Source: an uncultured Holophagae bacterium (GTDB taxonomy: Bacteria; Acidobacteriota; Thermoanaerobaculia; Thermoanaerobaculales; Sulfomarinibacteraceae). Taken from it: 64,000 bases of DNA. Under the pieces are notes generated by a model, which worked only from the letters and a program-made list of their open reading frames with translations, had not been told where the DNA came from and did no database searches. Position 1 is the first letter of the stretch. The number at the start of each line of letters is the position of its first letter. The stretch is taken from positions 48,298 to 112,297 of the forward strand of contig CAWJPY010000020.1 of the NCBI GenBank assembly GCA_963844865.1. The letters are read 5' to 3'. Positions 1 to 64,000 of this stretch are shown here, one piece after another. The position numbers and the translations under genes were made by a program.

Positions 1-50
1 CAGTGATCGGCGACGGCGTCGGCCCGCAGCGTCGGCGGCCGCGCTCCGCC
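1..50. repeat. Z arm (CAGYG/CGGCG-rich low-complexity module), left end of four-helix-bundle cassette 1, cut by window edge
   Basis: cagtgatcggcgacggcgtcggcccgcagcgtcggcgg. It uses the same word set as the Z arms at 6.5, 10.5, 29.2, 53.3, 58.9 and 63.4 kb. Confidence 0.5.
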
Positions 51-61
51 CGCGGCGCGCT

Positions 62-184
62 GATGCTTTCGAGGCCTTCCCCGAGGGTGCCACCGCTGAC
101 ACTGTTTCCGGTCCCCACGCGGCGCACGGCCGGCACGTGTCGCTCCGGAAAAGTGGCACCAGTGGCACGCCCGGGGGACGCGCC
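62..184 (+). repeat. Y element copy 1 (long imperfect hairpin)
   Basis: Arms are TGCCACCGCTGACACTGTTTCCGG (88-111) and CCGGAAAAGTGGCACCAGTGGCA (145-167). The conserved 3' tail is CGCCCGGGGGACGCGCC. Confidence 0.8.
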
Positions 185-214
185 GAGGCGTAGCGCTTCG
201 GGAGCACCAGACAG

Positions 215-227
215 GGTGCCTGGCACC
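215..227. repeat. solo X-type palindrome GGTGCCTGGCACC with leader cgggagcaccagacag
   Basis: Exact 13-bp palindrome. The leader is shared with other X left ends. Confidence 0.8.
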
Positions 228-250
228 CCCTCTGGCCTCCCCAGCGACCT

Positions 251-646
251 TCAGGTGTTGGGGTGGAGGAGGCGCCAGGTCATCGCCCGCACGTGGTCGA
301 AGCCGTCCATGGCGTTCTGTGCTGCGGACGGACTGACGGCTCCTGTCGCGGCGAGGAGCCGCAGGTGGCTGTATCTCTTGCTCCGGGAGCACCAGAGAGG
401 GTGCCAGGCACCGCCGCAAATGAAGCGAAAGGGATTCTCGGACCGTCTTCGACGGTGCCTGGCACCCCCTTTGGCGAACCTCACGCGTCTCAAGTTCGCG
501 GGCACCGAGCTCGCGGAGCGAATCACCTGATCGCCGATCGGTTTGAGCTGCGCCGGCAGCCTCATCACGAGCTTGATCGCAGCGCCCGCCGCTTCGAGCG
601 CCAAGCGATGAGCAGCGAGACCAGTGCTAGGGATCGCGTTGAGCAT
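251..646 (-). pseudogene. four-helix-bundle protein paralog (23S rRNA IVS protein family) whose conserved core is replaced in frame by an X element
   Basis: The ORF aligns to the intact copy at 53435..53788 (LAAHRLALEAA..DQVIRSASSVPANL and HLRLLAATGAV..FDHVRAMTWRLL). The 27-aa segment AEGHGRSGRDRLHHWRIAYASAKEVDT is replaced by 41 aa encoded by the X repeat (..GGARHRRRRSENPFRFICGGAWHPLWCSRS..). Confidence 0.7.
400..466 (+). repeat. X element copy a (subfamily 2), inside four-helix-bundle gene copy 1
   Basis: GGTGCCAGGCACC (400-412), then 41 nt, then GGTGCCTGGCACC (454-466). Confidence 0.85.
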
Positions 647-791
647 GGTCACCTCCGGGTCGTTCATGCCCCCTCTCACAAGCCGGTGGCCGGCCCAGGT
701 CAAGGGTGCGAAGCACCGGGCTCCGAGCCCGGCTTGCCCTTGACCTGGGCCGGCCACCGGCTACGTTCTCAGACGAACGACCCGGAGTGAC
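647..791 (-). promoter_or_regulatory. long fold-back covering the SD and start codon of four-helix-bundle gene copy 1
   Basis: ggtcacctccgggtcgttc (647-665) is the reverse complement of gaacgacccggag-tgacc (775-792). An inner stem pairs ggcccaggtcaaggg with cccttgacctgggcc. Confidence 0.6.
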
Positions 792-1035
792 CATTGCCGC
801 CGCTCACTGCCGCCGCTCACTGCCGCCGCTCACTGCCGCCGCTCACTGCCGCCGCTCACTGCCGCCGCTCACTGCCGCCGCTCACTGCCGCCGCTCACTG
901 CCGCCGCTCACTGCCGCCGCTCACTGCCGCCGCTCACTGCCGCCGCTCACTGCCGCCGCTCACTGCCGCCGCTCACTGCCGCCGCTCACTGCCGCCGCTC
1001 ACTGCCGCCGCTCACTGCCGCCGCTCACTGCCGCT
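792..1035. repeat. 13-bp tandem repeat (CACTGCCGCCGCT), about 18.8 copies
   Basis: Perfect head-to-tail units from 805. The first unit is degenerate (cattgccgccgct) and the last is partial. A unit of 13 is not a multiple of 3. Confidence 0.95.
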
Positions 1036-1085
1036 GAATGCGGATTCGGACGCGGGCACGGACGCGGCCGCGGACGAGCGAGCGC

Positions 1086-2006
1086 TCACTCCGACTCGGC
1101 GCGCTCCGGCCCGCCCTCCAGGAAGGAGCGAATGGCGGCGCTGACGTCGTCGGGGTACTCGGTGATCACCCAGTGGCTGCCATCGGGGATGCGGTGGATC
1201 GTCAGGTCGGGCACGAACTCGGCGAGGCCGTCGAGATTGCCGGGCAGCAGGGCGGTGTCCCCCATGCCCCAGACGACGAGGGTCGGCACGCGGACCCGGT
1301 AGGATCGGGCGGCCAGGAGCTGGTCGGCCAGGGCCGCCGCCAGCTCGCCCTCCGCCTCGTTGCGGGGCGGCGGTGCGGGCATCGCCCGGTAGTAGTTGAG
1401 CGCTCCGGTCAACGCCCCCGGCTGCGACCAGGATTCTATGTAGGCGGCGCGGTCGGCCTCGGTGAGGGCCTCGGGGCGGGTGGAGCCGGAGATGAGGGCG
1501 TCGAGCAACGGCTGGTAGCCGTTCAGGGCCAGCCTCCCCTCGGCGTCGGGCCGGCGCAGGAAGTGCATGTAGGCGCTGGCGTCGCGCTGCGCCTGGGACG
1601 TGGCGAGCTGGCGCAGGAAGACGATGGGGTGGGGGGCGTTCACGATCACCAGGCGGGAGAGGTACTCGGGGTGGGCGAGGGCGAAGGCCCAGGCGACGGC
1701 GCCGCCCCAATCGTGGCCCACCAGAACCGCGGGCGAGCCACCGGCGTAGTGGTCGAGGAGGCCCTTGACGTCGGCCACGAGGTGGCGGGTGGCGTAGGCC
1801 TCCACAGCGGCCGGTTTCTCCGACAGGTTGTAGCCGCGCAGGTCCGAGGCCACCGCCAGGTGGTCGCCGCCGAAGTCCTCGAGCTGGCGGCGCCACAGGT
1901 ACCAGAGCTCGGGGAAGCCGTGCAGAAAGAGTATGGTCGTCCCGGAGCCCCGGCGGACCACGTGCAGCGTGGTGCCGTAGACATCGACGAACTGGTGCTC
2001 GAGCAT
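1086..2006 (-). CDS. alpha/beta hydrolase, epoxide-hydrolase/haloalkane-dehalogenase-like
   Basis: 306-aa ORF with the motifs LHGFPELWYLWRRQ and VGHDWGGAVAW. Confidence 0.8.
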   Translation of the reverse strand: MLEHQFVDVYGTTLHVVRRGSGTTILFLHGFPELWYLWRRQLEDFGGDHLAVASDLRGYNLSEKPAAVEAYATRHLVADVKGLLDHYAGGSPAVLVGHDWGGAVAWAFALAHPEYLSRLVIVNAPHPIVFLRQLATSQAQRDASAYMHFLRRPDAEGRLALNGYQPLLDALISGSTRPEALTEADRAAYIESWSQPGALTGALNYYRAMPAPPPRNEAEGELAAALADQLLAARSYRVRVPTLVVWGMGDTALLPGNLDGLAEFVPDLTIHRIPDGSHWVITEYPDDVSAAIRSFLEGGPERAESE

Positions 2007-2031
2007 CGGCTTGCCTCCCGTGGCGTCGTCG

Positions 2032-2847
2032 TCAGGCGTGCATGCAGATCCCGGCGTAGCCCACGACCGCGGAGACGTCGCCGGAGATCTCGCCCGAGGT
2101 GGCGTAGGCGACGAGGTGGGCGGCGCGGGCGCCGAGACGGTTGGCCGCCTCCAGGGCCGCGGTGGCCGGGATGATCCCGCACATGGTGATGCGCTCGCGG
2201 CGCACGGTCTCGTACAGCTGGCGCGGGTCCCGGGTCAGCGCGGCGTCGATGGCCGCCCGATCACGGCGGCGGGCAGCCTCGTCGGGCTCGTAGTGGGTCA
2301 TGTCCGAGGAGGCGACCACACCCACCGGCTCGCCGAGCCTGGTGATGACCTCGGCCAGCGACGCTCCCAGCGCCAGGCACTCGCCGAGATCCAGGTGGCC
2401 GAGGCACAGGGGCAGGACCCGGAGGTCGGGCTGGCGTCGGAGGAGGAATGGCAGCTGGACTTCGATGGAGTGCTCTCGATGGTGGGCGAGGGCGTCCGGG
2501 CTGGCCTCGGGGACCTCCTCCAAGAGGAGATCGGCCAGCTCGTGGTCCACCGGCACCCTGCCCAGGGGCGTCGCCCATCCGGTATGGGGCGCCACCGCCA
2601 CAGGGGCCCCGAGCCCCGAGTGGTTGGGGCCCAGGACCACCACCCGCCGCGGCACGTCGAGGTGGCGGTACAGCGCGCCCGCCACGCCGCCGGAGTAGAT
2701 GTAGCCGGCGTGGGGGGCGATGCAGGCTAGGAGCTCGTGCCGGTCCCGGGCGACCGGGACCAGCCGTTCCAGCAGGTGCTCCAGGTCTTTCCGAGCGCCG
2801 GGATAGAACGTCCCGGCGACCGCGGTCTGCCGCACCTCCTCGGTCAT
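2032..2847 (-). CDS. amrB: AmmeMemoRadiSam system protein B (Memo-like)
   Basis: 271 aa with AGTFYPG, IAPHAGYIYSG and LGPNHSG motifs. Confidence 0.8.
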   Translation of the reverse strand: MTEEVRQTAVAGTFYPGARKDLEHLLERLVPVARDRHELLACIAPHAGYIYSGGVAGALYRHLDVPRRVVVLGPNHSGLGAPVAVAPHTGWATPLGRVPVDHELADLLLEEVPEASPDALAHHREHSIEVQLPFLLRRQPDLRVLPLCLGHLDLGECLALGASLAEVITRLGEPVGVVASSDMTHYEPDEAARRRDRAAIDAALTRDPRQLYETVRRERITMCGIIPATAALEAANRLGARAAHLVAYATSGEISGDVSAVVGYAGICMHA

Positions 2848-2905
2848 GCTGTCCCTCCCCGGGGTCTGCTGCCACCCTCCAAGCTAGGGTGCCGGCGGGG
2901 CCTGG

Positions 2906-3316
2906 TCAAGTTGGGCCGCCCGCCGCCAGGCGACGCACCAGTTCCGCGTCGGCGGGCGGCATCGGGAAGCTCTCGAGGTCGTCGGGCCGCACCCAGGCCA
3001 TGGCCTGTCCCTCCTGCGGCCGCGGCCGGCCACCGGTGATGGCGGCCGCGAAGAAGAGCAGGCGGATGACGAGCCCGGGCTCGGAGTGGCTGGCTGTCGT
3101 GATCCGCTCTCCCACCTCCACCGCGATGTCGAGCTCCTCCGCCAGCTCCCGCTCGAGGCCCTGGGCGGGCGCCTCGCCGGCTCGCAGCTTGCCGCCGGGG
3201 AACTCCCACAGGCCCGCCATGTGCCGTCCCTCGGGACGCTTGGTCAGTAGGACCTCGCCGCGCTCGTTGCGAATCACGGCCGCCACGACGGTGAATGACC
3301 TGGAAGCGCTTGTCAT
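2906..3316 (-). CDS. NUDIX hydrolase (MutT-like)
   Basis: Nudix box GGKLRAGEAPAQGLERELAEELDI. The start is placed at ATG 3316 (MTSASRSF). The track ORF extends to 3373. Confidence 0.75.
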   Translation of the reverse strand: MTSASRSFTVVAAVIRNERGEVLLTKRPEGRHMAGLWEFPGGKLRAGEAPAQGLERELAEELDIAVEVGERITTASHSEPGLVIRLLFFAAAITGGRPRPQEGQAMAWVRPDDLESFPMPPADAELVRRLAAGGPT

Positions 3317-3446
3317 GCCTCGTGAATCAGGATTGCAGGCCTGAATCCCCTGGCGCTCATTATGTCCGACCATGGTGGTTTCCCGAAGAGTGAGGAGATG
3401 CTTGGGCGTTCGGCCCTCGGCTCCGAAAGATCGAGATCGGTGGCTG

Positions 3447-4979
3447 TCACTCCCGCGACGCAGTGGTGGGAGCGGCCTCCTCCACCGGCGCGGTCTTCGC
3501 CTTCTCGTTCAGGCTGTCGTCGATGCCCGCGATCCGCTTCACCATCTCCTTGCGGCCCTCGATGTCGTACTGGCTGGTGATGGCGATGGACTCCATGATG
3601 GGCGAGCCGCCCCCGTGGTAGTTGCCCACCATGTTGATGCCGCCCGAAGCCGAGCACAGGACGTCGCCCATGTACATCCAGAACTTGGCCGCGTTCTCCG
3701 GGTGGACGTCGGGGTTGCGGGTGATGTACTTGAGGAGCAGGTCCCGGGTCTCGGGGTTGAGGAGGTCGCCCTCGTAGGGGAAGGTGGCCGGCATGCCGCC
3801 CGAGATGTCGGTGAGGATCTCGGCCTCCCGGTACACCGCCTCGCCGGTGAGGCAGCGGCCCACGTTGCAGTAGATGGAGTGGGGGATGTAGCTGCCGGGG
3901 CCGAAGGGCACCGAGCCCATGCCCGGGATGTACACCTCGGGCTTGCCCAGGTCGGAGGCGGTGTAGCCCGCGGCGTAGCCCAGCTCGGAGGTCATGATGA
4001 TCTCGGCCAGCTTGTCGCGGACGTGGGAGGCCTTGGCGATGCCGTTGTACTCCGCCGCCAGGGCCGCCGTGCCCAGCAGGAGGTCGCCGATGGCCGGCTT
4101 GCAGCCGGAGTAGCTGTGGCGGTGGAAGAGGGCGAAGAGCAGGGCCAGGATGCCGCCCATCTGCCACTCCCCGGCCAGGAACACCCGCTCCCACGGGACG
4201 AAGCAGTCCTCGAAGATCATGTACGAGTCGGTGGCGCCGGGCGCGAAGCCGCGCCTGAGCTCCTTGCGGTCCCGCAGGTTGTGCACCGTCACCACCTGCT
4301 TGAGACCGTCCCAGTCGCCGGGGACGGCGAAGGCCACCGCCCAGTCCGCCTCCTCGGGGCGCAGCTGCCGGGTGGGCACCACCAGCACCTCGTCGGCCAC
4401 CGCGGCCTCGGAGATGTGGACTTTGCAGCCGGACACCACGATCCCGTCGGGACGTCGCTCCGTGATGTGCACGTAGGCGTCGGGATCGGGCTGCTCGGCG
4501 GGCCGCAGCATGCGGTGGCCCTTGACGTCTGTCTGGGCGCAGCAGCCCACCAGGTCCTCGCGCTGGAAACGCTCCAGCCACTTCTTGAAGTTGGTGTGGT
4601 ACGAGGTCTTGCCCTGATTCAGGCGGTCCGCCTCGTAGGACACGTTGTAGATGGCGTTGGTGGCGTCGATGCCCATGCAGCGCTGGATGCAGCCGCCCAC
4701 CTTCTGACACAGGAACCGGGTCATGTCCTGCTTCTTGTGCAGGTCCCCCGTGGACTGGTGGATGTGGGTGAAGCGGTTGATCTTCTCCCCCGTGAGGTGG
4801 GAGATCGCCGTGCACAGGCCCTCGTTCGCGGGCTTGAGCGCCTCATCGAAGGTGGTCCCCATCACCTCCAGGCAGGGCTGCATCATGTCGTCGGTGCGGG
4901 ACACCTTGCTCCCGCCCACGTACAGGTTGCGCTTCATCCGACCCAGGCGCTCGATGTACTGCTCCTTGGTCCTCAGCAT
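3447..4979 (-). CDS. abfD: 4-hydroxybutyryl-CoA dehydratase/vinylacetyl-CoA isomerase-like (AbfD family)
   Basis: INRFTHIHQST, CIQRC and HRHSYSGCK match the AbfD [4Fe-4S] ligand motifs as I recall them. ATG 4979 is preceded by GGGGAGG. Confidence 0.75.
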   Translation of the reverse strand: MLRTKEQYIERLGRMKRNLYVGGSKVSRTDDMMQPCLEVMGTTFDEALKPANEGLCTAISHLTGEKINRFTHIHQSTGDLHKKQDMTRFLCQKVGGCIQRCMGIDATNAIYNVSYEADRLNQGKTSYHTNFKKWLERFQREDLVGCCAQTDVKGHRMLRPAEQPDPDAYVHITERRPDGIVVSGCKVHISEAAVADEVLVVPTRQLRPEEADWAVAFAVPGDWDGLKQVVTVHNLRDRKELRRGFAPGATDSYMIFEDCFVPWERVFLAGEWQMGGILALLFALFHRHSYSGCKPAIGDLLLGTAALAAEYNGIAKASHVRDKLAEIIMTSELGYAAGYTASDLGKPEVYIPGMGSVPFGPGSYIPHSIYCNVGRCLTGEAVYREAEILTDISGGMPATFPYEGDLLNPETRDLLLKYITRNPDVHPENAAKFWMYMGDVLCSASGGINMVGNYHGGGSPIMESIAITSQYDIEGRKEMVKRIAGIDDSLNEKAKTAPVEEAAPTTASRE

Positions 4980-5111
4980 GGCTCGACCTCCCCGACGGGA
5001 TCGCAGTAGTGATTCTTGATGATAGGGGAGTGGTCCCACCCTGTCCAGGAGGGAGGCGGCGGCACGTGGGCATGCCCTCGAGCAAGGGGACGAGATCGCG
5101 TGTACGGCGAG

Positions 5112-5380
5112 CTGCGTCGGCGACAGCGGCAGTTCACAGTGGCCGGGACCGGCGTCAGCGGCCAGCGGCAGCGTCGCCGATCAGCGACCGGGGCAGCGAG
5201 CAGCGACCGCGACCGGCGGCGGCCGGCGGCAGCCTCCGCGACGCCCCGCAGTGATTCGCGACCATCTGCACGGGACGCTGTCGCCGGGCGCCGACCGCTG
5301 CCGCTGGACGCTGGCGCTGAACGCTGGCGCTGCCGCGGTCCGGCGGTCCTGTCGCCGCCGCTGACCACCGTCGTCGCCTG
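5112..5380. repeat. Z fold-back: CAGCG-sense arm (about 5112-5215) facing CGCTG-sense arm (about 5274-5380), with no cargo
   Basis: Left arm has cagcggcag..gtcagcggccagcggcagcg..gatcagcgacc..gcagcgagcagcgacc. Right arm has gacgctgtcgcc..ccgctgccgctggacgctggcgctgaacgctggcgctgcc. Confidence 0.6.
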
Positions 5381-5446
5381 CGGAATAGGGGTCGCGGGGC
5401 GGCAGTTGCCAGGGGCAGGCTCGGGCCAGGCAAGGAGTGGAGCCAG

Positions 5447-6514
5447 ATGAGCGGCGGCCGCGACGTCATCGATCGTCCCCAGGGCCCCCGCCCCGGCGAG
5501 GACCTGGACGTGGGGAAGGTGCTGCCCTTCCTCAGACACGCCCTCCCCGACGTGGAGGACGAGGCGGAGGTCCTGCAGTTCCCGGCCGGCTACTCCAACC
5601 TCACCTACCTGCTGCGCGTCGGCGGGCGCGAGCTGGTGCTGCGGCGGCCGCCACCGGGGAGCAAGCCCGCCAGCGGGCACGACATGAAGCGCGAGTACAC
5701 CATCCTGGACGCGCTCCACGGCCACTACCCGTACTGCCCCAAACCCGTCCTCTACGTCGAAGATCCCGAGGCGCTGGGCTGCCCCTTCTACGTCATGGAG
5801 CGCATCAGGGGGATCATCGTGCGCCGCTCGTTCCCGCCCCGGGCCGCGGACCACGAGACGGTCCGCGCGATCTGCGAAGGCCTGGTGGATGCCCTCGCCG
5901 AGCTCCACCTCCTGGACCGGGACGAGGTGGGGCTGTCCGGCCTCGGCCACCCGGAGGGCTACGTGGAGCGCCAGGTGGAGGGGTGGAGCCGGCGCTACCG
6001 TCGGGCACGGACGCCCGACGTGCCCGACTTCGAGGAGGTCATGTCCTGGCTGGCGCGCTGCAGACCGGTGGAGAGCCCGCGCCCGGCCATCATCCACAAC
6101 GACTTCAAGCTGGACAACGTGGTCCTGGATCCTCAGGACCCGCGGCGCCTCATCGGTGTCCTGGACTGGGAGATGGCCACCGTCGGCGATCCTCTCATGG
6201 ACCTGGGCGAGACCCTCTCCTACTGGATCCAGGACGACGACCCCCCCGAGCTGAGGGGCCTCGCCATGACCCCCACCGACGCCCCCGGGGCCCTGCGGCG
6301 GGAGGAGATCATCCAGCGCTATGCGGCGGCCACGGGCTGCGCGGTGGACCACCTCGACTTCTACTACTGCTTCGGTCTTTTCCGGCTCGCCGTGATCTCC
6401 CAGCAGATCTACTACCGCTACTACAAGGGCCAGTCCCACGACCCGCGCTTCGGGATGCTGGGCTACTCGGTGCGCTGCCTGGAGAGCGTCTGCCGCAGCA
6501 TCGTGGACGCGTAG
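5447..6514 (+). CDS. phosphotransferase (APH/choline-kinase-like) family protein
   Basis: 355 aa with catalytic loop IIHNDFKLDNVVL and VLDWEMATVGDPLMDL. Confidence 0.75.
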   Translation: MSGGRDVIDRPQGPRPGEDLDVGKVLPFLRHALPDVEDEAEVLQFPAGYSNLTYLLRVGGRELVLRRPPPGSKPASGHDMKREYTILDALHGHYPYCPKPVLYVEDPEALGCPFYVMERIRGIIVRRSFPPRAADHETVRAICEGLVDALAELHLLDRDEVGLSGLGHPEGYVERQVEGWSRRYRRARTPDVPDFEEVMSWLARCRPVESPRPAIIHNDFKLDNVVLDPQDPRRLIGVLDWEMATVGDPLMDLGETLSYWIQDDDPPELRGLAMTPTDAPGALRREEIIQRYAAATGCAVDHLDFYYCFGLFRLAVISQQIYYRYYKGQSHDPRFGMLGYSVRCLESVCRSIVDA

Positions 6515-6515
6515 C

Positions 6516-6650
6516 GTCGGCGATCAGCGGCCGTGACCGCGAGCAGCGGCAGCGACGGCGATCCGCGACAGCGGACCGTGCCAGCGGCGGCGGAGTGAAC
6601 GGCGTCGGCGACAGCAACCAGCGACCGCGGCAGCGACCGGGACCGCGCCC
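6516..6650. repeat. Z arm (CAGCG sense)
   Basis: gcgatcagcggcc..gagcagcggcagcgacggcg..cgacagcgg..cagcgaccgcggcagcgacc. Confidence 0.6.
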
Positions 6651-6695
6651 GTGATGATCCACGAGAGGCTTCGAGAGCACCAGAGAGGGTGAGAG

Positions 6696-6762
6696 GGTGC
6701 CTGGCACGCCGTCTTGATTCGACAGGACGCGGATCGCTGCATTCGAAAGCGTGCCTGGCACC
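6696..6762 (+). repeat. X element copy b (subfamily 1, slightly degenerate ends)
   Basis: GGTGCCTGGCACg, then ccgtcttgattcgacaggacgc..cattcgaaag, then cGTGCCTGGCACC. Confidence 0.8.
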
Positions 6763-6794
6763 CGCTCTGGCCTATCCGACGCGTAGGCAACGGC

Positions 6795-6923
6795 GACGCG
6801 CCGATTCTTTCGGCGCGTTCCCCGAGGTTGCCACCGCTGACACTTTTCCGGTCCCCACGCGAGGCGCGGCCGGCACGCGTCGCTCCGGAAAAGTGTCACC
6901 AGTGGCACGCCCGAGGGACGCGC
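6795..6923 (+). repeat. Y element copy 2 (reference copy)
   Basis: 5' mini-hairpin GCGCCGAttcttTCGGCGC. Arms are TTGCCACCGCTGACACTTTTCCGG (6828-6851) and CCGGAAAAGTGTCACCAGTGGCA (6885-6907). Tail is CGCCCGAGGGACGCGC. Confidence 0.85.
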
Positions 6924-6960
6924 TGTTCTCTCGACGGCCGCTGCCCCCGTGAGCAGAGAG

Positions 6961-7027
6961 GGTGCCAGGCACCGTCACGATCGAGCCGAGAAGGGTAGAC
7001 GCCGCATCTTCAACGGTGCCTGGCTCC
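6961..7027 (+). repeat. X element copy c (subfamily 2, right end degenerate)
   Basis: GGTGCCAGGCACC, then 41 nt, then GGTGCCTGGCtCC. Leader is gagcagagag. Confidence 0.7.
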
Positions 7028-7058
7028 CACTCTGGCAAACCCGACGCTTCTTCGAGCG

Positions 7059-8501
7059 TCAATCCCCGGCCCAGATGGGAGGGTGTTTGCCTGCCCACGG
7101 GCGCGCCTCCTCCAATTGCGATGCCAGGCGGAAGAGAGTCGCCTCGTCGCCGTAGCGAGCGACGAACTGGACCCCGATGGGCAGACCATCGCCATTCCAC
7201 GACAGGGGCACCGACATGGCGGGCTGGCCGGTGATGTTGGCGATGGCGGTGTACGCGGCGAAGCGGGCGCCGCGCTCGAAGGCGGCCATGGGATCGTCCT
7301 CGGACTGGGCGAGGGCGCCGAGGGGCAGGGGCGGCTCGGCCAGGGTGGGGGTGAGCCAGACGTCGAAGCTCCGCTGCCAGGCCGCCAGCCGGCGGGCGGC
7401 ACCCTGCAGGCGTTGGACGGCGAGCAGGTAGTCGCCGCCGGTGAAGGTCCTGCCGAGCTCGTACAGGGCCCAGGTCAGGGGCTCGAAGAGCTCGCGCTCC
7501 GGGTGGCCGCCGTGGAGCGCGGCGGCGGCCGCCATGGTGCTGACCACGCTCGAGCTCCACACCACCGTGAAAGCCTGGGCGAGCATGCCGTCGCCGCCCA
7601 GAGAGGGGCTCGCCTCCACCACCTCGTGGCCGAGCTCGGAGCAGAGCGCGGCGGCATCTTCCACCGCGGCAACGCAGTCCGGGTGGGTGGTGTCGTCGGT
7701 GCCCCGTCCCTTGGTGACCGCGATCCGCAGGCGACCGCAGCGGCCGCCCACCTCGGCCGCGAAAGGACGCTCCGGCGGCTCCGGCCAGTAGGGCGCGCCC
7801 ACGTCGGGACCCGAGGTGGCGTCGAGCAGCGCCGCCGAGTCGCGCACCGACCGGGTCAGGGCGTGCTCCTCGACGAGGCCGCCCATGACGTCGCCGAAGA
7901 GGGGGCCCTTGGGGTTGCGCTGGCGGGTCGGCTTGAGCCCGAAGAGGCCGCAGCAGGAGGCCGGGATGCGGATGGAGCCGCCGCCGTCGTTGCCGTGGGC
8001 CATGGGCACCATGCCCGCGGCCACCGCCGCCGCCGAGCCGCCGCTGGAGCCGCCCGGAGTGCGGGCCGGGTCCCAGGGGTTGCGGCAGGGACCGAAGAGG
8101 GCGGGCTCGGTGGTGGGCACCAGCCCGAGCTCGGGGGTGTTGGTCTTGCCCAGGAGGACCAGGCCGGCCCGGCGCAGGCGGAGAACGAGCTCCGAGTCGT
8201 ATTCTGAGACGTAGCCGGCAAATGCGCGCGACCCCAGGGTCAGGCGCGCGCCCCGGCAGGCGGCCAGCAGGTCCTTGACGAGGAACGGGACGCCGGTGAA
8301 GGGCCCTCGGGGCAGGTCCCCCAGGGCCAGCTCGCGGGCCTCCTCGTACATGGGCGTGACCACGGCATTGAGCCGCGGGTCCACCGCGGCGATGCGGGTG
8401 ATCGCGGCCTCCACCAGCTCGTGGGGCGTCACCTCGCCGCGTTCGACCAACTCGGCCTGGGCGGTGGCGTCGACTCCCGCGAGCTCCTGGGCGAGGGACA
8501 T
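7059..8501 (-). CDS. amidase (amidase-signature family)
   Basis: AS motif [30 protein letters not shown]. The start is placed at ATG 8501 (MSLAQELAG). The track ORF runs further 5' to 9017. Confidence 0.85.
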
Positions 8502-8685
8502 GGCGGCTCCTCCTCGAGCGATCCCGGCGTGGGGCACCATAGCAGGACGCGCCATCGCCTTGCGCCTGGACGCGGGATCGAGCAGACTCCGGGGCACGGC
8601 CAAGGCGGTGGCGAGGATCCCCGGCGCCGGTGGGTCGACCGGCGGGTCAGGGTCGACCGGGGGCGGAGAGCCTCCTGGAGGTTGC

Positions 8686-10110
8686 ATGCGACGCTTCGAC
8701 GCGATCGTGCTCGGTTGCGGGCCCGGAGGGGAGCGTGCGGCCATCCAGGCGGCCAGGGCCGGACGCTCGGTGGCGGTGGTGGAGCAGGCCAACGTGGTGG
8801 GGGGGAACCGGGTCAACTGGGGGACCATCCCCTCCAAGACGCTGCGCGAGAGCGCCGTCTTCGTGCGCAACCTGACCCGGAACAAGATGGAGGGCATCCG
8901 GGTCGAGATCGCCGAGGAGATCACGGTCGCCGACTTCATGTATCGCGAGCGCCGGGTGGTGCAGCGGGAGCTGGAGCTGATCAACGAATCCCTGGCCCGG
9001 TACCACGTGGAGGTCATCGAGGGTCACGGGCGCTTCGCCGACACCAACACCGTCACCGTCTCCGCTCCCGACGGCGAGGTGCGGGAGACGCTGGTCGGCG
9101 ACGTCATCGTCATCGCCACCGGATCGCGCCCCAACCGCCCCCGGGACGTGCCCTTCGACGGCGAGCTGGTCTTCGACTCGGAGAGCATCCTGCACCTGCC
9201 GAGCATGCCCCGCTCCATGGTCGTCCTCGGCGCGGGGGTCGTCGGTGTGGAGTACGCCTCCATCTTCGCCGCCCTGGGCATCGCGGTGACCCTGGTGGAC
9301 ACCCGCGATCGGCTGCTGCCCTTCTTCGACAGGGAGATTGCCGGCGTGCTGGCCCACGAGCTGGAGCGGTCAGGCGTCACCACGGTCCACGAGCAGCACC
9401 ACACCACCATCGAACGCGTCACGGCCCCCCGTCCCCACGTGCGCTGCCACACCGATGCCTCGGAGGTGTTCGAGGCGGATGTCCTCCTGTACTGCGTGGG
9501 CCGCCAGGGCAACAGCGACGACATCGGCCTGGACGCTATCGGTCTGACGGCCAACCCCTACGGGCAGCTCCAGGTCAACGAGCACTACCAGACCGCCCAC
9601 CCCCACATCTACGCCGTGGGCGACATCGTCGGCTACCCGGCCCTGGCCTCCACCTCCATGGAGCAGGGCCGGCGCGCCATTCGCCACGCCTTCGCGATCT
9701 CCGGTCCCAACCTGGCCGAGGACGAGCTCCCCTTCGCCATCTACTCCATCCCCGAGGTGAGCTACATCGGCCTCACCGAGGAGGCCCTCATCGAGCGCGG
9801 GGTCGAGTACGTGTCGGGGCGCGGCAACTACGACAAGAACCCGCGGGGGCAGATCATCGGCGACCGCTCCGGGCTGCTCAAGCTCCTGTTCTCCGTGGAA
9901 ACCCTGGAGCTGCTGGGCGCCCACATCATCGGTTACAGCGCGTCGGAGCTCATCCACATCGCGCAGGCCTTCCTGCGCGCCCGGGCCACCGCCGTGGTCA
10001 TCGCCGAGACGCTGTACAACTACCCGACCCTGTCCGACTGCTACCGGCACGCCGCCCAGGTCGCCCTGGCCGAGCACTACCGCCGCACCGGGCGCCAGGC
10101 TTGGGCGTGA
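8686..10110 (+). CDS. sthA: soluble pyridine nucleotide transhydrogenase-like flavoprotein (SthA family)
   Basis: [35 protein letters not shown] and a pyridine-nucleotide-disulfide-oxidoreductase dimerisation end. A GGAGG sits upstream of ATG 8686. Confidence 0.75.
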
Positions 10111-10128
10111 CGAGGCGGCGGGGAGAGG

Positions 10129-10452
10129 ATGGTCGCCACCTGGCTGCTCGTGCTCCTGGGCGGGTTCCTCCTCTTCGAGCTGGCCGAGCACGTTGTGCTG
10201 CCCCTCGTGCTGGCCTGGAAGATGAGGAAGCGGCGGTCCGTGAGCGGCGCCGAGGGCATGGTGGGCAAAGTCGTCCAGGTCAAGGCCTGGCGGGGCGGCG
10301 AGGGACAGGTGATGGTGGACGGCGAGCTCTGGACGGCCGTCTGTACTGCGGAGCTGGAGCCGGGCGATCGGGCGGTGGTGGAGAGGGTCGCGGGGCTCGT
10401 GCTTGAGCTCAACAGGCCTCCGGGAGAGGGACGCGCCGGGCGAGCCAGTTGA
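10129..10452 (+). CDS. NfeD-family membrane protein (C-terminal OB fold)
   Basis: 107 aa with an N-terminal TM helix, then GKVVQV..GEGQVMVDGELWTA..LEPGDRAVVERVAGLVLEL. Confidence 0.7.
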   Translation: MVATWLLVLLGGFLLFELAEHVVLPLVLAWKMRKRRSVSGAEGMVGKVVQVKAWRGGEGQVMVDGELWTAVCTAELEPGDRAVVERVAGLVLELNRPPGEGRAGRAS

Positions 10453-10477
10453 GGGCCGGGGTCCTGTGAAGCGGGGC

Positions 10478-10570
10478 TGTCAGCGGCGGCGACCGCGGAC
10501 AGCGACCGCGATCGGTGTCAGCAATCAGGGACAGCGGCAGCGCTCTGCGACGGCGGTCAGCGGCGGTGAT
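10478..10570. repeat. Z arm (CAGCG sense)
   Basis: gtcagcggcggcgaccgcggacagcgaccgcgatcgg..gacagcggcagcg..ggtcagcggcgg. Confidence 0.6.
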
Positions 10571-10610
10571 CCGCGTCCGGTTGCTGCAAGACCGGAACGA
10601 CCGGGGGGGA

Positions 10611-10714
10611 GCACCTCTCTCGGGCGTTTCACTGGTGACGCTTTTCCGAGGGAGGGCGGACCGCCGCTGCGTCGCCCCCGGTCGGAAAAGTGTCAGCGGT
10701 GACAACCGTGGGGG
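10611..10714 (-). repeat. Y element copy 6 (reverse orientation, diverged 5' flank)
   Basis: Reverse complement reads TTGTCACCGCTGACACTTTTCCGA...TCGGAAAAGCGTCACCAGTGAAACGCCCGAGAGAGGTGC. Confidence 0.75.
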
Positions 10715-10760
10715 TGCGGTGGGAGAAGACCCTGTCGGTGCACCCTGCGATGTCAAAGCC

Positions 10761-10828
10761 GGTGCCAGGCACCCCGTCTTGATTTGAAAGGCACGCGGAT
10801 CGCTCCCTCCGAACGGGTGCCTGGCACC
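10761..10828 (+). repeat. X element copy d (subfamily 1)
   Basis: GGTGCCAGGCACC, then ccgtcttgatttgaaaggcacgcggatcgc..ccgaacg, then GGTGCCTGGCACC. Confidence 0.85.
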
Positions 10829-10847
10829 GGCTCTTTCTCTGCAGACC

Positions 10848-12688
10848 TCAGAACCTGTACTCGCCGTCCCTCACGCGGGCGTGGATGTCGGGAGTGAGGG
10901 GCCGGTACGACGGCTCGCCGGGGAGGAGGACGAAGAGGGGGTCGGCGACCAGGGCCGGGTCGAACGCCTCGTTCCGGAGGCGCACCCGCTTGATCTTGTG
11001 GGTGGGGGTCGACTCGAGGTCGGAGCACAGGCGCAGGAACCTGGGCACCGCGTACGAAGGCAGGTAACGCTCGAGGTGGGAGGCGAGGCCCGCCAGGTCC
11101 AGGTGCTCGGACGTTCCCTCCGGGACGACGGCGATCATGCCGGCGCGCCCGTCTCCGCCGGGCATCGTCACGCCGTAGGCCGCCGCCAGCGCCACGCCGG
11201 GAAAGCTGTTCACCACCTTCTCGACCTCGGTGGTGGAGACGTTCTCCCCCTTCCAGCGGAAGGTGTCGCCGGTGCGGTCGGAGAACTGGACGTGGCCCCA
11301 GCCCATGGGGCGCACCAGGTCGCCGGTGTCGAACCATGCGTCGCCGGCGGCGAAGACGTCGTGCAGGATCTTGGTCTGGGTCGCCTCTGGGCTCGTGTAA
11401 CCGGCGAAGGGGTTGGACGCGGAGATCTCGCCGAGGAGGAGACCGGCCTCGCCGACCTTCACCCGCTCCATCCACCCGCCTGGACCGCGCACCGGTTCCT
11501 CGTTGTCCACGTCGTAGCGGACCACGGCGTAGGGCACCAGGCAGACCCCCACCGTGCGGTCCAGGTTCAGCAGGTTCACGAAGTAGAGGTTGGACTCGGC
11601 GGCGCCGTAGATTTCGTAGACGTGGGTGATGCCGAACCGATGCTTGAAGGTGTCCCAGATGTCGGGGCGCAGGCCGTTGCCGATGACCTTGCGCAGGGGG
11701 TGGTCGCGGTCGTCGGGCCGCGGTGGCTGCTTCACCAGGTAGCGGCAAGCTCGCCCACGTAGCACCAGATGGTGGCGTCGAAGCGCCGCACGTCGTCGAG
11801 GAAGCGGCTGGCGCTGAACTTGCGCTGGATGGCGACGGCGGCGCCCCCCGCGAACACCGCCGGCCAGCTCAGGGCGATGGCGTTGGTGTGGAAGAAGGGC
11901 AGGGGCACGAACAGGGTGTCGCCCGGCTTGATGTCGAGCACCACCCGGCCGTTGAGGTAGCGGGACTTGACCAGCCGGCCGTGGGGGATGACCGCCGCCT
12001 TGGGCATGCCGCCGGTGGTGCCGGAGGTGAAGACGTAGGCGATGGGGTCCGACGGCGTCACCGTGGCCGTGGTGGGCGGATTGCCGCAGGGGCATGAGGC
12101 CGCCGCGGCGACGAGGTCGACGAAGCCCGCGGGCGTGGGTGTCTTGCCCCGGTCGGGCACCCAGAGGAGCGTCTGCTCCTCGCCGGGCGCCAGGTCCGGC
12201 AGCACCTCCTGGAAGGGACCGAGCATCTCCTCGCCGATGACGAAGGCGCGGGCCGGGTTGAGGGCGAGGCAGTGGCGGAGGGAGTCGAGGCGGAGGTTGG
12301 TGTTGATCAAAGCGCTGACGGCGCCGATCTTGGCCAGGGCCGAGTAGATGACCAGCAGCTCCGCCCGGTTCTCCAGGACCACGGCCACCACGTCCCCCTT
12401 GCCGATGCCCAGGGACGTGAAGTGGTGAGCGTGCCGATTCGCCGCCGCGTTGAACTGGGCCCACGTGAGGTCGGTCTGAGGCGATTTGATGGCGGGGTGT
12501 GCGGGGTATGCCGCGGCGTTCTCCTCCAGCATGCTCCCCCAGGACTCCCGGTTCTCAGCGTCCACGCGCGCCATGCTGCGCAGGGCCGGGAGGATGCGGG
12601 GGAGCCGCCAGGAGAGGCGGAGGAGGGCGCCGAGAAAGCGGGGCAAGGACACGCGGGCGGCGGAGCTCGTCTGTGGCGCGTCGTCCAT
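10848..12688 (-). pseudogene. very-long-chain acyl-CoA synthetase / fatty-acid transport protein-like, one frameshift near 11747
   Basis: The N-terminal 318-aa ORF (YVFTSGTTGGMPKAAV AMP motif) ends ..IWCYVGELAATW. The C-terminal part continues in another frame as (C)RYLVKQPPRPDD..FDTGDLV..WKGENVST. One nt is missing between GAGCT and TGCCGC. Confidence 0.8.
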
Positions 12689-12841
12689 CCGTCCCCCTCC
12701 TCGACCCGCCGTCGGCTGCGGCGTGCAATCAATCTAGGGAGCGGCGCGGCAGGCGTCAAGAAGAGGCCGCAGGCGGCCCGTCGCTGCGCTCGGCGGTCAT
12801 CGCAGTGATCAGCGAGGTCTCGCTCCGAGACCAGCGGAGAG

Positions 12842-12908
12842 GGCGCCAGACACGCCGTCTTGATTCGAGAGCCCACTCATCGCTTCATGGGAAAGCGTGC
12901 CTGGCACC
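12842..12908 (+). repeat. X element copy e (subfamily 1, left end degenerate)
   Basis: GGcGCCAGaCACg, then ccgtcttgattcgagagcccactcatcgcttcatgggaaag, then cGTGCCTGGCACC. Confidence 0.7.
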
Positions 12909-12984
12909 CCCTCTGTCATCGCCGGAGCGTCTTCGTGCCACCATGTATCGATCGGCGACGGCGAAGCGAGAGTAAGATCGCGCC

Positions 12985-13775
12985 ATGTCCGACGCATTCG
13001 ACCGGCTCGTTGGCATCATGGACCGGCTCCGGGACCCGGGGGCTGCCCCTGGGACCGGGAGCAGACCCTGGACACCCTCACCGGCTACCTTCTGGAGGAG
13101 GCCCACGAGGTTGTGGACGCGGCCGCCGCAGGCGAGCCCGAACGCCTGCGCGAGGAGCTCGGCGACCTCCTCCTGCAGGTGGTCTTCATGGCCCGCATCG
13201 CCTCCGAGAAGGGCTGGTTCGACGCCTCGGGGGTGTGCGACGCCATCAGCGAGAAGCTGATCCGGCGACACCCCCACGTGTTCGGGGAACGGGAGGTGGA
13301 GGGGGCCGCCGAGGTGGTGCGCAACTGGGAGGAGATCAAGCGCGCCGAGCACGCCGCGGAGCCGGAGTCCTCGACCCTGGACGGGGTACCCCGCTCCCTG
13401 CCGGCCCTCCTCAAGGCCTTCCGCATGACCGAGAAGGCGGCGGCGGTGGGCTTCGACTGGCACAAGCCCGGCGACGTCATGGGCAAGCTCCACGAGGAGG
13501 TGGGCGAGCTCGAAGCCGAGCTGCCGCGCCTGGAGGGGGAGGACCCGGCGCGGGTGCGGGAGGAGCTGGGGGACGTGCTCTTCGTCATGGCGAACCTCGC
13601 CCGTCACCTCGGAGTTGAGCCGGAGACCGCCCTGCAGGCCACCAACACCAAGTTCAAGACGCGCTTCCAGGCCATGGAGGCCGCAGCCCGCGCGTCCGGC
13701 CGCCGTCTGGCCGACATGTCCCTGGCCGAGCAGGACGAGCTGTGGGAGCAGGCGAAGAAGACGGCGGGTTGCTGA
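12985..13775 (+). CDS. mazG: nucleoside triphosphate pyrophosphohydrolase MazG, with one apparent frameshift in a C/G run near 13036-13042
   Basis: MSDAFDRLVGIMDRLRDP (frame a) continues as GGCPWDREQTLDTL..EEAHEV..RRHPHVF (frame b). It has a second MazG domain. Confidence 0.8.
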
Positions 13776-13776
13776 G

Positions 13777-13789
13777 GGTGCCTGGCACC
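13777..13789. repeat. solo X-type palindrome GGTGCCTGGCACC, 1 nt after the mazG stop
   Basis: Exact 13-mer followed by cgctctggcctatccgg, as at 6762-6780. Confidence 0.8.
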
Positions 13790-13822
13790 CGCTCTGGCCT
13801 ATCCGGAGTGACATCTCTCGGG

Positions 13823-13950
13823 CCGCGCCGATTCTGTCGACGCGCTTCCCGAGATTGCCACCGCTGACACTTTCACGACCGCACGTCACGCACGGTCGGT
13901 CCGCCCCACTTCGTGAAAGTGTCACCAGTGGCACGTCCGAGGGACGCGCC
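13823..13950 (+). repeat. Y element copy 3
   Basis: Arms are TTGCCACCGCTGACACTTTCACGA and TCGTGAAAGTGTCACCAGTGGCA. The distal stem is changed in a compensatory way relative to copy 2. Confidence 0.85.
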
Positions 13951-14030
13951 CTTCTCTCGGAGGACGCTGGCCCAAGTGAGCGGATCGCTGCCGCTGACCT
14001 CGGGGTAGGCCCTGAGAGAAGGGAGCGTCG

Positions 14031-15011
14031 CTACTTCCCAGATCGACTCCCCTTGCCATCCCACCAGATCAGGATGAGCCACGCCAGGGCGCCGTAGACG
14101 GCGGCGAAGAGCAGGCCCCAGAGGTGGGTCGCGAGGCCGGTGGCGGCGGCGATGCCCGGCGCAACGCCGAGGGCCGAAAACCCCGCGGTCCACCCGGCTT
14201 CGAGGGTCCCGAGGTTGGCGACGAGGCCCACGGGAAGCAGGTTGGCGAGGGAGCCGGCGGCGGAGCCCGCGACGACGGTCATGGGGGGCCACCGGTACCC
14301 GAGGGCGACGAGCAGGAAGAACACGGACGCCCAGGTGAAGGCCCAGACGAGGAGGGACGCCAGGGCCGCGGCGGCCAGCCGGAGGGGCCGGGCGGTGAGG
14401 GCGGTGACGGCGCGGCGCAGACGGCGGATGCGGCGCGTCCAGCGGCGTCCCCCGAGCCCCCGCGGCGCCAGGAGGCGCACGGCCAGCCGGTCGGCGGCGG
14501 CCAGGGTCCAGGGCAGGGCCAGGGCGGGAGCCAGGAGGGCGGCGGCGACCGCCAGCGCCAGGGGGTGGTCGAGCCTCGACACGGCCAGGAAGGCGCCACC
14601 CGCCCATACGCCCAGCGCGGCCAGGTCCAGGGCGCGGGCGGCGAGGAGCGTGCCGACGCCGGAGGCCAGGTCCAGACCGGCGACGCGACGCAGCAGCAGC
14701 GGCAGGGCCGCCTCGCCGGCGCGGGCCGGCACGAACAGGGTCGCCGCCTGGGCGACGGCCACGGTGAGGACGGCGGGGACGGGCCGCAGCTCGCCCCCGG
14801 GGATGAGCAGCAGCAGACGGACGCCGCGGGCGGCCAGGACCAGGGCCGCCGCCGCCGCCGCAGGCAGGAGCCCCGGCAGGTGGGTGGTGGCGAGGAGCCG
14901 CCACACCGCGGCGGGGCCTGCGACGGCCAGCACGCCCCCCAGGAGGGCCAGCGCCAGCGCGGCGCCGGCCGCTCGCCGCCACCCCCGGTGGCCCGTGCCG
15001 GCGGTGCTCAC
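14031..15011 (-). CDS. polytopic membrane protein, flippase-like/UPF0104 (lysyl-PG-synthase TM-region-like)
   Basis: Many hydrophobic segments. The GTG start overlaps the stop of the upstream GT2 gene (GTGA). Confidence 0.5.
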   Translation of the reverse strand: MSTAGTGHRGWRRAAGAALALALLGGVLAVAGPAAVWRLLATTHLPGLLPAAAAAALVLAARGVRLLLLIPGGELRPVPAVLTVAVAQAATLFVPARAGEAALPLLLRRVAGLDLASGVGTLLAARALDLAALGVWAGGAFLAVSRLDHPLALAVAAALLAPALALPWTLAAADRLAVRLLAPRGLGGRRWTRRIRRLRRAVTALTARPLRLAAAALASLLVWAFTWASVFFLLVALGYRWPPMTVVAGSAAGSLANLLPVGLVANLGTLEAGWTAGFSALGVAPGIAAATGLATHLWGLLFAAVYGALAWLILIWWDGKGSRSGK

Positions 15012-15964
15012 GGTCTCTTGGCCGCGGCGCCGCCGGCCCGTCGCTGCCGGACCACCGCTTCCTCCAGGAGGCGGCGGTTGACGGCGATGAGGTCGGCCAC
15101 GATCCCCACCACCCACACCTGCACGCCGACCACGATGAGGATGACGGCCAGGATCAGGGACTGGACGTGCCCCGCCGGCGAGTGCTGGGCCACGTAGAAG
15201 TACAGGAAGCGTACCAGCAGGGCGAAGCCGACCACGACCGGCACGGCGCCCAGACGGAGGAAGATGCGCAGGGGGTTGTAGAGCACGACGATGCGGGCGA
15301 TGCTCTCCAGGGACCGGATCACGTAGGTGGTGTTGGACGAGAAGAGCCGGGACTCGGAGCGGGAGGGCGGGTTGACCCCAACCGGCACCGAGGCCACCTT
15401 GAGGCCGGCCTCTCCCGCCTGGAGGATGGTCTCCAGGGTGTAGGTGAAGCGGGTGAACACGTGCAGCCTGAGGGCCGCCTCCCGGGAGATGGCGCGGAAG
15501 CCGGAGGTGGCGTCCCGCACCGTGGTGTGGGAGAGCCGGCGCACCACCCAGGAGCCGAGCTTCTGGAGGGCCTTCTTGATGGGGGAGAAGTGGGGCACGG
15601 CGGAGACCTGGCGGTCCCCGATCACCATCTGCGCCTCGCCCGCCAGGATGGGCTCGACCAGCGCCGGGATGTCCTCCGCCCGGTACTGGTTGTCGGCATC
15701 GGTGTTGACCACGACGTCCGCGCCGCCGGCCACGGCGTGGGCGAGCCCGGTGGCGAACGCCACCGCCAGCCCCCGGTGGACCGGGAGACGGACCACCTCG
15801 GCGCCCGCGGCCGCGGCGATCTCGGCGGTCCGGTCTCCAGAGCCGTCGTCCACCACCAGGAGGGCGACCTCGTCGAAGCCCGCGACGCGTCGGGGCAACG
15901 CCGCCAGGGTCTGGGCGAGCTGCAGCTCCTCATTCCACGCGGGGATCTGGATCACCAGCTTCAT
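15008..15964 (-). CDS. family 2 glycosyltransferase (polyprenyl-phosphate sugar synthase-like)
   Basis: MKLVIQIPAWNEE, VVDDGSGDRT, NTDADNQY and C-terminal TM helices. Start is ATG 15964. Confidence 0.8.
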   Translation of the reverse strand: MKLVIQIPAWNEELQLAQTLAALPRRVAGFDEVALLVVDDGSGDRTAEIAAAAGAEVVRLPVHRGLAVAFATGLAHAVAGGADVVVNTDADNQYRAEDIPALVEPILAGEAQMVIGDRQVSAVPHFSPIKKALQKLGSWVVRRLSHTTVRDATSGFRAISREAALRLHVFTRFTYTLETILQAGEAGLKVASVPVGVNPPSRSESRLFSSNTTYVIRSLESIARIVVLYNPLRIFLRLGAVPVVVGFALLVRFLYFYVAQHSPAGHVQSLILAVILIVVGVQVWVVGIVADLIAVNRRLLEEAVVRQRRAGGAAAKRP

Positions 15965-16042
15965 GGTGGTCGGCCGCACGGTACCACAGCGGCGGGGGCG
16001 CCCGGCCGGCAGCCTGCTATCCTCGGCGCGGAGCACCTCGTC

Positions 16043-17035
16043 ATGACGGAGCAGCAACGGTCCTCGCCTGTCGGTCCCGGTCACCGCGACCGGTCCCTCG
16101 GCCTGGCGGTGTTCGGGGTGATCGAGATCCTGCTCGGGATCCTCGGCCTCCTGCTGGTGCCGGCGACCCTCGTGGCCACTGCCGCCACCCGCTCCCTGGG
16201 TGGGGCCGGCGCCGCGCCGGACTGGCGCACCGTCGGGCCCGGCCTGGTGGTGTACACCCTCCTGGGTGTGGCCCTGATCTGGCTGGGTGTGGGCTCCGTG
16301 CGTGCGCGGCGCTGGGCCCAGGCGCTCCTCCTCGCCCTGTCGTGGCTGTGGCTGATCACGGGCGCGCTCGCACTCCTCGTGTCATGGTGGTTGCTGCCGG
16401 GGATCTGGATGAGCATCGCTGGTCTCGGTGACTGGCCCCGGGGGGCGATGCTGCTGGTGGAGATCGGCACCGCGCTCCTGCTGAGCGTGGTCTACGTCGC
16501 GCTGCCGGCGGCGTTCGTGCTCTTCTACCGTTCCGAGGGGGTGATCGGCACCTGCCGCGCCCGCGACCCGGAGCCCTCGATCATTGCCGACAGCCCGCCC
16601 CAGCTCCTGGCCCTGGCCGTGGCCTTCGCCCTCGGCGCACTGTCGGTGCTCCTGATGCCGGCCTACGGCTTCCTGCTCCCGGTGTTCGGACTGGTGCTCC
16701 AGGGTGCGGCGGGAGCCGTGGGTTGGGCGGGCATCCTGCTCCTGCTGCTGTGGCTTACCTGGCGCACCCTCGTGGGAGACCGGAGGGCGTGGTGGGCGGC
16801 GGTTGTCGCCACCATCCTGGCGGGGGTCTCGAGCACGGTGACGGCGTTGGTGGTGCCCGTGGCGGACCTCCTGGCGGCGATGCGGCTGGACCCCCGGGCG
16901 CTCCAGCTCCTGGAGGGAATGGGAACGCCCTCCGCCGCCACGCTGGGACTTCTCAACGCCCTGGGATGGGCGACGCTGCTCGCCTACCTCGTCTACGCCC
17001 GGCGGTGGTTCGAGGATCGCCGGACGACAGGGTGA
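16043..17035 (+). CDS. hypothetical polytopic membrane protein
   Basis: 330 aa from ATG 16043. It has repeated hydrophobic helices (GLAVFGVIEILLGILGLLLVP..). Confidence 0.5.
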   Translation: MTEQQRSSPVGPGHRDRSLGLAVFGVIEILLGILGLLLVPATLVATAATRSLGGAGAAPDWRTVGPGLVVYTLLGVALIWLGVGSVRARRWAQALLLALSWLWLITGALALLVSWWLLPGIWMSIAGLGDWPRGAMLLVEIGTALLLSVVYVALPAAFVLFYRSEGVIGTCRARDPEPSIIADSPPQLLALAVAFALGALSVLLMPAYGFLLPVFGLVLQGAAGAVGWAGILLLLLWLTWRTLVGDRRAWWAAVVATILAGVSSTVTALVVPVADLLAAMRLDPRALQLLEGMGTPSAATLGLLNALGWATLLAYLVYARRWFEDRRTTG

Positions 17036-17715
17036 GCGCCTCGTCTCCGGGCCCTGGGCGCGGCGCCGGCTGCCTGCAGTGGGTGGTGGCCGCGCCCGTC
17101 CTGGCCCTGCTGTCGCCGTTGGCGGTGGGGGTGCGGGCCTGGCGCACCTGGCGGCGGGGGGCGGCGGTGATCGTCGAGCGCGCTCCCCGGGCCATCGTGC
17201 GAGGCGCCGCGGGCCCCATGACCCGCCTGGAGCTGGACGTGGACGTCCCCCACGGCCGCGAGCGCCAGGTGGGGCGACGCCTCACCGACACCGTCGTCCG
17301 CGCGGCCGAGGCGCTGCGCCGCGCCGACGACGCCTATCACCTCACCTACCGGCAACCGCAGCTCGGGGAGACGACGCAGCTCCCCGTGGGACCCCAGGTG
17401 CAGGAGCTGGGGGAGCGCCTCGCCCTCGCCCTGGCCCAGCGCGACCTCGAGGGCCGCACCGTGCTCTGGCTGACCATGGCCCGGCGGCTGTCGCCGGGAT
17501 CGCTGGTGGATCCGTTCACCTACGATCCCGACGCGCCCGGCGAGCCGGAGCCCCTGGTGCTCCGCGAGGGTGTGCGCTGGGCCCTGGCCTCGGCCCGCGG
17601 GACCGCGGCGGCCTCCACCGTCTACCGGCTCGTCTTCTGGGTCCCGGAAGCGGCCGCCGGTAAGGTGGAGGAAGTCCTGGATCGCCTGCAGAGTCACCTG
17701 CGCGCCGGGGAATGA
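17032..17715 (+). CDS. hypothetical protein (one N-terminal TM helix)
   Basis: GTG 17032 overlaps the previous stop (GTGA). High third-position GC. No recognisable domain. Confidence 0.45.
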   Translation: MSASSPGPGRGAGCLQWVVAAPVLALLSPLAVGVRAWRTWRRGAAVIVERAPRAIVRGAAGPMTRLELDVDVPHGRERQVGRRLTDTVVRAAEALRRADDAYHLTYRQPQLGETTQLPVGPQVQELGERLALALAQRDLEGRTVLWLTMARRLSPGSLVDPFTYDPDAPGEPEPLVLREGVRWALASARGTAAASTVYRLVFWVPEAAAGKVEEVLDRLQSHLRAGE

Positions 17716-17754
17716 GGTCCGACGGCCGTCGACGCACGTTGCGACGTCAAACCC

Positions 17755-17821
17755 GGTGCCAGGCACCTCGTCTTGATTCGACAGTACGCACATCGCTTCA
17801 TGCGAAAGGGTGCCTGGCACC
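17755..17821 (+). repeat. X element copy f (subfamily 1, reference copy)
   Basis: GGTGCCAGGCACC, then tcgtcttgattcgacagtacgcacatcgcttcatgcgaaag, then GGTGCCTGGCACC. Confidence 0.9.
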
Positions 17822-17854
17822 GGCTCTCGTGCTCCCCGAAGTGACGCCTTTCGC

Positions 17855-17981
17855 GACGCGCTGATTCTGTCGACGCGTTCCCCGAGGTTGCCACCGCTGA
17901 CACTTTCACAACCTCGAGCCACGCTCCAGCGGATGGTGTCACCCGTGAAAGTGTCACCAGTGGCACGCCCGAGGGAGGGGC
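17855..17981 (+). repeat. Y element copy 4
   Basis: Arms are TTGCCACCGCTGACACTTTCAC and GTGAAAGTGTCACCAGTGGCA. The apex is unrelated to other copies. Confidence 0.85.
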
Positions 17982-18039
17982 TGAGGCGTAGCGCTCCGGG
18001 AGCACCAGAGACTCGTGAGTCGCTGGCCCGCCTGGGCCG

Positions 18040-18118
18040 AACGCTGCCGCCGAACGCTGCCAGCTGCTGCGGACGCTGCTCACGGGCGCTGCTCGCGGAC
18101 GCGGACGCGGGGGTAGGG
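18040..18118. repeat. Z arm (CGCTG sense) with 13-mer gccgccgaacgct (about 1.8 copies) and the end motif gcggacgcggacgcggggg
   Basis: gaacgctgccgccgaacgctgccagctgctgcggacgctgctc..gcggacgcggacgcggggg. Confidence 0.6.
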
Positions 18119-18173
18119 CGGTTGTCCCGGCAGCGCCGATGTGCTCCAATCCCGGGGCACGGGGGAGGACGCC

Positions 18174-19292
18174 ATGGACGTGGGAGTGGTCAAGGATCGA
18201 CGGCGGTTCGAGCACCGGGTGGGCCTGACCCCCGGGGGCGTCAAGGCCATCATCGACCGCGGGCACCGGGTGTGGGTGGAGAGCGACGCCGGGCTGGACG
18301 CCGGCTTCGCCAACGCAGTCTACGAGGCCCAGGGGGCGACCATCGTCTACTCCGAGGAGGAGGTCCTCCTCCGTTCGGAGATGGTGCTGCGGGTGTCGCC
18401 GCCGGATCCGGCCGACTACGGACGCTTCCAGCCCGGCCAAGTGGTGGTGTCCTCCTGGCACCTGGCCGTGGCGTCGGCCGATGCGCTCGCCACCTTGCTC
18501 GAGCGAGAGGTGACGGCCGTGGGTTACGAGATCATCGAGGAGGACGACGGCCATGCCCCGGTGCGCGAGGCCATGAGCGAGATCGCGGGCCGCATCGCGG
18601 TGATCGTGGGGTCGGGCCTGCTGCTGAACGAGTTCGGGGGCAAGGGGCTCGTGATCTGCGGCTCCCCCGGGATCCCGCCGGCGTCGTTGGTGATCCTGGG
18701 GGCCGGCACCCTGGGGCGGGCCGCCACCCGTTTCGCCCGCGGCATCGGCGCCCACGTGGTGGTCCTGGACCGTGATGTCAGCGCCCTGCGCCGGCTGCAC
18801 ACCCAGATCGGCGCCGAGGTGCCCACCATGATGGCGACGCGCCGCAATCTGGAAAAGGCGCTGACCTTCGCCGACATCTTCCTGTGCGCGGTGGCGGTGC
18901 CCGGGGAGCGGGCGCCCCAGCTGCTGACCCGGGACATGCTGGGGCTGATGAAGCCGCGCTCCATCCTCATGGACCTGTCCATTGACCAGGGCGGGTGCTG
19001 CTCAACGTCGCGGCCCACCGACTTCTCCAATCCCACGTACGAGGTGGACGACGTCATCCACTTCTGCGTGCCCAACCTGCCGTCCACCGCGTCCCGGGCC
19101 TCCACCCGGGCCCTCACCAACTCCATGCTGCCCTACCTGGAGGCCATCGTGGACCAGGGGTTCGAGGGGGCGGTGCGCGCCAACTCGGCCCTGCGGCGGG
19201 GCACCTACACCCACCGCGGGAGCTGCGTCCGGCCGGGATTGGCGGCGGACTTCGGCTTGCCCTACGTGGATCTCAGCGAGGCCGAGTCATGA
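18174..19292 (+). CDS. alanine dehydrogenase/PNT-family NAD(H)-binding protein
   Basis: FEHRVGLTPGGV and Rossmann VILGAGTLGRAA. ATG 18174 follows GGGGGAGGA. Confidence 0.7.
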   Translation: MDVGVVKDRRRFEHRVGLTPGGVKAIIDRGHRVWVESDAGLDAGFANAVYEAQGATIVYSEEEVLLRSEMVLRVSPPDPADYGRFQPGQVVVSSWHLAVASADALATLLEREVTAVGYEIIEEDDGHAPVREAMSEIAGRIAVIVGSGLLLNEFGGKGLVICGSPGIPPASLVILGAGTLGRAATRFARGIGAHVVVLDRDVSALRRLHTQIGAEVPTMMATRRNLEKALTFADIFLCAVAVPGERAPQLLTRDMLGLMKPRSILMDLSIDQGGCCSTSRPTDFSNPTYEVDDVIHFCVPNLPSTASRASTRALTNSMLPYLEAIVDQGFEGAVRANSALRRGTYTHRGSCVRPGLAADFGLPYVDLSEAES

Positions 19293-20587
19293 GCTGGATG
19301 GATGTCTACAGGGGGCGCATGACCTCCGCCGAGGAGGCGGTGGGGGTGATCCGCTCCGGCCAGCGGGTGTGGATCCACCCCGGCTGCAACACGCCGGAGC
19401 GTCTGGTGGGCGCCATGGTGGCGCGGGCGGACGAGCTGGAGAACGTGGAGGTGGTGCACATCCTGACCCTGGGGAGAGCGCCCTACGCCGAGCCCGAGAT
19501 GGCCGGCCACTTCCGGCACCGGTCCCTGTTCACCGGCGCCAACGTGCGGGAGGCGGTGAACGAGGGTCGCGCCGACTTCGTCCCCGTCCACCTCCACGAG
19601 GTGCCGTCGCTGATCACGCGTGGGCTCCTCACCATCGACGTGGCCCTGGTCCACCTCTCCCCGCCCGACGAGCACGGCTTCTGCTCCTACGGAGCGGGTG
19701 TGGACGCCACCAAGACCGCCGTGGAGCATGCCGCCACGGTGGTGGCCCTCATCAACCGCCAGATGCCGCGCACCCTGGGAGACTCCTTCGTCCACGTGTC
19801 CAAGCTCACCCACGTGGTGGAGACCGACGAGCCGGTGCTGGAGATGCCCATGACGTCCGGTGTGTCGGAGGTGGCGCGGCAGATCGGGGAGCACGTCGCC
19901 TCACTGATCCCCGACGGCGCCACGCTGCAGATGGGCATCGGCGAGATCCCGGACGCGGTGCTCATGTACCTCGAGGACAAGAAGGACCTCGGCGTGCACA
20001 CCGAGATGTTCTCCGACGGCCTGGTGAGCCTGTTCGAGGCGGGGGTCATCACCAACGAGCGCAAGACCCTCCACCGGGGGAAGATCGTCACCTCCTTCGT
20101 GATCGGGACGCGGAAGGCCTTCGACTTCGTGGACAACAACCCGTTCATGGAGTTCCACCCCAACGAGTACGTGAACGATCCCTTCGTGATCGCCCAGAAC
20201 GAGAGCATGGTGGCCATCAACTCGGCGCTCTCGGTGGACCTCACGGGGCAGGTGTGTGCGGACTCCATCGGCCGGCGGATCTACTCTGGCTTCGGTGGCC
20301 AGCTGGACTTCATGCGCGGCGCGGCCGCCGCCAAGAACGGGGTGCCCGTCATCGCCATGCCCTCGACGGCCAAGGGAGGCGAGATCTCACGCATCGTGGA
20401 TACCCTGGCTGAAGGATCAGGGGTGGTCACCACCCGGGCCGACGTCCACCACGTGGTCACGGAGCACGGCATCGCCCATCTCTTCGGGCGCAGCCTCAGG
20501 GAGCGGGCGCGGCAGCTCATCGACATCGCCCATCCCGACTTCCGGGAGGAGCTGGAGCGCGCCGCCGCCGAGCGCCACCTCCTGTAG
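19289..20587 (+). CDS. acetyl-CoA hydrolase/transferase family (4-hydroxybutyrate CoA-transferase-like)
   Basis: 432 aa. The ATGA overlaps the previous stop. Motifs GIGEIPDAV, SALSVDLTGQVCADS and GFGGQLDF. Confidence 0.8.
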   Translation: MSWMDVYRGRMTSAEEAVGVIRSGQRVWIHPGCNTPERLVGAMVARADELENVEVVHILTLGRAPYAEPEMAGHFRHRSLFTGANVREAVNEGRADFVPVHLHEVPSLITRGLLTIDVALVHLSPPDEHGFCSYGAGVDATKTAVEHAATVVALINRQMPRTLGDSFVHVSKLTHVVETDEPVLEMPMTSGVSEVARQIGEHVASLIPDGATLQMGIGEIPDAVLMYLEDKKDLGVHTEMFSDGLVSLFEAGVITNERKTLHRGKIVTSFVIGTRKAFDFVDNNPFMEFHPNEYVNDPFVIAQNESMVAINSALSVDLTGQVCADSIGRRIYSGFGGQLDFMRGAAAAKNGVPVIAMPSTAKGGEISRIVDTLAEGSGVVTTRADVHHVVTEHGIAHLFGRSLRERARQLIDIAHPDFREELERAAAERHLL

Positions 20588-20764
20588 GACGTTAGCAGTT
20601 AGAAGATAGAAGGCCGCCCGCCCACCCTCGCCACTCCATGCGACGGCGCGAGAGGTGAGGTGTGTCCCCTCCCACCAGCGGCGGTGCCGGAGCAGCGACC
20701 ATGACCGCGACAGCGGTGGCGGCAGTTAACAGCGTCCCCGGCACGTCTCTGAACGGGGTGATCG

Positions 20765-21024
20765 TCATGGTTTCGGGTTGAGCAGGCGCCAAGTCATTGC
20801 CCGCACACGGTCGAAGCGATCCAGCGCGGCCTGCGCCGAGGACCGACTGACAGCTCCCGTTGCGGCGAGGAGCCGCAGATGGCTGACCTCTCGCTTCGGG
20901 AGCACCAGAGAGGGTGCCAGGCACCGCCGCACATGAAGCGAAAGGGATTCTCGAACCGTTTTCGACGGTGCCTGGCACCCGCTCTGCCGCACCGGCCGTG
21001 GCCTTCCGCGAGATTCGCGGCCAC
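20765..21024 (-). pseudogene. four-helix-bundle protein remnant (5' half missing, X element replacement, frame broken)
   Basis: (V)AANLAEGHGR, then X-encoded ..GARHRRKRFENPFRFMCGGAWHPLWCSRSE, then in another frame HLRLLAATGAVSRSSAQAALDRFDRVRAMTWRLLNPKP. Confidence 0.75.
20913..20979 (+). repeat. X element copy g (subfamily 2)
   Basis: GGTGCCAGGCACC, then gccgcacatgaagcgaaagggattctcgaaccgttttcgac, then GGTGCCTGGCACC. Confidence 0.85.
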
Positions 21025-21151
21025 CGGCTACGTTCTCAGACGAACGACCCGGAGGCGACCATGCCGCCGAACGCTGCCGCCGAACGCTGCCCCGGCACCG
21101 TTGCGGGTGGGAGGGGGCACTTCTGACTTCTAACTTCTAACTTCTAACGTC

Positions 21152-22426
21152 TCACTTCCCTGTCACCGCGCGCCGCGCCCGGCCCAGGGCCACGTAGGCC
21201 ACGAGGACCTCGAAGCGGGCCGGCTCGAGAGGGAACCGGTACCGGCGAACGACGGTCGGCCCCCCGCCTGCGGCCACGGCGATGATCGCGGTGCCTGCCG
21301 GCACCCCGTCGGCGGCGGACGCCGTCCCGACGGTGGCGACGCCGACGCCGGCGGAGAAGCGGCGACGCACCGCCTCGGCCATGAGGACAGCCGCCTCGTC
21401 ACTGAGGAGGCCGGCTCGCTCCAGGTCGGCCGGCGGGATATCGAGCCCGCCGCTGACGCTGGGAAGGGTAGGGGCCAGGACACCGCCAAGGTAGACCTCT
21501 CCGACCCCGGCGACCGGGTCCAGGAGCTGGGCCACGGCGCCGGCGGTGCAGCCCTCGGCCGCGGCCAGGGTCGTCCCGTGACGCTGGAGGTCCTCCACCA
21601 CGCTTTCGGCGAAGGTGGTGTCCACCCGCCCCGGGCCCCAGGCGTAGACGTGCCTGCCGAGGCGTTGCCTGGCATCCGCCGCGATGCCTGCGAGCAGCTC
21701 GTTGCCACGGTCGTCGGCGATCCCGCGCAGCACCAGGCGCACGTGGATCTCAGGAAAGGTGGCCCGGTACTGCACCACGAGCTCCGAGCCCTCGGGGAGG
21801 TCCGCGCCGAGGCCCTCGAGCCGGCGTGCCACGTCACTTTCCCCCGCCCCGAAGATCTTGAGCACGGCCACGTCGGGCAGGGCCGGTCGCAGCCGGACAC
21901 GGAGCTCGGGGAGCACCGTCGTCTCGAAGATGTCCACGATCTCCCGGGGGACACCGGGCATGAAGTAGAGCCGGCAGCCGTCCGCGTCCACGGCGAACCC
22001 CACCGCAGTGCCCGAAGGGTTGGGGAGGATGGCTGCGCCTGCGGGGAGATCCGCCTGCTTCTCGTTGTTGGGGCTCATGGGGCGGCCACGGGCGGCGAAG
22101 AAGTCCCGGACGTGACGGAGCGCCTCGGGTGAGCGGACCAGGGGAACGCCGAAGGCCTCGGCCGCGCAGGCGGCGGTGAGGTCGTCACCGGTAGGTCCCA
22201 GCCCCCCGGAGACCAGCACCACGTCGCAGCGTGGGGCCATCTGGCGGAGGGCCGTCACCACCTCCGGGAGGTCATCGCCCACCGAGGTGTGGCGGACCAC
22301 CCGGTAGCCCTCGCCGTCCAGCCGCTCGGAGAGGGCCGCCGCGTTGGTGTCCACCAGCCGGCCCTCGATGAGCTCGTCCCCGATGGTCAGGATCTCGATC
22401 CGATTCGTTCCGCGTGTCAAGGTCAC
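21152..22426 (-). CDS. cinA: competence/damage-inducible protein CinA (MoCF-binding plus PncC-like nicotinamide-nucleotide amidase domains)
   Basis: 424 aa with ILTIGDELIEGRLVDTNAA..VSGGLGPTGDDLT and C-terminal ..GCTAGAVAQLL. GTG start. Confidence 0.85.
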   Translation of the reverse strand: MTLTRGTNRIEILTIGDELIEGRLVDTNAAALSERLDGEGYRVVRHTSVGDDLPEVVTALRQMAPRCDVVLVSGGLGPTGDDLTAACAAEAFGVPLVRSPEALRHVRDFFAARGRPMSPNNEKQADLPAGAAILPNPSGTAVGFAVDADGCRLYFMPGVPREIVDIFETTVLPELRVRLRPALPDVAVLKIFGAGESDVARRLEGLGADLPEGSELVVQYRATFPEIHVRLVLRGIADDRGNELLAGIAADARQRLGRHVYAWGPGRVDTTFAESVVEDLQRHGTTLAAAEGCTAGAVAQLLDPVAGVGEVYLGGVLAPTLPSVSGGLDIPPADLERAGLLSDEAAVLMAEAVRRRFSAGVGVATVGTASAADGVPAGTAIIAVAAGGGPTVVRRYRFPLEPARFEVLVAYVALGRARRAVTGK

Positions 22427-22560
22427 CGTCGTCTCCCATCGATGGGTGCAGCATGCTCCGAGCGGGACCGACGGTCAATCCCGACCGGTTCCGATGAGCA
22501 CTCGTCGCGATATGCCATGGGAATATCTCGACTCGTGGTCCGATATACTTGACGCACACC

Positions 22561-25500
22561 ATGGTCCAGCGAGTCGATTCGGCGCGGCCGCAGTCGGGGG
22601 CGTTGCTGGCCAACCTGGAGGAGACCCGGCGCGAGGTGGTGGTCCCACCCCGCTTCCAGCTTCTCCTCGATGCGGTGGAGCGCTACTACGGTGTCCGCCA
22701 GGTGGCGGACAAGCTCCTCGTGGAGCTCTTCCATCCCCTGCGCAACCTGGATGAGGTGGCGGGGCTGCTCAAGAACCTCACCGGCAGCGCGTTTTCCTAC
22801 TACGAGCGCACCGACGAGCGCGTGCGCTGCGCCGAGCTCATGGATGAGCTGTTCGGTGAGCTGTACGACGGCGTCGAGGACACCACGGCGCTGACAGGCC
22901 TGGTGGGCTCCCATCTGGAGCTCTTCGAGAACCTGCGCCGCTCGCCCCACGCCTCCTCGTACCGGGAGGTGGCGGGCACGATCTTGGAGCGACTGCTCGA
23001 GGTGCAGGCCCGCGACGGGCGGCCGCTGCTCCGCTTCGCCACGCAGCTCCGCCGCGTCGGGCGCAGCCTCCCCGACGACGGCGAGCTGACCGGGTCCTGC
23101 TCCCGCCTCTATGCCGGCGTGGTCAGGCTGGGCCTGGACGTCTTCTGGAGCCAGGTGGACCTCGGCGGATGGGCGGGCGGCCACCCGCCCGAGACGGCGG
23201 CCTCCCTCCGGTCCATCGTGGCCACGCCGCTGGCGCGCGCGGTGTCCACCGCCCGCGCCGCGCTCGCAGGCAGGGAGGATTCGGCGCGCGTGCTGGAGCT
23301 GCCGCACCTGGACGAGCTCCTCGACCAGACGCTGGAGCGGTCCCGTGACCTGCCGGGTGCCATCGAGCGCATCGGCCTGTATGTGCACCTGGCCGGAGTG
23401 CCGGAGCTCACCCACCGCAACATGGAGGTCCTGAGGGCCCTCTACTTCGCCATCGAGAGCGTGTGCGCCTCCGGAAGCGGGGACGACATCGTGCGTGCGG
23501 TGGACCTGATCACCGATCATCTGGCGGTCTGCGAGCCCGCCCACAAGCGGCTGCTCTACAAGTGCCTGGAGAAGCTGGGAGGCGGCATCGCGCGCGGAAG
23601 CGATGACGCGCTGGTCCGGCACTTCGTGGAGCGCGCCATCGCCACCGGCTTCGAGGCGCCGGACATCCGCGGCGTGTCCGAGGAGTGGCAGACCTTCGTC
23701 AACCCGCACCACCTGCCCTGCCTGCGGGCCTGGCTGGCGGTGATCGAGCGCGATCCCATCACCTTCGAGGAGCTGCTGTCGGCGCTGCTCATCAACCTCC
23801 ACTTCCGGGGCGTGTTCGTGGCCGACACGGACCTCTTCCAGCGCGACATCTCGGCGCTCCTGAACAGCGACATCGCCGACGCCTTCAACCTCATCGTCCA
23901 GCTCGTGGGCTACTTCCCGGTGTTCTTCAACGAGGTGGGCTCGGAGGGGGAGCTGCGCGAGGTCTCGACCCGCATCGACCAGCTCCTGCACCGGCGCGAC
24001 CCGGTGATCCACTTCCTGCGCAAGCAGTCCCACGCCGAGAGCAACAACCGCCTGGTGGGGTTTGCCGCCGCGGTGTACCGCTACTGGCGAACCGGCGCCG
24101 CCGAGCCGCTGGCCGGCTATCTTCCCGCGGCGGTGCTCGCGGAGCTGGATCAGGACGCGGACTGGAACCAAGCCACCCACCGCGTTGTGGAGGCCCTGGC
24201 TCGGCAGGGGATCACAGAGGAGAGGCTGGACAAGGTGTCCCTCGCGGACCTGGAGGAGGCCCTCGCCACCAGCGGCGTTGACGACGAGGTGGCCCGGGAA
24301 CGGGTCCTCCTGCTGGTGAGGCTGTACCGTCTGCTGAAGGCCAAGTACTCCTACGATCCCGGGCACCTGCTGGCGCAGATGGAGCTGTCGCCCCTCCTCT
24401 CCCGGGAGGCCCGCGAGCGCTTCGCCGTGGCCTGCGCCCAAGGCGACCACCTCCTGATCGTGAGCGCCGGCAACGGGGTGCTCGAGGAGCTGAAGGACAC
24501 CATCATCGACGGCAAGGTCACCGAAGCCTTCGAGAACATCTACCACAAGCGCCACATCGCGGCCGGCATCCCGTCCATGTACGGCACGTACTCGGAGCCC
24601 AAGTTCGACGCCATGGGCCTGTTCCTGCGCGTCATGCAGTTTTTGAAGCCGCACCTGGAGGGGTGCGTCGCCGACTTCAACTTCCGCTACATGACCAGGG
24701 AGTCCATCCGCGCGGCCCACGGCATCATGGCCGAGATGCTCAGGGGCCTGCGCATCGCCGGCCTCAGGGTCCAGCACCTGACCTCGAAGCTGGGCATCCT
24801 GGAACGGGGCATCGCTCTGGGGACCCTCTCGGCGGCCCAGTTCCTGAACATCCTGGACTTCATGTCGGAAGCGCTCAACGACGTCGTCGAGTCCAACTAC
24901 ATCGCGCTGCATGACACCAATCTGGAGCGCATGGCGCGGCGGTTGGCCGAGGAGTGCGGAGCGGAGGATGCGGCCGGGGACGACAAGGGCAGGCTGTCGG
25001 AGCGCTTCCTCCGCGACGTCATCTCGTCGACCTACGCCATCCAGGAGCTCGACCTCATCCTGCGCCGGATGCGGCAGAGCCTGCGCAGCATGACGGCCTC
25101 CCTGTCGGACGCCATCTGCGCCGTGATCCTCACCTACACCCCGACCCGCCTGGTCTCCCACATCCACGATCCCCTGGCCGAGCACGAGGACCAGCTCTGC
25201 CTCGGCTACAAGGGCTACTCCCTCAAGGTCGTCCGGGCCCTCGGCCTGCCGGTGCCGGACGGGTTCGTGATCTCCACCGAGCTGTTCCGTCTCCTGCCCG
25301 CCCTCGGCTACGAGGACCTCATGGCGGACACCAGGGAGCGGCTGCGCGGCGGCCGTGGCCCGCCTCGAGGAGATCAGCGGCCGCCGCCTCGGTGATCCGA
25401 CGCGACCGCTGCTGCTGTCGGTGCGTTCGGGCGCCGCCTTCTCCATGCCCGGCATGATGGACACCATCCTGAACGTGGGCCTCAACGAGGAGGTGATCGC

Positions 25501-26682
25501 CGGCATGTCGGGGACCCCCGAGGCCGCATGGGGCGCCTGGGATTGCTACCGTCGCTACCTCCAGAACGTGGCCATGTCGCGGGGCGCCGAGCGCGACCAC
25601 TTCGACCAGATCATGCTGCGCTTCAAGGAGCGCCACCGGGTAGAGCGCAAGACCGAGTTCACGCCGACCCAGATGCGGGACATGGCGCTGGCCTACCGAG
25701 ACCTGGCGGCACGCAGGAGGGCGTGGAGCTCACGGACGACCCTCTCGAGCAGCTCACGGAGTCGGTGTTCCTGGTGATGCGGTCGTGGGAGTCGGAGCCG
25801 GCGCGCATCTACCGCTCCCAGCTCCAGCTCGCCGACGCGTGGGGGACCGCCGTCATCGTGCAGCAGATGGTGTTCGGCAACATGAACGCCTCCTCGGGTT
25901 CGGGAGTGGTCTTCACCCGCAACCCCCGCTCCTCCTCCACCGGCATCGGCCTGTTCGGGGACTTCACGCGCTGCTCGCAGGGAGAGGATGTGGTGGGCGG
26001 GCTGGTGCATCCCTATCCCGTCAGCGAGAAGCAGCGCCTGGAGTACTCGCCGCAGCTCGACATCTCCCTGGAGTCCCAGTTCCCGGACATCTACGGGCGG
26101 CTGCGGGCGATCGCGTCGGAGCTCATCAACGAGCACGGCTACGAGCACCAGGAGATCGAGTTCACGTTCTCCTCGGGCGCGGCCGAGGACCTCTCCATCC
26201 TCCAGATCCGCCCGATGCGCCTGTTGAGGCAGCAGGCGCTGCCGGTCTTCGTGGACGCCGAGGCGGCGCGGGCGGCGCTGGTCGCCACCGGCATCGGCGT
26301 CTCGGGGGGCGCCCTGTCGGGCCGGGTGGCGTTCAGCCTGGTCGACGTGCGCAGATGCCGGGAGCAGCATCCCGACGACGGCGTGATCCTGCTGCGGCCC
26401 GACACCGTGCCGGAGGACATCCACCTGGTGCTCGGGGTGGATGGGCTACTGACCGCCCGGGGAGGGTTCACCTCCCACGCCGCCGTCACCGCCAAGCGAC
26501 TGGGCAAGTGCTGCGTGGTCAACTGCAAAGCACTCGTTGTGGACGACACCAACAACCTGGCTCGGATCGGCGGACGGGCGCTCCTCGCCGGAGACCCCAT
26601 CGCCATCGATGGGCTGTCGGGTCGGGTCTATCTGGGCGAGCACGCCGTCACCGAGATGGTGACGCCGGTCCGTGTGACCTGA
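22561..26682 (+). CDS. orphan dikinase: ~900-aa uncharacterised N-terminal region, then a PPDK-type ATP-grasp domain and a phosphohistidine swivel domain, with no TIM-barrel PEP/pyruvate domain and two compensating frameshifts
   Basis: LLLSVRSGAAFSMPGMMDTILNVGLN, GTAVIVQQMVFGN, GVVFTRNP, CSQGEDVVGG and RGGFTSHAAVTAKRLGK. Frame changes fall near 25345-25352 and 25708-25712. An alternative TTG start is at 22549. Confidence 0.75.
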
Positions 26683-26701
26683 GGGGGGCGAGGAGAAGGG
26701 C

Positions 26702-27997
26702 ATGACGCAGACGAGCGCGTTGGGCATCAACGGCCTGGGGAGGATCGGCAAGCTGGCGGTGTGGACCGAGGTGGCCGGCCGGCGCTTCGACAGACTGGTC
26801 GTGAACACCGGCCGCGGGGTGGGGCGCTCCCTCGACGCCCTGGCCCACTACCTCTCGGTGGACAGCACCTACGGCGCCTTGGGCCGATTCCTGCATGGAT
26901 GGGGTGGTGAACGGGGCTGTGTGCGCATTGCGGATCGCGACCGCCAGCTCCTGGACATCGACGGCGTGACCGTGCAGCTCCTCACCCAGCATCGCAACCC
27001 CAAGGACATCGGGTGGGCGGACCACGGGGTGCGCCTGGTGGTGGACACCACCGGCGTCTTCCGGGATCCGACCCATCCCGCGTCCCATCCGGGGGGCAGC
27101 CTGCAGGGCCACCTGGAGGCGGGGGCGCAGGCCGTGCTGGTGAGTGCCGCCTTCAAGCTCTCGGACCGCGGCGCGCGGCTCCCGGAGGAGAGCGTGATGC
27201 TGATCTACGGCATCAACCACCAGGTCTACGACCCCGCGCACCACTCCATGATCTCCGCCGCCTCGTGCACCACCACCGCCCTGGCCCACATGATGCTGCC
27301 CCTGCTCAACCACCAGCTCACCCACCAGATGCTCACCGCCTCCATGTCCACGGTCCACGCCGCCACCAACTCCCAGAGCGTGCTCGACACCGTGCCCAAG
27401 AGCGGGGCCAAGGACCTGCGCAAGAACCGGTCGGTGATGAACAACATCATCCTCACCTCCACCAACGCCGCCCAGGCGCTGGAGCAGGTGATCCCGGAGA
27501 TCTCAACCATCGGGTTCCTCGCGGACTCGGTGCGCATCCCCATCCCGACCGCCTCCCTCATCATCCTCAACTGCACCTTCCAGTCCCGCCTCGACGACTA
27601 CGGCGCCAGCCTCATCAACCGCGGTTCGGTGAACGCCATCTACGCCGACTACGCCCGCGGCCCCGAAAGCGGAGTGGTGTTCTCCAACGACCAGAACGTG
27701 TCCACCGACATGGTGGGCGAGCCGGCGGCGGTGGTCATCGAGGGCTCGGAGACCCACGCCCGGACCGGCTTCACCCACGTGGACCTGGCCGAGCTGGGGC
27801 TGAGTGCCGCCACCGGCGGCCTGGAGCGGGTGGAGGTGCCGGTCACCCACCTCAAGCTGTTCGGGTGGTACGACAACGAGCTCGGCTCCTACACCAGGCG
27901 CATGAGCCAGCTCACCCACTTCGTGGCCGAGCGCCTGGGAATCGAGACGCCCAAGAGCATCACGGCGGCAAAGCCGGTGCCAGGCACCCCGTCTTGA
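26702..27997 (+). CDS. glyceraldehyde-3-phosphate dehydrogenase-like oxidoreductase (atypical, 431 aa)
   Basis: GINGLGRIGK Rossmann motif and a catalytic-Cys region SAASCTTTALAHM. GAGGAGAAGGG precedes the ATG. The last ~8 codons and the stop lie inside X copy h. Confidence 0.7.
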   Translation: MTQTSALGINGLGRIGKLAVWTEVAGRRFDRLVVNTGRGVGRSLDALAHYLSVDSTYGALGRFLHGWGGERGCVRIADRDRQLLDIDGVTVQLLTQHRNPKDIGWADHGVRLVVDTTGVFRDPTHPASHPGGSLQGHLEAGAQAVLVSAAFKLSDRGARLPEESVMLIYGINHQVYDPAHHSMISAASCTTTALAHMMLPLLNHQLTHQMLTASMSTVHAATNSQSVLDTVPKSGAKDLRKNRSVMNNIILTSTNAAQALEQVIPEISTIGFLADSVRIPIPTASLIILNCTFQSRLDDYGASLINRGSVNAIYADYARGPESGVVFSNDQNVSTDMVGEPAAVVIEGSETHARTGFTHVDLAELGLSAATGGLERVEVPVTHLKLFGWYDNELGSYTRRMSQLTHFVAERLGIETPKSITAAKPVPGTPS

Positions 27998-28042
27998 TTT
28001 GACAGTACGCGCACCGCCTCAGCCGAAAGGGTGCCTGGCACC
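27976..28042 (+). repeat. X element copy h (subfamily 1)
   Basis: GGTGCCAGGCACC, then ccgtcttgatttgacagtacgcgcaccgcctcagccgaaag, then GGTGCCTGGCACC. Confidence 0.9.
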
Positions 28043-28053
28043 CGCTCTGGCGT

Positions 28054-28335
28054 TCAGAATTGAAACAGGAGCTTCCAGCCAACGAAGAAGACCGCCGCGT
28101 CGGCGACCACGTGCCCGACCCGCGGCGCGGAAAGGCGCAGCCGACCCCTCTCCACCAGAACGTACCAGAGAGCCGGGAAGAGCACGATCCACGCCTTGCA
28201 GGCGAGGAACGCCGCTCGGCCCAGGGAGGTGCCCGGCCACAGCGCCATGGCGGCGAGGACGCCGAAGCTGGGGACCGGGGCCAAAAGGAGGATCGCGGCC
28301 AGCGCCCGAGCCCTGCCGGCCCGTTCCCGGGGCAC
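28054..28335 (-). CDS. small membrane protein, possibly a 3'-truncated CPBP-like fragment
   Basis: ALAAILLLAPVPSFGVLAAMALWPG..ACKAWIVLFPALWYVLVERGRLRL. It ends abruptly 12 nt from X copy h. The GTG start is a guess. Confidence 0.3.
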   Translation of the reverse strand: MPRERAGRARALAAILLLAPVPSFGVLAAMALWPGTSLGRAAFLACKAWIVLFPALWYVLVERGRLRLSAPRVGHVVADAAVFFVGWKLLFQF

Positions 28336-28349
28336 GTTGCCGGCGGTGC

Positions 28350-29136
28350 TCAGTCGGCCTCCTCGAACAGCGTGGGGGGCAGGGTGGAGGGGCGCGTCAC
28401 CTTCTCGTCGGCGAACACCACGGTGATGGTGCGGAATCGATCGCCGCCCCACTGGCCCTCCGAGAGCAGCCAGCCGCGCACGAACTCGGCCAGCCGTCGG
28501 CGGCAGGTCTCACGCACGAGGTCGATGGTGTCGGGGTCGGCGGCGCGGCGGCTCAAGAGCTCTGGTGAGGCTGCGCTCCAGGTCGGCCATCCGCTCGTCG
28601 GCGTCGAAGCGCAACCACCCGCTCTCACTGTGCTTCTCCAGCCCGGCCGTGTCGATGGCCGGGGGCAGGGTGGGCCGGATGGGGGGGGCCCGGACCAGGC
28701 AGCGGTGGTCATGTACCGTCAGACGCCAGGGTTCGTCGAGCCGGATGTGATAGCGGTAGGTCACCGGGACCCGGATCTCCGAGGTGGTCGTGCCCAGGGG
28801 GAGCAGGTCGAAGAGCACGCGACGGTCGTCGGATCGGGTGAAGGTCTCGGTGGCTTGGACCGCGGTGAGCTCCAGCTTGGTGCCGCCGGACACCAGGTGG
28901 GGCAGGGAGGCGATGAAGGTGGTGGTGATGGTCCCGGTCCGGAACCGGGCCGCGACGTCCGCCGCCTCCTCGGACACCGCCTTCGCGCCCGTTGCGAACA
29001 TGCCGCAGGCCTGCTGGACCGCCAGGTAACCGAGGACGGCGAGCAGCATTCCCACCAGCGGCCAACGCCAGGCGTGCAGTGCAACGTGTCGCCGGGGCGG
29101 CCGCGGCTCCGGCGTGGGTGACGGGCCCGAGCTCAT
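28350..29136 (-). CDS. membrane-anchored hypothetical protein (DUF4230-like guess), one frameshift near 28560
   Basis: The 208-aa ORF (TM WPLVGMLLAVLGYLAV..) continues in another frame as ..DPDTIDLVRETCRRRLAEFVRGWLLSEGQWG..VVFADE. Confidence 0.5.
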
Positions 29137-29170
29137 GATGGAACCATGGTACCCGTACGGCCCGGTTCCG

Positions 29171-29265
29171 CGACAGCGTCAGCGAGCAGGGGCAGCGAGC
29201 AGGGTCGGCCACGGCGGCAGTCATCAGCGACGGCGTTCGGCGGCAGCGTCCGCGGCAGCGAACAG
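29171..29265. repeat. Z arm (CAGCG sense)
   Basis: cgacagcgtcagcgagcaggggcagcgagc..catcagcgacggcg..ggcagcgtccgcggcagcgaac. Confidence 0.6.
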
Positions 29266-29307
29266 AGGCGGTGGTCGGCATGTCCACTCACGGGCAAGGT
29301 CAGACGG

Positions 29308-29373
29308 GGTGCCAGGCAGCATTCGGGTGAATCGATGTGCGTGCTGTCGAATCAAGACGGGGTGCCAGGCACC
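29308..29373 (-). repeat. X element copy i (subfamily 1, reverse)
   Basis: GGTGCCAGGCAgc, then attcgggtgaatcgatgtgcgtgctgtcgaatcaagacgg, then GGTGCCAGGCACC. Confidence 0.8.
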
Positions 29374-29477
29374 CGGTCTGGTGCTCGCGAAGCACCTCCC
29401 TCGGGTGCGACGCTGTCTGATCCCCCGCTGTAGGCCTCGACGGGGGGCGCCCGGCCGCGGCTGTGGCGGGTGAGAGG

Positions 29478-30339
29478 CTACAGGTTGTCGGCCAGGAAGC
29501 GCACCGTCTCCTGCCACGCCTCGGCCGCCGCCTTGGGGTCGTAGTTGCGCCCGGACGGATTGGCGAAGGCGTGTCCCGCATCGGGGTAGACGATGATGGT
29601 GGCGTCCTTGCCGAGGTCGTGGAGCGTGTCCTCGAAGCGTCGGACCTCGGCCGGCGGGATGCTCTGGTCCCGGCCGCCGAAGAAGCCCAGGATGGGCATT
29701 TCGAGCGTTGCGAGCTCGCTCGCGGTCGGTGACCAGGCTGCCGTAGTAGATGATGACGGCGGCCAGGGTGCGCGGCATGGCGAGGGCGGTGCGCAGGGAC
29801 CAGCCGCCGCCGAAGCACCAGCCGATGCTCGCCACCTTCGGCGCCCCGACGTCGTTGGCCAGGTAGCCGTAGGCCTGACGGAGGTTGGAGAGCGCCTGCG
29901 GTGGGTGGTCGTTGGCCGCCATGGCCAGCTCGCGGGCGGCTGCGGGCTCCTCAGCGGTGCGGCCTCCGTACAGGTCCACCGCCAGCGCCGCGTAGCCTTC
30001 GCCGGCGAGGCGCCGGGTCATGGCACGGATGTTGTCGTTGAGCCCCCACCACTCGTGGATGACGAGGAGGCCGGGCAGGTCCTCGGCTCCCTGCTCGGGG
30101 CGGGCCAGATAGCCCTTCACGGACTGCCCGTCCACGGTGGCGTAGACGACCGTCTCGCCGGTCACCGGCACTGCCGGGGCGGCCTCGGAGACGGGGTTGG
30201 CCACCGGTGCGTCGCCCCGGTGCTCCCGGGCCATGCGCTCCACAGTCTCGTTCTGGTTGTCGCCGTCGTCGCCGGCGCCGGCCGACCCGGTCCACATGAG
30301 GGCCAGTGCGACGAGCCCGATCGTGATGGTCTCCATCAT
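29478..30339 (-). CDS. dienelactone hydrolase family protein with signal peptide, one frameshift near 29730
   Basis: MMETITIGLVALALMWTGSAGA..LLVIHEWWGLNDNIR..IGWCFGG, then in a new frame MPILGFFGGRDQSIP..YPDAGHAFANP. Confidence 0.75.
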
Positions 30340-30407
30340 GGTCGTCCTCCGCTTCGCTTGGACGCCCACGACAACAGCGGTCGCGTCGCGTCTGTTCCGC
30401 AGGGAGG

Positions 30408-31516
30408 TCAGGCGAAGTCGCGCAGCCGCACCGGCAGCCGGCGCGGCCCCAGCGGCCGGGCGGGGCGTCGAAGCGGCCGGCGCAGGGCGTGCCGCAGCTG
30501 CGGCAGCGGCCGTCGTCGGTCGAGGTTCCAGTGGCAGAGCTCGTACCAGTCGCGGCCGATCAGCAGCTCGCCGCAGTCGTGGCAGTAGGTGCTGCCGCCG
30601 GCCGGGTCGTGGACGTTGCCGGTGTAGGCGTAGCGGACGCCGTTGCGCCATGGCGATGCGCGCGGGCGCGGGTCAGCGTCGCCGGCGGCGTCGGCGGGAT
30701 GTCCCGCATCTTGTAGTCGGGGTGGAAGGCGGTGAAGTGCAGCGGCACGTCCGGGCCCGAGCTCGTCGACGACCCAGCGGGTCATCGCGTCGAGCTCCGC
30801 GTCGGAGTCGTTCTCGCCGGGGATCAGCAGCGTGGTGATCTCGAGCCAGACGTCGGTCTCGTGCGTCAGGTAGCCAGGGTGTCGAGCACCGGCTGCGAGG
30901 CTGGCCGCCGCAGATCTGCTGGTAGAAGCGCTCGGTGAACGCCTTGAGGTCGACGTTGGCGGCGTCCATGTGGGCGATAGAACTCGCGCCCGCGGCTCGG
31001 CGCAGATCGTAGCCGGCGGTGACCGCCACCGTCGTTGATGCCCCGCTCGCGGCAGGCCTGCGCGACGTCGACGGCGTACTCGAGGAAGATCACCGGGTCG
31101 TTGTAGGTGAAGGCGACGCTGCGGCAGCCGAGCTGCTCGCGCGGCGCGGGCGATGGTCTCCGGGCGCGGCCTGCGTCGGCCAGGGTGTCCATCTCGCGCG
31201 ACTTGGAGATGTCCCAGTTCTGGCAGAACTTGCAGGCCAGGTTGCAGCCGGCGGTGCCGAAGGAGAGCACCGGCGTGCCGGGCAGGAAGTGGTTGAGCGG
31301 CTTCTTCTCGATCGGGATCGACGCAGAAGCCGCTGGAGCGGCCGTAGGTGGTCAGCACGATCTGCGTCGCCCTCGCGCGCGCGCACGAAGCACAGGCCGC
31401 GCTGGCCGTCGCTGCAGCTGGCACAGCCGCGGGCAGACGTCGCACTGGACGCGGCCGTCCTCCAGGCGGTGCCAGTAGCGCGTGGGGTGCAGGTCGATGT
31501 TGGTGTCGGTAGCCAT
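30408..31516 (-). pseudogene. amrS: AmmeMemoRadiSam system radical SAM enzyme, at least ten frame changes
   Basis: Conserved blocks are scattered over all three minus frames: [170 protein letters not shown] and [28 protein letters not shown]. Confidence 0.8.
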
Positions 31517-31664
31517 GCTCGTTCCCCGGGGGCACCGAGGTCCGCTCTCGCGCAACTGGACGACGCCGGGTCCCGATTCCCTCGTTTCACCACACGCCCA
31601 CGTCGGCTCACGCGGCCACTCACCGACCGCCGCCACTGCCGTGGTCGCCGACGCCGCCCGCTGG

Positions 31665-32977
31665 TCAGGAGGAGGAACTCTCCGGTGCCGCCATGATCGT
31701 GCCCCGGACCTCGCCGAAGCCGATCCGCACGCCGTCCTTCTCCGCCGCCATCCTGTCATGACCACGGTGTCGCCGTCCTGGAGGAACTTCCGGGTGCCGC
31801 CCCCGGGGAGCGGATGGGCTTGGTGCCCGCGCCAGGTGAGCTCGAGCAGGTTCCGAGGTAACCGGCGGTCGGGCCGGAGATCGTGCCCGAGGCTAGGAGG
31901 TCGCCGGGGCGCAGGTTGCAGCCGTTGACGGTCATGGTGGGCGAGCTGCTGGAACACGCTCCAGTACATGTGCCGGAAGTTGGAGGTGGCGATCCGGCGC
32001 CGGGCCTCGTCCATGCGCTCGGCTCTGGAGCCACACCTCGAGGTGGATGTCGTAGGCGCCGTCGCCCCGGCCGGGCGCAGGTAGGGGAGGGGCTCGGGAT
32101 CCTGCGCCGGCCCTGCGGTCCGGAAGGGCTCCAGGGCGTCCATGGTCACGACCCAGGGCGAGATGGAGGTGGCGAAGCTCTTGGCCAGGAAGGGCCCGAG
32201 CGGGGACGTACTCCCACTTCTGGATGTCCCGCGCGACCAGTCGTTGACCAGGACCATGCCGAAGATGTGCTCCTCGGCATGCGGCGATGGGCACGGGGTC
32301 TCCGAGCGGGGTTGCCGGGACCGACGAAGAAGCCCATCTCGAGCTCGAAGTCCAGGAGGCGGCTCGGCCCGAAGCACCGGGGCCTCGGCCTCGTCGGGGC
32401 GTGTCTGGCCCCAGGGGCCGGCGGACGCCGCGTGCCGCTGAGACCACGATGGAGCTGGACCGGCCGTGGTAGCCCACGGGGAGATGGCAGCCAGTTGGGC
32501 AGGAGCGCGTTGTCCGGCCCCCGGAACATGGTACCCACGTTGGTGGCGTGCTCGCGGGAGCGAGTAGAAGTCGGTGTAGTCGCCGATGCTCGCGGGCGGC
32601 AACAGCTCGACCGATGCGGTGCGCCACAGGGCCGCGTCGCGCAGACCCTCGTCGTCGCGCAGCCGAGGTTCATCGGCGCGCAGCAGCCGGGTAAGGGTGG
32701 CGCGAGCCTCGCGCCAGGCGGGGCGCCCCAGCTCCATGAAGGCGTTGAGGGAGTCCTCGTGGAAGACCCGGCTTCCCGCCAGCGAAGGACCGTCGAAGAG
32801 CCGGCTCTCGGCCAGGACGGCCAGGTCGAGGACGCAGTCGCCGATGGCCACGCCGACCCTGGGGATGGACGCGACCCGTGGCCGGAAGACCCCGAACGGC
32901 AGGTTCTGGATGGGGAAGTGGCTGTCCGGGGGGACGTCCACGAAGGAGCGCGCGCTGGAGTCGTGTTGGGTCACCAT
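31665..32977 (-). pseudogene. fumarylacetoacetase (FahA-like), at least eight frame changes
   Basis: Blocks in different frames: [179 protein letters not shown] and GVRIGFGEVRGTI. Confidence 0.8.
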
Positions 32978-33001
32978 AGATATGCCTCTTCCCGGGGTCG
33001 G

Positions 33002-33960
33002 TCAGCCGCCGACCAGCCCCATGTCGCGCAAGTGGTCGCGGGGTTCGCTGAACGAGCAGCTGCCGAACGAGGTGACGGCGCGCTGCCGGCCTTCTCGGAT
33101 GGCGGCGACGTCCACCGTCAGGTCCCGCCAGCGCACCTCGCTGTCGGAGAACGCGAAGGCGGCAGGGTCGTCGTCTCCGATGACGGCGGTGAGCGCTTCG
33201 GCGTCGAGCCCGTGCCGGCGCGCGAGCAGTCCGGCAACGAACAGGTTGAGGAAGCCGTGCCCCGCGACCTCGAGCACCGGGTCGACATGGCGCAGCGGAT
33301 GGTGGAGCCCCTGGGTGGCCTTGAGGGGGATGCCGGCGTCGCGGCAGGCCGCCAAGGCGGCGGCCACCGCCTCGGTGGTCGGAACCGCCGCGGCATCGGC
33401 GCCGCCGCAGCGGATCTTGAGGCCCACCGGCGTGCCCTCGCGCGCGCTGTCGGCGACGGCTTCGACGGCGGCGGGCACGCGTTCCTTCCAGTCGCCGAGC
33501 AGGGAGGCCTCGAAGTAGGCGGTGGGAGGGACCTCCCCGAGCTCACGGGTGAGACGCTGGGTGTCGCGGACGACCTCGCCGAGCGTCGCTGGGCCGCCGG
33601 TCGGCGGCAGGCGGGCTTCGAGCTGGTCGCATCGGGCGCGGCCGTGGGCCTTCTCGAGGAACCACCCGACGGACTCGAGGTCGGCGGCGGTGGCGGTGCA
33701 GAACGCTTCCCCGGTCTCTCCGCCCCGGCCGAGGACCGCGAGCGGGACCACCGGTTCGCGGTCATCCAGATTCGCCAGGAGGGCTGCCAGCTCCTCGAGA
33801 CGGCCGGCCGGGCACACGAAGCACGCCAGGAGCCAACCGCTCGGTCCTCGGCGATGCTCGAGGTAGCGCTCGAAGGCCTCCTCGAGGGGCAGCCGGGCAG
33901 GAGGAAAGAGCCCCGCGTAGTCGATGATTTCGGCCAGCAAGGCCTTGGCGCTCATGTGCA
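33002..33960 (-). CDS. conserved hypothetical protein
   Basis: The ORF is intact. Start at ATG 33960 or 33954 (MHMSAKALLAEI..). No motif that I can name. Confidence 0.5.
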
Positions 33961-34084
33961 TCGGTCGCTCCCCGGACGAGCCCGCATCCCCCGCCGGAGG
34001 GCCCCGGACCGACCAGCCCGTCCCGTTGATTCCACACAGGGAAGTGAAAAACGGAAGGCGCAAATTCCCCCGCCGCGCGGACGT

Positions 34085-34777
34085 TCAGGGGGGTGGAAGG
34101 CGTGAGCGGAGCGGGCGGATGCCCGCGATGGTCGCCCACCTCAGGGGGTAGCGCATGGCTCCCCCTCCCACCTGCTGGGTGACCCGCAGCCCGTCCGACG
34201 TCACCGCGTCAAGGACGACCCGTCGGCTCGTCCCGTCGGTCAGGTCCAGCATCACCGTCTCCCCCAGGTGGTCGCCCGCTTCGTCGAAGGGAATGACGTG
34301 GGGAGTCGGGCTCGGATCCGCGTGGTCGACAGAGGATTCCCGATGGGGGGACGGGCCGGGCGTCGGCGGAGGTGAGGGGAGCACCGTGGGGACCGCCGGC
34401 TCTGCAGAAGCGACGGATGGGGCCCGAGTGATCCCGGTCTCGTCGACGGTGACGCGGGCCGCGTCGGCCGCCTGCTGCCGGGACGGCGGGTTGTAGTCGT
34501 CGAGCTCGGCCACGGCGTTCGTCGCCAACGACCCGGCCAGCAGGAAGCTGCCGACCCCCGAGATCACCCAGCCCGAAACGGAGAGCAGAAAGCCGGCCCG
34601 TGCCTCGGGCCAGTACTTGACCAGGAACACCACCAGTGGAATCACCAGCCACGAGAGGAAGAGGACGGCGAGACCCCAGCCGACGCTGATCCGGAACGCC
34701 ACCGTGACGACGACGAGGAAACCCGCCAACGCCGCCAGCCCTCCGACGGCGATCAGCATGTAACTGGCTGTCTCCAT
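34085..34777 (-). CDS. hypothetical membrane protein with a Pro-rich linker
   Basis: METASYMLIAVGGLAALAGFLVVV.. has four hydrophobic helices, then PSPPPTPGPSP and a soluble C-terminal domain. Confidence 0.5.
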   Translation of the reverse strand: METASYMLIAVGGLAALAGFLVVVTVAFRISVGWGLAVLFLSWLVIPLVVFLVKYWPEARAGFLLSVSGWVISGVGSFLLAGSLATNAVAELDDYNPPSRQQAADAARVTVDETGITRAPSVASAEPAVPTVLPSPPPTPGPSPHRESSVDHADPSPTPHVIPFDEAGDHLGETVMLDLTDGTSRRVVLDAVTSDGLRVTQQVGGGAMRYPLRWATIAGIRPLRSRLPPP

Positions 34778-35077
34778 GGGTCCGCTCCCTGTCTCGTGGG
34801 CGACCACTTGTTGGCGTCGGCGGCGAGCGCCGCGGCCCTCGCTGTGCTCTCTTTGGACGACGCAATGGCCGCCACGCCCAGCGACCTCGCGCGTCCCCGC
34901 AGTGTCCCGCTCGTCTCAGTGTACCGAACTCGAATCGGTCTCGGGACGGGGGGTTGTGATCGTGGTCCGATGCCCGCGCCACAGGATGGGGGCGAGGGGA
35001 CCGGTGCTCGCGGTGGCCCCGCTCCACGGGAGGCCGTGGCTCGCTGCCCGGACGGAGGTTCGAGAATCGGTCATAGT

Positions 35078-36724
35078 ATGATGCGTACCCAGCATCGTGG
35101 CGCCGGGGAAGCGAAGAGGAGATCTTCTGTGAGCTCGAGACGTTCCGGTGGTGATGACGTGGCCTGCCTCATCGCGAGCGGGGGCCTGGGGCAGTTGTCG
35201 GCGGCCGACGATCCGCGTCTGGTCGCCGGCGCCCTCAGCTCGTCCCTGCTGGCGATGTGCGTGGTCGACGGCGGACGACGATTGCAGTTCGTCAGTGGCG
35301 CCCTGCTGCGGATGTGGGGATACAGCGAGCCGGACCAGGTGCTCGGGCGCCGTTTCGAAGAGTTCGTCCGGGAGGGTGACCACGCGCCCATATGGGCTCT
35401 TCTCGAGCTCAACGGAGAGGCTCACGGTGACCTCCCCGCGCTCCGCGCGGACGGTTCGGTGTTCTCGGTGGAGTACATGGCGCGGCTGGTCCGCAGCTCC
35501 GACGGCGAGGTTCTGTACGCCATCGCGACCTTCCTCGACGTGACCGAGGACCGGAGGGCCGAGGAGCAGCTCCGACTTGCCCAGCGCATGGAGGCTGTCG
35601 GTCAGCTCGCGGCGGGCGTGGCCCATGACTTCAACAACCTGTTGATGGCCATCTCCAGTCACGCTGATCTCTTGCGGATGAAGCTGGCGCCCGACGCCCC
35701 TTTGGGTCGTCACATTGCCGAGATCAAGGATGCCACCGTGCGAGCCGCGAAGCTGGTGGACAAGATGCTGGCCTACGGCAAGCGACAGATCATGCGGCCG
35801 GAGGAGCTCGACCTGAACACGGTCATCCGTGGGCTGGAGGAGCGGTGCAGACCGATTCTCGGCGACCGGGTCGAATTGGTCCTCGAGCTCGAGGACGATG
35901 TGGGTACGGTCCGGGCTGATCGTCGACAGCTCGAGCTGGTCGTGATGAACCTGGTGGAGAACGCGTGCGACGCCATGCCTTCCGGCGGGAGCATTCGCAT
36001 CAGCACCGCCAAGGCCGGCGATGACAACCACGGAGCGGGCGCCGCGCGCGGGAACGCAGGAGCACGATGCGCCGTCGTCGAGGTGAGGGACGACGGAGAG
36101 GGCATGGACGAGTACGACCTGGCACACGCGTTCGAGCCGTTCTTCACCACTCGTCCCCCGGGTACCGGGCACAGCGGGCTCGGTCTGGCGCAGGTGTGGG
36201 GAACGGTGGAGCAGACCGGCGGCAGCGTCAACCTCGAGAGCTCGAGCGGGGAAGGCACCACCGTCCGCGTCGTGCTGCCCCTGGTCGCTCCTGCGGTGGA
36301 GGAGTCTGATCGGCGGTTGGCTGCGGCCGACGCGTTGCAGACCATCCTGGTCGTGGAAGATGACGAGCGGGTCCGGGCGGCTCTGCGGGAGTCCCTGGAC
36401 GAGCTCGGGTACGAGGTGCTGGAGGCGGGGGACGGCGATGAGGCGGTCCGCGTGGCGGACGGCTGGACAGGGGCCATCGACGCCCTCGTCACCGACCTCA
36501 TCATGCCCGGCATGCCGGTGCAGGAGATGGTGGCCCACATGAGGCAGCGGCGACCCGACCTGCCCGTGCTGTGCATCACCGCCTATCGGGGACAGCAGGG
36601 CAGTCAGGCGGTGGTTGGCGGTTCGCGCTCGGCGGTGCTCCTGAAGCCGTTCTCCCTCAGCGACCTGTCGCGCAGCCTCCGCGGGCTGATCGCCGACGCC
36701 GGGGCGGCGAGCCCCGAGAGATGA
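35078..36724 (+). CDS. hybrid sensor histidine kinase (PAS, HisKA, HATPase_c, receiver)
   Basis: H-box AAGVAHDFNNLLMAI, DDGEGMD, GTGHSGLGLAQV, and receiver ILVVEDDERVR..DLIMPGMP..LLKPF. Confidence 0.85.
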   Translation: MMRTQHRGAGEAKRRSSVSSRRSGGDDVACLIASGGLGQLSAADDPRLVAGALSSSLLAMCVVDGGRRLQFVSGALLRMWGYSEPDQVLGRRFEEFVREGDHAPIWALLELNGEAHGDLPALRADGSVFSVEYMARLVRSSDGEVLYAIATFLDVTEDRRAEEQLRLAQRMEAVGQLAAGVAHDFNNLLMAISSHADLLRMKLAPDAPLGRHIAEIKDATVRAAKLVDKMLAYGKRQIMRPEELDLNTVIRGLEERCRPILGDRVELVLELEDDVGTVRADRRQLELVVMNLVENACDAMPSGGSIRISTAKAGDDNHGAGAARGNAGARCAVVEVRDDGEGMDEYDLAHAFEPFFTTRPPGTGHSGLGLAQVWGTVEQTGGSVNLESSSGEGTTVRVVLPLVAPAVEESDRRLAAADALQTILVVEDDERVRAALRESLDELGYEVLEAGDGDEAVRVADGWTGAIDALVTDLIMPGMPVQEMVAHMRQRRPDLPVLCITAYRGQQGSQAVVGGSRSAVLLKPFSLSDLSRSLRGLIADAGAASPER

Positions 36725-36886
36725 CCGGGACGGTCCGACGGCGCGTCCAGGGCGACCGCTGGCGGTCGTTGGTCGATCAATATCCTCTCGCCGTGGTACC
36801 AAGGGGACGATGGCAGCTACCGCACGGCGCCGAAGGAACGCGGCGTGATCGACCGGTGGCATGCTGGGGAGGGACGTGAGACGACA

Positions 36887-38800
36887 ATGGGAGCCATGAC
36901 TGAGGGCGGTTTGCAGGCACCTGCTCGCGGGGATCCGGGCGGCGGGGAGGAGGCGCCGGCGGCGGCCTCCCAGCCGATGACCACCACCACGGATCCAGGC
37001 TCCGGCGCCCCCGGTTCCGAGGAGAGCTCGGAGACCATCGCTCGCGCCCGCGCCTTCATCCTCCTCCGTTTCACGCTGATCATCGCCACGGCGAGCATGC
37101 TCCTGGCCGAGGTGGGGCCGAGCGGCTTCTTGTGGGTCCCTTTGGCGCTGTTTTCCGCCGCACTGCTCTCCAACGTCGTCGCCGTGTTCTTGCCGCCCAC
37201 CTTCACCGAGCTGCCTCTCTTCACCACGGCCGTGGTCATCGGTGACACCGTCTGGATCACCATCGCCCTGTTGGCCACCGGGAAGTTCACCGCGGATTTC
37301 TTCTATCTGTACTTCTTCGTGCTATTCCTGGCGGCCATGGGGGAGAACCTGCGCCTCATCGTGCTCGGTGCGGTGGTCGTGTGCTCCGCCTACGTGGTCA
37401 CCGTCCTGGCCACCGGCTCCGCGTTTCGGGTGCTGGAGACGCAGTTCCTGATCCGGCTGCCCTTCCTGTTCGCAGTGGCGATCTTCTACGGCTACCTGGT
37501 GGACCGACTTCGTCGCGAAAAGCAGCGGGCGCACGGCGAACGCCTCGTCATCGAGGGCCTGCGCTCCAGCCGCAACTCCCTCGAGGAGGCGAACAGGGCG
37601 CTGCAGTCCGAGATCCGGGAACGGGAGGCAGCCCAGGAGGAGCTGAGGAGGGCCAACGAGCGGCTGCAGGAGCTTTCCGACGTCAAGTCCCGATTCTTCA
37701 CGACCGTGTCCCACGAGGTGAAGACGCCGCTGACCGCCATCAAGAATGCTCTGAGCCTGATCCGGTCACAGCGCGATCCAGGAGCCGAGCGCCAGCTCCT
37801 GGACATGCTCCAGCGCAACGCCGACCGCCTGAACCTCATCATCTCCGACATGCTCGACATGTCCCGCGTCGAGTCGGGGGTGCTTCGGATCCGGGCCGAG
37901 TCGGTGCGCCTTTCTGACCTGGTGCCGCCCATCCTGCAGTCTTTGAGGGACAAGGCGGACGACGCGGACGTCGAGCTCGCGCTCGACGTCCCCGCCTCCC
38001 TGCCCGCTGTGTGGGCCGACCGCCGCCGTGTGCAGCAGGTGGTGACCGACCTGCTCGCCAACGCCATTCGGGCGACGGCTCGCGACGGCAAGGTGACGAT
38101 CAGCGCCCGCCATGTGGGCGGCCGGATCGAGGTCAGCGTGGAGGACACGGGAATCGGCCTCACCCTGGAGGAGCAGCGGCGGGTCTTCGAGCCCTTCTAT
38201 CAGGTGGGCAACAGCCTGGTCGGGCGATCCCCGGGGGCCGGGCTGGGGCTGACCATCTCCAGGGATCTGTGCCGGGGCCACGGCTGCGAGCTGAAGGTGG
38301 AGTCCGCTCCCGGAGTCGGGAGCCGCTTCCACTTCGTGCTCCCCGTGGACTCGCCCCAGGCGACCGAGATCGTGGAGTTCGAGGACGCCATGCGTTCGAC
38401 CTATCGCAGATATCCGTACTTCTCGTTGCTGGTGGTGACCCAGCCCCTGGCCGGCGGCGAGGAGGCGGAGAGGGAGCGCTGGGGGCCCGTGCTGGGCCAG
38501 CTCCGTGACCGGCTCAAGAACGTGTTGCCCCGGGCCCACGACCGCTTCGTGCTGCAACCGGCCCATGGACGGCTGGTCGTCGTGCTCCTGGCAACGCCCC
38601 GCGACGGCGGTCAGGTGGTGCGCAAGCGGGTGGAGGAGGCTCTCACCGCCGACCCGGCGGTTGCGGACGGACAGCCGCTGCCCCCGCCGCGGGTGGCGGG
38701 TCCGTCCTGCTACCCTGACGACGGCCTGTTCGGTGCCCGGCTGATCGAGGTCGCGCTGGCGGCCGCCGAGGGCAGACTACCGGTGGAGGAGGTTTCATGA
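36887..38800 (+). CDS. membrane sensor histidine kinase with an extra C-terminal domain
   Basis: About 6 TM helices and a coiled coil. H-box FFTTVSHEVKTPLTAI and G-box GAGLGLTISRDL. A ~150-aa tail (..DRFVLQPAHGRLVVVLLATP..) is loosely GGDEF-like but lacks GGDEF. Confidence 0.8.
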   Translation: MGAMTEGGLQAPARGDPGGGEEAPAAASQPMTTTTDPGSGAPGSEESSETIARARAFILLRFTLIIATASMLLAEVGPSGFLWVPLALFSAALLSNVVAVFLPPTFTELPLFTTAVVIGDTVWITIALLATGKFTADFFYLYFFVLFLAAMGENLRLIVLGAVVVCSAYVVTVLATGSAFRVLETQFLIRLPFLFAVAIFYGYLVDRLRREKQRAHGERLVIEGLRSSRNSLEEANRALQSEIREREAAQEELRRANERLQELSDVKSRFFTTVSHEVKTPLTAIKNALSLIRSQRDPGAERQLLDMLQRNADRLNLIISDMLDMSRVESGVLRIRAESVRLSDLVPPILQSLRDKADDADVELALDVPASLPAVWADRRRVQQVVTDLLANAIRATARDGKVTISARHVGGRIEVSVEDTGIGLTLEEQRRVFEPFYQVGNSLVGRSPGAGLGLTISRDLCRGHGCELKVESAPGVGSRFHFVLPVDSPQATEIVEFEDAMRSTYRRYPYFSLLVVTQPLAGGEEAERERWGPVLGQLRDRLKNVLPRAHDRFVLQPAHGRLVVVLLATPRDGGQVVRKRVEEALTADPAVADGQPLPPPRVAGPSCYPDDGLFGARLIEVALAAAEGRLPVEEVS

Positions 38801-39198
38801 GCAAGGGCAGAATCCTGGTCGTCGACGACGAGCCAGACATCCTTCAGACCGTTCAGCGGATCCTGGAGCTGGAAGGCTACGAAGTGGTCACCGCCGTCAA
38901 CGGTCTCGAGGGCCTGGGCGCGGCGCGAATGCACAAGCCTGACCTGGTGCTCCTGGATGTGATGCTGCCGGGGGAGAACGGCTATCGGGTGGCCCGTGCC
39001 ATCCGGGAGGACGAGGAGCGCGGCGTCTACGAGCGCCCCATCCCCATCGTGCTGGTCACGGCCCGCGACCTCAGCGCCGACCCCGAACGAGAGAAGATGT
39101 TCATGGACTTCAGCAAGGCCGACCACGTCCTGTACAAGCCCTTCGAGTTCGACCATCTGCTCCGCCTCGTCGATCGCCTCATCGTCTCTGCCGGCTGA
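38797..39198 (+). CDS. CheY-like single-domain response regulator
   Basis: ILVVDDEPDIL..DLVLLDVMLPGENG..YKPF. The ATGA overlaps the kinase stop. Confidence 0.85.
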   Translation: MSKGRILVVDDEPDILQTVQRILELEGYEVVTAVNGLEGLGAARMHKPDLVLLDVMLPGENGYRVARAIREDEERGVYERPIPIVLVTARDLSADPEREKMFMDFSKADHVLYKPFEFDHLLRLVDRLIVSAG

Positions 39199-39216
39199 GC
39201 ATTCGCCACAACAAAG

Positions 39217-39239
39217 GCGGATGCGCGTCGCGCATCCGC
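39217..39239. terminator. GC-rich palindrome between convergent genes (possible bidirectional terminator)
   Basis: GCGGATGCGCG t CGCGCATCCGC. There is no clear U tract. Confidence 0.4.
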
Positions 39240-39314
39240 ATGATGAGGGGAACGGGGGGTCGATCTTCGGTGCGGCCGGGGGCCCGTCTCGAGATGGGCT
39301 CCCTCGGCCGGCGC

Positions 39315-39719
39315 TCAGAGGCTGTGGACCGTGCCGCCGCGGGCGTCGAGCCAGGCGTCGGCGCCGTCGGTGACGGCGACGGCGTGGTCGCCTTCGATCA
39401 CCACGGCGCCGCGCTCGACCTGATCCAGGATCCGTCGCACCTCGGCGATCTCGTACACCTGCTGCAGGCTGCTCTGACTCCCTTCCACGACCCGGACGAC
39501 CGCCTGCTCCGCCGGCGAGGGGGTCGGCGGTGTGCGGCCGGCGGCCTTGGCTGCGAGCTGCTCCCAGCCCGGTCCGACCAGGTTGATCGACAGCGACATG
39601 GTGCCCGCCGCCTGGGTGCCCGCCCACGCCGCCGGAGCCAGGATCACGACGAGGAGGACGATCGCCGTGCACCGGTGGGCGCTGGTGCGGATCGGATCGG
39701 TGGTCGCGGTTGCCTTCAT
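39315..39719 (-). CDS. small secreted hypothetical protein
   Basis: MKATATTDPIRTSAHRCTAIVLLVVILAPAAWAG is signal-peptide-like. AGGAG lies upstream of ATG 39719. Alternative upstream starts exist at 39749 and 39764. Confidence 0.5.
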   Translation of the reverse strand: MKATATTDPIRTSAHRCTAIVLLVVILAPAAWAGTQAAGTMSLSINLVGPGWEQLAAKAAGRTPPTPSPAEQAVVRVVEGSQSSLQQVYEIAEVRRILDQVERGAVVIEGDHAVAVTDGADAWLDARGGTVHSL

Positions 39720-39733
39720 CGCTCCTGTCTTGA

Positions 39734-39748
39734 GCAAGGGTGGTGCCA
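39734..39748 (-). promoter_or_regulatory. candidate sigma-54 promoter (TGGCAC-N5-TTGC)
   Basis: The minus strand reads gaTGGCACcacccTTGCtcaagacaggagcgATG. Caveat: the predicted +1 lies only ~3 nt before ATG 39719, and the motif overlaps an alternative in-frame ATG. Confidence 0.4.
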
Positions 39749-39823
39749 TCCCTCGGGATTCCAATTAAGTGTTGTGAATAATGCACTTGAAATTTCACTC
39801 TCGAAACGCTCTTGATCCTGTTA

Positions 39824-39980
39824 TGTCCGAATTCCGGACATGCCCGGACGGCGTATGGCTCCCCGATCACCGAAACAGCGTGTCGTAGCTCGTCTTTGGC
39901 GACACCGCACTCCTTTCGTGATCCTGTCCGGATTCCGGACACCTCGGGCCTGTCCGGATGGGTGGCGGGATTCCGGTACA
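39824..39980. promoter_or_regulatory. cluster of three TGTCCGGA/TCCGGACA-type inverted repeats (candidate enhancer or operator sites)
   Basis: TGTCCGAATTCCGGACA (39824-39840). TGTCCGGATTCCGGACA (39925-39941). TGTCCGGA-N10-GATTCCGGTACA (39951-39980). Confidence 0.6.
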
Positions 39981-39992
39981 ATTCGCTGGAGA

Positions 39993-41375
<1,383 letters not shown>

Positions 41376-41472
41376 GGCCCCTTCCGATCCTCCTCGCCTG
41401 AGCCGAGCCGGCGCGGTCGCGTATACTGGGCGCGACGGGGTCGAATTCGTCTTCTTTCGAGGCAAAGTCGTG

Positions 41473-43830
41473 ATGGCGTCTGTGCTCGGCGTGACGGTTG
41501 CGAAGACCAGGAAGGGCGCGACGGCGCATTCCCGGCTCGTGCCGCGCTTCACGTCGGCCGTGGGCCGTTGCGTCGCGTCCGGCGCCGCGCGGGGAGCTCC
41601 CGGGTGGGCCGCGCTCCTGTTGAGCTGTGCCGTCGCGAGCGCCCAGGTCGTCAACGGGGGCTTCGAGAGCGGCAACCTCACAGGGTGGGCGGTGGGCGGC
41701 AGAGGGCGCGCCGAGGTCCTCCGGTCGGACAATTTCTCCCCCGGCATCACCCCTCCCGAGGGGAGCTACATGGCGCTGCTGTCCACGACGCCCAGCAGCA
41801 CGTCGGGGGTCGCCGCTGGGGACCTGGACGGAAACGGCACTCAGGAGTACGACCTCACCACCCTCAGCGTGGACATCACGGTGACGGCGCCTCTGCAGAC
41901 GGTGAGCTTCTCCTGGGCGTTCCTCACCAGCGAGGAGAACGAGGCCACGGCCTTCGACGACATCTTCGACGTCACCATCGCAGACGAGCCCGTTCTGAGC
42001 GGAAGCGTGAACAAGCCGGGGGGGATCTCGCCGTATCCGGACACCCCCGCCTACGATGGGGTCGCCTACGGCGTCGACAGCGCCGGTCCGACCGACGGCA
42101 GCGTCTTTGCGAACGGCTCCACGGCCTTCCACTCGGTGTGCATCGCCATTGCCGAGCCCGGCACCTACACGTTGAGCTTCCGAGTGGCGGACCAGGCGGA
42201 CGGCCAGGTCGACAGTGGTCTCCTGATCGACGACGTGCGGGCGCCCTCGTCGTGTGAGGGCATCACCCAGGTCACCGACACCAGCGGCGCCACCCTGCAG
42301 GTCAAGGGAGGAGGCCTGGTGTTCTCGCCCCACTCCAGTCGCGCCGTGGCCGTCAGCGACAACGGCGCCGTGCTGGCCTTCGTCTCCAACGGCAACCTCA
42401 CCGGGGACAACCCCAACGCCGAGAACCAGGTGTTCGTTGCTGAGGGAAGCGTGTTCCGCCGGATCACCACCATGGTGGACGGGCAGGCGGGCCGGCCCAG
42501 CCTGACGAGCAACGGGCGCTGGCTCGCCTTCTCGGCCACCGCCGACGGCAACGAGGACGTCTACCGGGTCGATCTCCGGGACCCCGCGCTGTCCCTCCAG
42601 CAGGTGACCAGCACCACCGGTTGCTCCAACCGTGACCCGACCGTCAGCGACGACGTCCTCGGTGATCGGATCGCCTTCACCTCCGACTGCAGCGGCGACC
42701 AGCGGGTGGTCGTCTGGGACGCCAACGGCGGCTCGCCCGTGGTGCGGTCCAAGGGCGCCGCCGGATGTAGCGCCGAGCGACCCGCGATCGCACAGGACGC
42801 CGACGGGCGGCACGTCGCCTTCCTCTCCGACTGCGATCTGACCGGGAGCAACGGCGACCACAGCGTCGAGGTGTTCCGTTGGGATCTGCTCACGGACAGC
42901 ATCGACCAGCTCACCGACGGCGCGTCCGGCATCGTCAACGACGGGGTGACGGCGAGCGCGGACGGACGCTACCTGGCGTTCGTCTCCAATGCGGACCCCA
43001 CGGGGGAGAACCCGGACGGGGGCCTGGAGGCGTTTCGCCTCGACACCACCAGCGGCGCCACCGACCAGCTCACCGACGGCGGCCCTCTGTCGTTCGCCCT
43101 GGCGGCGGACATCGACGACTCGGGGCGATACATCGCGGTGGAGCGGATGGACTTCCTCAGCTTCGTGTCCCAGGTGGTGTACGTGGACGCCCAGACCGGT
43201 CACGAGACACCGGTGGCCTCCGGGGGACCGTCACTGCCGGCGATCGCGGTGCAGGCGTCCTCCCCGGTGGTGGCGTTCCAGAGTGCGGACGACTACGTGG
43301 GCGACAACGGGGACGGCAACGTGGAGATCTGGAAGGGCGGTGCGGTCTTCACGCCTCCCAAGCCGCCCCTCGAGCTCTGCAGCACGCCAGGCTTGACGAT
43401 CCCCGACAACGATCCGACCGGGGCCTCTGACACCATCACGGTGGGGCAACCGGGCAGGGTCATTGGTCTCGACGTGTCCCTGCGCGTGACCCACACCTGG
43501 GTGGGCGACCTGGTCTTCGTGCTCCGCCACGTGCCCACCGGCAAGAGCGTGACCCTGATCGACCGCCCGGGCATGCCGCCCGGGGGCGTCGGATGCTCCC
43601 GGAACGACATCGAGGCCGTGCTCGACGACGGTGGCGAGCGTCCCGTGGAGGACGAGTGTGCGACGTCCTCACCCGCGATCCGCAGTCCGCCGAGCTTCAC
43701 CCCCAACGAACCCCTGAGCACCTTCGACGGCGACAGCCTCACCGGTGACTGGGTGCTCACGATCTCGGACCACAACCGCCAGGACACCGGGCGGCTGGTC
43801 GAGTGGTGTCTCCTCTTCGAGCAGGACTGA
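41473..43830 (+). CDS. large secreted protein: N-terminal beta-sandwich-like domain, TolB/PD40-type beta-propeller repeats, C-terminal proprotein-convertase P domain
   Basis: Signal-like WAALLLSCAVASAQVVNGGFESGNLTGW. Repeats SNGRWLAFSA, DADGRHVAFLS, SADGRYLAFVS and DDSGRYIAVE. P-domain motif VSLRVTHTWVGDLVFVLRHVPTGKSVTLIDRPG. Confidence 0.7.
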   Translation: MASVLGVTVAKTRKGATAHSRLVPRFTSAVGRCVASGAARGAPGWAALLLSCAVASAQVVNGGFESGNLTGWAVGGRGRAEVLRSDNFSPGITPPEGSYMALLSTTPSSTSGVAAGDLDGNGTQEYDLTTLSVDITVTAPLQTVSFSWAFLTSEENEATAFDDIFDVTIADEPVLSGSVNKPGGISPYPDTPAYDGVAYGVDSAGPTDGSVFANGSTAFHSVCIAIAEPGTYTLSFRVADQADGQVDSGLLIDDVRAPSSCEGITQVTDTSGATLQVKGGGLVFSPHSSRAVAVSDNGAVLAFVSNGNLTGDNPNAENQVFVAEGSVFRRITTMVDGQAGRPSLTSNGRWLAFSATADGNEDVYRVDLRDPALSLQQVTSTTGCSNRDPTVSDDVLGDRIAFTSDCSGDQRVVVWDANGGSPVVRSKGAAGCSAERPAIAQDADGRHVAFLSDCDLTGSNGDHSVEVFRWDLLTDSIDQLTDGASGIVNDGVTASADGRYLAFVSNADPTGENPDGGLEAFRLDTTSGATDQLTDGGPLSFALAADIDDSGRYIAVERMDFLSFVSQVVYVDAQTGHETPVASGGPSLPAIAVQASSPVVAFQSADDYVGDNGDGNVEIWKGGAVFTPPKPPLELCSTPGLTIPDNDPTGASDTITVGQPGRVIGLDVSLRVTHTWVGDLVFVLRHVPTGKSVTLIDRPGMPPGGVGCSRNDIEAVLDDGGERPVEDECATSSPAIRSPPSFTPNEPLSTFDGDSLTGDWVLTISDHNRQDTGRLVEWCLLFEQD

Positions 43831-45581
43831 TGGAGGGGCCGGCTCTTCTCGGCACCGTGCGGAGGGGCGGCTCGGCGCTCCGGCCGGCCGGCGGGGTGGC
43901 ACTTGCGGCCGTACTCGTGCTCGTTGGCGTCGCCATCAGCGCGAGCTCGGCGGACCGTTACGGCCCCGGTACCGGGCCCGACGCCTACGGGTACACCGCC
44001 CTCGACGACAGCGATCCCCGGTGCGCCTACCAGTTCGTGGACATCTCAGGTGGCGGCACCCCGGTCTCCTTCACACCCAGCGGTGCCGAGCCTGCGGCCG
44101 ATGACGGTGGCGCGCTGGTGACCTTGGCCGACGCGTTCGAGCTCTACGGTCAGGCCGTGACCACCCTGGTGATGTCCAGCAACGGCTACCTGGCCGCCGC
44201 GGGTAGCCTCCTGGCCGAGGACGGCGGCGACTTCTCCAACGACTGCCCCCTCCCGGCCGTGCCCGGCAACGACGACGGGGTCGCCGCCCGCATCATGGCC
44301 TATCACGATGACCTGTCGGGAGCCTCCTCCGGAGGCGGCACCCAGGTCGCGTACTTCTCTGTCTGTCCCCGGCCCTCGGGAGCCATCGCCGACGAGCCGT
44401 GCACCATCTTCCAGTGGACCGACTGGGGCTTCCACGACTCGGCCGATGTCGTCGACCTGCAGGCCGTCCTCTACCACACCAGCTTCGAGGTCGTCGTCCA
44501 GGTGGCCGCGGGAGACTCGAGCCAGGGAGGTAGCGCCACCGTGGGTCTGCAAGACGCCGGCGCGCGCACCGCCCTGCTCTATGACTGCAACCAGCCGGGC
44601 GCGATCCCGGGGGGCACGGCGGTGTGCTTCTACGATCCGCGCTTCCCCGTCGGCGGGCCGGTGGCCGACCTCGCTGTGGAGGTCACCGACAAGCAGGAGT
44701 CGGCGGCCGCCGGTGATCCCCTGGTCTACACCATCGGGGTGACGAACATGGGACCGAGCCCGGTGTCCGGCGCCACCGTGGCCGACCAGCTCCCCGACGC
44801 GCTGAGCTGCACGTGGAGCTGCGAGGCTGGTGCCGGTGCCGCGTGCTCCACCACAGGCGCAGCGGGAGATCTGCTGGACACCGGCGTTGTCCTCCCGCCC
44901 ACGGGCGAGGTGGCATACACGGCCACGTGCACCATCGCTGACGACGCCTCCGGCACGCTGGTCAACACCGTGGTCGTGAGCGGCCCGAGGGACGTCATCG
45001 ACCCGGATGCCACGAACAACGCGGCGAGCGACTCCACGACACTGCTCGCCGGCGCCGAGCTGGAGGCCACCAAGACGGCCGGGGGTAGCTTCTTCCCCGG
45101 GGGCCGGGTGGTGTACACGCTGACCATCCACAACCTCGGTGCGGGAGACCAGCTCGACAACCCGGGCGACGAGGTGGTCGACGCGCTGCCCCCCGAGGTG
45201 GAGCTGGAGTCGGCGACCGTCCTCGCCGGCGGCGGTGACTTGGCGGTGGACACCACCTCCGACCTGGTGCGGTGGAACGGCGCCGTGCCCGCGCTCGGTG
45301 AGGTGGCGATCCAGATCGTGGGGACCATCGGACCCGTGGCGGTGGGCACCTCGATCAGCAACCAGGCCGTGCTCGCCTGGGACAGCACTGGCGACGGGAC
45401 CAACGACGCCGCCGGGCTGTCCGACGACCCCTCAGCTCCCGGCGCCCAGGACCCCACGACGTTCACGGTGGGGGAGGAGATCGCGGGGATCCCCACCGCG
45501 TCCGACCTGGGCCTGCTGCTGCTCGCGGTCCTCATCGCGGGCGCGGCCCTGCTCCTGCTCCGCCGCAACCTGGGGCGCTGA
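43830..45581 (+). CDS. surface protein with DUF11-type repeats and an IPTL-CTERM sorting signal
   Basis: DLAVEVTDKQESAAAGDPLVYTIGVTNMGPSPVSGATVADQLP.. and a second repeat. The C-terminus is GIPTASDLGLLLLAVLIAGAALLLLRRNLGR. The ATG overlaps the previous TGA. Confidence 0.7.
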   Translation: MEGPALLGTVRRGGSALRPAGGVALAAVLVLVGVAISASSADRYGPGTGPDAYGYTALDDSDPRCAYQFVDISGGGTPVSFTPSGAEPAADDGGALVTLADAFELYGQAVTTLVMSSNGYLAAAGSLLAEDGGDFSNDCPLPAVPGNDDGVAARIMAYHDDLSGASSGGGTQVAYFSVCPRPSGAIADEPCTIFQWTDWGFHDSADVVDLQAVLYHTSFEVVVQVAAGDSSQGGSATVGLQDAGARTALLYDCNQPGAIPGGTAVCFYDPRFPVGGPVADLAVEVTDKQESAAAGDPLVYTIGVTNMGPSPVSGATVADQLPDALSCTWSCEAGAGAACSTTGAAGDLLDTGVVLPPTGEVAYTATCTIADDASGTLVNTVVVSGPRDVIDPDATNNAASDSTTLLAGAELEATKTAGGSFFPGGRVVYTLTIHNLGAGDQLDNPGDEVVDALPPEVELESATVLAGGGDLAVDTTSDLVRWNGAVPALGEVAIQIVGTIGPVAVGTSISNQAVLAWDSTGDGTNDAAGLSDDPSAPGAQDPTTFTVGEEIAGIPTASDLGLLLLAVLIAGAALLLLRRNLGR

Positions 45582-45615
45582 CCCGCTCACGCGGGACAGC
45601 CACTTCCAGAGAACA

Positions 45616-45750
45616 GCACCTCCCTCGGGCGTGCCATAGGTGACACCTTCCCGTGGCCTCGCGGACCGGCAACGGGTCGCTCGGGGTCGGGAAAGCGTCA
45701 GCGGTGGCAACCGCGGGGAAGGCGCCGACAGAATGGCGCGTCGCGGCGAC
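45616..45750 (-). repeat. Y element copy 7 (reverse)
   Basis: Reverse complement reads gcgccattctgtcggcgccttccccgcgGTTGCCACCGCTGACGCTTTCCCGA...GGGAAGGTGTCACCTATGGCACGCCCGAGGGAGGTGC. Confidence 0.8.
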
Positions 45751-45839
45751 CTCCCGCCCTCCGGGTGGGTCAGAGACCGAGCACTTTGGGCAGGCCAGAC
45801 ACGCTGCACGCCGCCGCTGACTGCTGCCCCTGTCGCTGA

Positions 45840-48472
45840 TTACGGTTGCTGGTCACCGCCGCTGCCGCGGCCACTGTCCCGGTCGCCGGCGGGAGCGACG
45901 GCGACCGGAAGCTCGAGGTCCTGGTTGAACAGGAAGGCGTCCCGGATGTCGACGGACCGCGTGGGCAGGGGGCGGTTCAGCTCCGGCCGCCAGGAGTCTG
46001 CGACCCGTAGCTGGTAGGTGCCCGGGGGAAGGCCATCGACGCGATACAGCCCGAAGCGATCGGTGGCGGCGTCGGCAACCGTCCCGTCCGCGTCGTTGAC
46101 GATCTCCAGGGAAACGCCCGGCACGGGGCGACCGGCGGCGTCGCGGACGCGGCCCGCGATCCCGAACTCCGGTCGCACCGCGAAGTCGACGCGGGTGACC
46201 GCTGCCTCCGCCACCTCGGCCACCACCACGCCGGTGACGGGGGAGAGCTCCAGGGGCAGGTTGTCGGTGTCCAGGCTGACCGTGTAGATCCCGGCCGGGA
46301 GATAGGAGACGTAGAAGCTGCCGCCATCGCCCGTCTGGCCCGCGATGCGGCCGTTGACGAGGATGTTGAGGTGGTCCAGGGGATAGCGCTGGAGGGCCTT
46401 GGGCCCCTGGATCGCGACCCGGCCGGCGATGGCGCCCCGGCCGTAGCGCGAGGACTGGGTCCGGGCCGCGAGCACGCCGCCGCCGGCGAAGGCCAGGTCC
46501 AGGGTCACGCCGAGGGTGATCTGCTGCAAGCGGCGACCGATGATCGCTGCATCCTGGGGGTCGCTGAGGGCGTCCAGGCGGGCCATCACACCTGGGCGCA
46601 CGGGCCAACGAAGGCCGGCCTGGTAGCCGTACCGGCCGTCGGCGAACAAGGCCGCCGACCACCACCTGGGTCGGCCAGGTCCCCATGCTCAGCCAGTTGA
46701 AGGTCACCGAGTAGCGGTCGGGTTCCCGCCGCCGGTGCTGCCGCCGATGGCGAGCTGGGAGTTGTCCGAGGTGGGGAGACGGTACTCCAGGGTGGTCTGG
46801 CCGCGAACGCTGGCGGAGATGGCGTGGCGGTTGGGCAGCAAGCACGTAGCCGTCCAGGGTGTAGTCGCCATCGGCGTCGGGACGTACGAAGAGGTTGGCG
46901 CCACGGAAGGGCCGCCAGCGCAGTGCCGGCAAGAGGTACTGCACGCGCTCGCCTCCCCAGCGCGGCGCTGGCCGACCAGGAAGGCGTCGAATCGCAGGTC
47001 CACCGCATAGCCGAGCTCCAGGTAGTGATCGCCGTAGCGTGCGGTGTCGTCCTGGAGATAGCCAGCCTCAGGTAGCGGGATGGCCGAGCAGCCGCCACGG
47101 GCCGCGGTAGCTCTCGAAGGTGGCGTCGTAGGCGAGGGAACCGCCCTATCGGTGAGACCGAGCCCGAGCGAGGCGATGGCTCCCTCACCGAGCCGAGCAA
47201 CGACGCCGGCCATGCCCTGGGTGGTGTCCAGGCCCCGCTGGGCGGCGGCCTCGAAGGTGAGGTTGCGCGACACCGCCTCCCGCCATTGCACGAAGCCGGT
47301 GGCGCCGTTCGTCGCCGCGAGACGCCGTCGATGTGGTCCTGGAGGACGTTGCCCTGGGCGCCGGCGCCGGCCAGGAACATGCGTGCATGCTCGCCGAGTA
47401 GGTACTGGGATGCCGAGACCTGCTCCTCGTACACCGCCACCGGGATCTGCAGGTTCGAACGGTCGAAGACCAGGACCTCGATGCGGCTGGTCTGGCGGGT
47501 GCCCAGGGGGACGTCCAGGAACTCGTAGGTCCCGTCGAGGCCGATATTCCGGCGGGCTACCGTGATGCCGTCGATGCGCAGCTCGGCGACCCCGCCCGGG
47601 GGACCCGGCCCGCGGAAGGTGGAGATGGGCTGGAGCTGCCGCGGCAGCAGCTCGCGGGGCTCCGGGCCGGGCTGGAAGAGCTCCAGGGGCTGGTTGGTCC
47701 AGCCCACCTGGGCGCCGGTGAAATCGAGGCTGTTGAGGATCGGATGGATCTGGGTGCGCTGCTGGCCGAGGAGCACGAGGGTGTCGTCCCGGACCCCCAG
47801 CCAGGCGTACTCGCGGAAGTCTCGGATGCGATCGAAGTCGCTGGCGTAGCGCATGCGCCAGCGACCGCCGGCAACCCGGCCCCCCAGCATGTTGTCGCTG
47901 CGCCAGCTCCCGTCCCCGGGGTCCTGAAAAGTGTAGTCGGTGTCCGACCACATGTTGGAGAGGCTGGCCTCCGGAGGCCTGACGTCGGGGACCCGGTGCT
48001 CGCCTGACCGGGCAGGGGGGCTGGCCGCGTCGCCACGGGAGATCGAGGACGAGGGCGAACTCGGCCTCGTCGAAGGTGACATTCAGTGGCCAGGCGCGAC
48101 TCGACAGGAGCTGCGCCGGCAGATAGCGGACGCCATCGACCATCCACCATCTCTGCGGCGAACACCTGGACCGTGCCGAGGGGGGTCACCAGGTTGACGC
48201 CGCCGTCGAAGGGGCGGACGTCGATGCCCGCCAGGTCGGCGAAAGGATCGAGGGGAAGGAGGAACTCGTTGCCCACCCGGACGACCTCCAGAAAGCCGAT
48301 CTCGTGCCCATCGCTGATGACGCCCACGACCAGGTGCTGGGGACCTTCAGCGCCGGAGCCGCCCTGCTGGTACTGGATGATGCCGGCGGCGACGCCGCGC
48401 GGCAGCACGCTGAAGATGGACGACCAGCAGCAGGAAACCAGCCAGACGGCCGAGGCGCGTGCGCCGGATCAC
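45840..48472 (-). pseudogene. outer-membrane usher-like protein with C-terminal carboxypeptidase-regulatory-like domains, at least six frame changes
   Basis: Blocks in different frames: RRTRLGRLAGFLLLVV, LPRGVAAGIIQYQQGG..GFLEVVRVGNEFLLPL, VDGVRYLPAQLLSSRAWPLNVTFDEAEFALVLDLPW, WSDTDYTFQDPGDGSWRSDN..GVAELRIDGITVARRNIGLDGTYEF, NLTFEAAAQRGLDTTQG, YGDHYLELGYAVDLRF and GRVRDAAGRPVPGVSLEIVNDADG..GLYRVDGLPPGTYQLRV. Confidence 0.5.
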
Positions 48473-48589
48473 GGGCCCGCGGAGATCGCGAGTGACGCTC
48501 TCCTGTCGCTTGCCTCTCCGGCTGGGGCGAACCTTGCCCGGAGGCGCAGCGGGTTCCGGGCCGGCCTGGCTCACCGGCCGTGGCCGCTC

Positions 48590-49544
48590 TCACCGCCCGC
48601 CTCCCCGACGAGGGGGCCATGTCGTCTGTTCGGCTGCCCGGCATGGGCTCGCCGTGGCCACCGGTGTCGGGGCCGGCGTCGGGCGCAGCACCTCGAAGGC
48701 GAGCGCGCGGTCGATGCGCAGGTCGTCGCCGAGGGTGGCGTTGACGTCGAACACGTAGCGGCCTGGCTCCAGGTCCTCGGTGGGTATGGGCACGCAGGAT
48801 GGTGCGCCGGAAGCCGGGCAGGACCGGCATGGAGGGCAGGGCATCCACTAGGTCATCATGCCCGCGGGCAGCTCGCCGCTGGTGCGGGCCTGCTCGAAAG
48901 CTCGGCTGGTGCTCTACGCCCGGGAAACGGCCGCGCCCCAGACCGCGTACTGCCGTTCAGGCGGACATGGGCGGATCCGGTGCTGGAGATGTCGAAGACC
49001 GCGACCGGACCGTTGGCCGTGGTTTGAACGCTCAGGTCGTTGAGGACACCGCCGGCGCTCCACCTCGCCAACGTAGCCGTACACGGCCACGCCCAGCTTG
49101 AAGGAGACCTGGAAGCCGGGGTCGGATCACTGGTAGGTATCTGCTGGAAGTAGATCATGGCCCGGTGCTCGCCGGGCTCGAGCTGGATCCTCGGACGGAT
49201 CGGAGAAGCGCACCGCCTGCGAGCCCCCGGGCTCGACAGTGAAGCGCAGGGGCGAGATGAGCATCCACTGGTCCAGGGACTGCTCGGTGGGCTCCACGGC
49301 CCGCACCCGGTTGCTCTCGTCCAGGTCCCAGGTCCTCGACGCTGACCGCTACCTCCACCGCCTTGTCGCCGAAGTTGAACAGGCGGATCGTTTCCATGGA
49401 GGGGCGGGGGCCGATCCGGACCTCCATCCGGGGCGGGCTGACAGCGATCTGGGGTGGCGCCAGCCCTTGCTGGCCGGCGGCCGTTGCGGCGAGGCCGGTC
49501 ACACATGCCATGAAGGCACACAGTGCTCCCGTCGTGTTGTGCAT
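48590..49544 (-). pseudogene. periplasmic pilus chaperone-like protein (PapD-like fold guess), several frame changes; 3' end uncertain
   Basis: MHNTTGALCAFMACVTGLAATAAGQ..PPQIAVSPPRMEVRIGPRPSMETIRLFNFGDKAVEVAVSV, then SLDQWMLISPLRFTVEPGGSQAVRFSIRP..PGEHRAMIYFQQ, then GRYVFDVNATLGDDLRIDRALAFEV. Confidence 0.45.
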
Positions 49545-49605
49545 GGATCGATCCCCTCGTTCCGTCCAGGCCGAGTGTACCTCGGAGGTCGGCCGACACC
49601 TGCCG

Positions 49606-50197
49606 TCAAAAGTGGTTGACGGTCAGGATCAGTGTGCCGCTGTACGTGCCGGAGGTGCGGATCCGCGAGAGATCCAGCTCCAGCAGCACCCCCCCCTCGT
49701 AGGTGACGCCGTCGTCCTGCCGGGAGACCAGGCGCGGCGGCAGCGGCCACGGCCCTGACCGCTATTTCGGGCTCCCCGGAGGCTGAGGGCGCCAACCGGC
49801 CGGCGCTCCCGGTGATGCCCACCACCTCCGCCTGCACATCGACGGCGTCTGAGGAGAACGCTCCCGACTCCGCGAGCGGGACCCGAAGGGTCCAGACTCC
49901 CTCCAGCCTCCGCTGGATCTTCATGGTCGTCGTTTCTGCCAGCCCCGCTGTGCCGGCGACCGCGAACCCACCGCCCGAAGCGGGCTGCCCCAGGGCGGTC
50001 ATCAACTCCCGGGGAGAGATGGGCTGCAGGGCGAGCCGCGGTTCGCGCACCTTCAGCGTGACCACATCGGGACGCACGCGCCAGTGGGAAGCGGCGCCCA
50101 GGGGTCTCCTGGGCGCCGGCAAGATCTGCCTGTCCGCGGCCGCCGCGACCGAGGCGAGGAGGAGAAGCACGGCGCAGACCTGGTTCGTCCGTCGCAT
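49606..50197 (-). pseudogene. secreted pilin-like subunit 2, one frameshift near 49750
   Basis: MRRTNQVCAVLLLLASVAAAA... The C-terminus in a second frame reads ..VTYEGGVLLELDLSRIRTSGTYSGTLILTVNHF. GGAGAGGA precedes ATG 50197. Confidence 0.5.
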
Positions 50198-50243
50198 CGT
50201 TCCTCTCCGCCCTGCCCTCGGCCCCGACTTCATGCCCGTCGAC

Positions 50244-50852
50244 TCAAGGCGCCGATGCCACGATGGTGAACGTACCGCCGTAGGTGCCGGAGCTGCGGGT
50301 GGACGTGAGGTCCAGCCCCATGGCGAAGTCGCCGACGGCGGCGTTCACCAGACCCGGCGACTGGATGCTAATGGACGCTGCAGTGGTTGGCCCGGTGCTG
50401 GTGACGCTGTTGGAATCAGCGTCGATCACCGTGACGTCATTGATACCGATCGAGCCGCTGGCGCCGGGGAGCGACGCCTGGTCGGACTGGAGGGAGACGG
50501 AGACGTTGCCGGTGGTGGACAGCGAGCGCACCGCCCAAGCATTCTCCAGGGTCAGGGTGACGTCGCTGAGATTGGAGAGCGGAGAGTCGAGTGTGGGGTT
50601 GGTGATGCCGAGATCCGCGGTGAGGCCCCCCGTGCCGGTGACGTCTCCGAGATCGACTCCACCCGTGCCGTTCACGAGGTCGGTTGCGTCGATGTTGACG
50701 GTCACGTCACTGTAGTAGTACAGGATGATCAGGTTCGGCAGGTTGATGTCCACCGCCATCGTTCCGTTCGCGGTCGCCTGCGCGGAGGCGGTGGCGGGCA
50801 GCAGCGCTGCCAGGGCCAGGGCCGTCATGGTTACGAGAATTGCCTTCTTCAT
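50244..50852 (-). CDS. secreted pilin-like subunit 1
   Basis: MKKAILVTMTALALAALLPATASA signal peptide. The C-terminus ..GDFAMGLDLTSTRSSGTYGGTFTIVASAP is paralogous to subunit 2. GGGAGGA precedes the ATG. Confidence 0.55.
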   Translation of the reverse strand: MKKAILVTMTALALAALLPATASAQATANGTMAVDINLPNLIILYYYSDVTVNIDATDLVNGTGGVDLGDVTGTGGLTADLGITNPTLDSPLSNLSDVTLTLENAWAVRSLSTTGNVSVSLQSDQASLPGASGSIGINDVTVIDADSNSVTSTGPTTAASISIQSPGLVNAAVGDFAMGLDLTSTRSSGTYGGTFTIVASAP

Positions 50853-50936
50853 CGTGTCCTCCCATTCTTTCTTGTAGGTTGTGCTCACTTGATGCACTCT
50901 GGATGCGCCCTGTGTGGCGCTCGCCTGCACAGTTCA

Positions 50937-50951
50937 GCAAGAGCGATGCCA
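50937..50951 (-). promoter_or_regulatory. candidate sigma-54 promoter (TGGCAT-N5-TTGC) upstream of the pilin-like operon
   Basis: The minus strand reads gatcTGGCATcgctcTTGCTgaact. The predicted leader to ATG 50852 is ~73 nt. Confidence 0.45.
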
Positions 50952-51015
50952 GATCCTGCTCAAGGTCTCGGCCGGTGAATGACGCGGTGCGTCATCTTTG
51001 GAACAGGATCTGTCC

Positions 51016-51028
51016 CATTCCGGGAATG
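51016..51028. promoter_or_regulatory. palindrome CATTCC-G-GGAATG, embedded in tgtcccATTCCGGgaatgac
   Basis: It shares the ATTCCGG core with the repeats at 39824-39980. It lies ~65-80 nt upstream of the 50951 promoter candidate. Confidence 0.35.
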
Positions 51029-51202
51029 ACGGCGGGCGGAGCGTGCGGGTGATCGGTCGCACAGCCGGGGAGGAGGGTGCGGGCTACAGTGGGTTGGACA
51101 GGATCGACTCGGGCGTGCGAGGGCTTGCGGCGCGCACGTTGGCACGATCGGCGGCGCGCGCCGGCGTCGGACCGGCGGCGGCTTTGCCAGGGAGGACCTT
51201 CA

Positions 51203-51934
51203 GTGGCACAGGCGGTGCGACGCGCCCTCATCATCCCGGCGCGAGAGGACGGCGAAACGGATCTCTACCGGCGGCTCTTGCCGGCCCTGGGGAATCTCGA
51301 GTGTGAGGCGTCCCGGCTGCCGGGGGGCGTCAGCCCCTTCCAGGAGGTGGAGCGCACCTCCTACGATCTGGTGATTCTCGGGTATCCCCTCCAGCGCTGC
51401 GAGCTGCCGGCCCTCCTCAAGTCCATCCGGTGGCGGGAGTCGTCCTGCCGCAACGCAGCGGTGCTGGTGCTCGCCGAACGCATCGCCCTCTCCCGGGTCA
51501 AGCTGTTGGTGAATCGGGGCATCAACCGTGTGCTCCCCGACGACGCCACCGACTGGGAGCTGGAGAGCGTCCTCCGAGACCTCTTGAAGGTCGAGCCTCG
51601 ACTGGACCTCTCCCTGCCGGTGAAGCTGGAGCTGTGGCTGGCGGGGAAGACCGAGCGTGTCGTCGCCCAGTGCGACAATCTCTCCGCCTCGGGCATGCTG
51701 ATCCGTGGCCGTTGGGAGGTGGAGATCGGATCTCCCGCGACCTTCGAGCTCACGCCCCCCGGGCAGCCCAGCCCCATCCGCGGCACCGCGGAGGTGGTGC
51801 GCCCGACGCTGCGCGAGCGCGAGGGTCTCGTCGGATTCGGGATCCAGTTCGTGTACTTCGAGGGTGACGGGCAGCAGCGGCTGGCGTCGTTTGTCAACCG
51901 CCAGCGAGCGTCTGCTTCCGGTTCCGCGCGGTGA
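51203..51934 (+). CDS. PilZ-domain protein with a receiver-like N-terminal domain
   Basis: GTG 51203 follows GGAGGA. The C-terminal part ..RLDLSLPVKLEL..AQCDNLSASGMLIRG fits the (D/N)xSxxG PilZ motif. Confidence 0.6.
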   Translation: MAQAVRRALIIPAREDGETDLYRRLLPALGNLECEASRLPGGVSPFQEVERTSYDLVILGYPLQRCELPALLKSIRWRESSCRNAAVLVLAERIALSRVKLLVNRGINRVLPDDATDWELESVLRDLLKVEPRLDLSLPVKLELWLAGKTERVVAQCDNLSASGMLIRGRWEVEIGSPATFELTPPGQPSPIRGTAEVVRPTLREREGLVGFGIQFVYFEGDGQQRLASFVNRQRASASGSAR

Positions 51935-52025
51935 TCGGGTCCCGCGGCCGGCCCGTGGGCCGGGTGCGGCAGAGCCTGAGCCGCCGGCTTGACCGTTGAC
52001 GGCCGACGGAGCAGACTCGCACACC

Positions 52026-53309
52026 ATGAACGAGCTGGTCCTGATCGTGGACGACGAGCCCGGAATCCTCACGACGCTGTCGGGCATCCTGAGCGACGAG
52101 GGGTACCGCACCCTGACCACCACCAGCGGCGAGGAGGCGATCGAGCTCTACCGCCGTGAGCATCCGGACGTGGTGTTCCTGGACATCTGGCTGCCGGACC
52201 GCGACGGTCTCGAGACCCTGGAGGCGCTGCGCCAGCTGGACCCGGGGGTGGCGGTCATCATGATGTCCGGGCACGGCACGTCGGCGACGGCCGTGAAGGC
52301 CGTCAAGATGGGCGCCCACGACTACCTGGAGAAACCGCTCTCCTACGATCAGGCCGTCGATGCGGTGGAAAGCGCCCTGGGCAGGAGGTCCGGTGACCTG
52401 CACGCCAACGGCCTCGCGCAGGCCGCGGGCGACCGCGCCTACCAGCAGCCCCCGCGGCTGCCACTGCTCCAGCCCACCGACCGGCCGCAACGCACCATCC
52501 GCTCCAGCTCCGTGATGTACGGGCTCGGGCTGCATTCGGGCATGCGCACCGGGATGGTGATGCAGCCCCTGCCACCCGACAGCGGGATCCACTTCCTGAC
52601 GCTGCCTCGGGGGACCGAGATTCCGGCCCACATCACGTCGGTGGCGGAGACCGACTATGCCACCACCCTCACCGGCGGCGGCGACAGCATCCGCACCGTG
52701 GAGCATCTCCTGTCGGCGCTCCACGCCTACGGGATCAGTAACCTCCTGATCAAGGTCCACGGCGAGATCCCCGTGCTCGACGGGTCGGCCCTGGAGTTCT
52801 GCGACCACTTGGACGAGATCGGCGTCGTGGATCAGCCCGCTCCCCGCCAGGAGATCGTCATCGACCGCGTCTATGAGGTCGGGGACGGGGACCGGACGCT
52901 GTCCATCGAACCAGCGGACTCGTTCTCCGTGTCCTACCTGCTGCGTTACCCGCCGCCGGTGGGGGAGCAGCGCCACGACTTCACCCTCGATGACCCCGCG
53001 GAGTACCGGGCGCGGATCGCGCCGGCGCGCACCTTCGGCTTCATGCGTGACCTGAAGATGATGAACGAGCTCGGGCTCGGCTCCGGGGGTCGCCTGGACA
53101 ACTTCGTCCTGGTGGGCGAGGACGAGGTGATCAACACCGAGCTCCGGTTTCCAGACGAGTTCGTCCGTCACAAGATCCTCGACATCATCGGGGATCTCTA
53201 CCTGTTGGGCTACCCGGTCCGGGGGAGGGTGACGGCGCGCCTGACCGGCCATCGCCACAACATCGCCCTGCAGCGTGCGATCCTCGAGCAGGCCGGCCAG
53301 AGGGCTTAG
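52026..53309 (+). CDS. lpxC: response-regulator receiver domain fused to UDP-3-O-acyl-GlcNAc deacetylase (REC-LpxC)
   Basis: REC: LVLIVDDEPGIL..FLDIWLPDRDG..MSGHG..EKPL. LpxC: GLGLHSG, TVEHLLSAL, FVRHKILDIIGDLYLLG and TGHRHNIAL, so the metal and catalytic residues appear present. Confidence 0.85.
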   Translation: MNELVLIVDDEPGILTTLSGILSDEGYRTLTTTSGEEAIELYRREHPDVVFLDIWLPDRDGLETLEALRQLDPGVAVIMMSGHGTSATAVKAVKMGAHDYLEKPLSYDQAVDAVESALGRRSGDLHANGLAQAAGDRAYQQPPRLPLLQPTDRPQRTIRSSSVMYGLGLHSGMRTGMVMQPLPPDSGIHFLTLPRGTEIPAHITSVAETDYATTLTGGGDSIRTVEHLLSALHAYGISNLLIKVHGEIPVLDGSALEFCDHLDEIGVVDQPAPRQEIVIDRVYEVGDGDRTLSIEPADSFSVSYLLRYPPPVGEQRHDFTLDDPAEYRARIAPARTFGFMRDLKMMNELGLGSGGRLDNFVLVGEDEVINTELRFPDEFVRHKILDIIGDLYLLGYPVRGRVTARLTGHRHNIALQRAILEQAGQRA

Positions 53310-53434
53310 CAGCGTCCTCGTCAGCGATCGGGGGCAGCGACAGCGATCGGCGACGGCGGCCGCGGCAGTCAACAGCGTCGGCGATCAGCGCACAGCGCCC
53401 GTCGCCCCCGGTACGTCACTGAAAGTGGAGGCCG

Positions 53435-53788
53435 TCAGGCGTGCGGGTTGAGGAGGCGCCATGTCATCGCCCGCACGCGGTCGAAGAGATCCAGGGCGGT
53501 CTGTGCCCAGGATCGATTGACGGCTCCTGTCGCGGCGAGGAGCCGCAGGTGGGTGTCGACCTCTTTAGCGGAGGCATACGCAATCCGCCAGTGGTGCAGC
53601 CGGTCCCGACCGGACCGACCGTGGCCTTCCGCCAGGTTCGCGGGCACCGAGCTCGCCGAGCGAATCACCTGGTCGGCAATCGCCTTCAGGGGCGCCGGCA
53701 ACCTCATTACGAGCTTGATAGCCCCGCTCGCAGCTTCGAGCGCCAAGCGATGAGCAGCAAGGCCGGGTTGGGTGTTGGCATCGAGCAT
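53435..53788 (-). CDS. four-helix-bundle protein (23S rRNA intervening-sequence protein family; Avd-like fold)
   Basis: 117 aa: MLDANTQPGLAAHRLALEAA..ADQVIRSASSVPANLAEGHGRSGRDRLHHWRIAYASAKEVDTHLRLL... SD GGAGGTG lies 4 nt before ATG 53788. Confidence 0.8.
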   Translation of the reverse strand: MLDANTQPGLAAHRLALEAASGAIKLVMRLPAPLKAIADQVIRSASSVPANLAEGHGRSGRDRLHHWRIAYASAKEVDTHLRLLAATGAVNRSWAQTALDLFDRVRAMTWRLLNPHA

Positions 53789-53974
53789 GGTCACCTCCGG
53801 GTCGTTCATGCCTCCTCTCACAAGCCGGTGGCCGACCCATGTCAAGGGTGCTTCGCAGCTGCACAGCAGCTGCGAAGCACCGGACCATCGGTCCGGCCCA
53901 CCCTCGGCGAGGGTGGGCCCTTTACCTGGGCCGGCCACCGGCTACGTTCTCGGACGAACGACCCGGAGATGACC
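53789..53974 (-). promoter_or_regulatory. ~185-nt fold-back that can sequester the SD and start codon of the four-helix-bundle gene
   Basis: On the minus-strand RNA, GGUCAUCUCCGGGUCGUUC (53974-53956) can pair over 19 bp (one G-U) with GAACGACCCGGAGGUGACC (53807-53789). Perfect internal hairpins are GTGCTTCGCAGCTGC-aca-GCAGCTGCGAAGCAC and GGCCCACCCTC-ggc-GAGGGTGGGCC. Confidence 0.6.
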
Positions 53975-54000
53975 ATGCCGCCGATCGCTGCCGCCGATCG

Positions 54001-54573
54001 CTACGTCTGTCCGTCTCCGACCACGAGCATGGCGAGGCGGGAGGCGCCGCCGGAGAGGTCCCTGTGCAGCCGGAGGGGCGCCGGGATCTCCCTGAGGTCC
54101 GCCTGCGCCGGGCACTCCAGGCAGGCCAGGGCGCCGGGCGCCAGGAGGTCGCGGGCAAACGCGTGGGCGAGCGCTGAGAGCCCCTCCTGCCAGGACGTGA
54201 AGGGTGGATCCGCCCAGGCGAGGTCGAAGCGCTGGTCGCGCTTCAGGAGCGTCGTCAGTGCCGAGGCAACGGGCCTGAGCAGGATCTGCGCGTGCTCCCG
54301 CTCGACGCCGAGAGCCTCCCGATTGGCCTCGATCAACCTCGCCGCCGAGCGTTGTCGCTCCACGAACACCACCCGCGCCGCGCCGCGGGAGAGGGCCTCG
54401 AACCCCACCGCTCCGGAGCCCGCGTAGAGGTCGAGGAACGAGGCGCCGGTCACGCGGTCTGCGAGGACCGCGAAAGCCCGCTCGCGAAGGGCGTCGGGGG
54501 TGGGTCGCAGCGCCGTCCCGCGGCCCGGCCCCCGCAGGCGGCGCGACCGCCACTCGCCGCCGGTGATTCTCAT
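54001..54573 (-). CDS. rsmD: 16S rRNA (guanine966-N2)-methyltransferase RsmD
   Basis: 190 aa with LDLYAGSGAVGFEALSRGA and WADPPF. Confidence 0.85.
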   Translation of the reverse strand: MRITGGEWRSRRLRGPGRGTALRPTPDALRERAFAVLADRVTGASFLDLYAGSGAVGFEALSRGAARVVFVERQRSAARLIEANREALGVEREHAQILLRPVASALTTLLKRDQRFDLAWADPPFTSWQEGLSALAHAFARDLLAPGALACLECPAQADLREIPAPLRLHRDLSGGASRLAMLVVGDGQT

Positions 54574-55235
54574 CCCGTCTCCGGGTCGACGCGAAGGATG
54601 ACGTTGCTGCGGGCATCGACCGGTACCAGCTCATGGATGCCGGTGCCGTCGTGCTCCAACACCAGGGTGCCGTCCTCCCGCACCTCCCGGACCGTGGCTC
54701 CCGTGCCATTGCGCAGCTCGACCCGATCGCCCCGCTTTGGCCTCCAGGAGGCCAGCTCGGGGATCCGCTCGGGACCCCAGATGACGCGGGCTTCGACGTC
54801 GTCCAGGGTGGCTGCCAGGCGAGCCGTGACCAGATCCAGCACGGCGACCGACGAGTAGCGGACCTGGACGGGAGCATCGGGCCCCAGGTGCAGCAGGATG
54901 AGACCGTTGCCGCCGTTCCCCCGCGCGCCGTGGTGCCGCCTGGCCTCGGCCAGCTCGTCGGCGTCCCGCTGCAGCGCTGCCAGGTAGCCGGCGTACTCGT
55001 CCTGGTCCAGAAGCTGCTGGCGCAGGAGCACCCGGACCGAGCCCTGGTGGACCGAGACCACGGCGACGCGGTTGTCGAACAGGGTCACCCGCACCTTGCG
55101 TCCGGTCACCTCCAGGGTCCGCTCAACGATGGGAGACGGGGCCTGTTGAGCGTTCGCGTCTCCCGGGAGCAGGATGGCGGCCGTCAACGCAAACAGGACG
55201 AGGAGCGGGCCTCCGCCCCATCCGGTGATCCTCAT
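54570..55235 (-). CDS. secreted hypothetical protein
   Basis: MRITGWGGGPLLVLFALTAAILLPGDANAQ signal peptide. ATGA overlaps on both sides, consistent with an operon with the CCA-enzyme gene and rsmD. Confidence 0.55.
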   Translation of the reverse strand: MRITGWGGGPLLVLFALTAAILLPGDANAQQAPSPIVERTLEVTGRKVRVTLFDNRVAVVSVHQGSVRVLLRQQLLDQDEYAGYLAALQRDADELAEARRHHGARGNGGNGLILLHLGPDAPVQVRYSSVAVLDLVTARLAATLDDVEARVIWGPERIPELASWRPKRGDRVELRNGTGATVREVREDGTLVLEHDGTGIHELVPVDARSNVILRVDPETG

Positions 55236-57880
55236 GGAGCCTCCCCTCCCTCCTGGTCGTGGCGTGTGGCGGCCAGAGCATACTCCAAGGCTTGCTCCGG
55301 CACGATCTCGCCGTCCGCGATGGCGTCCCGGGTGCGGCGGAGGGCGAGCCCCACGTGAGGGCCGGGAGACACCCCGGCCGCCAGCAGGTCCTTCCCGCTC
55401 ACGGGTGGTTTGAGCCGGACCGCCGTCACGAGCGCGTCGGCGACGCGACGGCGGAGCTCCATCTCGAGTCCTGCCATGGCCAGCAGCACAGCCTCCGGGC
55501 GTTGCCGCTCCACGACGCCCACCAGGAGGGAGCGCAGCACGGCTCGGCGTGCGGCGGCCCGAATCACGGCCACGCTCGCGGGCAGCTCGAGGATGCGCCG
55601 CCGCTGATCGCCGGCCAGGGACAGGCGCGCCGCCAGTCGCCGCTCGGCGCCGGGGGCGGCGTGGAGGGCGAGGCCGCCGAGCATGAGGAGCCAGGGCAGG
55701 GGGGAGGGGCCCAGCCCCTCCAGGAGATACCAGTGGAGCTGCCCCTCCAGGGCGAAGAGATAGGAGCGGGTGTCCTCGGTCCACGCAACGTCGGGCACGA
55801 TGGCAGGCAGCACCTCCAGCTCGGCGAGCAACGCCACCGCCCGGGTGGGATGGGGCTCGTCGAGCAGATGAGCCAGCTCCCGGCGCAAACGTTGGCCCGA
55901 GATGCGGTCGAACACCCCTTCCCGGACCGCCGTGCCGATCAGGTGGCGCGTGTCGGAGGCGATGGTGAAGCCGAGCCGCCGGGCGTAGCGAACGGCGCGG
56001 ATGGCCCGGGTCGGATCGTCGATGAACGACAGCGAGTGCAGGACTCTGATCTCCTTCTTCTGCAGGTCCTTGCGCCCGCCGAAGAAGTCCACCAGTTGGC
56101 CGCGCCTCTCCCCGGAGAGGCCGACGGCGAGGGCATTTACGGTGAAGTCGCGACGGTACAGGTCCTGGCGGATGAGGGAGGTGGCCACCTCGGGCAGCGC
56201 GGCCGGGGTCCGGTAGAACTCGGTGCGCGCCGTGGCGACGTCCACCCGGTTGCCGTCCGGGAGGATCACCACGGCGGTGAGGAAGGGTGCGTGGGGGTGG
56301 CAACGACCCTGGCAGGCTTCCGCGAGCGCCTTGCCGTAGGCGATGCCGTCGCCCTCCACCACCAGGTCCACGTCCTCGTTGGAGCGCCCGATGAGGAGGT
56401 CGCGCACCATGCCCCCCACCAGGTAGACCGCGGTCTGCTGGCTGTCGCCCACTCGCTGAGCGATGCGCAGCACGTCGCGCACCCAGGGGGGGCCGACCTC
56501 GTCGAGGAGGCGGCTCACCCGCTGGGTGACGGGCCGGGCCCCGGCCATGCGGTGGTCCAGCGAGGCGCCGCGGGTGCGCTGGCCTTCGAAGAGCCGCCGG
56601 AACAGCTCCATCCGGGTGACGATGCCGACGGGGCGATCCCCCTCCTGGACCACGACGAACCGGTGCGAGCGCTCCAAGAAGAGGTCCCGGAGCTGACGCA
56701 ACGGCGTGGTCCCGGCCACCGTGGGCACGTCCGGCTGCATGACCGCCGTCACCGGCCGGCCACCCATGCCGTGGCTGACGGCGCGGTCCAGGATCTGGCG
56801 GGTCACCATGCCCGTGAGCTCACCAGTCGTCGGGTCGCGGACCGGCAGTGCGTTCACCCGGAGCTGGTTGATCCGCTCCTTGGAGGCGTCCACCGTGCTG
56901 CCGGCGTCCACCGTGAAGATGTGCCGGACCGCGATGTCGGCGGCGGAGACCGGAGGCGGCATCTCCTCCTCGAGGAGGTGCAGCACCTCCTCCCGCAGCT
57001 CCACCGGCATGCGCCCGGTGACCCTCGCCGACGCCGCGGTGGGGTGGCCGCCGCCACCGAGGCGCTGGGCGACACGTCCGACGTGCAGGCCCTCCAGGCG
57101 TGAGCGCAGGATCAGGTTGACGTGGGGCGGACGCACCAGCATCACCACGCCCACCGGGATCTCGAACGTCTCCATCCAGCGGTGGACGACGTACGCCGCC
57201 TCCTCGTGGTAGCGCTCCACGTCCACGATCGCCAGGGAGACCGGGACCTCGTGGACCACGATCTCCTCGGAGGCGTCGACGATGGCGTTCAGGAGCTGGA
57301 GCTGATCGGGCGCCAGCGTCTTCATCACCCAACGCCGCACCCATTCGAGAGAGCCGCCCTGCTCCAGGAGGCGGGCCACGACCCGGAGGTCGGCGGGCGT
57401 GGTCTCGCGATAGGCGAGGCCTCCGGTGTCCTCGTAGATGCCGAGGAGCAGCAGCGAGGCTTCCTCGGGGGTCGGGGGGAGCCCGCTCTCGTCCAGGAGC
57501 TGGGCGACGATGGTGCAGGTGGCACCCACCGGCCGCGACACGACCTCCCGGGCACCGAGCTGATCGGCCTCGGTCACGTGGTGGTCGATGAGTGTGACGG
57601 GACAGTCGTCGCGCCGGATGAGCTCCCACACCTCGCCCAGACGGGCCGGGCTCCGGGTGTCCACCACCACGGCGTGCTCGAGGGTCTCCCGGCGCGCCTG
57701 GCGCAGCTTGAGCTCCGGGTAGGGGAAGTTGGTGTCGGCGACGAAGCGGCGCACAGCCGCCTCCTGGGATCCGGGGAACAGGACCCGGTAGCCGGGGTAC
57801 AGGCGCACCGCACAGACCGCGGCGGCGAAGGCGTCGAAGTCTGCCGACAGATGGGTTGTGATGACCCGCACGGGGCTCAT
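55232..57880 (-). CDS. multidomain tRNA nucleotidyltransferase/poly(A) polymerase family protein (DHH-DHHA1, CBS pair, CCA-adding head)
   Basis: LIDHHV, GGGGHPTAAS, two CBS-like segments, GGMVRDLLIGRSNEDVDLVVEG and RRDFTVNALA. Confidence 0.8.
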   Translation of the reverse strand: MSPVRVITTHLSADFDAFAAAVCAVRLYPGYRVLFPGSQEAAVRRFVADTNFPYPELKLRQARRETLEHAVVVDTRSPARLGEVWELIRRDDCPVTLIDHHVTEADQLGAREVVSRPVGATCTIVAQLLDESGLPPTPEEASLLLLGIYEDTGGLAYRETTPADLRVVARLLEQGGSLEWVRRWVMKTLAPDQLQLLNAIVDASEEIVVHEVPVSLAIVDVERYHEEAAYVVHRWMETFEIPVGVVMLVRPPHVNLILRSRLEGLHVGRVAQRLGGGGHPTAASARVTGRMPVELREEVLHLLEEEMPPPVSAADIAVRHIFTVDAGSTVDASKERINQLRVNALPVRDPTTGELTGMVTRQILDRAVSHGMGGRPVTAVMQPDVPTVAGTTPLRQLRDLFLERSHRFVVVQEGDRPVGIVTRMELFRRLFEGQRTRGASLDHRMAGARPVTQRVSRLLDEVGPPWVRDVLRIAQRVGDSQQTAVYLVGGMVRDLLIGRSNEDVDLVVEGDGIAYGKALAEACQGRCHPHAPFLTAVVILPDGNRVDVATARTEFYRTPAALPEVATSLIRQDLYRRDFTVNALAVGLSGERRGQLVDFFGGRKDLQKKEIRVLHSLSFIDDPTRAIRAVRYARRLGFTIASDTRHLIGTAVREGVFDRISGQRLRRELAHLLDEPHPTRAVALLAELEVLPAIVPDVAWTEDTRSYLFALEGQLHWYLLEGLGPSPLPWLLMLGGLALHAAPGAERRLAARLSLAGDQRRRILELPASVAVIRAAARRAVLRSLLVGVVERQRPEAVLLAMAGLEMELRRRVADALVTAVRLKPPVSGKDLLAAGVSPGPHVGLALRRTRDAIADGEIVPEQALEYALAATRHDQEGGEAP

Positions 57881-57910
57881 TGTAGGGCAGAGCGCGGCGG
57901 CGCCGGGCGC

Positions 57911-58861
57911 TCAGAGGCGGTCGAGAGCGTCAGTCATCGCGCGACGCAGCGCGCGGGCGTGGAGGACGACGGCGCCCACGTGGGACGTGGCCACCACCCG
58001 GAGCTCGGATCCCGGCCAGTGGCGGTGGATCTCCCGCGCCGAGCTCGGACGGACGATGGCATCGTGGCGGGCCCCCACCAGGATCGCGGCGGCGGGTCGC
58101 CGCGGCGGGGGCAGGTCCAGGACGTCGCCCCGGGCGAGGAGATCCCGCATCTGAACCCGCGCGTCGCGCCCCAGCTCCCTCTCCAGGGCGGGCCAGTCCA
58201 CGGCCCGCGACAGCATCCCGTCCACGAAGACCTCGGCCGGGCTGCGGGAGGGCAGGCAGGGCACCACCGAGATCTCCAGGGGGCTCAGCGCGGCCGCCAT
58301 GGCAGCCACCTGGGCCCCCATGCTGACCCCGGTGACCTGGATCCGCGCGACGCCGGCGCCGGCGAGCCAGGCGATCAGCGCCAGCGCCTCCTCCATCGCG
58401 GCCCGGGCCATGACCGCCAGGTCCGCCACCGTCGTGCCCGGCCCCCGGGAGGGACGTCGCGCGCCGTACATGGGGTTCTCGAGGATCAGGGAGGCGACGC
58501 CGCGGCGCAGCAGCGGCCGGGCGAAGAGGCGACGGCGGCGGGCGAAGCCTTCGTCGCCGCTGGCCGCCAGGTGCAGGCACACGGAGTGGGCGCCGAGGGT
58601 GGGGGACGGGCTCCACAGCTCCACCAGGGCAGTGCGGGAGGCCTCGGGGAGACGTTCGGCCAGGGGGCTGGGGAGTGAGCCGCGGCGCACGAGTCCGCCC
58701 GGGACCTGGTTGTCCGGCTCCCATTGAAGCGCAATGGGGGCCGCTCCTTCGATGGGAGTGGGGGAGAGCGCCCAGTCCAGGACCTTCCGATCACCGAGCC
58801 CTCGGCTGAAGAACGGGCGCCGGGCGGTCACCAGCGCGGCGATCAGGTCCAGGAGCGCCAT
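57911..58861 (-). CDS. alpha/beta hydrolase (ABHD18/DUF2048-like guess)
   Basis: 316 aa from ATG 58861 with nucleophile elbow GVSMGA. Confidence 0.55.
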   Translation of the reverse strand: MALLDLIAALVTARRPFFSRGLGDRKVLDWALSPTPIEGAAPIALQWEPDNQVPGGLVRRGSLPSPLAERLPEASRTALVELWSPSPTLGAHSVCLHLAASGDEGFARRRRLFARPLLRRGVASLILENPMYGARRPSRGPGTTVADLAVMARAAMEEALALIAWLAGAGVARIQVTGVSMGAQVAAMAAALSPLEISVVPCLPSRSPAEVFVDGMLSRAVDWPALERELGRDARVQMRDLLARGDVLDLPPPRRPAAAILVGARHDAIVRPSSAREIHRHWPGSELRVVATSHVGAVVLHARALRRAMTDALDRL

Positions 58862-58896
58862 GCCCGATTGTAGGGCGATCTTCTCCCGCGTCCGAG

Positions 58897-58970
58897 AGCA
58901 GCGACGGCGACCGCGATCCGCGGCAGCGACAACGTCAGCGATCAGCGTCGGCGGCAGCAGTCGGCGGTCT
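58897..58970. repeat. Z arm (CAGCG sense)
   Basis: gagcagcgacggcgaccgcgatccgcggcagcgacaacgtcagcgatcagcgtcggcggcagcag. Confidence 0.6.
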
Positions 58971-59009
58971 CGCGCATCCGAACGAGCGGGACACGGGCAC
59001 CGAGAGAAC

Positions 59010-59097
59010 GGCGCGTCCCTCGGGCGTGCCATTGGCGACACTTTTCCGAGGTCTCGGGGAGGGCGCGGGGAAGACTTCGCGTCGCGAGAGGTGTCGC
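59010..59097 (-). repeat. Y element copy 8 (reverse; 5' arm of the long stem deleted)
   Basis: The reverse complement keeps gacacctctcgcgacgcg.. and GGAAAAGTGTCGCCAATGGCACGCCCGAGGGACGCGCC. It lacks GCCACCGCTGACAC. Confidence 0.7.
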
Positions 59098-59115
59098 TTC
59101 GGATAAGCCAGAGCG

Positions 59116-59181
59116 GGTGCCAGGCAGCATTCGGATGAAGCGATGTGGGTGCTATCGAATGAAGACGGGGTGCCTGGCACC
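59116..59181 (-). repeat. X element copy j (subfamily 1, reverse)
   Basis: GGTGCCAGGCAgc, then attcggatgaagcgatgtgggtgctatcgaatgaagacgg, then GGTGCCTGGCACC. Confidence 0.8.
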
Positions 59182-59210
59182 GGCTTTGGCGTCGCGAGGT
59201 GCATCGACGG

Positions 59211-59223
59211 CGTGCCTGGCACC
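59211..59223. repeat. solo X-type palindrome (cGTGCCTGGCACC) with trailing ctgtctggtgctcccg
   Basis: It is the reverse complement of the cgggagcaccagacagGGTGCC module seen at 201-227. Confidence 0.75.
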
Positions 59224-59241
59224 CTGTCTGGTGCTCCCGAA

Positions 59242-59276
59242 GGGAAAGAAAAGACCCGGGCGGATGCCCGGGTCTT
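59242..59276 (-). terminator. rho-independent terminator of groESL
   Basis: The minus strand reads AAGACCCGGGC-atcc-GCCCGGGTCTT followed by TTCTTTCCC, ~25 nt after the groEL stop. Confidence 0.75.
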
Positions 59277-59299
59277 GGATGTCGGAATCGTGAACGGGA

Positions 59300-61352
<2,053 letters not shown>

Positions 61353-61501
61353 GGGTTGGGTCGCACTTTTGATAACTTGGCACTCAGATCCCGGCCCGCA
61401 TCCGGGAGGGAACGGGTCCCTTCGGCCGCCCGCCACCAGGGCCACTCACCGGGGGAGATAGGGTATGGTGACCGCGTGCGAGGATCTGGTAGGAGGTGGA
61501 T

Positions 61502-63436
61502 ATGCGAGCTCGTCGGTGGTTCGTGGTGTCATTGGTTGCGGTGGTGAGCGTGGGATCGGCGCAGGCCGCCCTGTCCGAGCTTCCTCCCTACAGACCGGAC
61601 GGCAACGCGGAGCGCGGGAGCATACCGGCCGTGTACCGGTTCGATCTCGGCGCCCTGTATGAGTCGGACGAGGCCTGGGCGACGGCGCTTGCCGACGCCA
61701 AGCAGGGGCTGACCGAGCTCGCGGCCTACCACGGGAGGCTCCACGACCCGGAGGCCCTGGCGACCTACCTCGACCGCTACTTTTCACTGGAGCTGGCCAT
61801 CCACCGGCTGACCCTCTACGCCAACCTCGAGCAGGTCACCGACACCACCGACCAGCGGGCCATGGCCCGCCACCAGACCGCACTCAACCTCACCGACGCG
61901 ATCATGAACGAGGGCACGGTGATGCGGGAGGCGATCCTGGCCCTGACGCCGGCGGAGGTGGAGAAGGCCTATGAGCAGGCGCCAGGGTTGAAGCGCTTCG
62001 AGCCGGCGATCGCCGAGCTGAGGCGGCGGGCGGACCGGGTGCTGGACCCGGAGGCCGAGCGGGTGCTGGCGCTGGCCGGAGACAACCTGTGGGCCGCCAT
62101 CGACCTCAACGAGCTCCCGTCCGACAACGAGCGGGCGTTCCAGTCGTTGATCTCGGAGATGCCGCTGCCCTCCATCGCCGACGGGCAGGGCAACCAGGTC
62201 CAGCTCACCTTCGGCAACTATCCGCTGTACCGGGCGGCGGCCGATCGCCGGGTGAGGCGAGAGGCGGTGGCCGGGGTGTTCGGGAGCCTCAAGAAGTTCG
62301 AGAGCACCTTCGCCGCGGCCCTGGCGGGACAGGCGCGCCGAGACGTGTTCATGGCCCGCGCCCGTCACTACGACACCGCTCTCGAGGCCTACCTGGACAA
62401 GGACGACATCGATCCCCAGGTCTATGAGAACCTGATCGCGACGGTCCGCGCCCACGCCGACGCCCTGCATCGCTACGTCGCTCTGCGCAAGCGGGTCATG
62501 GGCCTGGACGATCTCCACATCTACGATCTATACGTGCCCATGGTTGAGGGAGTGGACAAGGACCTTCCGTTCCCAGGGGGGGCCAAGCTGATCCTGGAGG
62601 CGCTGGCGCCCCTCGGGCCCGAGTACCTCGAGACCGCCGGTCAGCTCATCGATCCCAACAACGGCGCCATCGACGTCTATCCATCCGCCCACAAGGAGAG
62701 CGGCGCGTTCTCGTCGTCGGTCTACGGAGTCCATCCCTACATCAAGCTCAACTACATGGATCGCTACGACGACGTCTCGACGCTGGCCCACGAGCTCGGG
62801 CACGCCGTGCACAGCGAGCTGGCCGACTCCCATCAGCCCTACCTGACGTCCCGCTATGTCCCGTTCCTGGCCGAGGTCGCGTCCACCTGCAACGAGATGC
62901 TGCTGTCTCAGTACATGACCGCCCACGCCGACTCCAAGGCCGAGCGCGCCTGGTTGCTGTCCGAGCTGGCCGAGACCATCCGCACCACCATCTACCGCCA
63001 GACCATGTTCGCGGAGTTCGACCTCGCCGTGCACAAGCTCGCCGAGGCGGGTGAGCCGATCACGGCGGAGCGCCTGGACGGCATCTACGGTGACCTGGTG
63101 CGGTCCTACTACGGGCCAGGCTTCACTGTCGACGCCGACGACAGCGTCGAGTGGGCCTACATCCCCCACTTCTACTACAAGTACTACGTCTACAGCTACG
63201 CCACCGGCCTGGCCTCGGGCATCGCCATCGCCCAGCGCGTGGCCGACGACGTGCCGGGTGCGCGGGAAGGCTACCTGGGGATGCTGGAAGGGGGCAGCTC
63301 GAAACCGCCGCTGGAGCTGCTGAAGGGCGCCGGGGTCGACCTCACCAAGCCCGACGCCATCGCCGCCGCCCTGGACCTCTTCGACCGCACGGTGACCGAG
63401 CTTGGGGAGTTGCTGCAGGAGAAGGAGCAGCGGTAG
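61502..63436 (+). CDS. pepF: M3-family oligoendopeptidase F with signal peptide
   Basis: MRARRWFVVSLVAVVSVGSAQA, a zincin HELGHAVH motif, and TAGGAGGTGG before ATG 61502. Confidence 0.85.
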   Translation: MRARRWFVVSLVAVVSVGSAQAALSELPPYRPDGNAERGSIPAVYRFDLGALYESDEAWATALADAKQGLTELAAYHGRLHDPEALATYLDRYFSLELAIHRLTLYANLEQVTDTTDQRAMARHQTALNLTDAIMNEGTVMREAILALTPAEVEKAYEQAPGLKRFEPAIAELRRRADRVLDPEAERVLALAGDNLWAAIDLNELPSDNERAFQSLISEMPLPSIADGQGNQVQLTFGNYPLYRAAADRRVRREAVAGVFGSLKKFESTFAAALAGQARRDVFMARARHYDTALEAYLDKDDIDPQVYENLIATVRAHADALHRYVALRKRVMGLDDLHIYDLYVPMVEGVDKDLPFPGGAKLILEALAPLGPEYLETAGQLIDPNNGAIDVYPSAHKESGAFSSSVYGVHPYIKLNYMDRYDDVSTLAHELGHAVHSELADSHQPYLTSRYVPFLAEVASTCNEMLLSQYMTAHADSKAERAWLLSELAETIRTTIYRQTMFAEFDLAVHKLAEAGEPITAERLDGIYGDLVRSYYGPGFTVDADDSVEWAYIPHFYYKYYVYSYATGLASGIAIAQRVADDVPGAREGYLGMLEGGSSKPPLELLKGAGVDLTKPDAIAAALDLFDRTVTELGELLQEKEQR

Positions 63437-63512
63437 TGACCGTAGCAGCGGCGGCGGTCAGCGACGGCGTCAGCGGCAGAGAACGGTGACAGCGAGGAGC
63501 GGCGGGCAACGA
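63437..63512. repeat. Z arm (CAGCG sense), left of Y copy 5
   Basis: gtagcagcggcggcggtcagcgacggcgtcagcggcag..gacagcgagg. Confidence 0.6.
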
Positions 63513-63513
63513 C

Positions 63514-63656
63514 GTGACGCCTCTCGCGACGCGCCGATTCTGTCGGCGCCTTCGCCGAGGTTGCCACCCCAGACGATGTTTCGAAGCCAGCGTTCAGCCA
63601 GGGCCGGTCGTCCCGCACCCGAACATCGTCGGGAGTGGCACGCCCGAGGGACGCGC
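63514..63656 (+). repeat. Y element copy 5 (variant arms with full compensatory replacement)
   Basis: Arms are TTGCCACCCCAGACGATGTTTCGAA and GAACATCGTCGGGAGTGGCA. The flanks are conserved (gcgccgattctgtcggcgcc..ccgagg and CGCCCGAGGGACGCGC). Confidence 0.85.
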
Positions 63657-63671
63657 AGTCCTCGGCGGCGC

Positions 63672-63800
63672 CTCACGGGCGCTGCCTGCTGATTGCTGAT
63701 TGCTGCCCGTGCTCTCTGCCCCGGCCGCTGCGTACCGGCGCTGCCCACTGCCGCTGTGCGTGAACGCGGATGCGGGCGCGGGCGTGGACGGGGGAGGGAG
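63672..63800. repeat. Z arm (CGCTG/GCTGCC sense), right of Y copy 5, with end motif gcggatgcgggcgcgggcgtggacggggg
   Basis: gggcgctgcctgctgattgctgattgctgccc..ccgctgcg..gcgctgcccactgccgctgtgcg. The end motif resembles 1040-1078 and 18095-18118. Confidence 0.55.
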
Positions 63801-63885
63801 CGCGACGATCGGGCGGACGTGTCCGGCATCACGGTTTGTTGTAGCTGGCGTATCACGTTGTCGGCTGAGGACATACACTGGACAG

Positions 63886-64000
63886 GTGAGTGCAGTGGGC
63901 TTCGGGGAGCGCGCCCGTCAGGAGGCGGAGCGCTACGGCACCGATCCCTGGGTGTTCGTCCGCGAGCTGCTCCAGAATGCGCGCGACGCGGGGGCCCGCA
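63886..64000 (+). CDS. 5' end of a GHKL/HSP90-like ATPase-family gene (partial, runs off the window)
   Basis: VSAVGFGERARQEAERYGTDPWVFVRELLQNARDAGAR. ELLQNAxDA is the Bergerat-fold N-box. The start codon is uncertain. Confidence 0.45.
   Translation, partial: MSAVGFGERARQEAERYGTDPWVFVRELLQNARDAGAR

Follow-up and report, generated by a model that had tools for sequence, protein, structure and literature searches.

A probable REPIN- and BIME-like system of hairpin repeats in the intergenic gaps of an uncultured Holophagae bacterium

Between an APH-family gene (5447-6514) and an amidase gene whose stop codon reads TCA on the plus strand (7059-7061), the window, by which we mean the whole stretch of 64,000 nucleotides analysed here, holds 543 nt of densely repeated, palindromic DNA (6516-7058), and the question is what this DNA represents. 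A preliminary description had proposed that this gap and others like it are mosaics of three modules, Z, X and Y, arranged in a fixed order. To define the modules we used nhmmer profiles together with a CAGCG-cluster rule, and the resulting annotation of 6525-7041 reads Zs X+ Y+ X'+. With a probability that we put at roughly 60%, the gaps hold a new REP/REPIN/BIME-like system that is specific to the lineage and consists of non-autonomous DNA hairpin elements, and 6516-7058 and most other long gaps of the window are probably members of this lineage-specific repetitive extragenic palindrome system. The features of the mosaic are as follows.

6516..6650, plus strand: Zs arm of degenerate 6/7/13-nt units with the core CAGCG, found by CAGCG-cluster detection.
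6667..6790, plus strand: X of subfamily Xa, a REPIN-like doublet hairpin (nhmmer match 6691-6773, score 83).
6776..6822, plus strand: left flank of Y (part of V) and unpaired 5' tail, …CGACGCG/CCGATTCTTTCGGCGCG, from the XY alignment of 11 copies.
6823..6913, plus strand: Y hairpin with arms at 6823-6851 and 6885-6913 and a loop of ~32 nt, from a 23-copy alignment.
6914..6950, plus strand: right flank of Y (V module), CGCGCTGTTCTCTCGACGGCCGCTGCCCC, from alignments.
6936..7042, plus strand: X', a variant P doublet (nhmmer X' match 6940-7041, score 91).
7043..7058, no strand assigned: remnant of the ancestral gap, GACGCTTCTTCGAGCG, which is kept in relative L102.

The Zs arm starts 2 nt past the TAG stop of the APH-family gene, and TRF detects a period of 19 within it (6520-6578). 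The Xa copy contains the P palindromes GTGCCTGGCAC at 6697-6707 and 6751-6761, 54 nt apart, a conserved core GTCTTGATTCGACAG...CGAAAG and the outer arms CTTCGAGAGCACCAGAGAGG and CCGCTCTGGCCTATCCGA. The segment 6776..6822 is the fixed junction of a composite XY unit. In X', the P sequence GTGCCAGGCAC is found at 6962-6972 and a degenerate second P at ~7016-7026, the core being unlike that of X; repeat family D10 unites this copy with 375-480 and 20888-20993. The remnant at 7043..7058 adjoins the amidase stop and marks the right edge of the mosaic. The same 6516-7058 mosaic, with 4 differences, is present in an independent metagenome contig (L036, 99.6% identical), so that it is not an assembly artefact. 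In L102, the closest relative found (APH protein 81% identical), both gene ends are conserved and are separated by 27 nt, as against 543 nt in the window; this short gap reads TGA-ccagcgaccgc-gacgagtcttcgaccg-TCA. The insert is thus present here and absent from the relative.

The preliminary description had treated X as a primary module. That position belongs to a smaller sequence, since the elementary unit is the palindrome P, GGTGCC-W-GGCACC, whose arms read CCAGAG... and ...CTCTGG; both X and X' are P doublets, and what had been called solo palindromes are single P units. We counted 172 P sites (at most one mismatch) in 365 kb of non-redundant sequence, compared to 0.55 exact sites expected from composition, and the 19 exact sites of the 11-mer GTGCCWGGCAC in the window all lie inside repeat patches. 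The distances between P units are quantised (54 nt 57 times, 42 nt 10 times, and also 38 and 64 nt) and the linkers are conserved; a cluster comprises 1 to 4 units, and the central A/T base of adjacent units is mostly A-then-T (44 pairs). The two P units of an X or X' copy are inverted relative to each other and spaced by 54 nt, and together they form a REPIN-like hairpin. X is ~110 nt long with inverted ends of ~30 nt, and its consensus fold, based on a 44-copy alignment, comprises 13 pairs, 2 of which covary between subfamilies. Beside the 49 X copies examined, no direct repeat recurs consistently, and the flanks often carry further P units, and a tandem 42-nt unit (P plus linker) flanks the Xb copies. 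A sigma-54 promoter was considered for CTGGCAC and rejected on inspection, because the GG-N10-GC spacing does not occur in X or P.

Y is an unrelated hairpin with 24 predicted pairs and a loop of 32 nt in 22 of 23 copies. The constraint on its fold is observed directly: 95.5% of the stem cells are paired, compensatory changes occur at 10 of the 24 pairs, none of 500 shuffles scored as high, and pairwise identity is ~83% in the arms versus 54% in the loop. It sits inside the conserved V flank and measures about 130-170 nt with its flanks. Together, X and Y form the composite XY unit of ~300 nt, which has a fixed junction of 20-24 nt and is mostly copied as a whole. V sites that are devoid of the Y hairpin were found in L044 and L020, with the junction CTCGCGACGCG/C. 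The motif GACGCG is present at the Y junction both in the left flank and at the right end; it could serve as a target or cleavage motif or represent microhomology, and the V sites lacking Y may not be empty target sites but products of deletion between GACGCG direct repeats. The hairpin within a hairpin that had been ascribed to each mosaic is seen for Y at 25-215 and 17825-18015, where halves of an extended P flank Y.

The Z arms are arrays of 6/7/13-nt units with the core CAGCG, whose spacing has modes of 6, 7, 13 and 19 nt. They are outermost, with CAGCG reading 5' to 3' into the gap, in 29 of 30 cases (binomial p = 6e-8). Clusters of at least three CAGCG or CGCTG within 60 nt all lie in gaps, apart from one marginal genic case at 42671, and Z is thus not generic low complexity found equally inside genes, a possibility that the preliminary description had itself raised. 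Its view of Z as the paired arms of one element fared less well, because the left and right arms of one gap (similarity 0.21-0.27) resemble each other no more closely than do arms of separate gaps (mean 0.234), which also rules out in-register inverted duplicates. The proposed empty shell of two facing Z arms, in a divergent-gene gap, does contain only Zs and Za (annotated at 5156-5332 by the CAGCG-cluster rule; z = -3.2 for the DNA fold), but the two pair just via their shared motif. The Zs...Za arrangement is kept at the same divergent HpaB/APH gap in L102, with the sequence changed. The strict inward orientation of Z is explained by neither slippage nor transposition, and combined with the conservation in L102 it hints at constraint or function. 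One 13-nt Z unit, TGCCGCCGCTCAC, agrees with the Y-stem sequence TGCCACCGCTGAC in 11 of 13 positions, and there is a likeness between GTCAGCGGCGGC and GTCAGCGGTGGC as well; the excess of this likeness over shuffles is small, and it is partly circular, the arms having been selected for CAGCG.

Repetition of this kind extends over the window and beyond it. X, Y and Z occur in intergenic gaps only, and related metagenome contigs totalling 365 kb contain them ~100 times; the counts in the non-redundant sequence are 59 X, 15 X' and 28 Y copies. By self-comparison, 5.77 kb of the 64-kb window (20 merged intervals; ~9%) is repeated within the window; the system is very dense, with about one palindromic unit per 2 kb. 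Some 1.8 kb of the 5.77 kb is a fourth element, a four-helix-bundle gene (PF05635), and the remainder agrees with an earlier tally of 3.5-4 kb for the three modules. The other gaps of the window that hold such material are listed here.

1..245, plus strand: gap mosaic with Zs (cut by the window start), Y+ at 55-184 and a single extended P at 194-245.
246..1085, no strand assigned: four-helix-bundle element copy A, with minus-strand gene remnants, the family being taken from the intact copy C.
5104..5350, no strand assigned: divergent-gene gap with Z only, Zs at ~5104-5225 and Za at ~5275-5350.
10474..10840, no strand assigned: gap mosaic with Zs, Y- at 10610-10721 and X+ at 10755-10837.
12822..12939, plus strand: solitary X, at 12837-12919.
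13775..13996, no strand assigned: gap mosaic with a single P, Y+ at 13823-13950 and Za.
17725..18111, no strand assigned: gap mosaic with X+ at 17750-17830, Y+ at 17855-17983, half an extended P, CGGGAGCACCAGAGA, and Za.
20651..21131, no strand assigned: Zs and the truncated four-helix-bundle copy B, with X' at 20889-20993 and 13-nt repeats TGCCGCCGAACGC x2.3.
27954..28055, plus strand: solitary X, in which the conserved GTCTTGATT gives a TGA stop at 27995-27997.
29158..29393, no strand assigned: gap mosaic with Zs and X- at 29297-29378.
45576..45864, no strand assigned: gap mosaic with Y- at 45613-45739 and Za.
53308..54005, no strand assigned: Zs and an intact four-helix-bundle gene (PF05635) on the minus strand at ~53435-53812.
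58873..59249, no strand assigned: gap mosaic downstream of groEL with Zs, half a Y- at 59008-59054, X- at 59105-59187 and P at 59212.
63437..63803, no strand assigned: gap mosaic with Zs, Y+ at 63528-63659, Za and outer G-rich hexamers.

The profile and CAGCG-cluster annotation recovered the expected modules in all intervals that the preliminary description had listed, reading Zs Y- X+ at 10532-10837, X+ Y+ Za at 17750-18091, Zs Y- X- X'- at 58899-59245 and Zs Y+ Za at 63428-63756. The Za arm of 17725..18111 carries GCCGAACGCTGCC x2 and, on its outer side, GCGGACGCGGACGCGGG, and Y+ at 63528-63659 represents a stem subfamily with compensatory changes. The list of modules was nevertheless incomplete, because the fourth recurrent component of the gaps had been missed: in three of the window's gaps, a PF05635 gene lies between complementary flanks (Zs and Za). 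In copies A and B, X' sits mid-gene. In copy A, where it replaces the middle of the gene (375-480), there follow a 150-nt palindrome (645-794), a perfect 13-nt tandem array of the Z unit mentioned above (x18.5, 795-1034) and outer GCGGAC-type repeats. In 53308..54005, the gene is followed by a long palindrome and 13-nt repeats that abut the stop codon of the next gene.

As to the arrangement of the modules, the proposed order of Z, X, Y, leader plus X palindrome, and Z does not hold as a grammar, since other orders occur. What stands are two rules, namely that Z arrays are outermost and inward-facing, and that X and Y form the composite XY unit; otherwise the order is loose. A single configuration accounts for 12 of 18 X-Y adjacencies (chi-square p = 7e-4), and the X-then-Y order, with much of the apparent grammar, arises because X and Y are copied together. 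The claim that the modules are extragenic, palindromic and non-randomly arranged is thus borne out by the P sites and by the regularities of Z and of X-Y adjacency, both of which exceed chance. A relationship with the type of gene junction, which had also been suggested, was found as well: 26 repeat patches lie in convergent gaps (52%), 21 in tandem gaps and 3 in divergent gaps (6%), with p = 1e-5 against a 1:2:1 expectation.

Comparison of strains revealed a form of turnover, the swapping of whole gap contents between near-identical strains, that is invisible from the single sequence. Entire gap contents were found to be replaced between strains that are 95-99.6% identical. For instance, a 99.6%-identical strain has Zs and a different Y copy in opposite orientation in place of 13775..13996, and in a 95-98%-identical strain the entire gap corresponding to 53308..54005 is Zs X' Y Za. 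A simple inversion at 13779-13996 was rejected, because the strains carry different Y paralogues whose loops and compensating stem changes differ. In one gap the replacement begins 15 nt before a stop codon. Differences between strains amount to 0.48% in repeat patches and 0.33% in genes, on which ground hypermutation of the repeats was rejected; replacements aside, the repeat patches are as stable as genes. The gap replacements could result from recombination between strains rather than from transposition.

Four other explanations have to be weighed against the proposed system of hairpin elements. One might suspect that the pattern reflects compositional low complexity or was created in assembling a GC-rich metagenome bin, because the host DNA has 70% GC and CAGCG is common in genes (132 + 138 copies outside gaps), and because metagenome contigs break at the largest repeats, L036 ending at window position 1093. 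This reading is already refuted: P sites are more than 300-fold above expectation, CAGCG clusters are restricted to gaps, the hairpins covary, and the mosaics are reproduced in independent contigs at 99.6% identity. It is also very improbable that each filled gap is one composite transposon with Z as its terminal inverted repeats and X, Y and the four-helix-bundle gene as cargo. The bracketing of other modules by Z arms in inverted orientation, the replacement of entire gaps including these arms (once from 15 nt before a stop codon, as noted above) and the presence of a protein-coding gene between the arms would fit such a transposon. Against this, left and right arms share no more similarity than arms across gaps, they differ in length and unit, many gaps have one arm or none, the cargo includes no transposase, and Z at the HpaB/APH gap is positionally conserved in the relative, which looks like vertical inheritance. 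We regard it as doubtful, though less so, that the hairpins are host regulatory RNA elements (terminators, insulators or mRNA-stabilising 3' structures) whose mosaics are kept by selection. An RNA-level regulatory role after genes has been proposed for REPs, and the REP survey by Di Nocera et al. concludes that many of these repeats end up in transcripts and may function as RNA (PMC3733652). The preference for convergent over divergent gaps would be in line with this, as would stems conserved by compensatory changes while the loops drift, Z arrays that start within a few nt of stop codons, and the single long hairpin that the more distant relatives L103 and L104 (protein identity 67% and 63%) carry in the same convergent gap. 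However, X and Y show no orientation bias with respect to transcription: in tandem-gene gaps, 4 solitary X are co-oriented and 6 anti-oriented, and Y is split 3 to 4, as read from the patch list. Among the Y-stem intermediates, G-U (~15) and A-C (~14, both by hand count) are equally frequent. Terminator-like sites numbered 2 in 5000-19000, compared to 2.5 expected from shuffles, and neither X nor Y ends in a T-run; the reading as intrinsic terminators was rejected. The groEL gene has its own canonical hairpin and T-run at 59250-59280, before the modules. Moreover, 27 nt suffice for this gap in the closest relative found, near-identical strains differ by swapped gap contents, and modules also adjoin the 5' ends of genes. 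A known structured RNA was looked for as well: Rfam gave 0 matches at the gathering score in the 64 kb window, and at a relaxed threshold only generic miRNA-precursor hairpins matched, far below threshold.

The remaining alternative concerns Z alone and seems improbable to us: the arrays would be functional oriented sites, either Chi-like or bound by a recombinase or nucleoid protein, slippage not being the whole story, and they would flank break-prone palindromes, stop degradation before it reaches the genes, promote repair and drive cassette exchange. The orientation rule, which holds whether the 3' or the 5' end of a gene adjoins, speaks for it, and CAGCG lies on the strand that would end 3' at a central break, which is the geometry that Chi recognition by RecBCD and AddAB needs; the Chi sequence of B. 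subtilis is AGCGG. The arrangement kept at the divergent gap of L102, the inverted hexamer arrays around a hairpin in the more distant L104 and the whole-gap replacement between strains also point in this direction. On the other side, CAGCG outside gaps shows no strand skew in the window (132 versus 138), even though the GC skew points to replication in one direction, so that the Chi-like skew we looked for was not seen. In addition, the 5-mer is too frequent for a Chi role in a genome of 70% GC, and some gaps have hairpins but no Z while others have Z but no hairpins. It is, likewise, a long shot that the gap forms an organised unit in which oriented arrays (outer CCCGCG-type hexamers and CAGCG 6/7/13-mers) face a break-prone palindromic cassette, and equally speculative that such arrays protect the genes and drive the exchange of intergenic cassettes between loci and strains.

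The equal numbers of G-U and A-C, the absence of an orientation bias and the separate groEL terminator point to the DNA level rather than to strand-specific RNA. Under the preferred reading of a REP/REPIN/BIME-like system, X, X' and Y would be non-autonomous elements that act as DNA and are copied by an enzyme supplied in trans, which would recognise folded single-stranded hairpins and for which a RAYT or an IS200/IS605-type HUH tyrosine transposase would be the precedent. New copies would land preferentially in or beside existing copies, which would produce the nesting and the mosaics. Replication slippage probably lengthens and shortens the Z arrays, and gap contents may turn over via deletion and ectopic recombination between paralogous copies. 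For the copying mechanism, the enzyme and the presence or absence of a host function, we infer rather than observe; the conserved stems and diverged loops could reflect selection at the level of the host. No transposase was found among the window genes scanned against Pfam, nor by tblastn with an approximate IS200 TnpA query in the 405 kb of loci, which is a weak test. A target-site duplication could not be defined at these elements; its absence is expected for IS200/IS605-type elements and gives no positive support.

The repeats have a narrow distribution. Among 185,579 species genomes, the X core pattern turned up in a single one, an Acidobacteria MAG in which X likewise follows Z. Sensitive blastn with 6516-7058 as the query detected nothing in 5,426 E. 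coli genomes, and plasmids and the literature, searched by sequence, yielded no match either. In viral contigs, nhmmer detected no X, X' or Y, and 35 matches to 16-22-mers were attributed to chance, since nhmmer finds no modules there; matches in low-GC metagenomes were discarded by their GC content as probable chance. Judged from these sequence searches, the repeat family is apparently previously undescribed and lineage-specific.

Among known systems, the closest comparison is with the REPINs of Pseudomonas fluorescens SBW25, REP doublets that form hairpins and are associated with RAYT transposases (Bertels & Rainey; PMC3337134, PMC3116915). Shared features are a short, extragenic, lineage-specific palindrome in very high copy, inverted pairs at quantised distances with an orientation that can be read from the central base(s) (PMC3337134), the folding of the doublet into one long hairpin, and the occurrence of singlets, longer palindromic singlets and doublets, and higher-order clusters. 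In contrast to REPINs, no RAYT was found among the window genes scanned or in the 405 kb of loci, no GTAG tag was noticed beside P by eye in the alignments, and the P stem is very short (5-6 bp) with a single central base. The X spacer is conserved to nearly the same extent as the palindromes (identity 82% versus 85%), whereas REPIN spacers are variable, and the mosaic here adds the unrelated hairpin family Y and the oriented tandem arrays Z. Enterobacterial BIMEs, which are clusters of REP/PU units (PMC3333891, PMC2817692), had been named in the preliminary description as the nearest concept. That analogy is sound for the organisation: P units form inverted pairs and clusters whose spacings are quantised, their orientation alternates, a few conserved linkers separate them, they are extragenic and lie mostly after genes, and content varies between strains. 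It does not extend to the sequence, for which there is no similarity to E. coli; BIMEs are further characterised by binding of IHF, DNA gyrase or Pol I. Compared with BIMEs, the modules are also larger (X and Y having the lengths given above), the density is very high, with ~9% of the window repeated within it, and the oriented 6/7/13-nt edge arrays have not been described for BIMEs. Di Nocera et al. (2013; PMC3733652) report a bias of REPs to gaps between convergent and unidirectional ORFs, and the GTAG and CGTC superfamilies treated there resemble the present elements in this location and in being small GC-rich stem-loops with head-to-head dimers and conserved spacers. CGTC directly follows the palindrome in many copies here (GGCAC-CGTC-TCTGG), namely in many Xb copies and at the P-to-core junction, but it is absent from Xa and its offset is variable. 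The CGTC families described there have stems of 8-9 bp starting with A-T pairs, loops of 4-5 nt and a CCA tail, and P has none of the stem, loop and tail features of these published families; Acidobacteria are not named in the parts of the survey consulted (PMC3733652).

The elements also share with MITEs that they are small, non-coding, intergenic and of high copy number, have terminal inverted repeats, fold into hairpins, insert into one another and can supply stop codons, as X does with the TGA at 27995-27997 for the GAPDH-like ORF 26702-27997. MITEs, including nested ones, are exemplified by the Correia elements of Neisseria and Nezha of cyanobacteria. Differences are that no target-site duplication is defined here, that no autonomous IS with the same ends was found in the 405 kb of loci, and that X is built from repeated internal palindromes and not from two simple terminal repeats. 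For the fourth component only, 23S rRNA intervening sequences offer a parallel, since they encode a four-helix-bundle protein (Pfam PF05635) and a gene of the same family lies here between complementary flanks; the location between protein-coding genes, not inside rRNA, is different. An integron or attC array was considered because gap contents are exchanged, and was rejected because the window genes scanned against Pfam include no integrase domain and the flanks are housekeeping genes in both orientations.

To our knowledge, nearly all work on REP, REPIN and BIME systems concerns Proteobacteria, and there is still debate about how these repeats are mobilised, whether they cost or benefit the host and how their mosaic organisation arose. 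What sets the present system apart is its high density, the presence of two unrelated hairpin families alongside tandem arrays of strict orientation, the replacement of whole gaps between strains of 99.6% identity, and its host, an uncultured high-GC lineage that is probably acidobacterial. In practical terms, the repeats break metagenome assemblies of the lineage, supply stop codons and could serve as strain markers. If gaps were indeed organised units for exchange, they would constitute a new kind of intergenic cassette-exchange system whose cassettes can carry a PF05635 gene, and which, in view of the hexamer arrays of L104, might be kept under changing sequences in a wider clade. Should a driver enzyme come to light, REPIN biology would reach into a new phylum, and the system would provide natural before-and-after pairs for studying how repeats invade intergenic gaps.

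Comparison of the window with itself showed 5.77 kb of repeated sequence in 20 merged intervals, and profile searches combined with a rule for CAGCG clusters recovered all module strings listed in the preliminary description at their coordinates. The observation that intergenic gaps are built from ordered mosaics of modules is confirmed. Sequence without codon periodicity over more than 280 nt mostly coincides with these repeats, and the mosaic at 6516-7058 is also present on an independent contig (L036), with only four small differences. The initial list of components was incomplete: a small gene of the 23S-rRNA-IVS/four-helix-bundle family (PF05635, E = 1.4e-15) is a fourth one, with three copies in the window, each between Z arms. 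The self-comparison also revealed repeats at 42346-42418 and 42798-43081 inside a large gene with PD40 and proprotein-convertase domains (41164-43830); these are unrelated to the intergenic modules and are probably protein repeat domains. The features needed below are as follows.

246-1085, four-helix-bundle element A
5447-6514, plus strand, APH-family kinase gene
6516-6650, Z arm in CAGCG sense (Zs)
6667-6790, P doublet X (subfamily Xa)
6776-6950, hairpin Y with flanks, stem 6823-6851 paired with 6885-6913
6936-7042, P doublet X'
7043-7058, short sequence conserved in the relative L102
7059-9017, minus strand, amidase gene
20733-21131, four-helix-bundle element B
53403-54005, third four-helix-bundle element, intact gene at about 53435-53812, minus strand
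59300-60955, minus strand, GroEL gene

The window has a GC content of about 70%, and the Pfam scan of its genes returned ordinary chromosomal functions, including a CCA/poly(A)-polymerase-family protein, an M3 peptidase, HpaB, MazG, alanine dehydrogenase and a sigma-54 activator, among others. Neither tRNAs nor Rfam matches at the gathering score were found in the window, and the genes scanned contained no transposase or integrase domains. Contigs of metagenome Ga0315542 represent the same population: window 1093-21029 is matched at 99.6% identity by L036 and L041, 61099-64000 at 99.8% by L057, and 47585-60195 at 95-98% by L031. In a scan of one genome per species, the X core pattern matched one record, "MAG: Acidobacteria bacterium ALJrbin.24" (L001), which shares about 93% identity with another Ga0315542 contig and has the same layout as the window, from stop codon to Z to X.

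The elementary palindrome P has the core GGTGCC-W-GGCACC with arms CCAGAG... and ...CTCTGG; some copies extend further, with CTTCGGGAGCA... and ...TGCTCCCGAAG. Allowing at most one mismatch, 172 P sites occur in the window and related loci, together 365 kb of non-redundant high-GC sequence; composition predicts 0.55 exact sites. They form clusters of one to four units, and their centre-to-centre spacing is quantised at 54 nt (57 times), 53 nt (9), 42 nt (10), 64 nt (6) and 38 nt (4). X and X' each consist of two mutually inverted P units 54 nt apart with a conserved core between them. The X consensus, from an alignment of 44 copies, folds into a single long hairpin of 13 pairs, two of which covary between the two subfamilies (CG to GC in 14-17 copies), and many copies of subfamily Xb carry further P units alongside through a 42-nt repeating unit. 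A solitary X also supplies the TGA stop codon (27995-27997) of a GAPDH-like ORF (26702-27997), located within the conserved GTCTTGATT at 27990-27999, so that the last ~10 codons of this ORF are repeat-encoded.

Y is unrelated to P. Its stem has 24 predicted pairs and its loop measures 32 nt in 22 of 23 copies; Y also includes a 5' tail, and conserved flanks (V) lie on either side. Among 23 non-redundant copies, 95.5% of the stem cells are paired and 10 of the 24 pairs show changes on both sides; none of 500 shuffles came near this pairing, and neither did slid controls. Identity between copies is about 83% in the arms and 54% in the loops. X precedes Y in the same orientation in 12 of 18 X/Y adjacencies, mostly with 20-24 nt between the annotated matches and a conserved junction sequence; three XY copies contain an extra 40-nt module. 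Much of the proposed grammar of module order therefore reflects copying of an XY unit of ~300 nt with a fixed junction.

In the Z arms CAGCG recurs at 6, 7, 13, 19 and 26 nt in degenerate units, which merge gradually into perfect 13-nt arrays (for example TGCCGCCGCTCAC x18.5 at 795-1034) and pass at the outer ends into hexamers of the CCCGCG or GCGGAC type. Z is outermost in 29 of 30 cases, with CAGCG on the plus strand at the left edge and CGCTG (Za) at the right. Since Z arms adjoin both gene 3' ends (22 cases) and 5' ends (13 cases), this orientation rule is tied to the gap and not to the direction of transcription. Apart from one marginal genic case, clusters of CAGCG or CGCTG occur only in gaps, and Z is therefore not low-complexity sequence occurring equally inside genes. 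The two arms of a gap resemble each other no more than arms from different gaps do, so Z arms are not terminal inverted repeats of a single element. The "empty shell" of facing arms at 5104-5350 folds better than shuffles (z = −3.2) only because both arrays carry complementary motifs.

Several short arrays accompany the Z arms. The array at 795-1034 (100% matches) occupies a Za position beside the long palindrome of element A and probably broke the assembly of L036, which ends at window 1093. Shorter perfect arrays of related units (TGCCGCCGAACGC, TGCCGCCGATCGC) lie at 18036-18061, 21062-21091 and 53976-54002. Right-hand Z arms end on the outside in a run of G-rich hexamers (GCGGACGCGGACGCGGGGG; GGGCGCGGGCGTGGACGGGGGAGGG) at 63770-63800, 18085-18112 and 1040-1080, and its complement is found at left-hand gap edges; the copy at 63770-63800 has four G-tracts and thus potential to form a G-quadruplex. 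At 21119-21158, in an otherwise 70% GC context, the 7-nt tandem ACTTCTA x5.7 directly follows the 13-nt repeats of element B and precedes the stop codon of a CinA-like gene. Two right gap boundaries, 13994-14002 and 18104-18112, share GGGGTAGG (...ACCTCGGGGTAGGCCC, ...GCGGGGGTAGGGCGG), which may be coincidence and is of note since the main REP superfamily carries GTAG as its tag.

The four-helix-bundle elements consist of the gene, a long palindrome and 13-nt repeats, in that order in window coordinates. The palindrome, of ~150 nt and upstream of the gene, mirrors the gene's own start region (ATGAACGACCCGGAGGTGACCAT versus ACGAACGACCCGGAGTGACCAT). X' has taken the place of the gene's central part in copies A and B; the two X' are 92% alike, but the adjoining gene segments only 70%, which suggests either gene conversion or separate insertions at one and the same site.

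As single-stranded DNA, the gap at 6516-7058 folds into separate X, Y and X' hairpins (z = −4.9). The closest relative found (L102, APH protein 81% identical) has the same convergent APH/amidase pair with a gap of only 27 nt, TGA-ccagcgaccgc-gacgagtcttcgaccg-TCA, of which the final 16 nt match window 7043-7058 and the other 11 nt resemble a single Z unit. The window thus holds ~527 nt of mosaic where L102 has 11 nt. The Zs...Za arrangement of the adjacent divergent HpaB/APH gap is kept in L102. In two relatives with conserved synteny and 63-67% APH identity (L103, L104), the convergent gap contains one long hairpin of unrelated sequence. Upstream of the L104 APH gene, inverted hexamer arrays, (CCCGTN)n...(NACGGG)n, surround a hairpin, and a layout in which oriented short repeats enclose a hairpin may predate the X, Y and Z sequences themselves. 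The L104 hexamers read CCCGTA/CCCGTC...GGGAAC/GGGGAC, the G-rich side fitting a G-quadruplex motif; the regions concerned are L104:622-903, L103:11060-11206 and L103:9735-9765. A comparable repeat load is not present in L103.

The 99.6%-identical strains differ by 0.48% in repeat patches and by 0.33% in genes, so the patches match genes in stability, and they show no indels of unit length. One whole gap nevertheless differs: window 13779-13996 contains P, Y+ and Za, whereas L041:7714-7936 contains Zs and a different Y paralogue in opposite orientation, with breakpoints 3 nt past the stop codon and at ACCTCGGGG. Likewise, L031:5706-6213 has Zs X' Y Za in place of window 53300-53987 (Zs, four-helix-bundle gene, palindrome, 13-mers); the exchanged segment starts 15 nt ahead of the stop codon of the left gene and ends at that of the right gene. 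In a third pair, L001:2500-2620 and L052:990-1130, a shared orthologous X lies beside Za in one and Y- in the other. Such whole-cassette replacements occur between flanks that are 93-99.6% identical, with breakpoints at, or within 15 nt of, the flanking genes' stop codons. The Y half-hairpin downstream of groEL is absent in L044 (~94-95% identical), leaving CTCGCGACGCG joined to CCCTTCTCTC; L020 has a second V site without Y. That the oriented arrays serve as functional recombination or protection sites, making each gap an exchangeable cassette, seems to us improbable.

A symmetric hairpin might have a role in RNA. We favour the view that the elements work as DNA, or spread as DNA at the least, and are tolerated where promoters are undisturbed, on the following grounds. 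Solitary X in tandem-gene gaps follows the direction of transcription in 4 cases and opposes it in 6, and for Y the numbers are 3 versus 4 (read from the patch list). Intermediates in the Y stem are about equally G-U (15) and A-C (14) by manual count. Terminator-like sites, one of the roles suggested initially, are not enriched, and groEL has its own hairpin and T-run (59250-59280, minus strand, GACCCGGGCATCCGCCCGGGTCTTTT) before the mosaic starts. Relative to gene junctions there is a bias, with 26 patches in convergent, 21 in tandem and 3 in divergent gaps, the same as published surveys describe for REPs (PMC3733652). At about 58862-58885, TACAAT lies 7 nt upstream of the ATG of the next downstream gene (ABHD18-like) and resembles a promoter of the leaderless type on the outer margin of the Z arm.

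REPINs consist of two inverted REPs whose orientation follows from central bases, with quantised spacings and a hairpin fold, and also occur as singlets, long palindromic singlets and higher-order clusters (PMC3337134); the window system matches this organisation. It likewise matches BIMEs as regularly spaced REPs alternating in orientation (PMC2817692, PMC3333891), and the parallel with BIMEs drawn in the preliminary description holds as a concept but errs in some details. Membership in the REPIN or BIME families is not established. We found no sequence similarity to E. coli or plasmids, no RAYT in a weak tblastn test of 405 kb, no GTAG tag beside P in alignments inspected by eye, and no published description by sequence, sample id or MAG name. 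CGTC adjoins P in some copies only, in a geometry unlike that of the published CGTC families. The Y family, the strictly oriented Z arrays and the four-helix-bundle cargo go beyond the REP/BIME descriptions consulted. We consider it somewhat probable (about 0.6) that these repeats constitute a new lineage-specific REP/REPIN/BIME-like system. In such a system, DNA hairpin elements that are non-autonomous would nest within each other, slippage-prone oriented arrays would edge them, and turnover would be rapid at the level of whole gaps.

Follow-up and report, generated by a model that had tools for sequence, protein, structure and literature searches.

The 64-kb window, meaning the whole stretch of DNA analysed here, has a G+C content of about 70% and carries eight copies of a hairpin repeat, Y, whose positions and parts are collected in Table 1. 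The genes beside these copies are ordinary and encode an amidase, an aminoglycoside-type kinase, MazG, an LPG-synthase-like protein, alanine dehydrogenase, GroEL, and a peptidase M3, among others. Genes were predicted with a home-made codon-bias caller trained on long ORFs, and every Y lies between these gene calls, as the earlier note on this DNA had stated. Y copies are spaced 4-7 kb apart with several ordinary genes between them, and their orientation is mixed.

The copy set was examined with a covariance model, R1, built from the 7 full window copies and 2 copies of a public MAG. Scanning the 64-kb window with R1 recovers the eight copies at the places given in the earlier note, 7 of them full (100-143 bits, E 1e-15 to 5e-23) and 1 internally deleted. 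After this truncated copy (23 bits), the next best R1 match scores 11 bits, and the window holds no further Y. Reverse-strand matches at Y loci reach only 38-50 bits; thus, Y has polarity. A common architecture had been claimed for all eight copies. Copies 6 and 8 both belong to the family, but copy 8 is without the 5' arm and apex, and copy 6 is without the mini-hairpin.

Table 1. Y copies in the window, the parts of copy Y2, and the remnant of an older copy. Scores in bits are those of the covariance model.
Feature	Position	Strand	Description	Score or basis
Y1	51..185	+	Full, long type A, then a collapsed X element	114.6 bits
Y2	6792..6925	+	Copy named in the earlier note	142.7 bits
Y2 module M	6796..6818	+	5' mini-hairpin ACGCGCCGA-TTCTT-TCGGCGCGT	RNA and DNA folds
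Y2 5' arm	6819..6851	+	TCCCCGAGGTT, GCCAC clamp, loop C6835 and C6837, TGACAC, variable inner stem TTTTCCGG; outer stem 86-90% and inner stem 47-60% conserved	
Y2 apex	6852..6884	+	Partly paired only, fast-evolving	
Y2 3' arm	6885..6918	+	CCGGAAAAGTGTCA, loop C6899 and A6901, GTGGC clamp, ACGCCCGAGGGA	
Y2 module M' and short tail	6917..6954	+	GACGCGCTGTTCTCTCGACGG, direct repeat of the M 5' half; runs into X	
Y3	13819..13951	+	Full, strain-specific allele	141.1 bits
Remnant of older Y	13997..14032	-	M module and CCCCGAGGT	Alignments of the window with L021
Y4	17852..17983	+	Full, tandem genes around, X on both sides	140.8 bits
Y5	63525..63658	+	Type C subfamily	121.3 bits
Y6	10609..10739	-	Full hairpin, degenerate M, clamp GTCAC / GTGAA	100.2 bits
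Y7	45614..45745	-	Full; 3' clamp mutated to CACCTATGGC	128.6 bits
Y8	59009..59097	-	Internally deleted, downstream of groEL	23 bits (59009-59086)

Y units are 107-135 nt long; their inverted ends are conserved and the centre varies. Each runs from a leader (GTGACGCCTCTCG) through module M (GACGCGCCGA-TTCTG-TCGGCGC), TTCCCCGAGGTT, and the GCCAC clamp to C-G-C, and continues with TGACAC, a variable inner stem, the apex, and a complementary arm that ends in GTGGC-ACGCCCGAGG and is followed by the tail. The internal loop sets C-G-C opposite A-C-C, giving C.A, G-C, and C.C. Tails fall into two classes. In one, M' (GACGCGCCGTTCTCTCG), which directly repeats the 5' half of M, precedes a short tail that contains a small hairpin, CCCGC-GTGA-GCGGG, and leads into degenerate 13-nt repeats; the other, GAGGGGCTGAGGCGTAG, runs directly into an X element.

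Three subfamilies can be distinguished, whose inner stems differ yet pair. Subfamily A is long, with an apex of ~40 nt that is homologous between copies. Subfamily B is 107 nt long and has a conserved 24-nt apex, ACGGCGAAGCTGCAAGCGAAGCCG; nine copies occur in related contigs and none in the window. Subfamily C, which includes Y5, has the inner stem CCAGACGATGTTTCG / CGAACATCGTCGG, a loop G-C flipped to C-G, and a repaired C.C, so that the inner stem and part of the internal loop of Y5 are replaced with pairing kept. The apex had been described as unrelated between copies. This description does not hold: the apex is homologous and fast-evolving (~37-48% pairwise identity), and that of Y1 is nearly identical to that of Y2. 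The proposed 5' mini-hairpin is present but imperfect in most copies, with 75% of its cells paired and one pair mostly C.A; three of its pairs show double changes across copies. A competing pairing of the outer flanks does exist, because the 3' flank GACGCGCCGTTCTCTCG directly repeats the mini-hairpin 5' half GACGCGCCGATTCTGTCG.

Every full copy folds into the same long hairpin with RNA as well as DNA parameters. Y2 folds best (RNA MFE -82.2 kcal/mol, z -6.7; DNA z -6.4), and the RNA fold of Y is very stable on either strand (-82 and -85 kcal/mol). However, folding energy is significant for some copies only, with DNA z values from -6.4 to -0.8 in sequence of 70% GC. The case for the hairpin therefore rests on shared architecture and covariation.

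R1 applied to the window and the related loci yields 40 matches, 38 of them distinct, with ~30 lying beyond the window in related metagenome contigs and one MAG. Across the 38 distinct sequences, in an alignment fitted to the covariance model and thus favouring the structure, standard pairs fill 90.3% of cells, compared with 31-48% for slid-partner controls. Double changes occur at 12 pairs (44 cells), and the observed covariation score is reached by 0 of 500 shuffles. These values bear out the compensatory arm substitutions reported earlier and support the accompanying proposal that pairing is selected or filtered for. Inner-stem variants are visible by eye as TTCCCG/CGGGAA, TTCACG/CGTGAA, TTTCCG/CGGAAA, and the type C stem. 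Both of the conserved mismatches described earlier are also found, C.A after the GCCAC/GTGGC clamp and C.C two positions further in. The first is invariant or nearly so among the 38 distinct copies (C in 38/38, A in 37/38); the second is C.C in 35 of 38, and the copy 5 subfamily has a repaired C-G pair in its place. Conservation falls from 80-94% in the outer stem, a value inflated in the 3' outer arm because loci were collected via an exact 22-mer there, to 47-65% in the inner stem and 37-48% in the apex. The same gradient is present in the 7 copies without the exact 22-mer. No copy is more than 94% identical to a non-orthologous one, and thus there is no sign of a recent burst.

The exact 22-mer of the 3' arm matches only one of 185,579 representative genomes, a MAG labelled Gemmatimonadetes, in which a 3.3-kb contig carries two tandem Y copies with another repeat between them. 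The same 22-mer matches 29 metagenome stretches and detects no Y in viral contigs. The metagenome matches L007, L011, and L026 lie inside coding sequence and were set aside as chance. The nearest named proteins to the GroEL of the window belong to Thermoanaerobaculales, Holophagae, and other Acidobacteria (87-89% identity), and the nearest MazG beyond its own species cluster is only ~75% identical. The host, a soil-type bacterium, therefore belongs to an uncultured lineage that is thinly sampled and uncertainly labelled. A MAG at 91.6% nucleotide identity retains Y5, and the loci of other relatives are without Y, namely L039-L041 (90% GroEL identity), L036 (in the same MazG cluster of at least 90% identity), and L037. 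Y thus has a narrow range, in one bacterial lineage whose GroEL is closest to that of Acidobacteriota, although the sole public MAG that shares Y is labelled Gemmatimonadetes.

The distribution of Y among intergenic regions depends on how the flanking genes are arranged. Y is present in 10 of 33 regions between convergent genes, 11 of 113 between tandem genes, and 1 of 34 between divergent genes (convergent versus divergent, Fisher p = 0.003; three-class chi-square p = 0.001), and it lies anywhere from about 8 to 590 nt past the upstream stop codon. Y is thus high-copy, extragenic, and placed mainly downstream of genes, as is typical of REPs. REPs and related repeats are reported mostly between convergent and unidirectional genes and downstream of coding regions (PMC3733652).

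RNA-level readings of Y were compared with pairing states, strand, and known families. Among minority pair states, G.U (27) is not in excess over A.C (35), and in tandem gene contexts 5 copies are co-oriented and 6 anti-oriented (binomial p = 1). This balance, together with the orientation, argues against a strand-specific structured RNA. Rfam gives no match at gathering scores in the whole window, and at E <= 10 it returns only generic hairpin noise of the miRNA-precursor type, far under threshold; a known RNA family is thus ruled out for Y. A terminator scan finds nothing at the long hairpin, and no U-tract directly follows the stem, which excludes an intrinsic terminator. The sequence TTCTCT occurs ~10 nt past the Y stem, on one strand only.

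Comparisons between close strains reveal how Y sites change. Positions 1093-21029 of the window are collinear with the metagenome contig Ga0315542_1000700 at 99.6% identity. The spacer between the MazG and LPG-synthase genes has four allelic states among the window, L021, L031, and L036. In L021, the 99.6% sister strain, the site holds a complete, different Y on the minus strand. In the window, only the M part of this L021-type Y remains, broken exactly at the hairpin foot, and the rest is replaced by half an X and a different Y (Y3) on the plus strand. L031 (~98% identical) has lost M and the hairpin exactly between CGACGC repeats and keeps M' and the tail, and L036, a more distant relative, has neither Y nor tail. 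A simple inversion at this site is ruled out, as the two alleles are different copies. The groEL site of the window carries the truncated Y8; in L038, a 98% strain, M and the hairpin have been lost between GACGCG repeats. Strains 97-99.6% identical thus differ by two precise losses, one opposite-orientation replacement, and one internal hairpin deletion. Additionally, two independent rearrangement junctions, at window position 13997 and in L028, map to the hairpin foot, directly 5' of TGCCACC.

The two unfilled alleles could in principle be empty sites, with M and M' as a target duplication. A better fit is deletion between direct repeats. Between M and M', 3-4 of ~23 positions differ in strains only ~2% apart, which argues against insertion with duplication of M. 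Moreover, within the window and L001-L035, M' and tail without a hairpin occur nowhere save in L031, and the site that is 'unfilled' in a 98% strain holds, in the window, an old and degenerate copy, Y8. Both alleles are therefore better read as deletions. L038, which lies outside the L001-L035 scan, shows the same M'-only state as L031. Both filled/unfilled pairs are bounded by a hexamer, CGACGC or GACGCG, which fits an IS200/IS605-type mechanism and slippage equally. No clean new insertion with defined ends or target duplication was found among the compared strains, and the apparent gain of Y3 could be ectopic recombination.

 Y4 is identical in L021 and Y6 in L017, the Y1 ortholog in L017 differs at 5 of 135 positions, and the Y7 ortholog in L005 retains the 3' clamp CACCAGTGGC. 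Y5 differs from its L032 ortholog at 15 of 134 positions (11.2%), and the third-codon divergence of the adjacent peptidase gene is 11.1%. The agreement of these two values indicates nearly neutral drift of a resident copy. The position and orientation of Y5 are kept in the 91.6% relative, where the surrounding spacer can no longer be aligned.

Y and a second repeat, X (GGTGCCWGGCACC), form a BIME-like mosaic; X is a clearly mobile MITE with ~34-nt inverted ends and a clean presence/absence polymorphism. The sequence TGGCAC in X suggested a sigma-54 promoter, a reading rejected by eye because the distance to the -12 element deviates by one and its GC is absent. Neither the 47 window genes and a few extra ORFs nor the surroundings of Y in the related loci contain a transposase, integrase, recombinase, or HUH enzyme. 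Searches by tblastn with IS200 TnpA and E. coli RAYT, using approximate query sequences, return nothing credible in ~330 kb; weak matches in L002 and L025 are unsupported by Pfam as RAYT or TnpA. An inverted Y pair in L030, considered for flanking a transposase, encloses MgtE instead. An IS481-type transposase is present in a relative, and no parent IS with Y-like ends occurs in the ~330 kb of sequence read. The link of Y to RAYT or IS200/IS605 systems is therefore drawn as an analogy only.

The earlier note had left three readings side by side: a structured RNA, a DNA hairpin recognised by a protein, and a mobile element. Because of the G.U balance, the mixed orientation, the lack of Rfam matches, the neutral ortholog, and the turnover between strains, the evidence leans away from a strand-specific RNA family and toward the DNA-level and mobile readings. 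Y is best read as a real family of ~130-base hairpin repeats and not as a new kind of RNA gene. On balance, it is probably a non-coding, non-autonomous hairpin DNA repeat of the REP/REPIN/MITE kind. This assignment follows from family-level filtering for pairing, the drift and loss of individual copies, the absence of strand logic, the preference for gene ends, the narrow range, and the repeat mosaic.

The Y unit consists of the mini-hairpin M, a ~45-bp imperfect palindrome (H), and usually M' with a short tail. Copies may spread via an enzyme or process that acts in trans and requires H to be folded, as a cruciform or a single-stranded hairpin. This process would read the sequence of the outer stem, including the fixed asymmetric C.A / G-C / C.C loop, while the inner stem would need only to pair and the apex would be nearly free. 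If only pairing-competent copies seed new ones, both the compensatory pattern and the conservation gradient would result. Once inserted, a copy drifts at about the neutral rate and would persist chiefly downstream of genes, where it may be harmless or mildly useful. It would disappear when the M/M' direct repeats slip or when part of the hairpin is deleted. In a transcribed 3' UTR, either orientation of Y would give the RNA end a stable stem, presumably as a side effect.

Several other explanations account for part of these observations. The main alternative is that the host keeps Y as a 3'-UTR RNA element that serves as a bidirectional terminator, a 3'-end stabiliser, or an RNase III site, and whose near-palindromic form would let it work both ways round. 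The enrichment between convergent genes with near absence between divergent ones, the maintained pairing with RNA folds that are very stable on both strands, and the retention of Y5 in place and orientation despite an unalignable spacer all speak for such a role, and REPs, ERIC, and Correia elements are known to influence mRNA stability (PMC3733652). Nevertheless, a 3'-UTR function is unlikely. The stem has no following U-tract, and the terminator scan is empty at the long hairpin; the stop-codon distance varies from about 8 to 590 nt, G.U does not exceed A.C, an ortholog drifts at the synonymous rate, and near-identical strains lose or swap copies without other change. In addition, a simple terminator needs neither an invariant asymmetric loop nor a one-sided M. 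A DNA-level role for the host would resemble that of E. coli BIMEs, which bind gyrase, IHF, and Pol I. Y would then be a site for a nucleoid, topology, or recombination protein, with the outer stem and loop as the putative binding site. Such a site would suit an outer stem conserved with fixed mismatches while the remainder need only pair, the mosaic with other repeat modules, and the independence of gene orientation. It is improbable, however, since copies are gained and lost between close strains, an orthologous copy drifts neutrally, the family range is very narrow, and there is no protein candidate.

Two further explanations concern how Y might move or recombine. If Y were a classical MITE, mobilised in double-stranded form by a DDE transposase that binds its inverted ends, the hairpin potential would be a by-product. 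Although the length of 107-135 nt, the conserved inverted ends, the variable centre, the coexistence with the clear MITE X, and the IS481-type transposase in a relative agree with this idea, inner-stem variants stay complementary, which is unneeded if a protein binds the two ends separately. There are also systematic differences between the two arms at fixed positions, a target-site duplication cannot be seen because M and M', both conserved, form the flanks, and no parent IS with Y ends was seen in the sequence read, so this origin has a low probability. An attC-like site, at which a recombinase cuts the foot of the folded hairpin and causes intergenic inversion or exchange, is very improbable. 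Its parallels with Y are the clamp, unpaired central spacer, second stem, and variable tip, the two junctions 5' of TGCCACC (window 13997 and L028), and the single site with Y in opposite orientations in two 99.6%-identical strains. But core sites (RYYYAAC / GTTRRRY) and a cassette array are absent, the window contains no integrase and stays collinear with the sister strain for 20 kb that include five Y copies, the alleles at the swapped site come from different copies and not from an inversion, and ordinary palindrome instability also gives breaks at the hairpin foot. A bolder form of the mobile reading, which we consider distinctly unlikely, makes Y sites the substrate of an unrecognised single-strand DNA system of this Acidobacteriota/Gemmatimonadota-like lineage, a domesticated HUH/RAYT-like (TIRYT) enzyme or another hairpin-specific recombinase, that recognises the invariant asymmetric C.A / C.C loop beside the GCCAC clamp and cuts at the hairpin foot. 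If this were true, Y would be an attC-like or REPIN-like module across the chromosome, able to drive intergenic exchange and inversion as at the MazG site, and the X MITE and the 23S-IVP (Avd-like) gene cassettes that regularly accompany Y would belong with it to one mobile system.

As a probable REP/REPIN/MITE-type repeat, Y belongs to a phenomenon that is itself unsurprising to specialists; repeats of this type occur in other bacteria. Such elements have not been described before in the host lineage, and the Y family adds anatomy, subfamilies, and strain turnover to a poorly sampled uncultured group. Y and X together explain intergenic differences between 99.6%-identical strains as well as assembly fragmentation. 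In annotation, masking Y regions as repeats is preferable to calling them sRNAs or terminators. The combination of a fixed asymmetric loop with a freely varying but paired inner stem leads to a recognition-module hypothesis, and Y offers a starting point toward the mobilising enzyme.

Among known systems, integron attC sites share with Y a single-strand hairpin with two conserved stems, an unpaired spacer, fixed unpaired bases, and a variable tip; the variable terminal structure of attC spans 3 to more than 80 nt. Unlike attC, Y has no R''/R' cores or cassette array, its orientation is mixed, its copies are spaced 4-7 kb apart, and no integrase was found. Identity with attC is ruled out by the absence of core sites from the arms, of a cassette array, and of a detected integrase. 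ERIC, Correia (NEMIS), and RUP-type MITEs resemble Y as intergenic, strain-variable imperfect palindromes of about 100-150 nt that occur in both orientations and can fold into long RNA or DNA hairpins. Of the MITE features, terminal inverted repeats around a non-coding core are present in Y, and a copy-variable target-site duplication is absent. In contrast to the ERIC, Correia, and RUP elements, whose sequences look unrelated to Y by eye only, Y keeps inner-stem complementarity across variants and an invariant asymmetric loop, and no TA or other target duplication is seen.

REPINs (inverted REP doublets, with their RAYT transposases) and the BIMEs of E. coli resemble Y in placement and form. 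Like them, Y is extragenic and abundant, with inverted conserved arms, a long imperfect hairpin, and a less conserved spacer; compensatory stem changes, downstream or convergent placement, repeat mosaics, and a narrow vertical distribution are also common to both. Unlike REPINs, Y has no conserved GTAG at the hairpin foot, its arms are not palindromes of 20-40 nt, and a mini-hairpin module is directly repeated on both sides. Furthermore, no RAYT was found in ~330 kb, the sample contains no identical Y master copies (maximum 94%), and the host is Acidobacteriota/Gemmatimonadota-like and not a proteobacterium. Module M has GACG at its borders, read as CGTC on the opposite strand, which might correspond to the CGTC tag that some REPs carry in place of GTAG. 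Thus, Y works like a REPIN but is not filed as one, as it lacks the GTAG-tagged palindromic REP unit.

A further comparison is with the RAYT-like 'TIRYT' tyrosine transposases, which have their own repeat families and include an Acidobacteria-specific group (PMC3733652). The GGGGWSAS motif reported for some TIRYT-associated TIR repeats (PMC3733652) is not evident in Y. As with Y, however, the TIR repeats described there are unrelated to GTAG REPs, are sometimes self-complementary, and form dimers or clusters (PMC3733652), and they occur in the phylum that is closest to the Y host by GroEL.

The ~130-nt hairpin repeat Y shares the window with a second and more abundant repeat, X, with which it is intermixed in a BIME-like mosaic. 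X is a MITE of ~100-160 nt with inverted ends of ~34 nt (CGCTTCGGGAGCACCAGAGAGGGTGCCAGGCACC), each of which contains the 13-mer palindrome GGTGCCWGGCACC, represented by 22 matches where 0.4 are expected. In six of the eight Y copies, X adjoins the side that carries M, the 5' mini-hairpin module of Y, and this same position beside M is occupied by several distinct X subtypes. X is also polymorphic between close relatives. A 98% strain (L031) cleanly lacks the X at 12823-12922 and shows a 2-nt CG overlap at the junction, and a collapsed X of the window corresponds to a longer X in the 99.6%-identical strain L017.

A cassette of ~600 nt, present in three copies, encodes a '23S rRNA-intervening sequence protein' (IVP), a four-helix bundle that in the intact copy matches PF05635 with E 3e-15. 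Every copy has a symmetric divergent promoter-like region of its own. X splits both the first cassette and a partial cassette near 20900, whereas the intact paralog lacks that X. The Y-X-IVP cassette arrangement recurs in four related loci (L029, L008, L023, and L018). In the window, the first cassette and a 13-nt tandem repeat lie in an 837-nt segment (256-1092) that is missing in L017, where CCTTCAGG abuts GACTCGGCGC directly. The tandem repeat, GCCGCCGCTCACT, is perfect, spans 740-1090 with at least 19 overlapping registers at 99%, and is immediately preceded by an RBS-ATG-like motif. At the same place, the other IVP cassettes carry shorter runs of the related 13-mers GCCGAACGCTGCC and GCCGATCGCTGCC.

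Repeat features of the window, and related loci with type B copies of Y
Feature	Position or locus	Strand	Remark
X copies	400-466; 6696-6762; 6961-7027; 10761-10828; 12823-12922; 17755-17821; 20913-20979; 27976-28042; 29308-29373; 59116-59181
Solo halves of X	at 215; 13777; 59211
IVP cassette	251-757	-	first copy, X-interrupted
IVP cassette	about 20730-21090		partial, X-interrupted
IVP cassette	53435-53938	-
Other 13-mer tandem runs	18036-18061; 21066-21091; 53980-54005
CAGCGRC-type repeats	5112-5223; 6493-6640; 10480-10567; 29167-29273; 53315-53383; 58886-58972; 63427-63494
Type B Y copies	L029, L008, L006, L024, L023, L012, L009, L015

Many intergenic regions are further occupied by degenerate CAGCGRC-type repeats with a 13/19-nt period, often adjacent to the Y tail, and it is at these repeats that spacers align worst between relatives. 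Gene content differs as well. The NfeD-MazG interval of the window (10453-12896) holds two minus-strand AMP-binding ORFs together with X and the minus-strand Y copy Y6, whereas that of a related MAG (GCA_975971185.1; L036 464-3000) has a plus-strand sulfatase gene instead; repeat-rich spacers flank this difference. Downstream of groEL, relatives with a GroEL identity of 90% (L039-L041) carry an IS481-family transposase gene where the window has X and Y.

Separately, several enzymes appear to be divided among adjacent or overlapping ORFs at 10848-12688, 25355-26682, and 29224-30651: an AMP-binding enzyme, split into N and C parts, a PPDK-like enzyme, and a dienelactone hydrolase. These split ORFs may be frameshifts, pseudogenes, assembly errors, or gene-caller artefacts.

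Only one public genome contig (L001), labelled Gemmatimonadetes, has both Y and X in common with the window. The closest named relatives of the window GroEL and MazG belong to Acidobacteriota, including Thermoanaerobaculales and Holophagae. The taxonomic labels of L001 and of window 59300-60955 conflict.

Type B Y, a short (107-nt) subfamily found in related contigs, has a conserved 24-nt apex that contains the heptamer GCGAAGC twice. As DNA, d(GCGAAGC) forms a mini-hairpin of unusual stability. If this stability is relevant here, the heptamer in the type B apex hints at folding at the DNA level.

Follow-up and report, generated by a model that had tools for sequence, protein, structure and literature searches.

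A 13-bp palindrome that forms dense REPIN-like doublets in a Holophagae bacterium and neighbours RAYT genes of the TIRYT type in other bacteria

Most REP/REPIN–RAYT systems characterised so far are from Proteobacteria and have repeats with a GTAG foot. One branch of the RAYT family goes by three names, TIRYT (Di Nocera et al. 2013, PMC3733652), TnpA-Y1 subclass 2.1, and the group 1 RAYTs of Bertels. Several reports deal with the DNA around these genes. In TIRtrons, the genes are bounded by terminal inverted repeats with GGGGWSAS, some of these repeats being self-complementary and arranged as dimers or clusters (PMC3733652). In the survey of Quentin et al. (2018, PMC6006769), subclass 2.1 genes have no REP-like sequences nearby. 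The 16-mers flanking group 1 RAYTs are modestly repeated, with 12 occurrences, a weak repeat association (Bertels 2017, PMC5581495). Here we describe a repeat, X, in an uncultured Holophagae bacterium. X is probably a REP doublet (REPIN-like) that is mobilised in trans by a RAYT-family enzyme of the TIRYT/subclass 2.1 type.

The window analysed here is a 64,000-nt stretch of this genome with a G+C content of ~70%. The 13-mer GGTGCCWGGCACC (P), a perfect 6-1-6 palindrome, has 15 exact matches in the window, a number never reached in shuffled sequences (mean 0.01). Allowing up to two mismatches raises the count to 26, versus 5.3 expected. An earlier note on this DNA had listed ten paired sites and three solos, and all of them are present at the coordinates given, both on reading the sites and in a profile search; nhmmer, run with a profile of the ten doublets, finds nothing in the window beyond these ten doublets (P, 40–42 nt, P) and three solos (Table 1). 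The density is 23 palindromes in 64 kb, about one per 3 kb. Every copy lies outside ordinary genes, clips the 3′ end of a gene, or interrupts a PF05635 paralogue (genes identified by Pfam). As in REPs, the palindrome is short, over-represented, and essentially extragenic.

Table 1 Copies of X in the window (positions of the window; doublets include the 8-nt proximal arms).
Feature	Position	Strand	Description
X doublet	392..474	-	P 400-412, 41 nt, P 454-466, plus 8-nt proximal arms; within PF05635 paralogue A
X doublet	6688..6770	+	P 6696-6708 and P 6750-6762, each with one mismatch; spacer of the convergent APH/amidase pair
X doublet	6953..7035	+	P 6961-6973 exact, 7015-7027 one mismatch; divergent interior; 32 nt from amidase stop codon
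X doublet	10753..10836	+	P 10761-10773, 42 nt, P 10816-10828; 20 nt past the stop of an AMP-binding gene (minus strand)
X doublet	12834..12916	+	most decayed copy, left P GGCGCCAGACACG; divergent AMP-binding/MazG spacer
X doublet	17747..17829	+	P 17755-17767, 41 nt, P 17809-17821; site of the earlier note; starts 40 nt after the stop of a 330-aa gene, upstream of alanine dehydrogenase
X doublet	20905..20987	-	adjoins PF05635 remnant B; left junction same as in copy A
X doublet	27968..28050	+	covers the last 7 codons and stop of GAPDH-like ORF 26702-27997
X doublet	29300..29381	-	40-nt interior; P 29308-29320 one mismatch, 29361-29373 exact; 3′ end of dienelactone-hydrolase ORF
X doublet	59108..59189	-	40-nt interior; between groEL (59300-60955, minus strand) and ABHD18-like gene
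X solo	207..235	.	P 215-227 between both proximal arms (CCAGACAG / CCCTCTGG); predicted single hairpin
X solo	13775..13798	.	P 13777-13789, starts 1 nt after MazG stop codon; right arm only
X solo	59204..59232	.	P 59211-59223, one mismatch; 30 nt from doublet 59116

For convenience, the doublets are named by the first base of the left P. Their spacing, previously given as a constant 41 nt, ranges from 40 to 42 nt; the interior is 41 nt in most doublets, 42 nt in doublet 10761, and 40 nt in doublets 29308 and 59116. The proposed unit, two exact copies of P separated by 41 nt, is found at 400, 17755, 20913, and 27976 only. In doublet 10761 both P are exact and the interior is 42 nt long, and the remaining doublets carry P with one to three mismatches. 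The central base of P had been described as A in one end and T in the other. This rule (A in the 5′ P, T in the 3′ P, read on either strand) holds for eight of the ten doublets and fails in two, and the pattern is as predicted for inverted duplication of a directional unit. Once oriented, all ten doublets fit a single alignment register. The two interior subfamilies distinguished before do exist but do not exhaust the set, as doublets 29308 and 59116 are the 'cgtcttgattcgacag' subfamily on the opposite strand and doublet 6961 has a divergent third type of interior.

Outside each P lies an 8-nt proximal arm, CCAGAGNG on the left and CNCTCTGG on the right, with a variant CAAAGCC ... GGCTYT and the consensus C(C/A)A(G/A)AGNG in the window. 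This outward repeat is real, but the ~20-bp terminal inverted repeats of which it was thought to be a part are not. Beyond the proximal arms, several alternative ~14-nt modules form a mosaic, and there is no single 20-bp terminal inverted repeat. When folded as RNA, the doublets are predicted to form one long hairpin in which P pairs with P (-46 to -64 kcal/mol; z, -3.2 to -5.9). When folded as DNA, they are predicted to form a long hairpin as well (z, -3.2 to -4.9). An inverted pair with a short spacer that is predicted to form a single hairpin is a further feature of REPs. The interiors show no compensatory changes among 34 Holophagae copies, leaving a structured interior unsupported; the invariance of the 13-mer in the same copies follows from the way the loci were selected and carries no weight as evidence.

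The layout of a solo is both arms around one P, predicted to form a simple stem-loop. Within a doublet, the two P form a direct as well as an inverted repeat, and doublet and solo differ by 54 nt. Slippage between the two P of a doublet would delete exactly 54 nt and leave a solo. The X solos match the 'double-foot' REPs of Quentin et al. (PMC6006769), who ascribed them to the central deletion of a dimer.

We also note that the X copies are set in a mosaic with two other recurrent modules, as in BIME-like clusters.

The neighbours of X are ordinary chromosomal genes (APH, amidase, NfeD, AMP-binding enzyme, MazG, alanine dehydrogenase, acetyl-CoA hydrolase, CinA, GAPDH-like, dienelactone hydrolase, ABHD18-like, and GroEL). 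X was also said to have inserted into a gene family, which is PF05635 (23S rRNA intervening-sequence, four-helix-bundle), and this proposal stands. Paralogue C (53435-53938, minus strand) is intact and free of X. Paralogue A (251-757), which contains X, no longer has a Pfam match, and A and C represent a filled and an empty site. The third copy, remnant B, has the same left junction as A.

The alignment of A with C bears on the mode of insertion. Approximately 57 nt of the empty paralogue are replaced by an X-bearing segment of ~100 nt in the filled one, and no target-site duplication is present in this alignment. The earlier note had classed X as a MITE-like unit and had proposed such duplications as a check. 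A classical MITE would derive by deletion from a cut-and-paste insertion sequence; a DDE transposase would bind its terminal inverted repeats, and target-site duplications would flank it. This origin would account for the roughly constant length of X, its inverted ends, its internal variants, and its insertion into a gene. Nevertheless, we consider it very improbable. The replacement without duplication argues against it, and so do the arms, which are mosaic beyond the proximal 8 nt. Moreover, the conserved part of X is an internal perfect palindrome, present twice per unit, which in other taxa occurs solo or in irregular arrays.

Comparison with relatives shows both change and persistence of X sites. 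Two syntenic relatives of the window (L106 and L107) have alanine dehydrogenases with 77% and 75% identity to that of the window. In one relative, 21 kb of sequence contain no P. In the other, a decayed doublet lies between the acetyl-CoA hydrolase and ferredoxin genes and a solo follows the ferredoxin gene, and these two sites correspond to neither 17755 nor 20913 of the window. Because the relatives are distant (75–77% amino-acid identity), these differences represent turnover rather than an observed transposition event. In two Holophagae species with 79% nucleotide identity, doublets are kept at orthologous sites. The proposal that X is a mobile, non-autonomous element in need of a protein encoded elsewhere is upheld, as relatives carry X at other intergenic sites or have none in 21 kb.

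P is not confined to Holophagae. A scan of one genome per species (596 Gb) finds P pairs at 40–42 nt spacing at no fewer than 101 loci, compared with ~0.002 expected by chance according to our own estimate. Among the matches listed, the taxa are Acidobacteriota, Planctomycetota, Verrucomicrobia, Omnitrophota, Alpha-, Beta-, and Gammaproteobacteria, Desulfovibrio, Bdellovibrionota, Actinobacteria, Firmicutes (including the isolate Lederbergia graminis), and Spirochaetes. The identical 13-mer is dispersed over about ten phyla. Two Holophagae MAGs dominate the P-pair loci listed, with interiors recognisably homologous to those of the window, and related units are also present in Sulfomarinibacteraceae and Thermoanaerobaculia MAGs. 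Among these MAGs, the arms of the window are shared with the Sulfomarinibacteraceae MAG only, and the alanine dehydrogenase of the window is 75% identical to a protein named from Sulfomarinibacteraceae.

Outside Holophagae and the related MAGs, the P-bearing loci range in G+C from 36 to 73%. In these taxa the 13-mer is identical, the interiors and flanks are unrelated to those of the window, and both are lineage-specific. Complementary flanks extend P in several lineages (AAAA/TTTT, AATT/AATT, CTTATG/CATAAG, and TCAGAT/ATCTGA), and the palindrome is lengthened by at least 4 bp in 89 of 579 distinct contexts, versus ~0.4% expected. In some of these taxa P also occurs in irregularly spaced arrays or alone. 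P pairs 10–40 nt apart are absent from viral contigs, and nothing hints at a phage origin. A literature search with the exact 13-mer returns only unrelated eukaryotic papers; the main REP/RAYT papers and their supplements contain no match to it, and the newer TIRYT literature gave nothing relevant.

A palindrome spread over many sites could also be the operator of a dimeric regulator, or the site of a nucleoid-organising protein, with the copies marking promoters or sites of chromosome organisation. The perfect 6-1-6 symmetry of P is what such a site would show. Symmetric double variants of P (GGTACCWGGTACC and GGTGTCWGACACC), the arrays of sites in some taxa, and the C-terminal helix-turn-helix in many of the partner proteins described below point in the same direction. 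The positions of the copies do not. Some follow stop codons, others sit between convergent genes (6696, 6961, and 10761 in the window), and one is inside an ORF. The Holophagae spacers that hold them are tandem, convergent, and divergent in the ratio 28:8:11, close to random. The distance to gene starts is not fixed, presence varies among relatives, and the patchy spread over about ten phyla agrees with a mobile partner and not with a conserved regulon. Therefore, the operator alternative, which the earlier note had also raised, is unsupported, and we give it hardly any probability.

As a separate matter, P contains TGGCAC, which could suggest a sigma-54 promoter. Direct reading rejects this candidate: such a promoter needs the -12 TTGC 5 nt after the -24 element TGGCAC, and the sequence that follows TGGCAC is CCGCTCTGG in the window and differs among other taxa.

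The hairpins could instead be kept mainly for a role in host RNA, as intrinsic terminators or as stem-loops that stabilise the 3′ ends of mRNAs, with their spread being incidental. E. coli REPs stabilise upstream mRNA. In the window, all seven unambiguous copies are downstream of a gene and co-oriented with it, the predicted hairpins are strong, and A4/T4 runs border the 13-mer of a Hyphomicrobiales MAG, in the manner of a bidirectional terminator. However, the orientation bias of the window is not reproduced in Holophagae, in which 10 copies are co-oriented and 18 opposed (rough gene calls). Copies also lie in divergent promoter regions (12842 in the window) and inside a gene, and the window copies have no T-run. 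No Rfam family matches at the gathering score, and below the threshold there are only generic, spurious miRNA hairpins; no tRNA was found. In addition, an RNA role leaves the linkage to RAYT genes unexplained. We regard it as unlikely to be the main reason for the hairpins; any effects on the host, for instance mRNA stabilisation or transcription termination by 3′ hairpins, are likely to be by-products.

The linkage to RAYT genes emerges from unsupervised clustering of all ORFs in the 101 P-pair loci listed. One ORF family lies directly beside P clusters in six unrelated taxa: Planctomycetia, Treponemataceae, Allosphingosinicella, Omnitrophota, Oxalobacteraceae, and a high-GC MAG labelled Enterobacteriaceae. 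The family matches Pfam Y1_Tnp and NCBIfam NF047646 (REP-associated tyrosine transposase), and the curated cut-off of the latter is exceeded by two members. Among solved structures, the family profile has E. coli TnpA-REP (4ER8) as its best match, with the IS200/IS605 transposases ranking lower. P is positioned 53–115 nt upstream of the start codon in all six loci, and for two of the genes P is present on the other side as well. For replication, metagenome contigs were scanned for P pairs at 10–40 nt spacing, yielding 120 loci (615 kb). These loci contain nine further RAYT ORFs, whereas ~0.15 would be expected in 615 kb for a single-copy gene by our estimate. All nine are beside P, and eight are flanked on both sides. 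In total, P lies directly beside a Y1 HUH gene at 15 independent loci, and on both sides of it, REPtron-like, at 10 of the 15.

The Y1 family is the only one that recurs beside the 13-mer among the neighbours of the P-pair loci listed, and no DDE transposase was found there; the metagenome loci likewise point to HUH Y1 rather than DDE. The other ORFs beside P arrays are ordinary genes (OmpA, FGGY kinase, and hydrolases). With the mosaic arms, the lack of a target duplication, and a partner at 15 loci that is a HUH Y1 RAYT/TIRYT, the MITE model is disfavoured. The earlier reading of X as mobile and non-autonomous was right about the class and wrong about the mechanism. No Y1 ORF is present in the 64-kb window or in about 60 Holophagae loci. 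This absence fits a gene that occurs once per genome, and the enzyme of the Holophagae genome is putative.

The P-linked proteins fall in a particular part of the RAYT family. By BLASTP against the alignment of Di Nocera et al., the best match of each of the 14 P-linked RAYTs compared is a TIRYT, not a canonical RAYT, and two of them (L059 and L220) are 52% identical to the TIRYT GSU2396 of Geobacter. The motifs NH[VY]H (HUH) and Y..LNP (Y) are present in several P-linked proteins, and a C-terminal helix-turn-helix domain is frequent in the wider family. These motifs and this domain are hallmarks of subclass 2.1 (Quentin et al. 2018, PMC6006769).

The DNA beside these genes is another matter. 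GGGGWSAS is absent from the gene flanks of all 14 full-length P-linked loci. It is present in three close homologues of the Oxalobacteraceae RAYT (L103–L105), which have GGGGTCAGG in place of the 13-mer, located ~45 nt before the start codon and again over the stop codon. Because close homologues of a P-linked RAYT carry GGGGTCAGG, the 13-mer is not universal in the family, and recognition specificity is not uniform across it. By our own reading, the half-site of P, GGTGCCAGG, and GGGGTCAGG are alike at seven of nine positions, and a Pseudoduganella locus has an intermediate motif, GGTGCCTGACACC. Judged from these sequences, P would thus be a second, palindromic partner motif within the TIRYT/subclass 2.1 branch. 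It is quite possible, though we would not call it probable, that GGTGCCWGGCACC is a phylum-spanning recognition hairpin of TIRYT/subclass 2.1/group 1, the largest RAYT branch, and that the enzymes of this branch drive REPIN-type populations from Firmicutes to Acidobacteria through one 13-bp core inside lineage-specific stems; the palindrome may then be the fused equivalent of two inverted ends of the GGGGTCAGG type.

Mobilisation of X as a REP doublet, in trans by such an enzyme, could proceed as follows. The unit would be the proximal arm C(C/A)A(G/A)AGNG plus P, and two inverted copies of it, 40–42 nt apart, would fold into one long single-strand hairpin. The enzyme, a HUH Y1 nuclease/ligase whose single-copy gene resides elsewhere in the genome, would recognise the 13-mer hairpin on single-stranded DNA, which is probably exposed at replication forks. 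The enzyme would cut and rejoin the strand beside the hairpin, and the doublets would thereby spread through non-coding DNA. The solos would be units that have lost the centre. We infer the presence of the gene in this genome and the action of the enzyme on the 13-mer. The single-strand mechanism is proposed by analogy with work on E. coli TnpA-REP and IS200/IS605, and X presumably transposes in this way.

The findings extend the REP/REPIN–RAYT concept to Acidobacteriota, at very high density, and to a RAYT branch with an unclear DNA partner. The fixed 13-base core offers a handle for finding such systems in any genome, and the 13-mer is a simple substrate for the biochemistry of an uncharacterised group of HUH enzymes. 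In the window, X explains much of the non-coding repetition. It truncates or extends the ends of ORFs and should be masked in annotation and assembly.

Among known systems, the classical bacterial MITEs (Correia elements, RUP, and ERIC) resemble X in being small, non-coding, and dispersed, with inverted ends. In contrast to them, X has neither a target-site duplication nor a DDE partner, and its conserved part is an internal repeated palindrome. The ends of IS200/IS605 elements (IS608 and ISDra2) are alike in combining a Y1 HUH enzyme with hairpin signals on single strands. However, the partner genes of P are not multi-copy insertion sequences and lack tnpB, and the repeats are dispersed without the gene. 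TIRtrons are closer, since their flanking repeats include self-complementary ones that form dimers or clusters, as P does. They have the GGGGWSAS flank, whereas the P-linked loci have the palindrome GGTGCCWGGCACC instead, and their repeat families are 'moderately abundant', whereas the density of X in the window is far higher.

REP/REPIN–RAYT systems (E. coli REP/BIME and Pseudomonas fluorescens REPINs; PMC3116915, PMC6006769) differ from X in three respects. Canonical REPs have a GT[AG]G foot, whereas no GTAG or GTGG is present in the arms of the window or in the lineage-specific flanks elsewhere, and X has a core that is perfectly palindromic over 13 bp. Canonical REP families are lineage-specific, whereas the core of X is identical over about ten phyla. 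The RAYTs associated with REPs belong to subclasses 2.2, 2.4, 2.5, 2.7, and 2.8, whereas the partners of P belong to TIRYT/subclass 2.1. In other respects X is alike. It consists of dense extragenic palindromes in inverted doublets and singlets, it is found in BIME-like mosaic clusters, and it occasionally inserts into a gene. REPIN populations combine turnover with long persistence at fixed, orthologous sites, and X shows the same behaviour. Finally, P flanks a low-copy Y1 HUH gene on both sides in other bacteria, in a REPtron-like arrangement.

The PF05635 gene (23S rRNA intervening-sequence/four-helix-bundle) is present in three copies in the window. A single copy is intact; X, the REPIN-like doublet of 13-mer palindromes, interrupts a second, whose ORF is nevertheless still open, and only a C-terminal remnant is left of the third. 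A 13-bp tandem-repeat block adjoins each copy. At 795-1034, the 13-bp unit TGCCGCCGCTCAC forms a perfect tandem array of 18.5 copies, and the sister units TGCCGCCGAACGC and TGCCGCCGATCGC form short arrays elsewhere in the window. Three of the arrays of this type are preceded by a conserved block of ~60 nt, GGCCACCGGCTACGTTCTCAGACGAACGACCCGGAG..ATG, at which a small ORF begins. Because 13 bp is not a multiple of three, gain or loss of copies in the array would frameshift this small ORF.

Another recurrent intergenic element adjoins X copies or sits between them, in the window as well as in L012 and L077, two loci from other genomes. It is composed of module 1 (GATTCTGTCGACGCGttCCCCGAGGTTGCCACCGCTGACACTTT) and module 2 (AAAGTGTCACCAGTGGCACGCCCGAGGGA), which can pair to form a long hairpin with a variable centre of ~40 nt. 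The CCCCGAGGTTGCC part is present in Holophagae, too. A comparison of the element with Rfam gave no match.

GC-rich tracts of the CAGCGACNGCGAC type also recur in the spacers of the window. They are quasi-periodic, with periods of 13, 19, and 25, and are frequently separated from an X copy by 50-200 nt. A similar GC-rich tract encodes the signal-peptide-like stretch of a 58-codon ORF. In addition, AT-rich heptamer tandem repeats (units ACTTCTA, AAGTCTA, GGAATTT, GAATTCC, and GTTAAAC) occupy intergenic spacers of this lineage of 67-71% GC, at sites that differ between the window and its syntenic relative L107.

Among the coding sequences, an AMP-binding enzyme gene is divided over two overlapping reading frames, suggesting a frameshift or an assembly error.

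Positions of the repeats, genes, and loci (window coordinates unless a locus is named)
Feature	Position	Strand
PF05635 gene copies	251-757; 20765-20905; 53435-53938	-
Arrays of 13-bp or sister units	795-1034; 21062-21091; 53976-54002; 18036-18061; 5287-5332	
GGCCACCGGCTACGTTCTCAGACGAACGACCCGGAG..ATG block with array	736-821; 21003-21088; 53917-54002	
Second intergenic element	35-211; 6776-6951; 13803-13977; 17836-18009; 63509-63650	
CAGCGACNGCGAC-type tracts	5109-5223; 6524-6640; 10480-10567; 29167-29278; 53315-53388; 58882-58965; 63456-63499	
Similar tract, in 58-codon ORF	20592-20768	-
AT-rich heptamer repeats	21119-21158; 20590-20615	
AT-rich heptamer repeats, L107	9861-10000; 12412-12546; 12862-12917; 14130-14311	
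AMP-binding gene	10848-12688	-
AMP-binding, N-terminal domain	11732-12688	-
AMP-binding, C-terminal domains	10848-12464	-
Atypical Y1 proteins and related ORF	L028 2454-3638; L084 6368-7681; L084 5098-5895	-; +; +
IS110-family transposase gene	L103 4129-5073	
Hyphomicrobiales MAG doublets	L009, L014, L037, L054, L060, L061, L083, L092	

In other bacteria, two 13-mer-linked Y1 proteins, from Planctomycetia and Omnitrophota, are atypical. The L084 protein has DHVQ at the HUH motif, lacks the Y..NP motif, and carries a C-terminal domain of ~250 aa that also occurs as a separate ORF nearby.

In the doublets of a Hyphomicrobiales MAG (71-73% GC), each 13-mer is flanked closely by A4/T4 runs and the 42-nt interior is nearly pure A+T, which is striking for so GC-rich a genome. 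This layout looks like that of paired bidirectional terminators.

In a Bipolaricaulota genome, a TIRYT gene of the GGGGTCAGG type is followed directly, on its downstream side, by an IS110-family transposase gene. REP-like palindromes are known targets of IS110/IS1111 elements.

Follow-up and report, generated by a model that had tools for sequence, protein, structure and literature searches.

Introduction

Few parts of biology are as conserved as the steps from glyceraldehyde-3-phosphate (G3P) to 3-phosphoglycerate (3-PG), for which, to our knowledge, very few natural variants have been described. PGK and GAPDH interconvert 3-PG, 1,3-bisphosphoglycerate (1,3-BPG) and G3P, PGK by direct transfer between ATP and ADP. 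A similar chemical logic is found in the gene pairs proB/proA, ask/asd and argB/argC, where one product forms a labile acyl phosphate and that of the neighbouring gene reduces it; the reductases ASADH and ArgC share a GAPDH-type Cys/His catalytic domain. Moreover, succinyl-CoA synthetase combines ATP-grasp and phosphohistidine chemistry in a system capable of making an acyl phosphate.

Phosphohistidine also carries the phosphate in the His-swivel dikinases, whose best-known member is pyruvate,phosphate dikinase (PPDK, EC 2.7.9.1; Clostridium symbiosum structure 1KBL). It joins an ATP-grasp domain and a swivelling phosphohistidine domain to a C-terminal TIM barrel for PEP/pyruvate, with Cys831 as proton donor. 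Rifampin phosphotransferase (RPH), glucan-water dikinase, phenylphosphate synthase and PigC/RedH follow the same logic with a family-specific acceptor module instead of the TIM barrel. The short mycobacterial-type PPDK-like proteins (NF004531 / PRK05878; about 500 aa) consist of ATP-grasp and His domains and nothing beyond; as far as we know, their function is unsettled.

Here we describe a dikinase gene and its partner, a long GAPDH variant (GapL), in a 64-kb stretch of DNA from an uncultured Holophagae bacterium (the window), and compare them with their relatives in other genomes. The dikinase belongs to an uncharacterised, unannotated family with a large N-terminal all-alpha domain (N-domain), and the pair may carry out a step of lower glycolysis or gluconeogenesis that has not been described before.

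Results

Reading frame of the dikinase gene

The features of the locus are collected in Table 1. A first-pass annotation of the window had reported a product of about 1370 aa, which is recovered as an ORF free of internal stops after removal of three inserted bases, but the window itself contains no single ORF of this length. The longest uninterrupted one (22549-25395) has 948 aa, and the reading passes from frame 1 to frame 2 and back to frame 1; the premature stop is a consequence of the +1 insertion. The motifs quoted in that annotation are all present, a 26-letter motif in frame 2 and a 31-letter motif together with TARGGFTSHAAVTAKRLGK in frame 1. Since intact homologs begin at the position of the ATG, translation likely starts there rather than at the TTG at 22549.

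Table 1. Features of the dikinase-gapL locus (positions in the window).
Feature	Position	Strand	Remarks
Dikinase gene	22561..26682	+	1372-1373 aa once corrected; frames 1, 2, 1 owing to 3 inserted bases
N-terminal all-alpha domain	22561..25170	+	aa 1 to ~870; proposed acceptor-binding or catalytic domain
Invariant motif DTDLFQRD	23824..23847	+	aa 422-429, N-domain
Invariant motif HFLRKQSHAESNN	24010..24048	+	aa 484-496, N-domain
Invariant motif YHKRHIAAGIPSMYG	24541..24585	+	aa 661-675, tip of beta hairpin at residues 657-678
PPDK-type ATP-grasp nucleotide-binding domain	25201..26289	+	aa ~881-1240; contains both frameshifts
Extra C (+1) vs L001	25345..25345	+	switches the frame from 1 to 2
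Premature stop codon, frame-1 ORF	25393..25395	+	results from the +1 insertion
Extra AG (+2) vs L001	25715..25716	+	brings reading back to frame 1
Phosphohistidine swivel domain (PEP-utilizers)	26290..26682	+	catalytic His codon CAC 26476-26478, in GGFTSHAAV
Spacer dikinase-gapL, 19 nt	26683..26701	+	ribosome-binding site GAGGAG upstream of gapL
gapL, long GAPDH variant, 431 aa	26702..27997	+	Cys189 at 27266-27268, His219 at 27356-27358

If the frameshifts were real, this copy would be a very recently inactivated pseudogene, which would concern this copy alone and not the function of the family. The two indels and the premature stop are in line with such a decay, as is an independent assembly (L169) that is frameshifted about 25 codons upstream of the first shift in the window; however, the shift in L169 falls in a G run. 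The reference for our indel calls, locus L001, is 98.7% identical and intact; P0001 is the intact relative of 1372 aa, and more than 100 homologs are uninterrupted as well. Codon differences between the window and L001 are mostly silent (44 synonymous, 14 nonsynonymous), and the segment read in frame 2 shows a single nonsynonymous change. Furthermore, neighbouring genes of the window also carry frameshifting insertions, and in a 2-kb region (30447-32560), flanked by genes of 99-100% identity, about 65 indels are crowded together, which is typical of sequence error and incompatible with neutral decay. A pseudogene is thus unlikely; the three bases are probably assembly errors, because L001 and the homologs are intact and nearby genes show similar indels.

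A PPDK-type phosphotransfer module at the C-terminus

As had been proposed, the dikinase combines an N-terminal region of its own with an ATP-grasp and a phosphohistidine domain and has no TIM barrel. Pfam reported PPDK_N (PF01326) and PEP-utilizers (PF00391, E 7.8e-18) and no match to the PEP/pyruvate TIM barrel (PF02896), and these two are the only Pfam domains in the more than 100 homologs. Residues 880-1362 align with residues 17-511 of PPDK (1KBL; E 3e-79). The protein stops 57 aa beyond the histidine motif, at a point that corresponds to PPDK residue ~511. The alignment retains K22, R92 (VRSGA), G101/M103 (MPGMMDT), the RR of YRRF, EFT and Q335/R337, and GGFTSHAAV matches the GGMTSHAAV of PPDK with its T-S-H motif. 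Judged by this comparison, the last 490 aa form an ATP-grasp and phosphohistidine module derived from PPDK, in which every aligned catalytic residue is kept.

Among the NCBIfam models, TIGR01828 (PPDK; cut-off 843) was the best match, scoring 104 bits on one C-terminal piece and 224 on the other, followed by NF004531 / PRK05878 (68 and 180 bits on two pieces; cut-off 456). The missing PF02896 and the score below cut-off argue against an equivalog PPDK. Rifampin phosphotransferase (NF041857) did not fit either, with 34 bits against a cut-off of 999, a match confined to the His domain, and a different domain order, since RPH has its rifampicin-binding domain between ATP-grasp and His domains. 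Neither the dikinase nor GapL matched a PADLOC defence-system model.

A conserved all-alpha domain as candidate acceptor site

The region of about 870 aa ahead of the ATP-grasp had been described as mostly helical and devoid of recognised motifs, and both points were borne out: it has no match among the characterised domains of Pfam, NCBIfam or the PDB, and its AlphaFold model is almost wholly helical (pLDDT 87.6, pTM 0.80). In an alignment of 61 homologs, about 40 polar residues are invariant, including R61, R389, R466, R478, R487, K488, H491, K595, K663, R664, H665, R690, R818 and many Asp/Glu. This pattern would fit an active site for a polyanionic ligand and Mg. Since pLDDT is low at the YHKRHIAAGIPSMYG loop, this segment may be mobile. 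The fold resembles no known phosphoglycerate-binding fold and is unrelated to every PEP-binding fold found in the comparison, and the homolog alignment contains no invariant Cys that could replace Cys831 of PPDK.

The domain occurs solely as a fusion to the PPDK-type module. It would stand in for the third, acceptor module of the His-swivel dikinases, and that it forms the acceptor site is reasonably probable. In the first-pass annotation the dikinase had been called an orphan; instead, it belongs to a large family, which comprises 384 clusters at 50% identity and is present in no fewer than 571 species genomes from about 12 phyla. Anaerobic members of the Acidobacteriota, Actinomycetota, Bacteroidota, Cloacimonadota, Desulfobacterota, Bacillota and other phyla commonly have it. 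Source annotations name its members just PPDK, PEP synthase or PEP-utilizing enzyme.

GapL retains the catalytic residues of GAPDH

The 431-aa GAPDH-like gene noted earlier does follow closely, at a spacing consistent with co-transcription. GapL is built of Gp_dh_N and Gp_dh_C domains and carries GINGLGRIGK and SAASCTTTALAHM. In common with type I GAPDH (TIGR01534; Thermus 1VC2) it has the WYDNE motif, the catalytic pair Cys149/His176 (here Cys189/His219, invariant across 58 GapL sequences) and the phosphate-site residues T179, T208 and R231, while R195 is conservatively replaced by K. It differs from type I GAPDH in six clade-specific insertions, which make it about 80 aa longer, in the substitutions N146A, N152T and P156H, and in the loss of D32 beside a GRxVG insertion; because of this last change, GapL may use NADP(H). 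Its score of 277.9 bits against TIGR01534 stays below the curated cut-off of 367.2. The GapL-specific insertions bear the invariant His/Thr/Arg motifs ETHTRTGF and VTHxK.

A sister clade of GapL takes the position of gap in gapL-pgk-tpi operons (L106, L108, L124). The label "atypical GAPDH-like" therefore falls short, in view of the retained catalytic and phosphate-site residues and of the role that the sister clade fills.

The dikinase and GapL form a conserved pair

Gene neighbourhood, which had been suggested as a check, gave a strongly positive result across about 12 phyla, in hundreds of mostly anaerobic bacteria. The two genes adjoin in 58 of 73 informative dikinase loci; no gapL lies nearby in the other 15 (Desulfobulbaceae/Electrothrix, Acetobacterium and others). 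Paired genes are separated by some 11-19 nt, or the stop codon of one overlaps the start of the next by 4 nt. The association is reciprocal, as the dikinase is present at 35 of 43 gapL loci, whereas the N-domain occurs at none of 26 canonical GAPDH loci, one of which has merely a PPDK-like match 2.5 kb off. Apart from gapL, no conserved neighbour was found across the dikinase loci.

In several phyla the pair adjoins canonical gap or heads gap-pgk-tpi. We observed dikinase-gapL-gap-pgk-tpi in L007 and L079, a divergent gapL next to dikinase-gap-pgk::tpi in seven Thermoleophilia loci, and gap-dikinase-gapL in Bacteroidota, Cloacimonadota and Ignavibacteria. In the window, gapL comes after the dikinase, and the 64 kb yielded neither pgk nor tpi. 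Overall, the dikinase shows a tight genetic linkage to GapL, and often one to canonical gap, pgk and tpi as well; a conserved pair of the two that functions at the GAPDH step is likely.

Discussion

Our comparison of the dikinase and GapL across phyla narrows the chemistry in which they could take part. The first-pass annotation had suggested a module acting on an unspecified metabolite or polymer. Because GapL keeps the Cys/His pair and the phosphate-site residues and its sister clade replaces gap, the most likely place of action is instead the G3P/1,3-BPG step, and the gap-pgk-tpi context points in the same direction. In our proposal, the His-swivel dikinase and its dedicated GapL are encoded in one operon and act together at the stage of G3P, 1,3-BPG and 3-PG. 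The ATP-grasp domain would load the swivelling His from ATP, probably with conversion of Pi to PPi as in PPDK, and the N-domain would serve as acceptor site, with the carboxylate of 3-PG as acceptor: 3-PG + ATP (+ Pi) <-> 1,3-BPG + AMP + PPi (or Pi). The labile acyl phosphate would be reduced to G3P, or supplied in the reverse direction, by GapL, which probably forms a complex with the dikinase. The result would be a bypass of PGK that shifts the equilibrium by about 15 kJ/mol.

The individual parts of this proposal differ in strength. The choice of 3-PG/1,3-BPG as acceptor, drawn from gene context alone, is tentative; the 15 of 73 loci that lack gapL and an N-domain unlike phosphoglycerate-binding folds speak against it. 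That the full reading applies, namely a 3-phosphoglycerate, phosphate (or water) dikinase built on a new all-alpha catalytic domain, which makes or consumes 1,3-BPG, passes it directly to GapL and provides an AMP/PPi-coupled PGK bypass in many anaerobes, is possible but somewhat doubtful. In some genomes pgk shares the operon with the dikinase, so a bypass is not obviously needed there. Moreover, a stoichiometric supply of PPi for a glycolytic role is doubtful on thermodynamic reasoning, which leaves the direction of the reaction uncertain. The frameshifts in the window copy also count against the proposal.

A different small molecule, such as glycerate, a sugar phosphate or a cofactor, might bind to the N-domain, with GapL acting before or after the dikinase on an acyl phosphate or phosphorylated aldehyde related to it. 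Relatives with exchanged acceptor domains use very diverse substrates (rifampicin, glucan, phenol, a prodigiosin precursor), NCBIfam gave weak matches to RPH and RedH, and both the unmatched fold and the loci without gapL would be compatible with such a substrate. However, GapL retains the residues of the G3P/Pi site and its sister clade substitutes for gap, phyla that are not related repeatedly have the module beside canonical gap, pgk and tpi, and no further conserved neighbour indicates another pathway; we regard a different substrate as doubtful.

The strict pairing with a co-evolving GAPDH subclade could also mean that the dikinase serves GapL or GAPDH as a protein kinase or phosphorelay partner, in which the N-domain docks the dehydrogenase and His~P phosphorylates one of its residues, either for regulation or for phosphate delivery into the active site. 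Enzyme I of the PTS docks HPr through a helical subdomain in a comparable manner, and the invariant motifs in the GapL insertions would be in keeping with this role. Yet about 40 invariant polar residues over 870 aa suggest an active site rather than a docking surface, ETHTRT is shared by sister-clade GapL proteins without a nearby dikinase, and dikinase chemistry would be a costly means of regulation, which makes this role quite unlikely. Finally, a non-orthologous pyruvate,phosphate dikinase, with the N-domain as a new PEP/pyruvate module and the GAPDH link reflecting glycolytic operon organisation, is very unlikely, since the pairing is specific to GapL and not to glycolytic genes generally, and the N-domain has neither a substitute for Cys831 nor a PEP-binding fold, even though the C-terminal domains are far closer to PPDK than to other family members, TIGR01828 tops the NCBIfam matches and the gene lies among glycolytic genes.

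Should the proposed 3-PG dikinase and PGK bypass prove true, glycolysis and gluconeogenesis in low-energy anaerobes would have an energy balance that needs revision, and the acceptor domains of His-swivel dikinases would gain a new fold. Even with another acceptor, the domain of 870 aa offers a new and well-defined target.

Among the known systems, PPDK is closest to the dikinase, with ATP-grasp and swivelling domains, TSH motif and nucleotide/Pi-site residues in common; the dikinase differs in the missing TIM barrel, the all-alpha domain ahead of the ATP-grasp and the pairing with a GAPDH variant. As in RPH, its His domain is C-terminal. In contrast to RPH, glucan-water dikinase, phenylphosphate synthase and PigC/RedH, it would have its acceptor module at the N-terminus, and this all-alpha module is much larger than theirs and shares no sequence relationship with them; its genomic partner is a GAPDH. 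The NF004531 / PRK05878 proteins end likewise after the His domain, but lack the N-domain. PGK together with GAPDH carries out the same overall chemistry that we propose for the pair; PGK shows no sequence or fold kinship with the dikinase, which would couple ATP/AMP and Pi/PPi through a phospho-enzyme instead. The kinases of proB/proA, ask/asd and argB/argC, by contrast, are no dikinases and have no sequence relationship to ours; the analogy is purely mechanistic. At this level, the logic of the dikinase and GapL would match both the relation of PPDK to pyruvate kinase and that within the pairs of a kinase and an acyl-phosphate reductase.

Architecture and spread of the dikinase family

The C-terminal part of the dikinase is built from PPDK modules. 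Residues 880-1362 can be aligned with PPDK residues 17-511 (E 3e-79) across the ATP-grasp and swivelling phosphohistidine domains, and the protein retains both the TSH catalytic motif and the nucleotide- and Pi-site residues covered by the alignment. Pfam detects PPDK_N and PEP-utilizers but neither a PEP/pyruvate TIM barrel nor any match in the first ~870 aa. The protein ends where the PPDK linker to the barrel begins; the first-pass annotation was right to describe this domain as absent. Homologs are named in databases only as PPDK, PEP synthase or PEP-utilizing enzyme. With the defining barrel lacking and the NCBIfam PPDK models scoring far below their cut-offs, we reject an assignment as PPDK; assignment as RPH was likewise rejected. 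We place the enzyme in the His-swivel dikinase superfamily, its putative acceptor module being of a new kind.

The N-terminal ~870 aa (N-domain) define a widespread family. A search with the first 866 aa recovered over 120 full-length homologs (1340-1450 aa), every one with PF01326 and PF00391 and none with a TIM barrel. An exhaustive HMMER search yielded 384 clusters at 50% identity, with the domain confined to proteins built in this way and fragments of them. With each species represented by one genome, a scan gave at least 571 carriers, among them Acidobacteriota, Methylomirabilota, Thermoleophilia, Gaiellales, Coriobacteriia, Cloacimonadota, Bacteroidota, Ignavibacteria, Dehalococcoidia and Bacillota (e.g. 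Acetobacterium carbinolicum), as well as many Desulfobacterota (Geobacter, Desulfobulbaceae including cable bacteria, strain NaphS2 and Syntrophales).

AlphaFold modelled the N-domain confidently from a 61-sequence alignment (pLDDT 87.6, pTM 0.80) as an almost wholly helical fold with a single beta hairpin at 657-678. Against the PDB, Foldseek returned only generic alpha-solenoids (e.g. karyopherins, SF3b; TM at most 0.19), and nothing meaningful came from a profile search of PDB sequences, from NCBIfam or from Pfam (E <= 5) run with six diverse N-domains. Some 40 polar residues stay invariant among homologs as distant as ~27% identity; they include D422, D424, D429, R487, K488, H491 and the KRH at 663-665, and lie in motifs such as the three in the table. 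Judged from the alignment, they form a putative active-site signature rather than a scaffold, and the excess of invariant Arg/Lys/His and Asp/Glu would suit a polyanionic ligand with Mg. Neither the dikinase family nor its pairing with GapL was found described in the full-text literature collection searched.

Features in the window and in homologous loci (L-numbers); aa, dikinase residues
Feature	Location	Coordinates	Strand	Remarks
Acetyl-CoA hydrolase/transferase gene	window	18995-20587	+	further upstream of dikinase
CinA-type gene	window	21152-22426	-	divergent from dikinase; MoCF_biosynth and CinA domains
Antisense ORF	window	22423-25506	-	1027 aa, ATG-initiated
Dikinase ORF, first part	window	22549-25395	+	948 aa
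Extra C	window	25345	+	versus L001
Premature stop	window	25393-25395	+	consequence of insertion at 25345
Dikinase ORF, second part	window	25528-26682	+	384 aa
Extra AG	window	25715-25716	+	versus L001
gapL	window	26702-27997	+	431 aa; start 19 nt after dikinase stop, behind GAGGAG ribosome-binding site
Hypothetical gene	window	~28350-29049	-	232 aa; split by insertion versus L001
Dienelactone-hydrolase-family gene	window	~29478-30339	-	also split by insertions versus L001
Indel-rich stretch	window	30447-32560		2 kb
DTDLFQRD	N-domain	aa 422-429		invariant polar residues
HFLRKQSHAESNN	N-domain	aa 484-496		invariant polar residues
YHKRHIAAGIPSMYG	N-domain	aa 661-675		invariant polar residues; low-confidence tip of hairpin
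pgk-tpi fusion	L044	13316-15271		651 aa
selA-dikinase-gapL-selB	L020	6599-15310		one Cloacimonadota genome
Histidine-phosphatase-superfamily gene	L075	7290-7898		ends 7 nt before dikinase start
Dikinase called as two genes	L169	6001-10139		921 + 457 aa; Acidobacteria metagenome contig
gapL-pgk-tpi	L106	1039-4784		no dikinase within flanks
gapL-pgk-tpi	L108	4325-8073		no dikinase within flanks
gapL-pgk-tpi	L124	5995-9377		no dikinase within flanks

Conserved pairing with a long GAPDH variant

A close homolog of GapL (50-75% identity), the long GAPDH variant encoded after the dikinase, adjoins the dikinase in 58 of the 73 genome loci with enough flank. It lies directly downstream on the same strand in 48, with short spacers or start/stop overlap, divergently upstream in nine and convergently in one. 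Conversely, a metagenome scan found the dikinase next door in 35 of 43 informative GapL-type loci, so that the two-gene module suspected from the single sequence is conserved from either partner's side. At canonical-GAPDH loci from the same scan the N-domain was absent (0/26), one locus having a PPDK-like match 2.5 kb off.

In about 21 loci a canonical GAPDH gene of ~334 aa also touches the module. The order is gap-dikinase-gapL in Bacteroidota, Cloacimonadota and Ignavibacteria, and dikinase-gapL-gap-pgk-tpi(-secG) in two Desulfobacterota loci. Seven Thermoleophilia loci have a divergent gapL followed by dikinase-gap-pgk::tpi within the actinobacterial uvrC-rapZ-yvcK...gap-pgk-tpi region; here, in L044 and the six others, dikinase-gap is immediately followed by a gene that fuses phosphoglycerate kinase to triosephosphate isomerase.

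All-against-all ORF clustering of 85 loci revealed no other recurrent gene family; what it did find was limited to antisense shadow ORFs and synteny within particular clades. A selenium link suggested by the placement of the pair between selA and selB in L020 was treated as coincidence, tblastn finding no sel genes beside the module in any other locus. A phosphoglycerate-mutase-like neighbour (His_Phos_1) directly upstream of the dikinase was too narrow a link, being limited to three loci of Candidatus Electrothrix (L059, L064, L075), cable bacteria with no gapL near the dikinase; the next gene in L075 encodes a multihaem cytochrome/globin fusion. The CinA-type gene of the window, whose product is NAD-salvage related, and the acetyl-CoA hydrolase/transferase gene are not conserved beside the module in other loci. 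A defence-system reading was rejected, as no PADLOC model matches the dikinase or GapL. Rfam found no family anywhere in the 64-kb window.

GapL carries both GAPDH Pfam domains and scores 278 bits against TIGR01534 (cut-off 367); it belongs to the GAPDH lineage, yet falls below the type I equivalog cut-off. GapL proteins form a coherent clade with six insertions and a median of 414 aa, versus 334 aa for canonical GAPDH. Cys149, His176, T179, T208, R231 and WYDNE are retained, Lys replaces R195, and Asp32 is missing beside a GRxVG insertion, a loss that may hint at NADP(H) use. Six of the eight dikinase-less GapL loci belong to a sister subclade with the same insertions but VTQ in place of VTHxK. 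In three loci (L106, L108, L124) this sister form is directly followed by pgk and tpi, taking the place that gap has in the classical operon. Therefore, GapL is most likely a genuine glyceraldehyde-3-P dehydrogenase, and in some bacteria the housekeeping gap gene appears to be of the long type.

Reading frames of the window copy

All motifs quoted in the first-pass annotation were recovered, the 26-letter motif in frame 2 and the 31-letter motif and TARGGFTSHAAVTAKRLGK in frame 1. The two parts of the dikinase ORF share one frame, with a frame-2 stretch connecting them. P0001, the closest homolog, is intact at 1372 aa and has a start equivalent to the ATG at 22561; the contig that carries it, L001, matches window positions 21163-29196 at 98.7% identity. 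Once the three bases that are extra relative to L001 are removed, the ORF is clean. The corrected ORF differs from L001 by 44 synonymous and 14 nonsynonymous codons, only one of the latter inside the shifted segment, so that selection acted until very recently.

Additional insertions of one or two bases relative to L001 occur at 28563, 29442 and 29717; those at 28563 and 29717 frameshift genes following the pair. Further on, ~65 mostly single-base indels are concentrated in the 2-kb stretch, across radical-SAM and fumarylacetoacetate-hydrolase genes, and the flanking genes are 99-100% identical to L001 at the protein level. Since the L001 genes in this stretch are intact and carry Pfam matches, the indels point to sequence errors confined to this part of the window's assembly; the stretch looks like low-quality assembly, and the pattern is incompatible with neutral decay. 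The three extra bases in the dikinase are probably an artefact too. A very recent pseudogene in this genome would account for the premature stop and is unlikely given the clean corrected frame. Programmed frameshifting was rejected, as it needs two different shifts 370 nt apart, absent from the 98.7%-identical relative.

A natural two-polypeptide dikinase, suggested by P0045 (921 aa, N-domain only), was also rejected: the two gene calls in L169 meet at a frameshifted G run, ~25 codons before the point where the window copy first changes frame, and the domains are not naturally divided there. The antisense ORF is a shadow of a conserved high-GC gene (window G+C ~70%) and was dismissed as a second gene. 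All homology lies on the + strand, and similar antisense ORFs recur in homologous loci.

Discussion

To our knowledge, every characterised family member (PPDK, PEPS, RPH, GWD, PigC) combines an ATP-grasp and a swivelling His domain with a third domain, which binds the acceptor and so sets the substrate. In the dikinase the N-domain is the sole candidate for this third module and seems reasonably likely to be the acceptor site. Its one conserved neighbour encodes an enzyme that presumably forms or uses 1,3-bisphosphoglycerate, and the two proteins probably form a functional pair at the GAPDH step. From these two points we propose that ATP (with Pi) would load the dikinase His by PPDK-type chemistry, for which the relevant residues are all kept, and that His~P would swing over to the N-domain, where the carboxylate of 3-phosphoglycerate would be phosphorylated. 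GapL, probably bound to the dikinase, would reduce the labile acyl phosphate to glyceraldehyde-3-P, and the system could also run in reverse. By our calculation from standard free energies, 3-PG + ATP + Pi -> 1,3-BPG + AMP + PPi costs about +4 kJ/mol versus +19 kJ/mol for PGK, so that gluconeogenesis would be easier by this route when energy charge is low. A role in bulk glycolysis, for which PPi would be needed in stoichiometric amounts, seems less likely.

The choice of 3-PG/1,3-BPG as acceptor is tentative: some operons hold pgk together with the module, and 15 of the 73 loci lack gapL, both of which count against it. Another small-molecule acceptor is a somewhat more doubtful alternative. 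That the dikinase phosphorylates, or phosphorelays to, GapL or GAPDH itself would fit genes that touch so often and is rather improbable. Least probable is a non-orthologous true PPDK.

The pair is of interest because it is widespread and belongs to the part of metabolism that varies least; two recombinant proteins would suffice to test its proposed role directly. Adjacent genes for a kinase and an acyl-phosphate reductase are familiar from proB/proA, ask/asd and argB/argC, which share the two-step logic proposed here for the dikinase and GapL. Moreover, succinyl-CoA synthetase, which makes an acyl phosphate with an ATP-grasp and a phosphohistidine, provides a precedent for the proposed chemistry.
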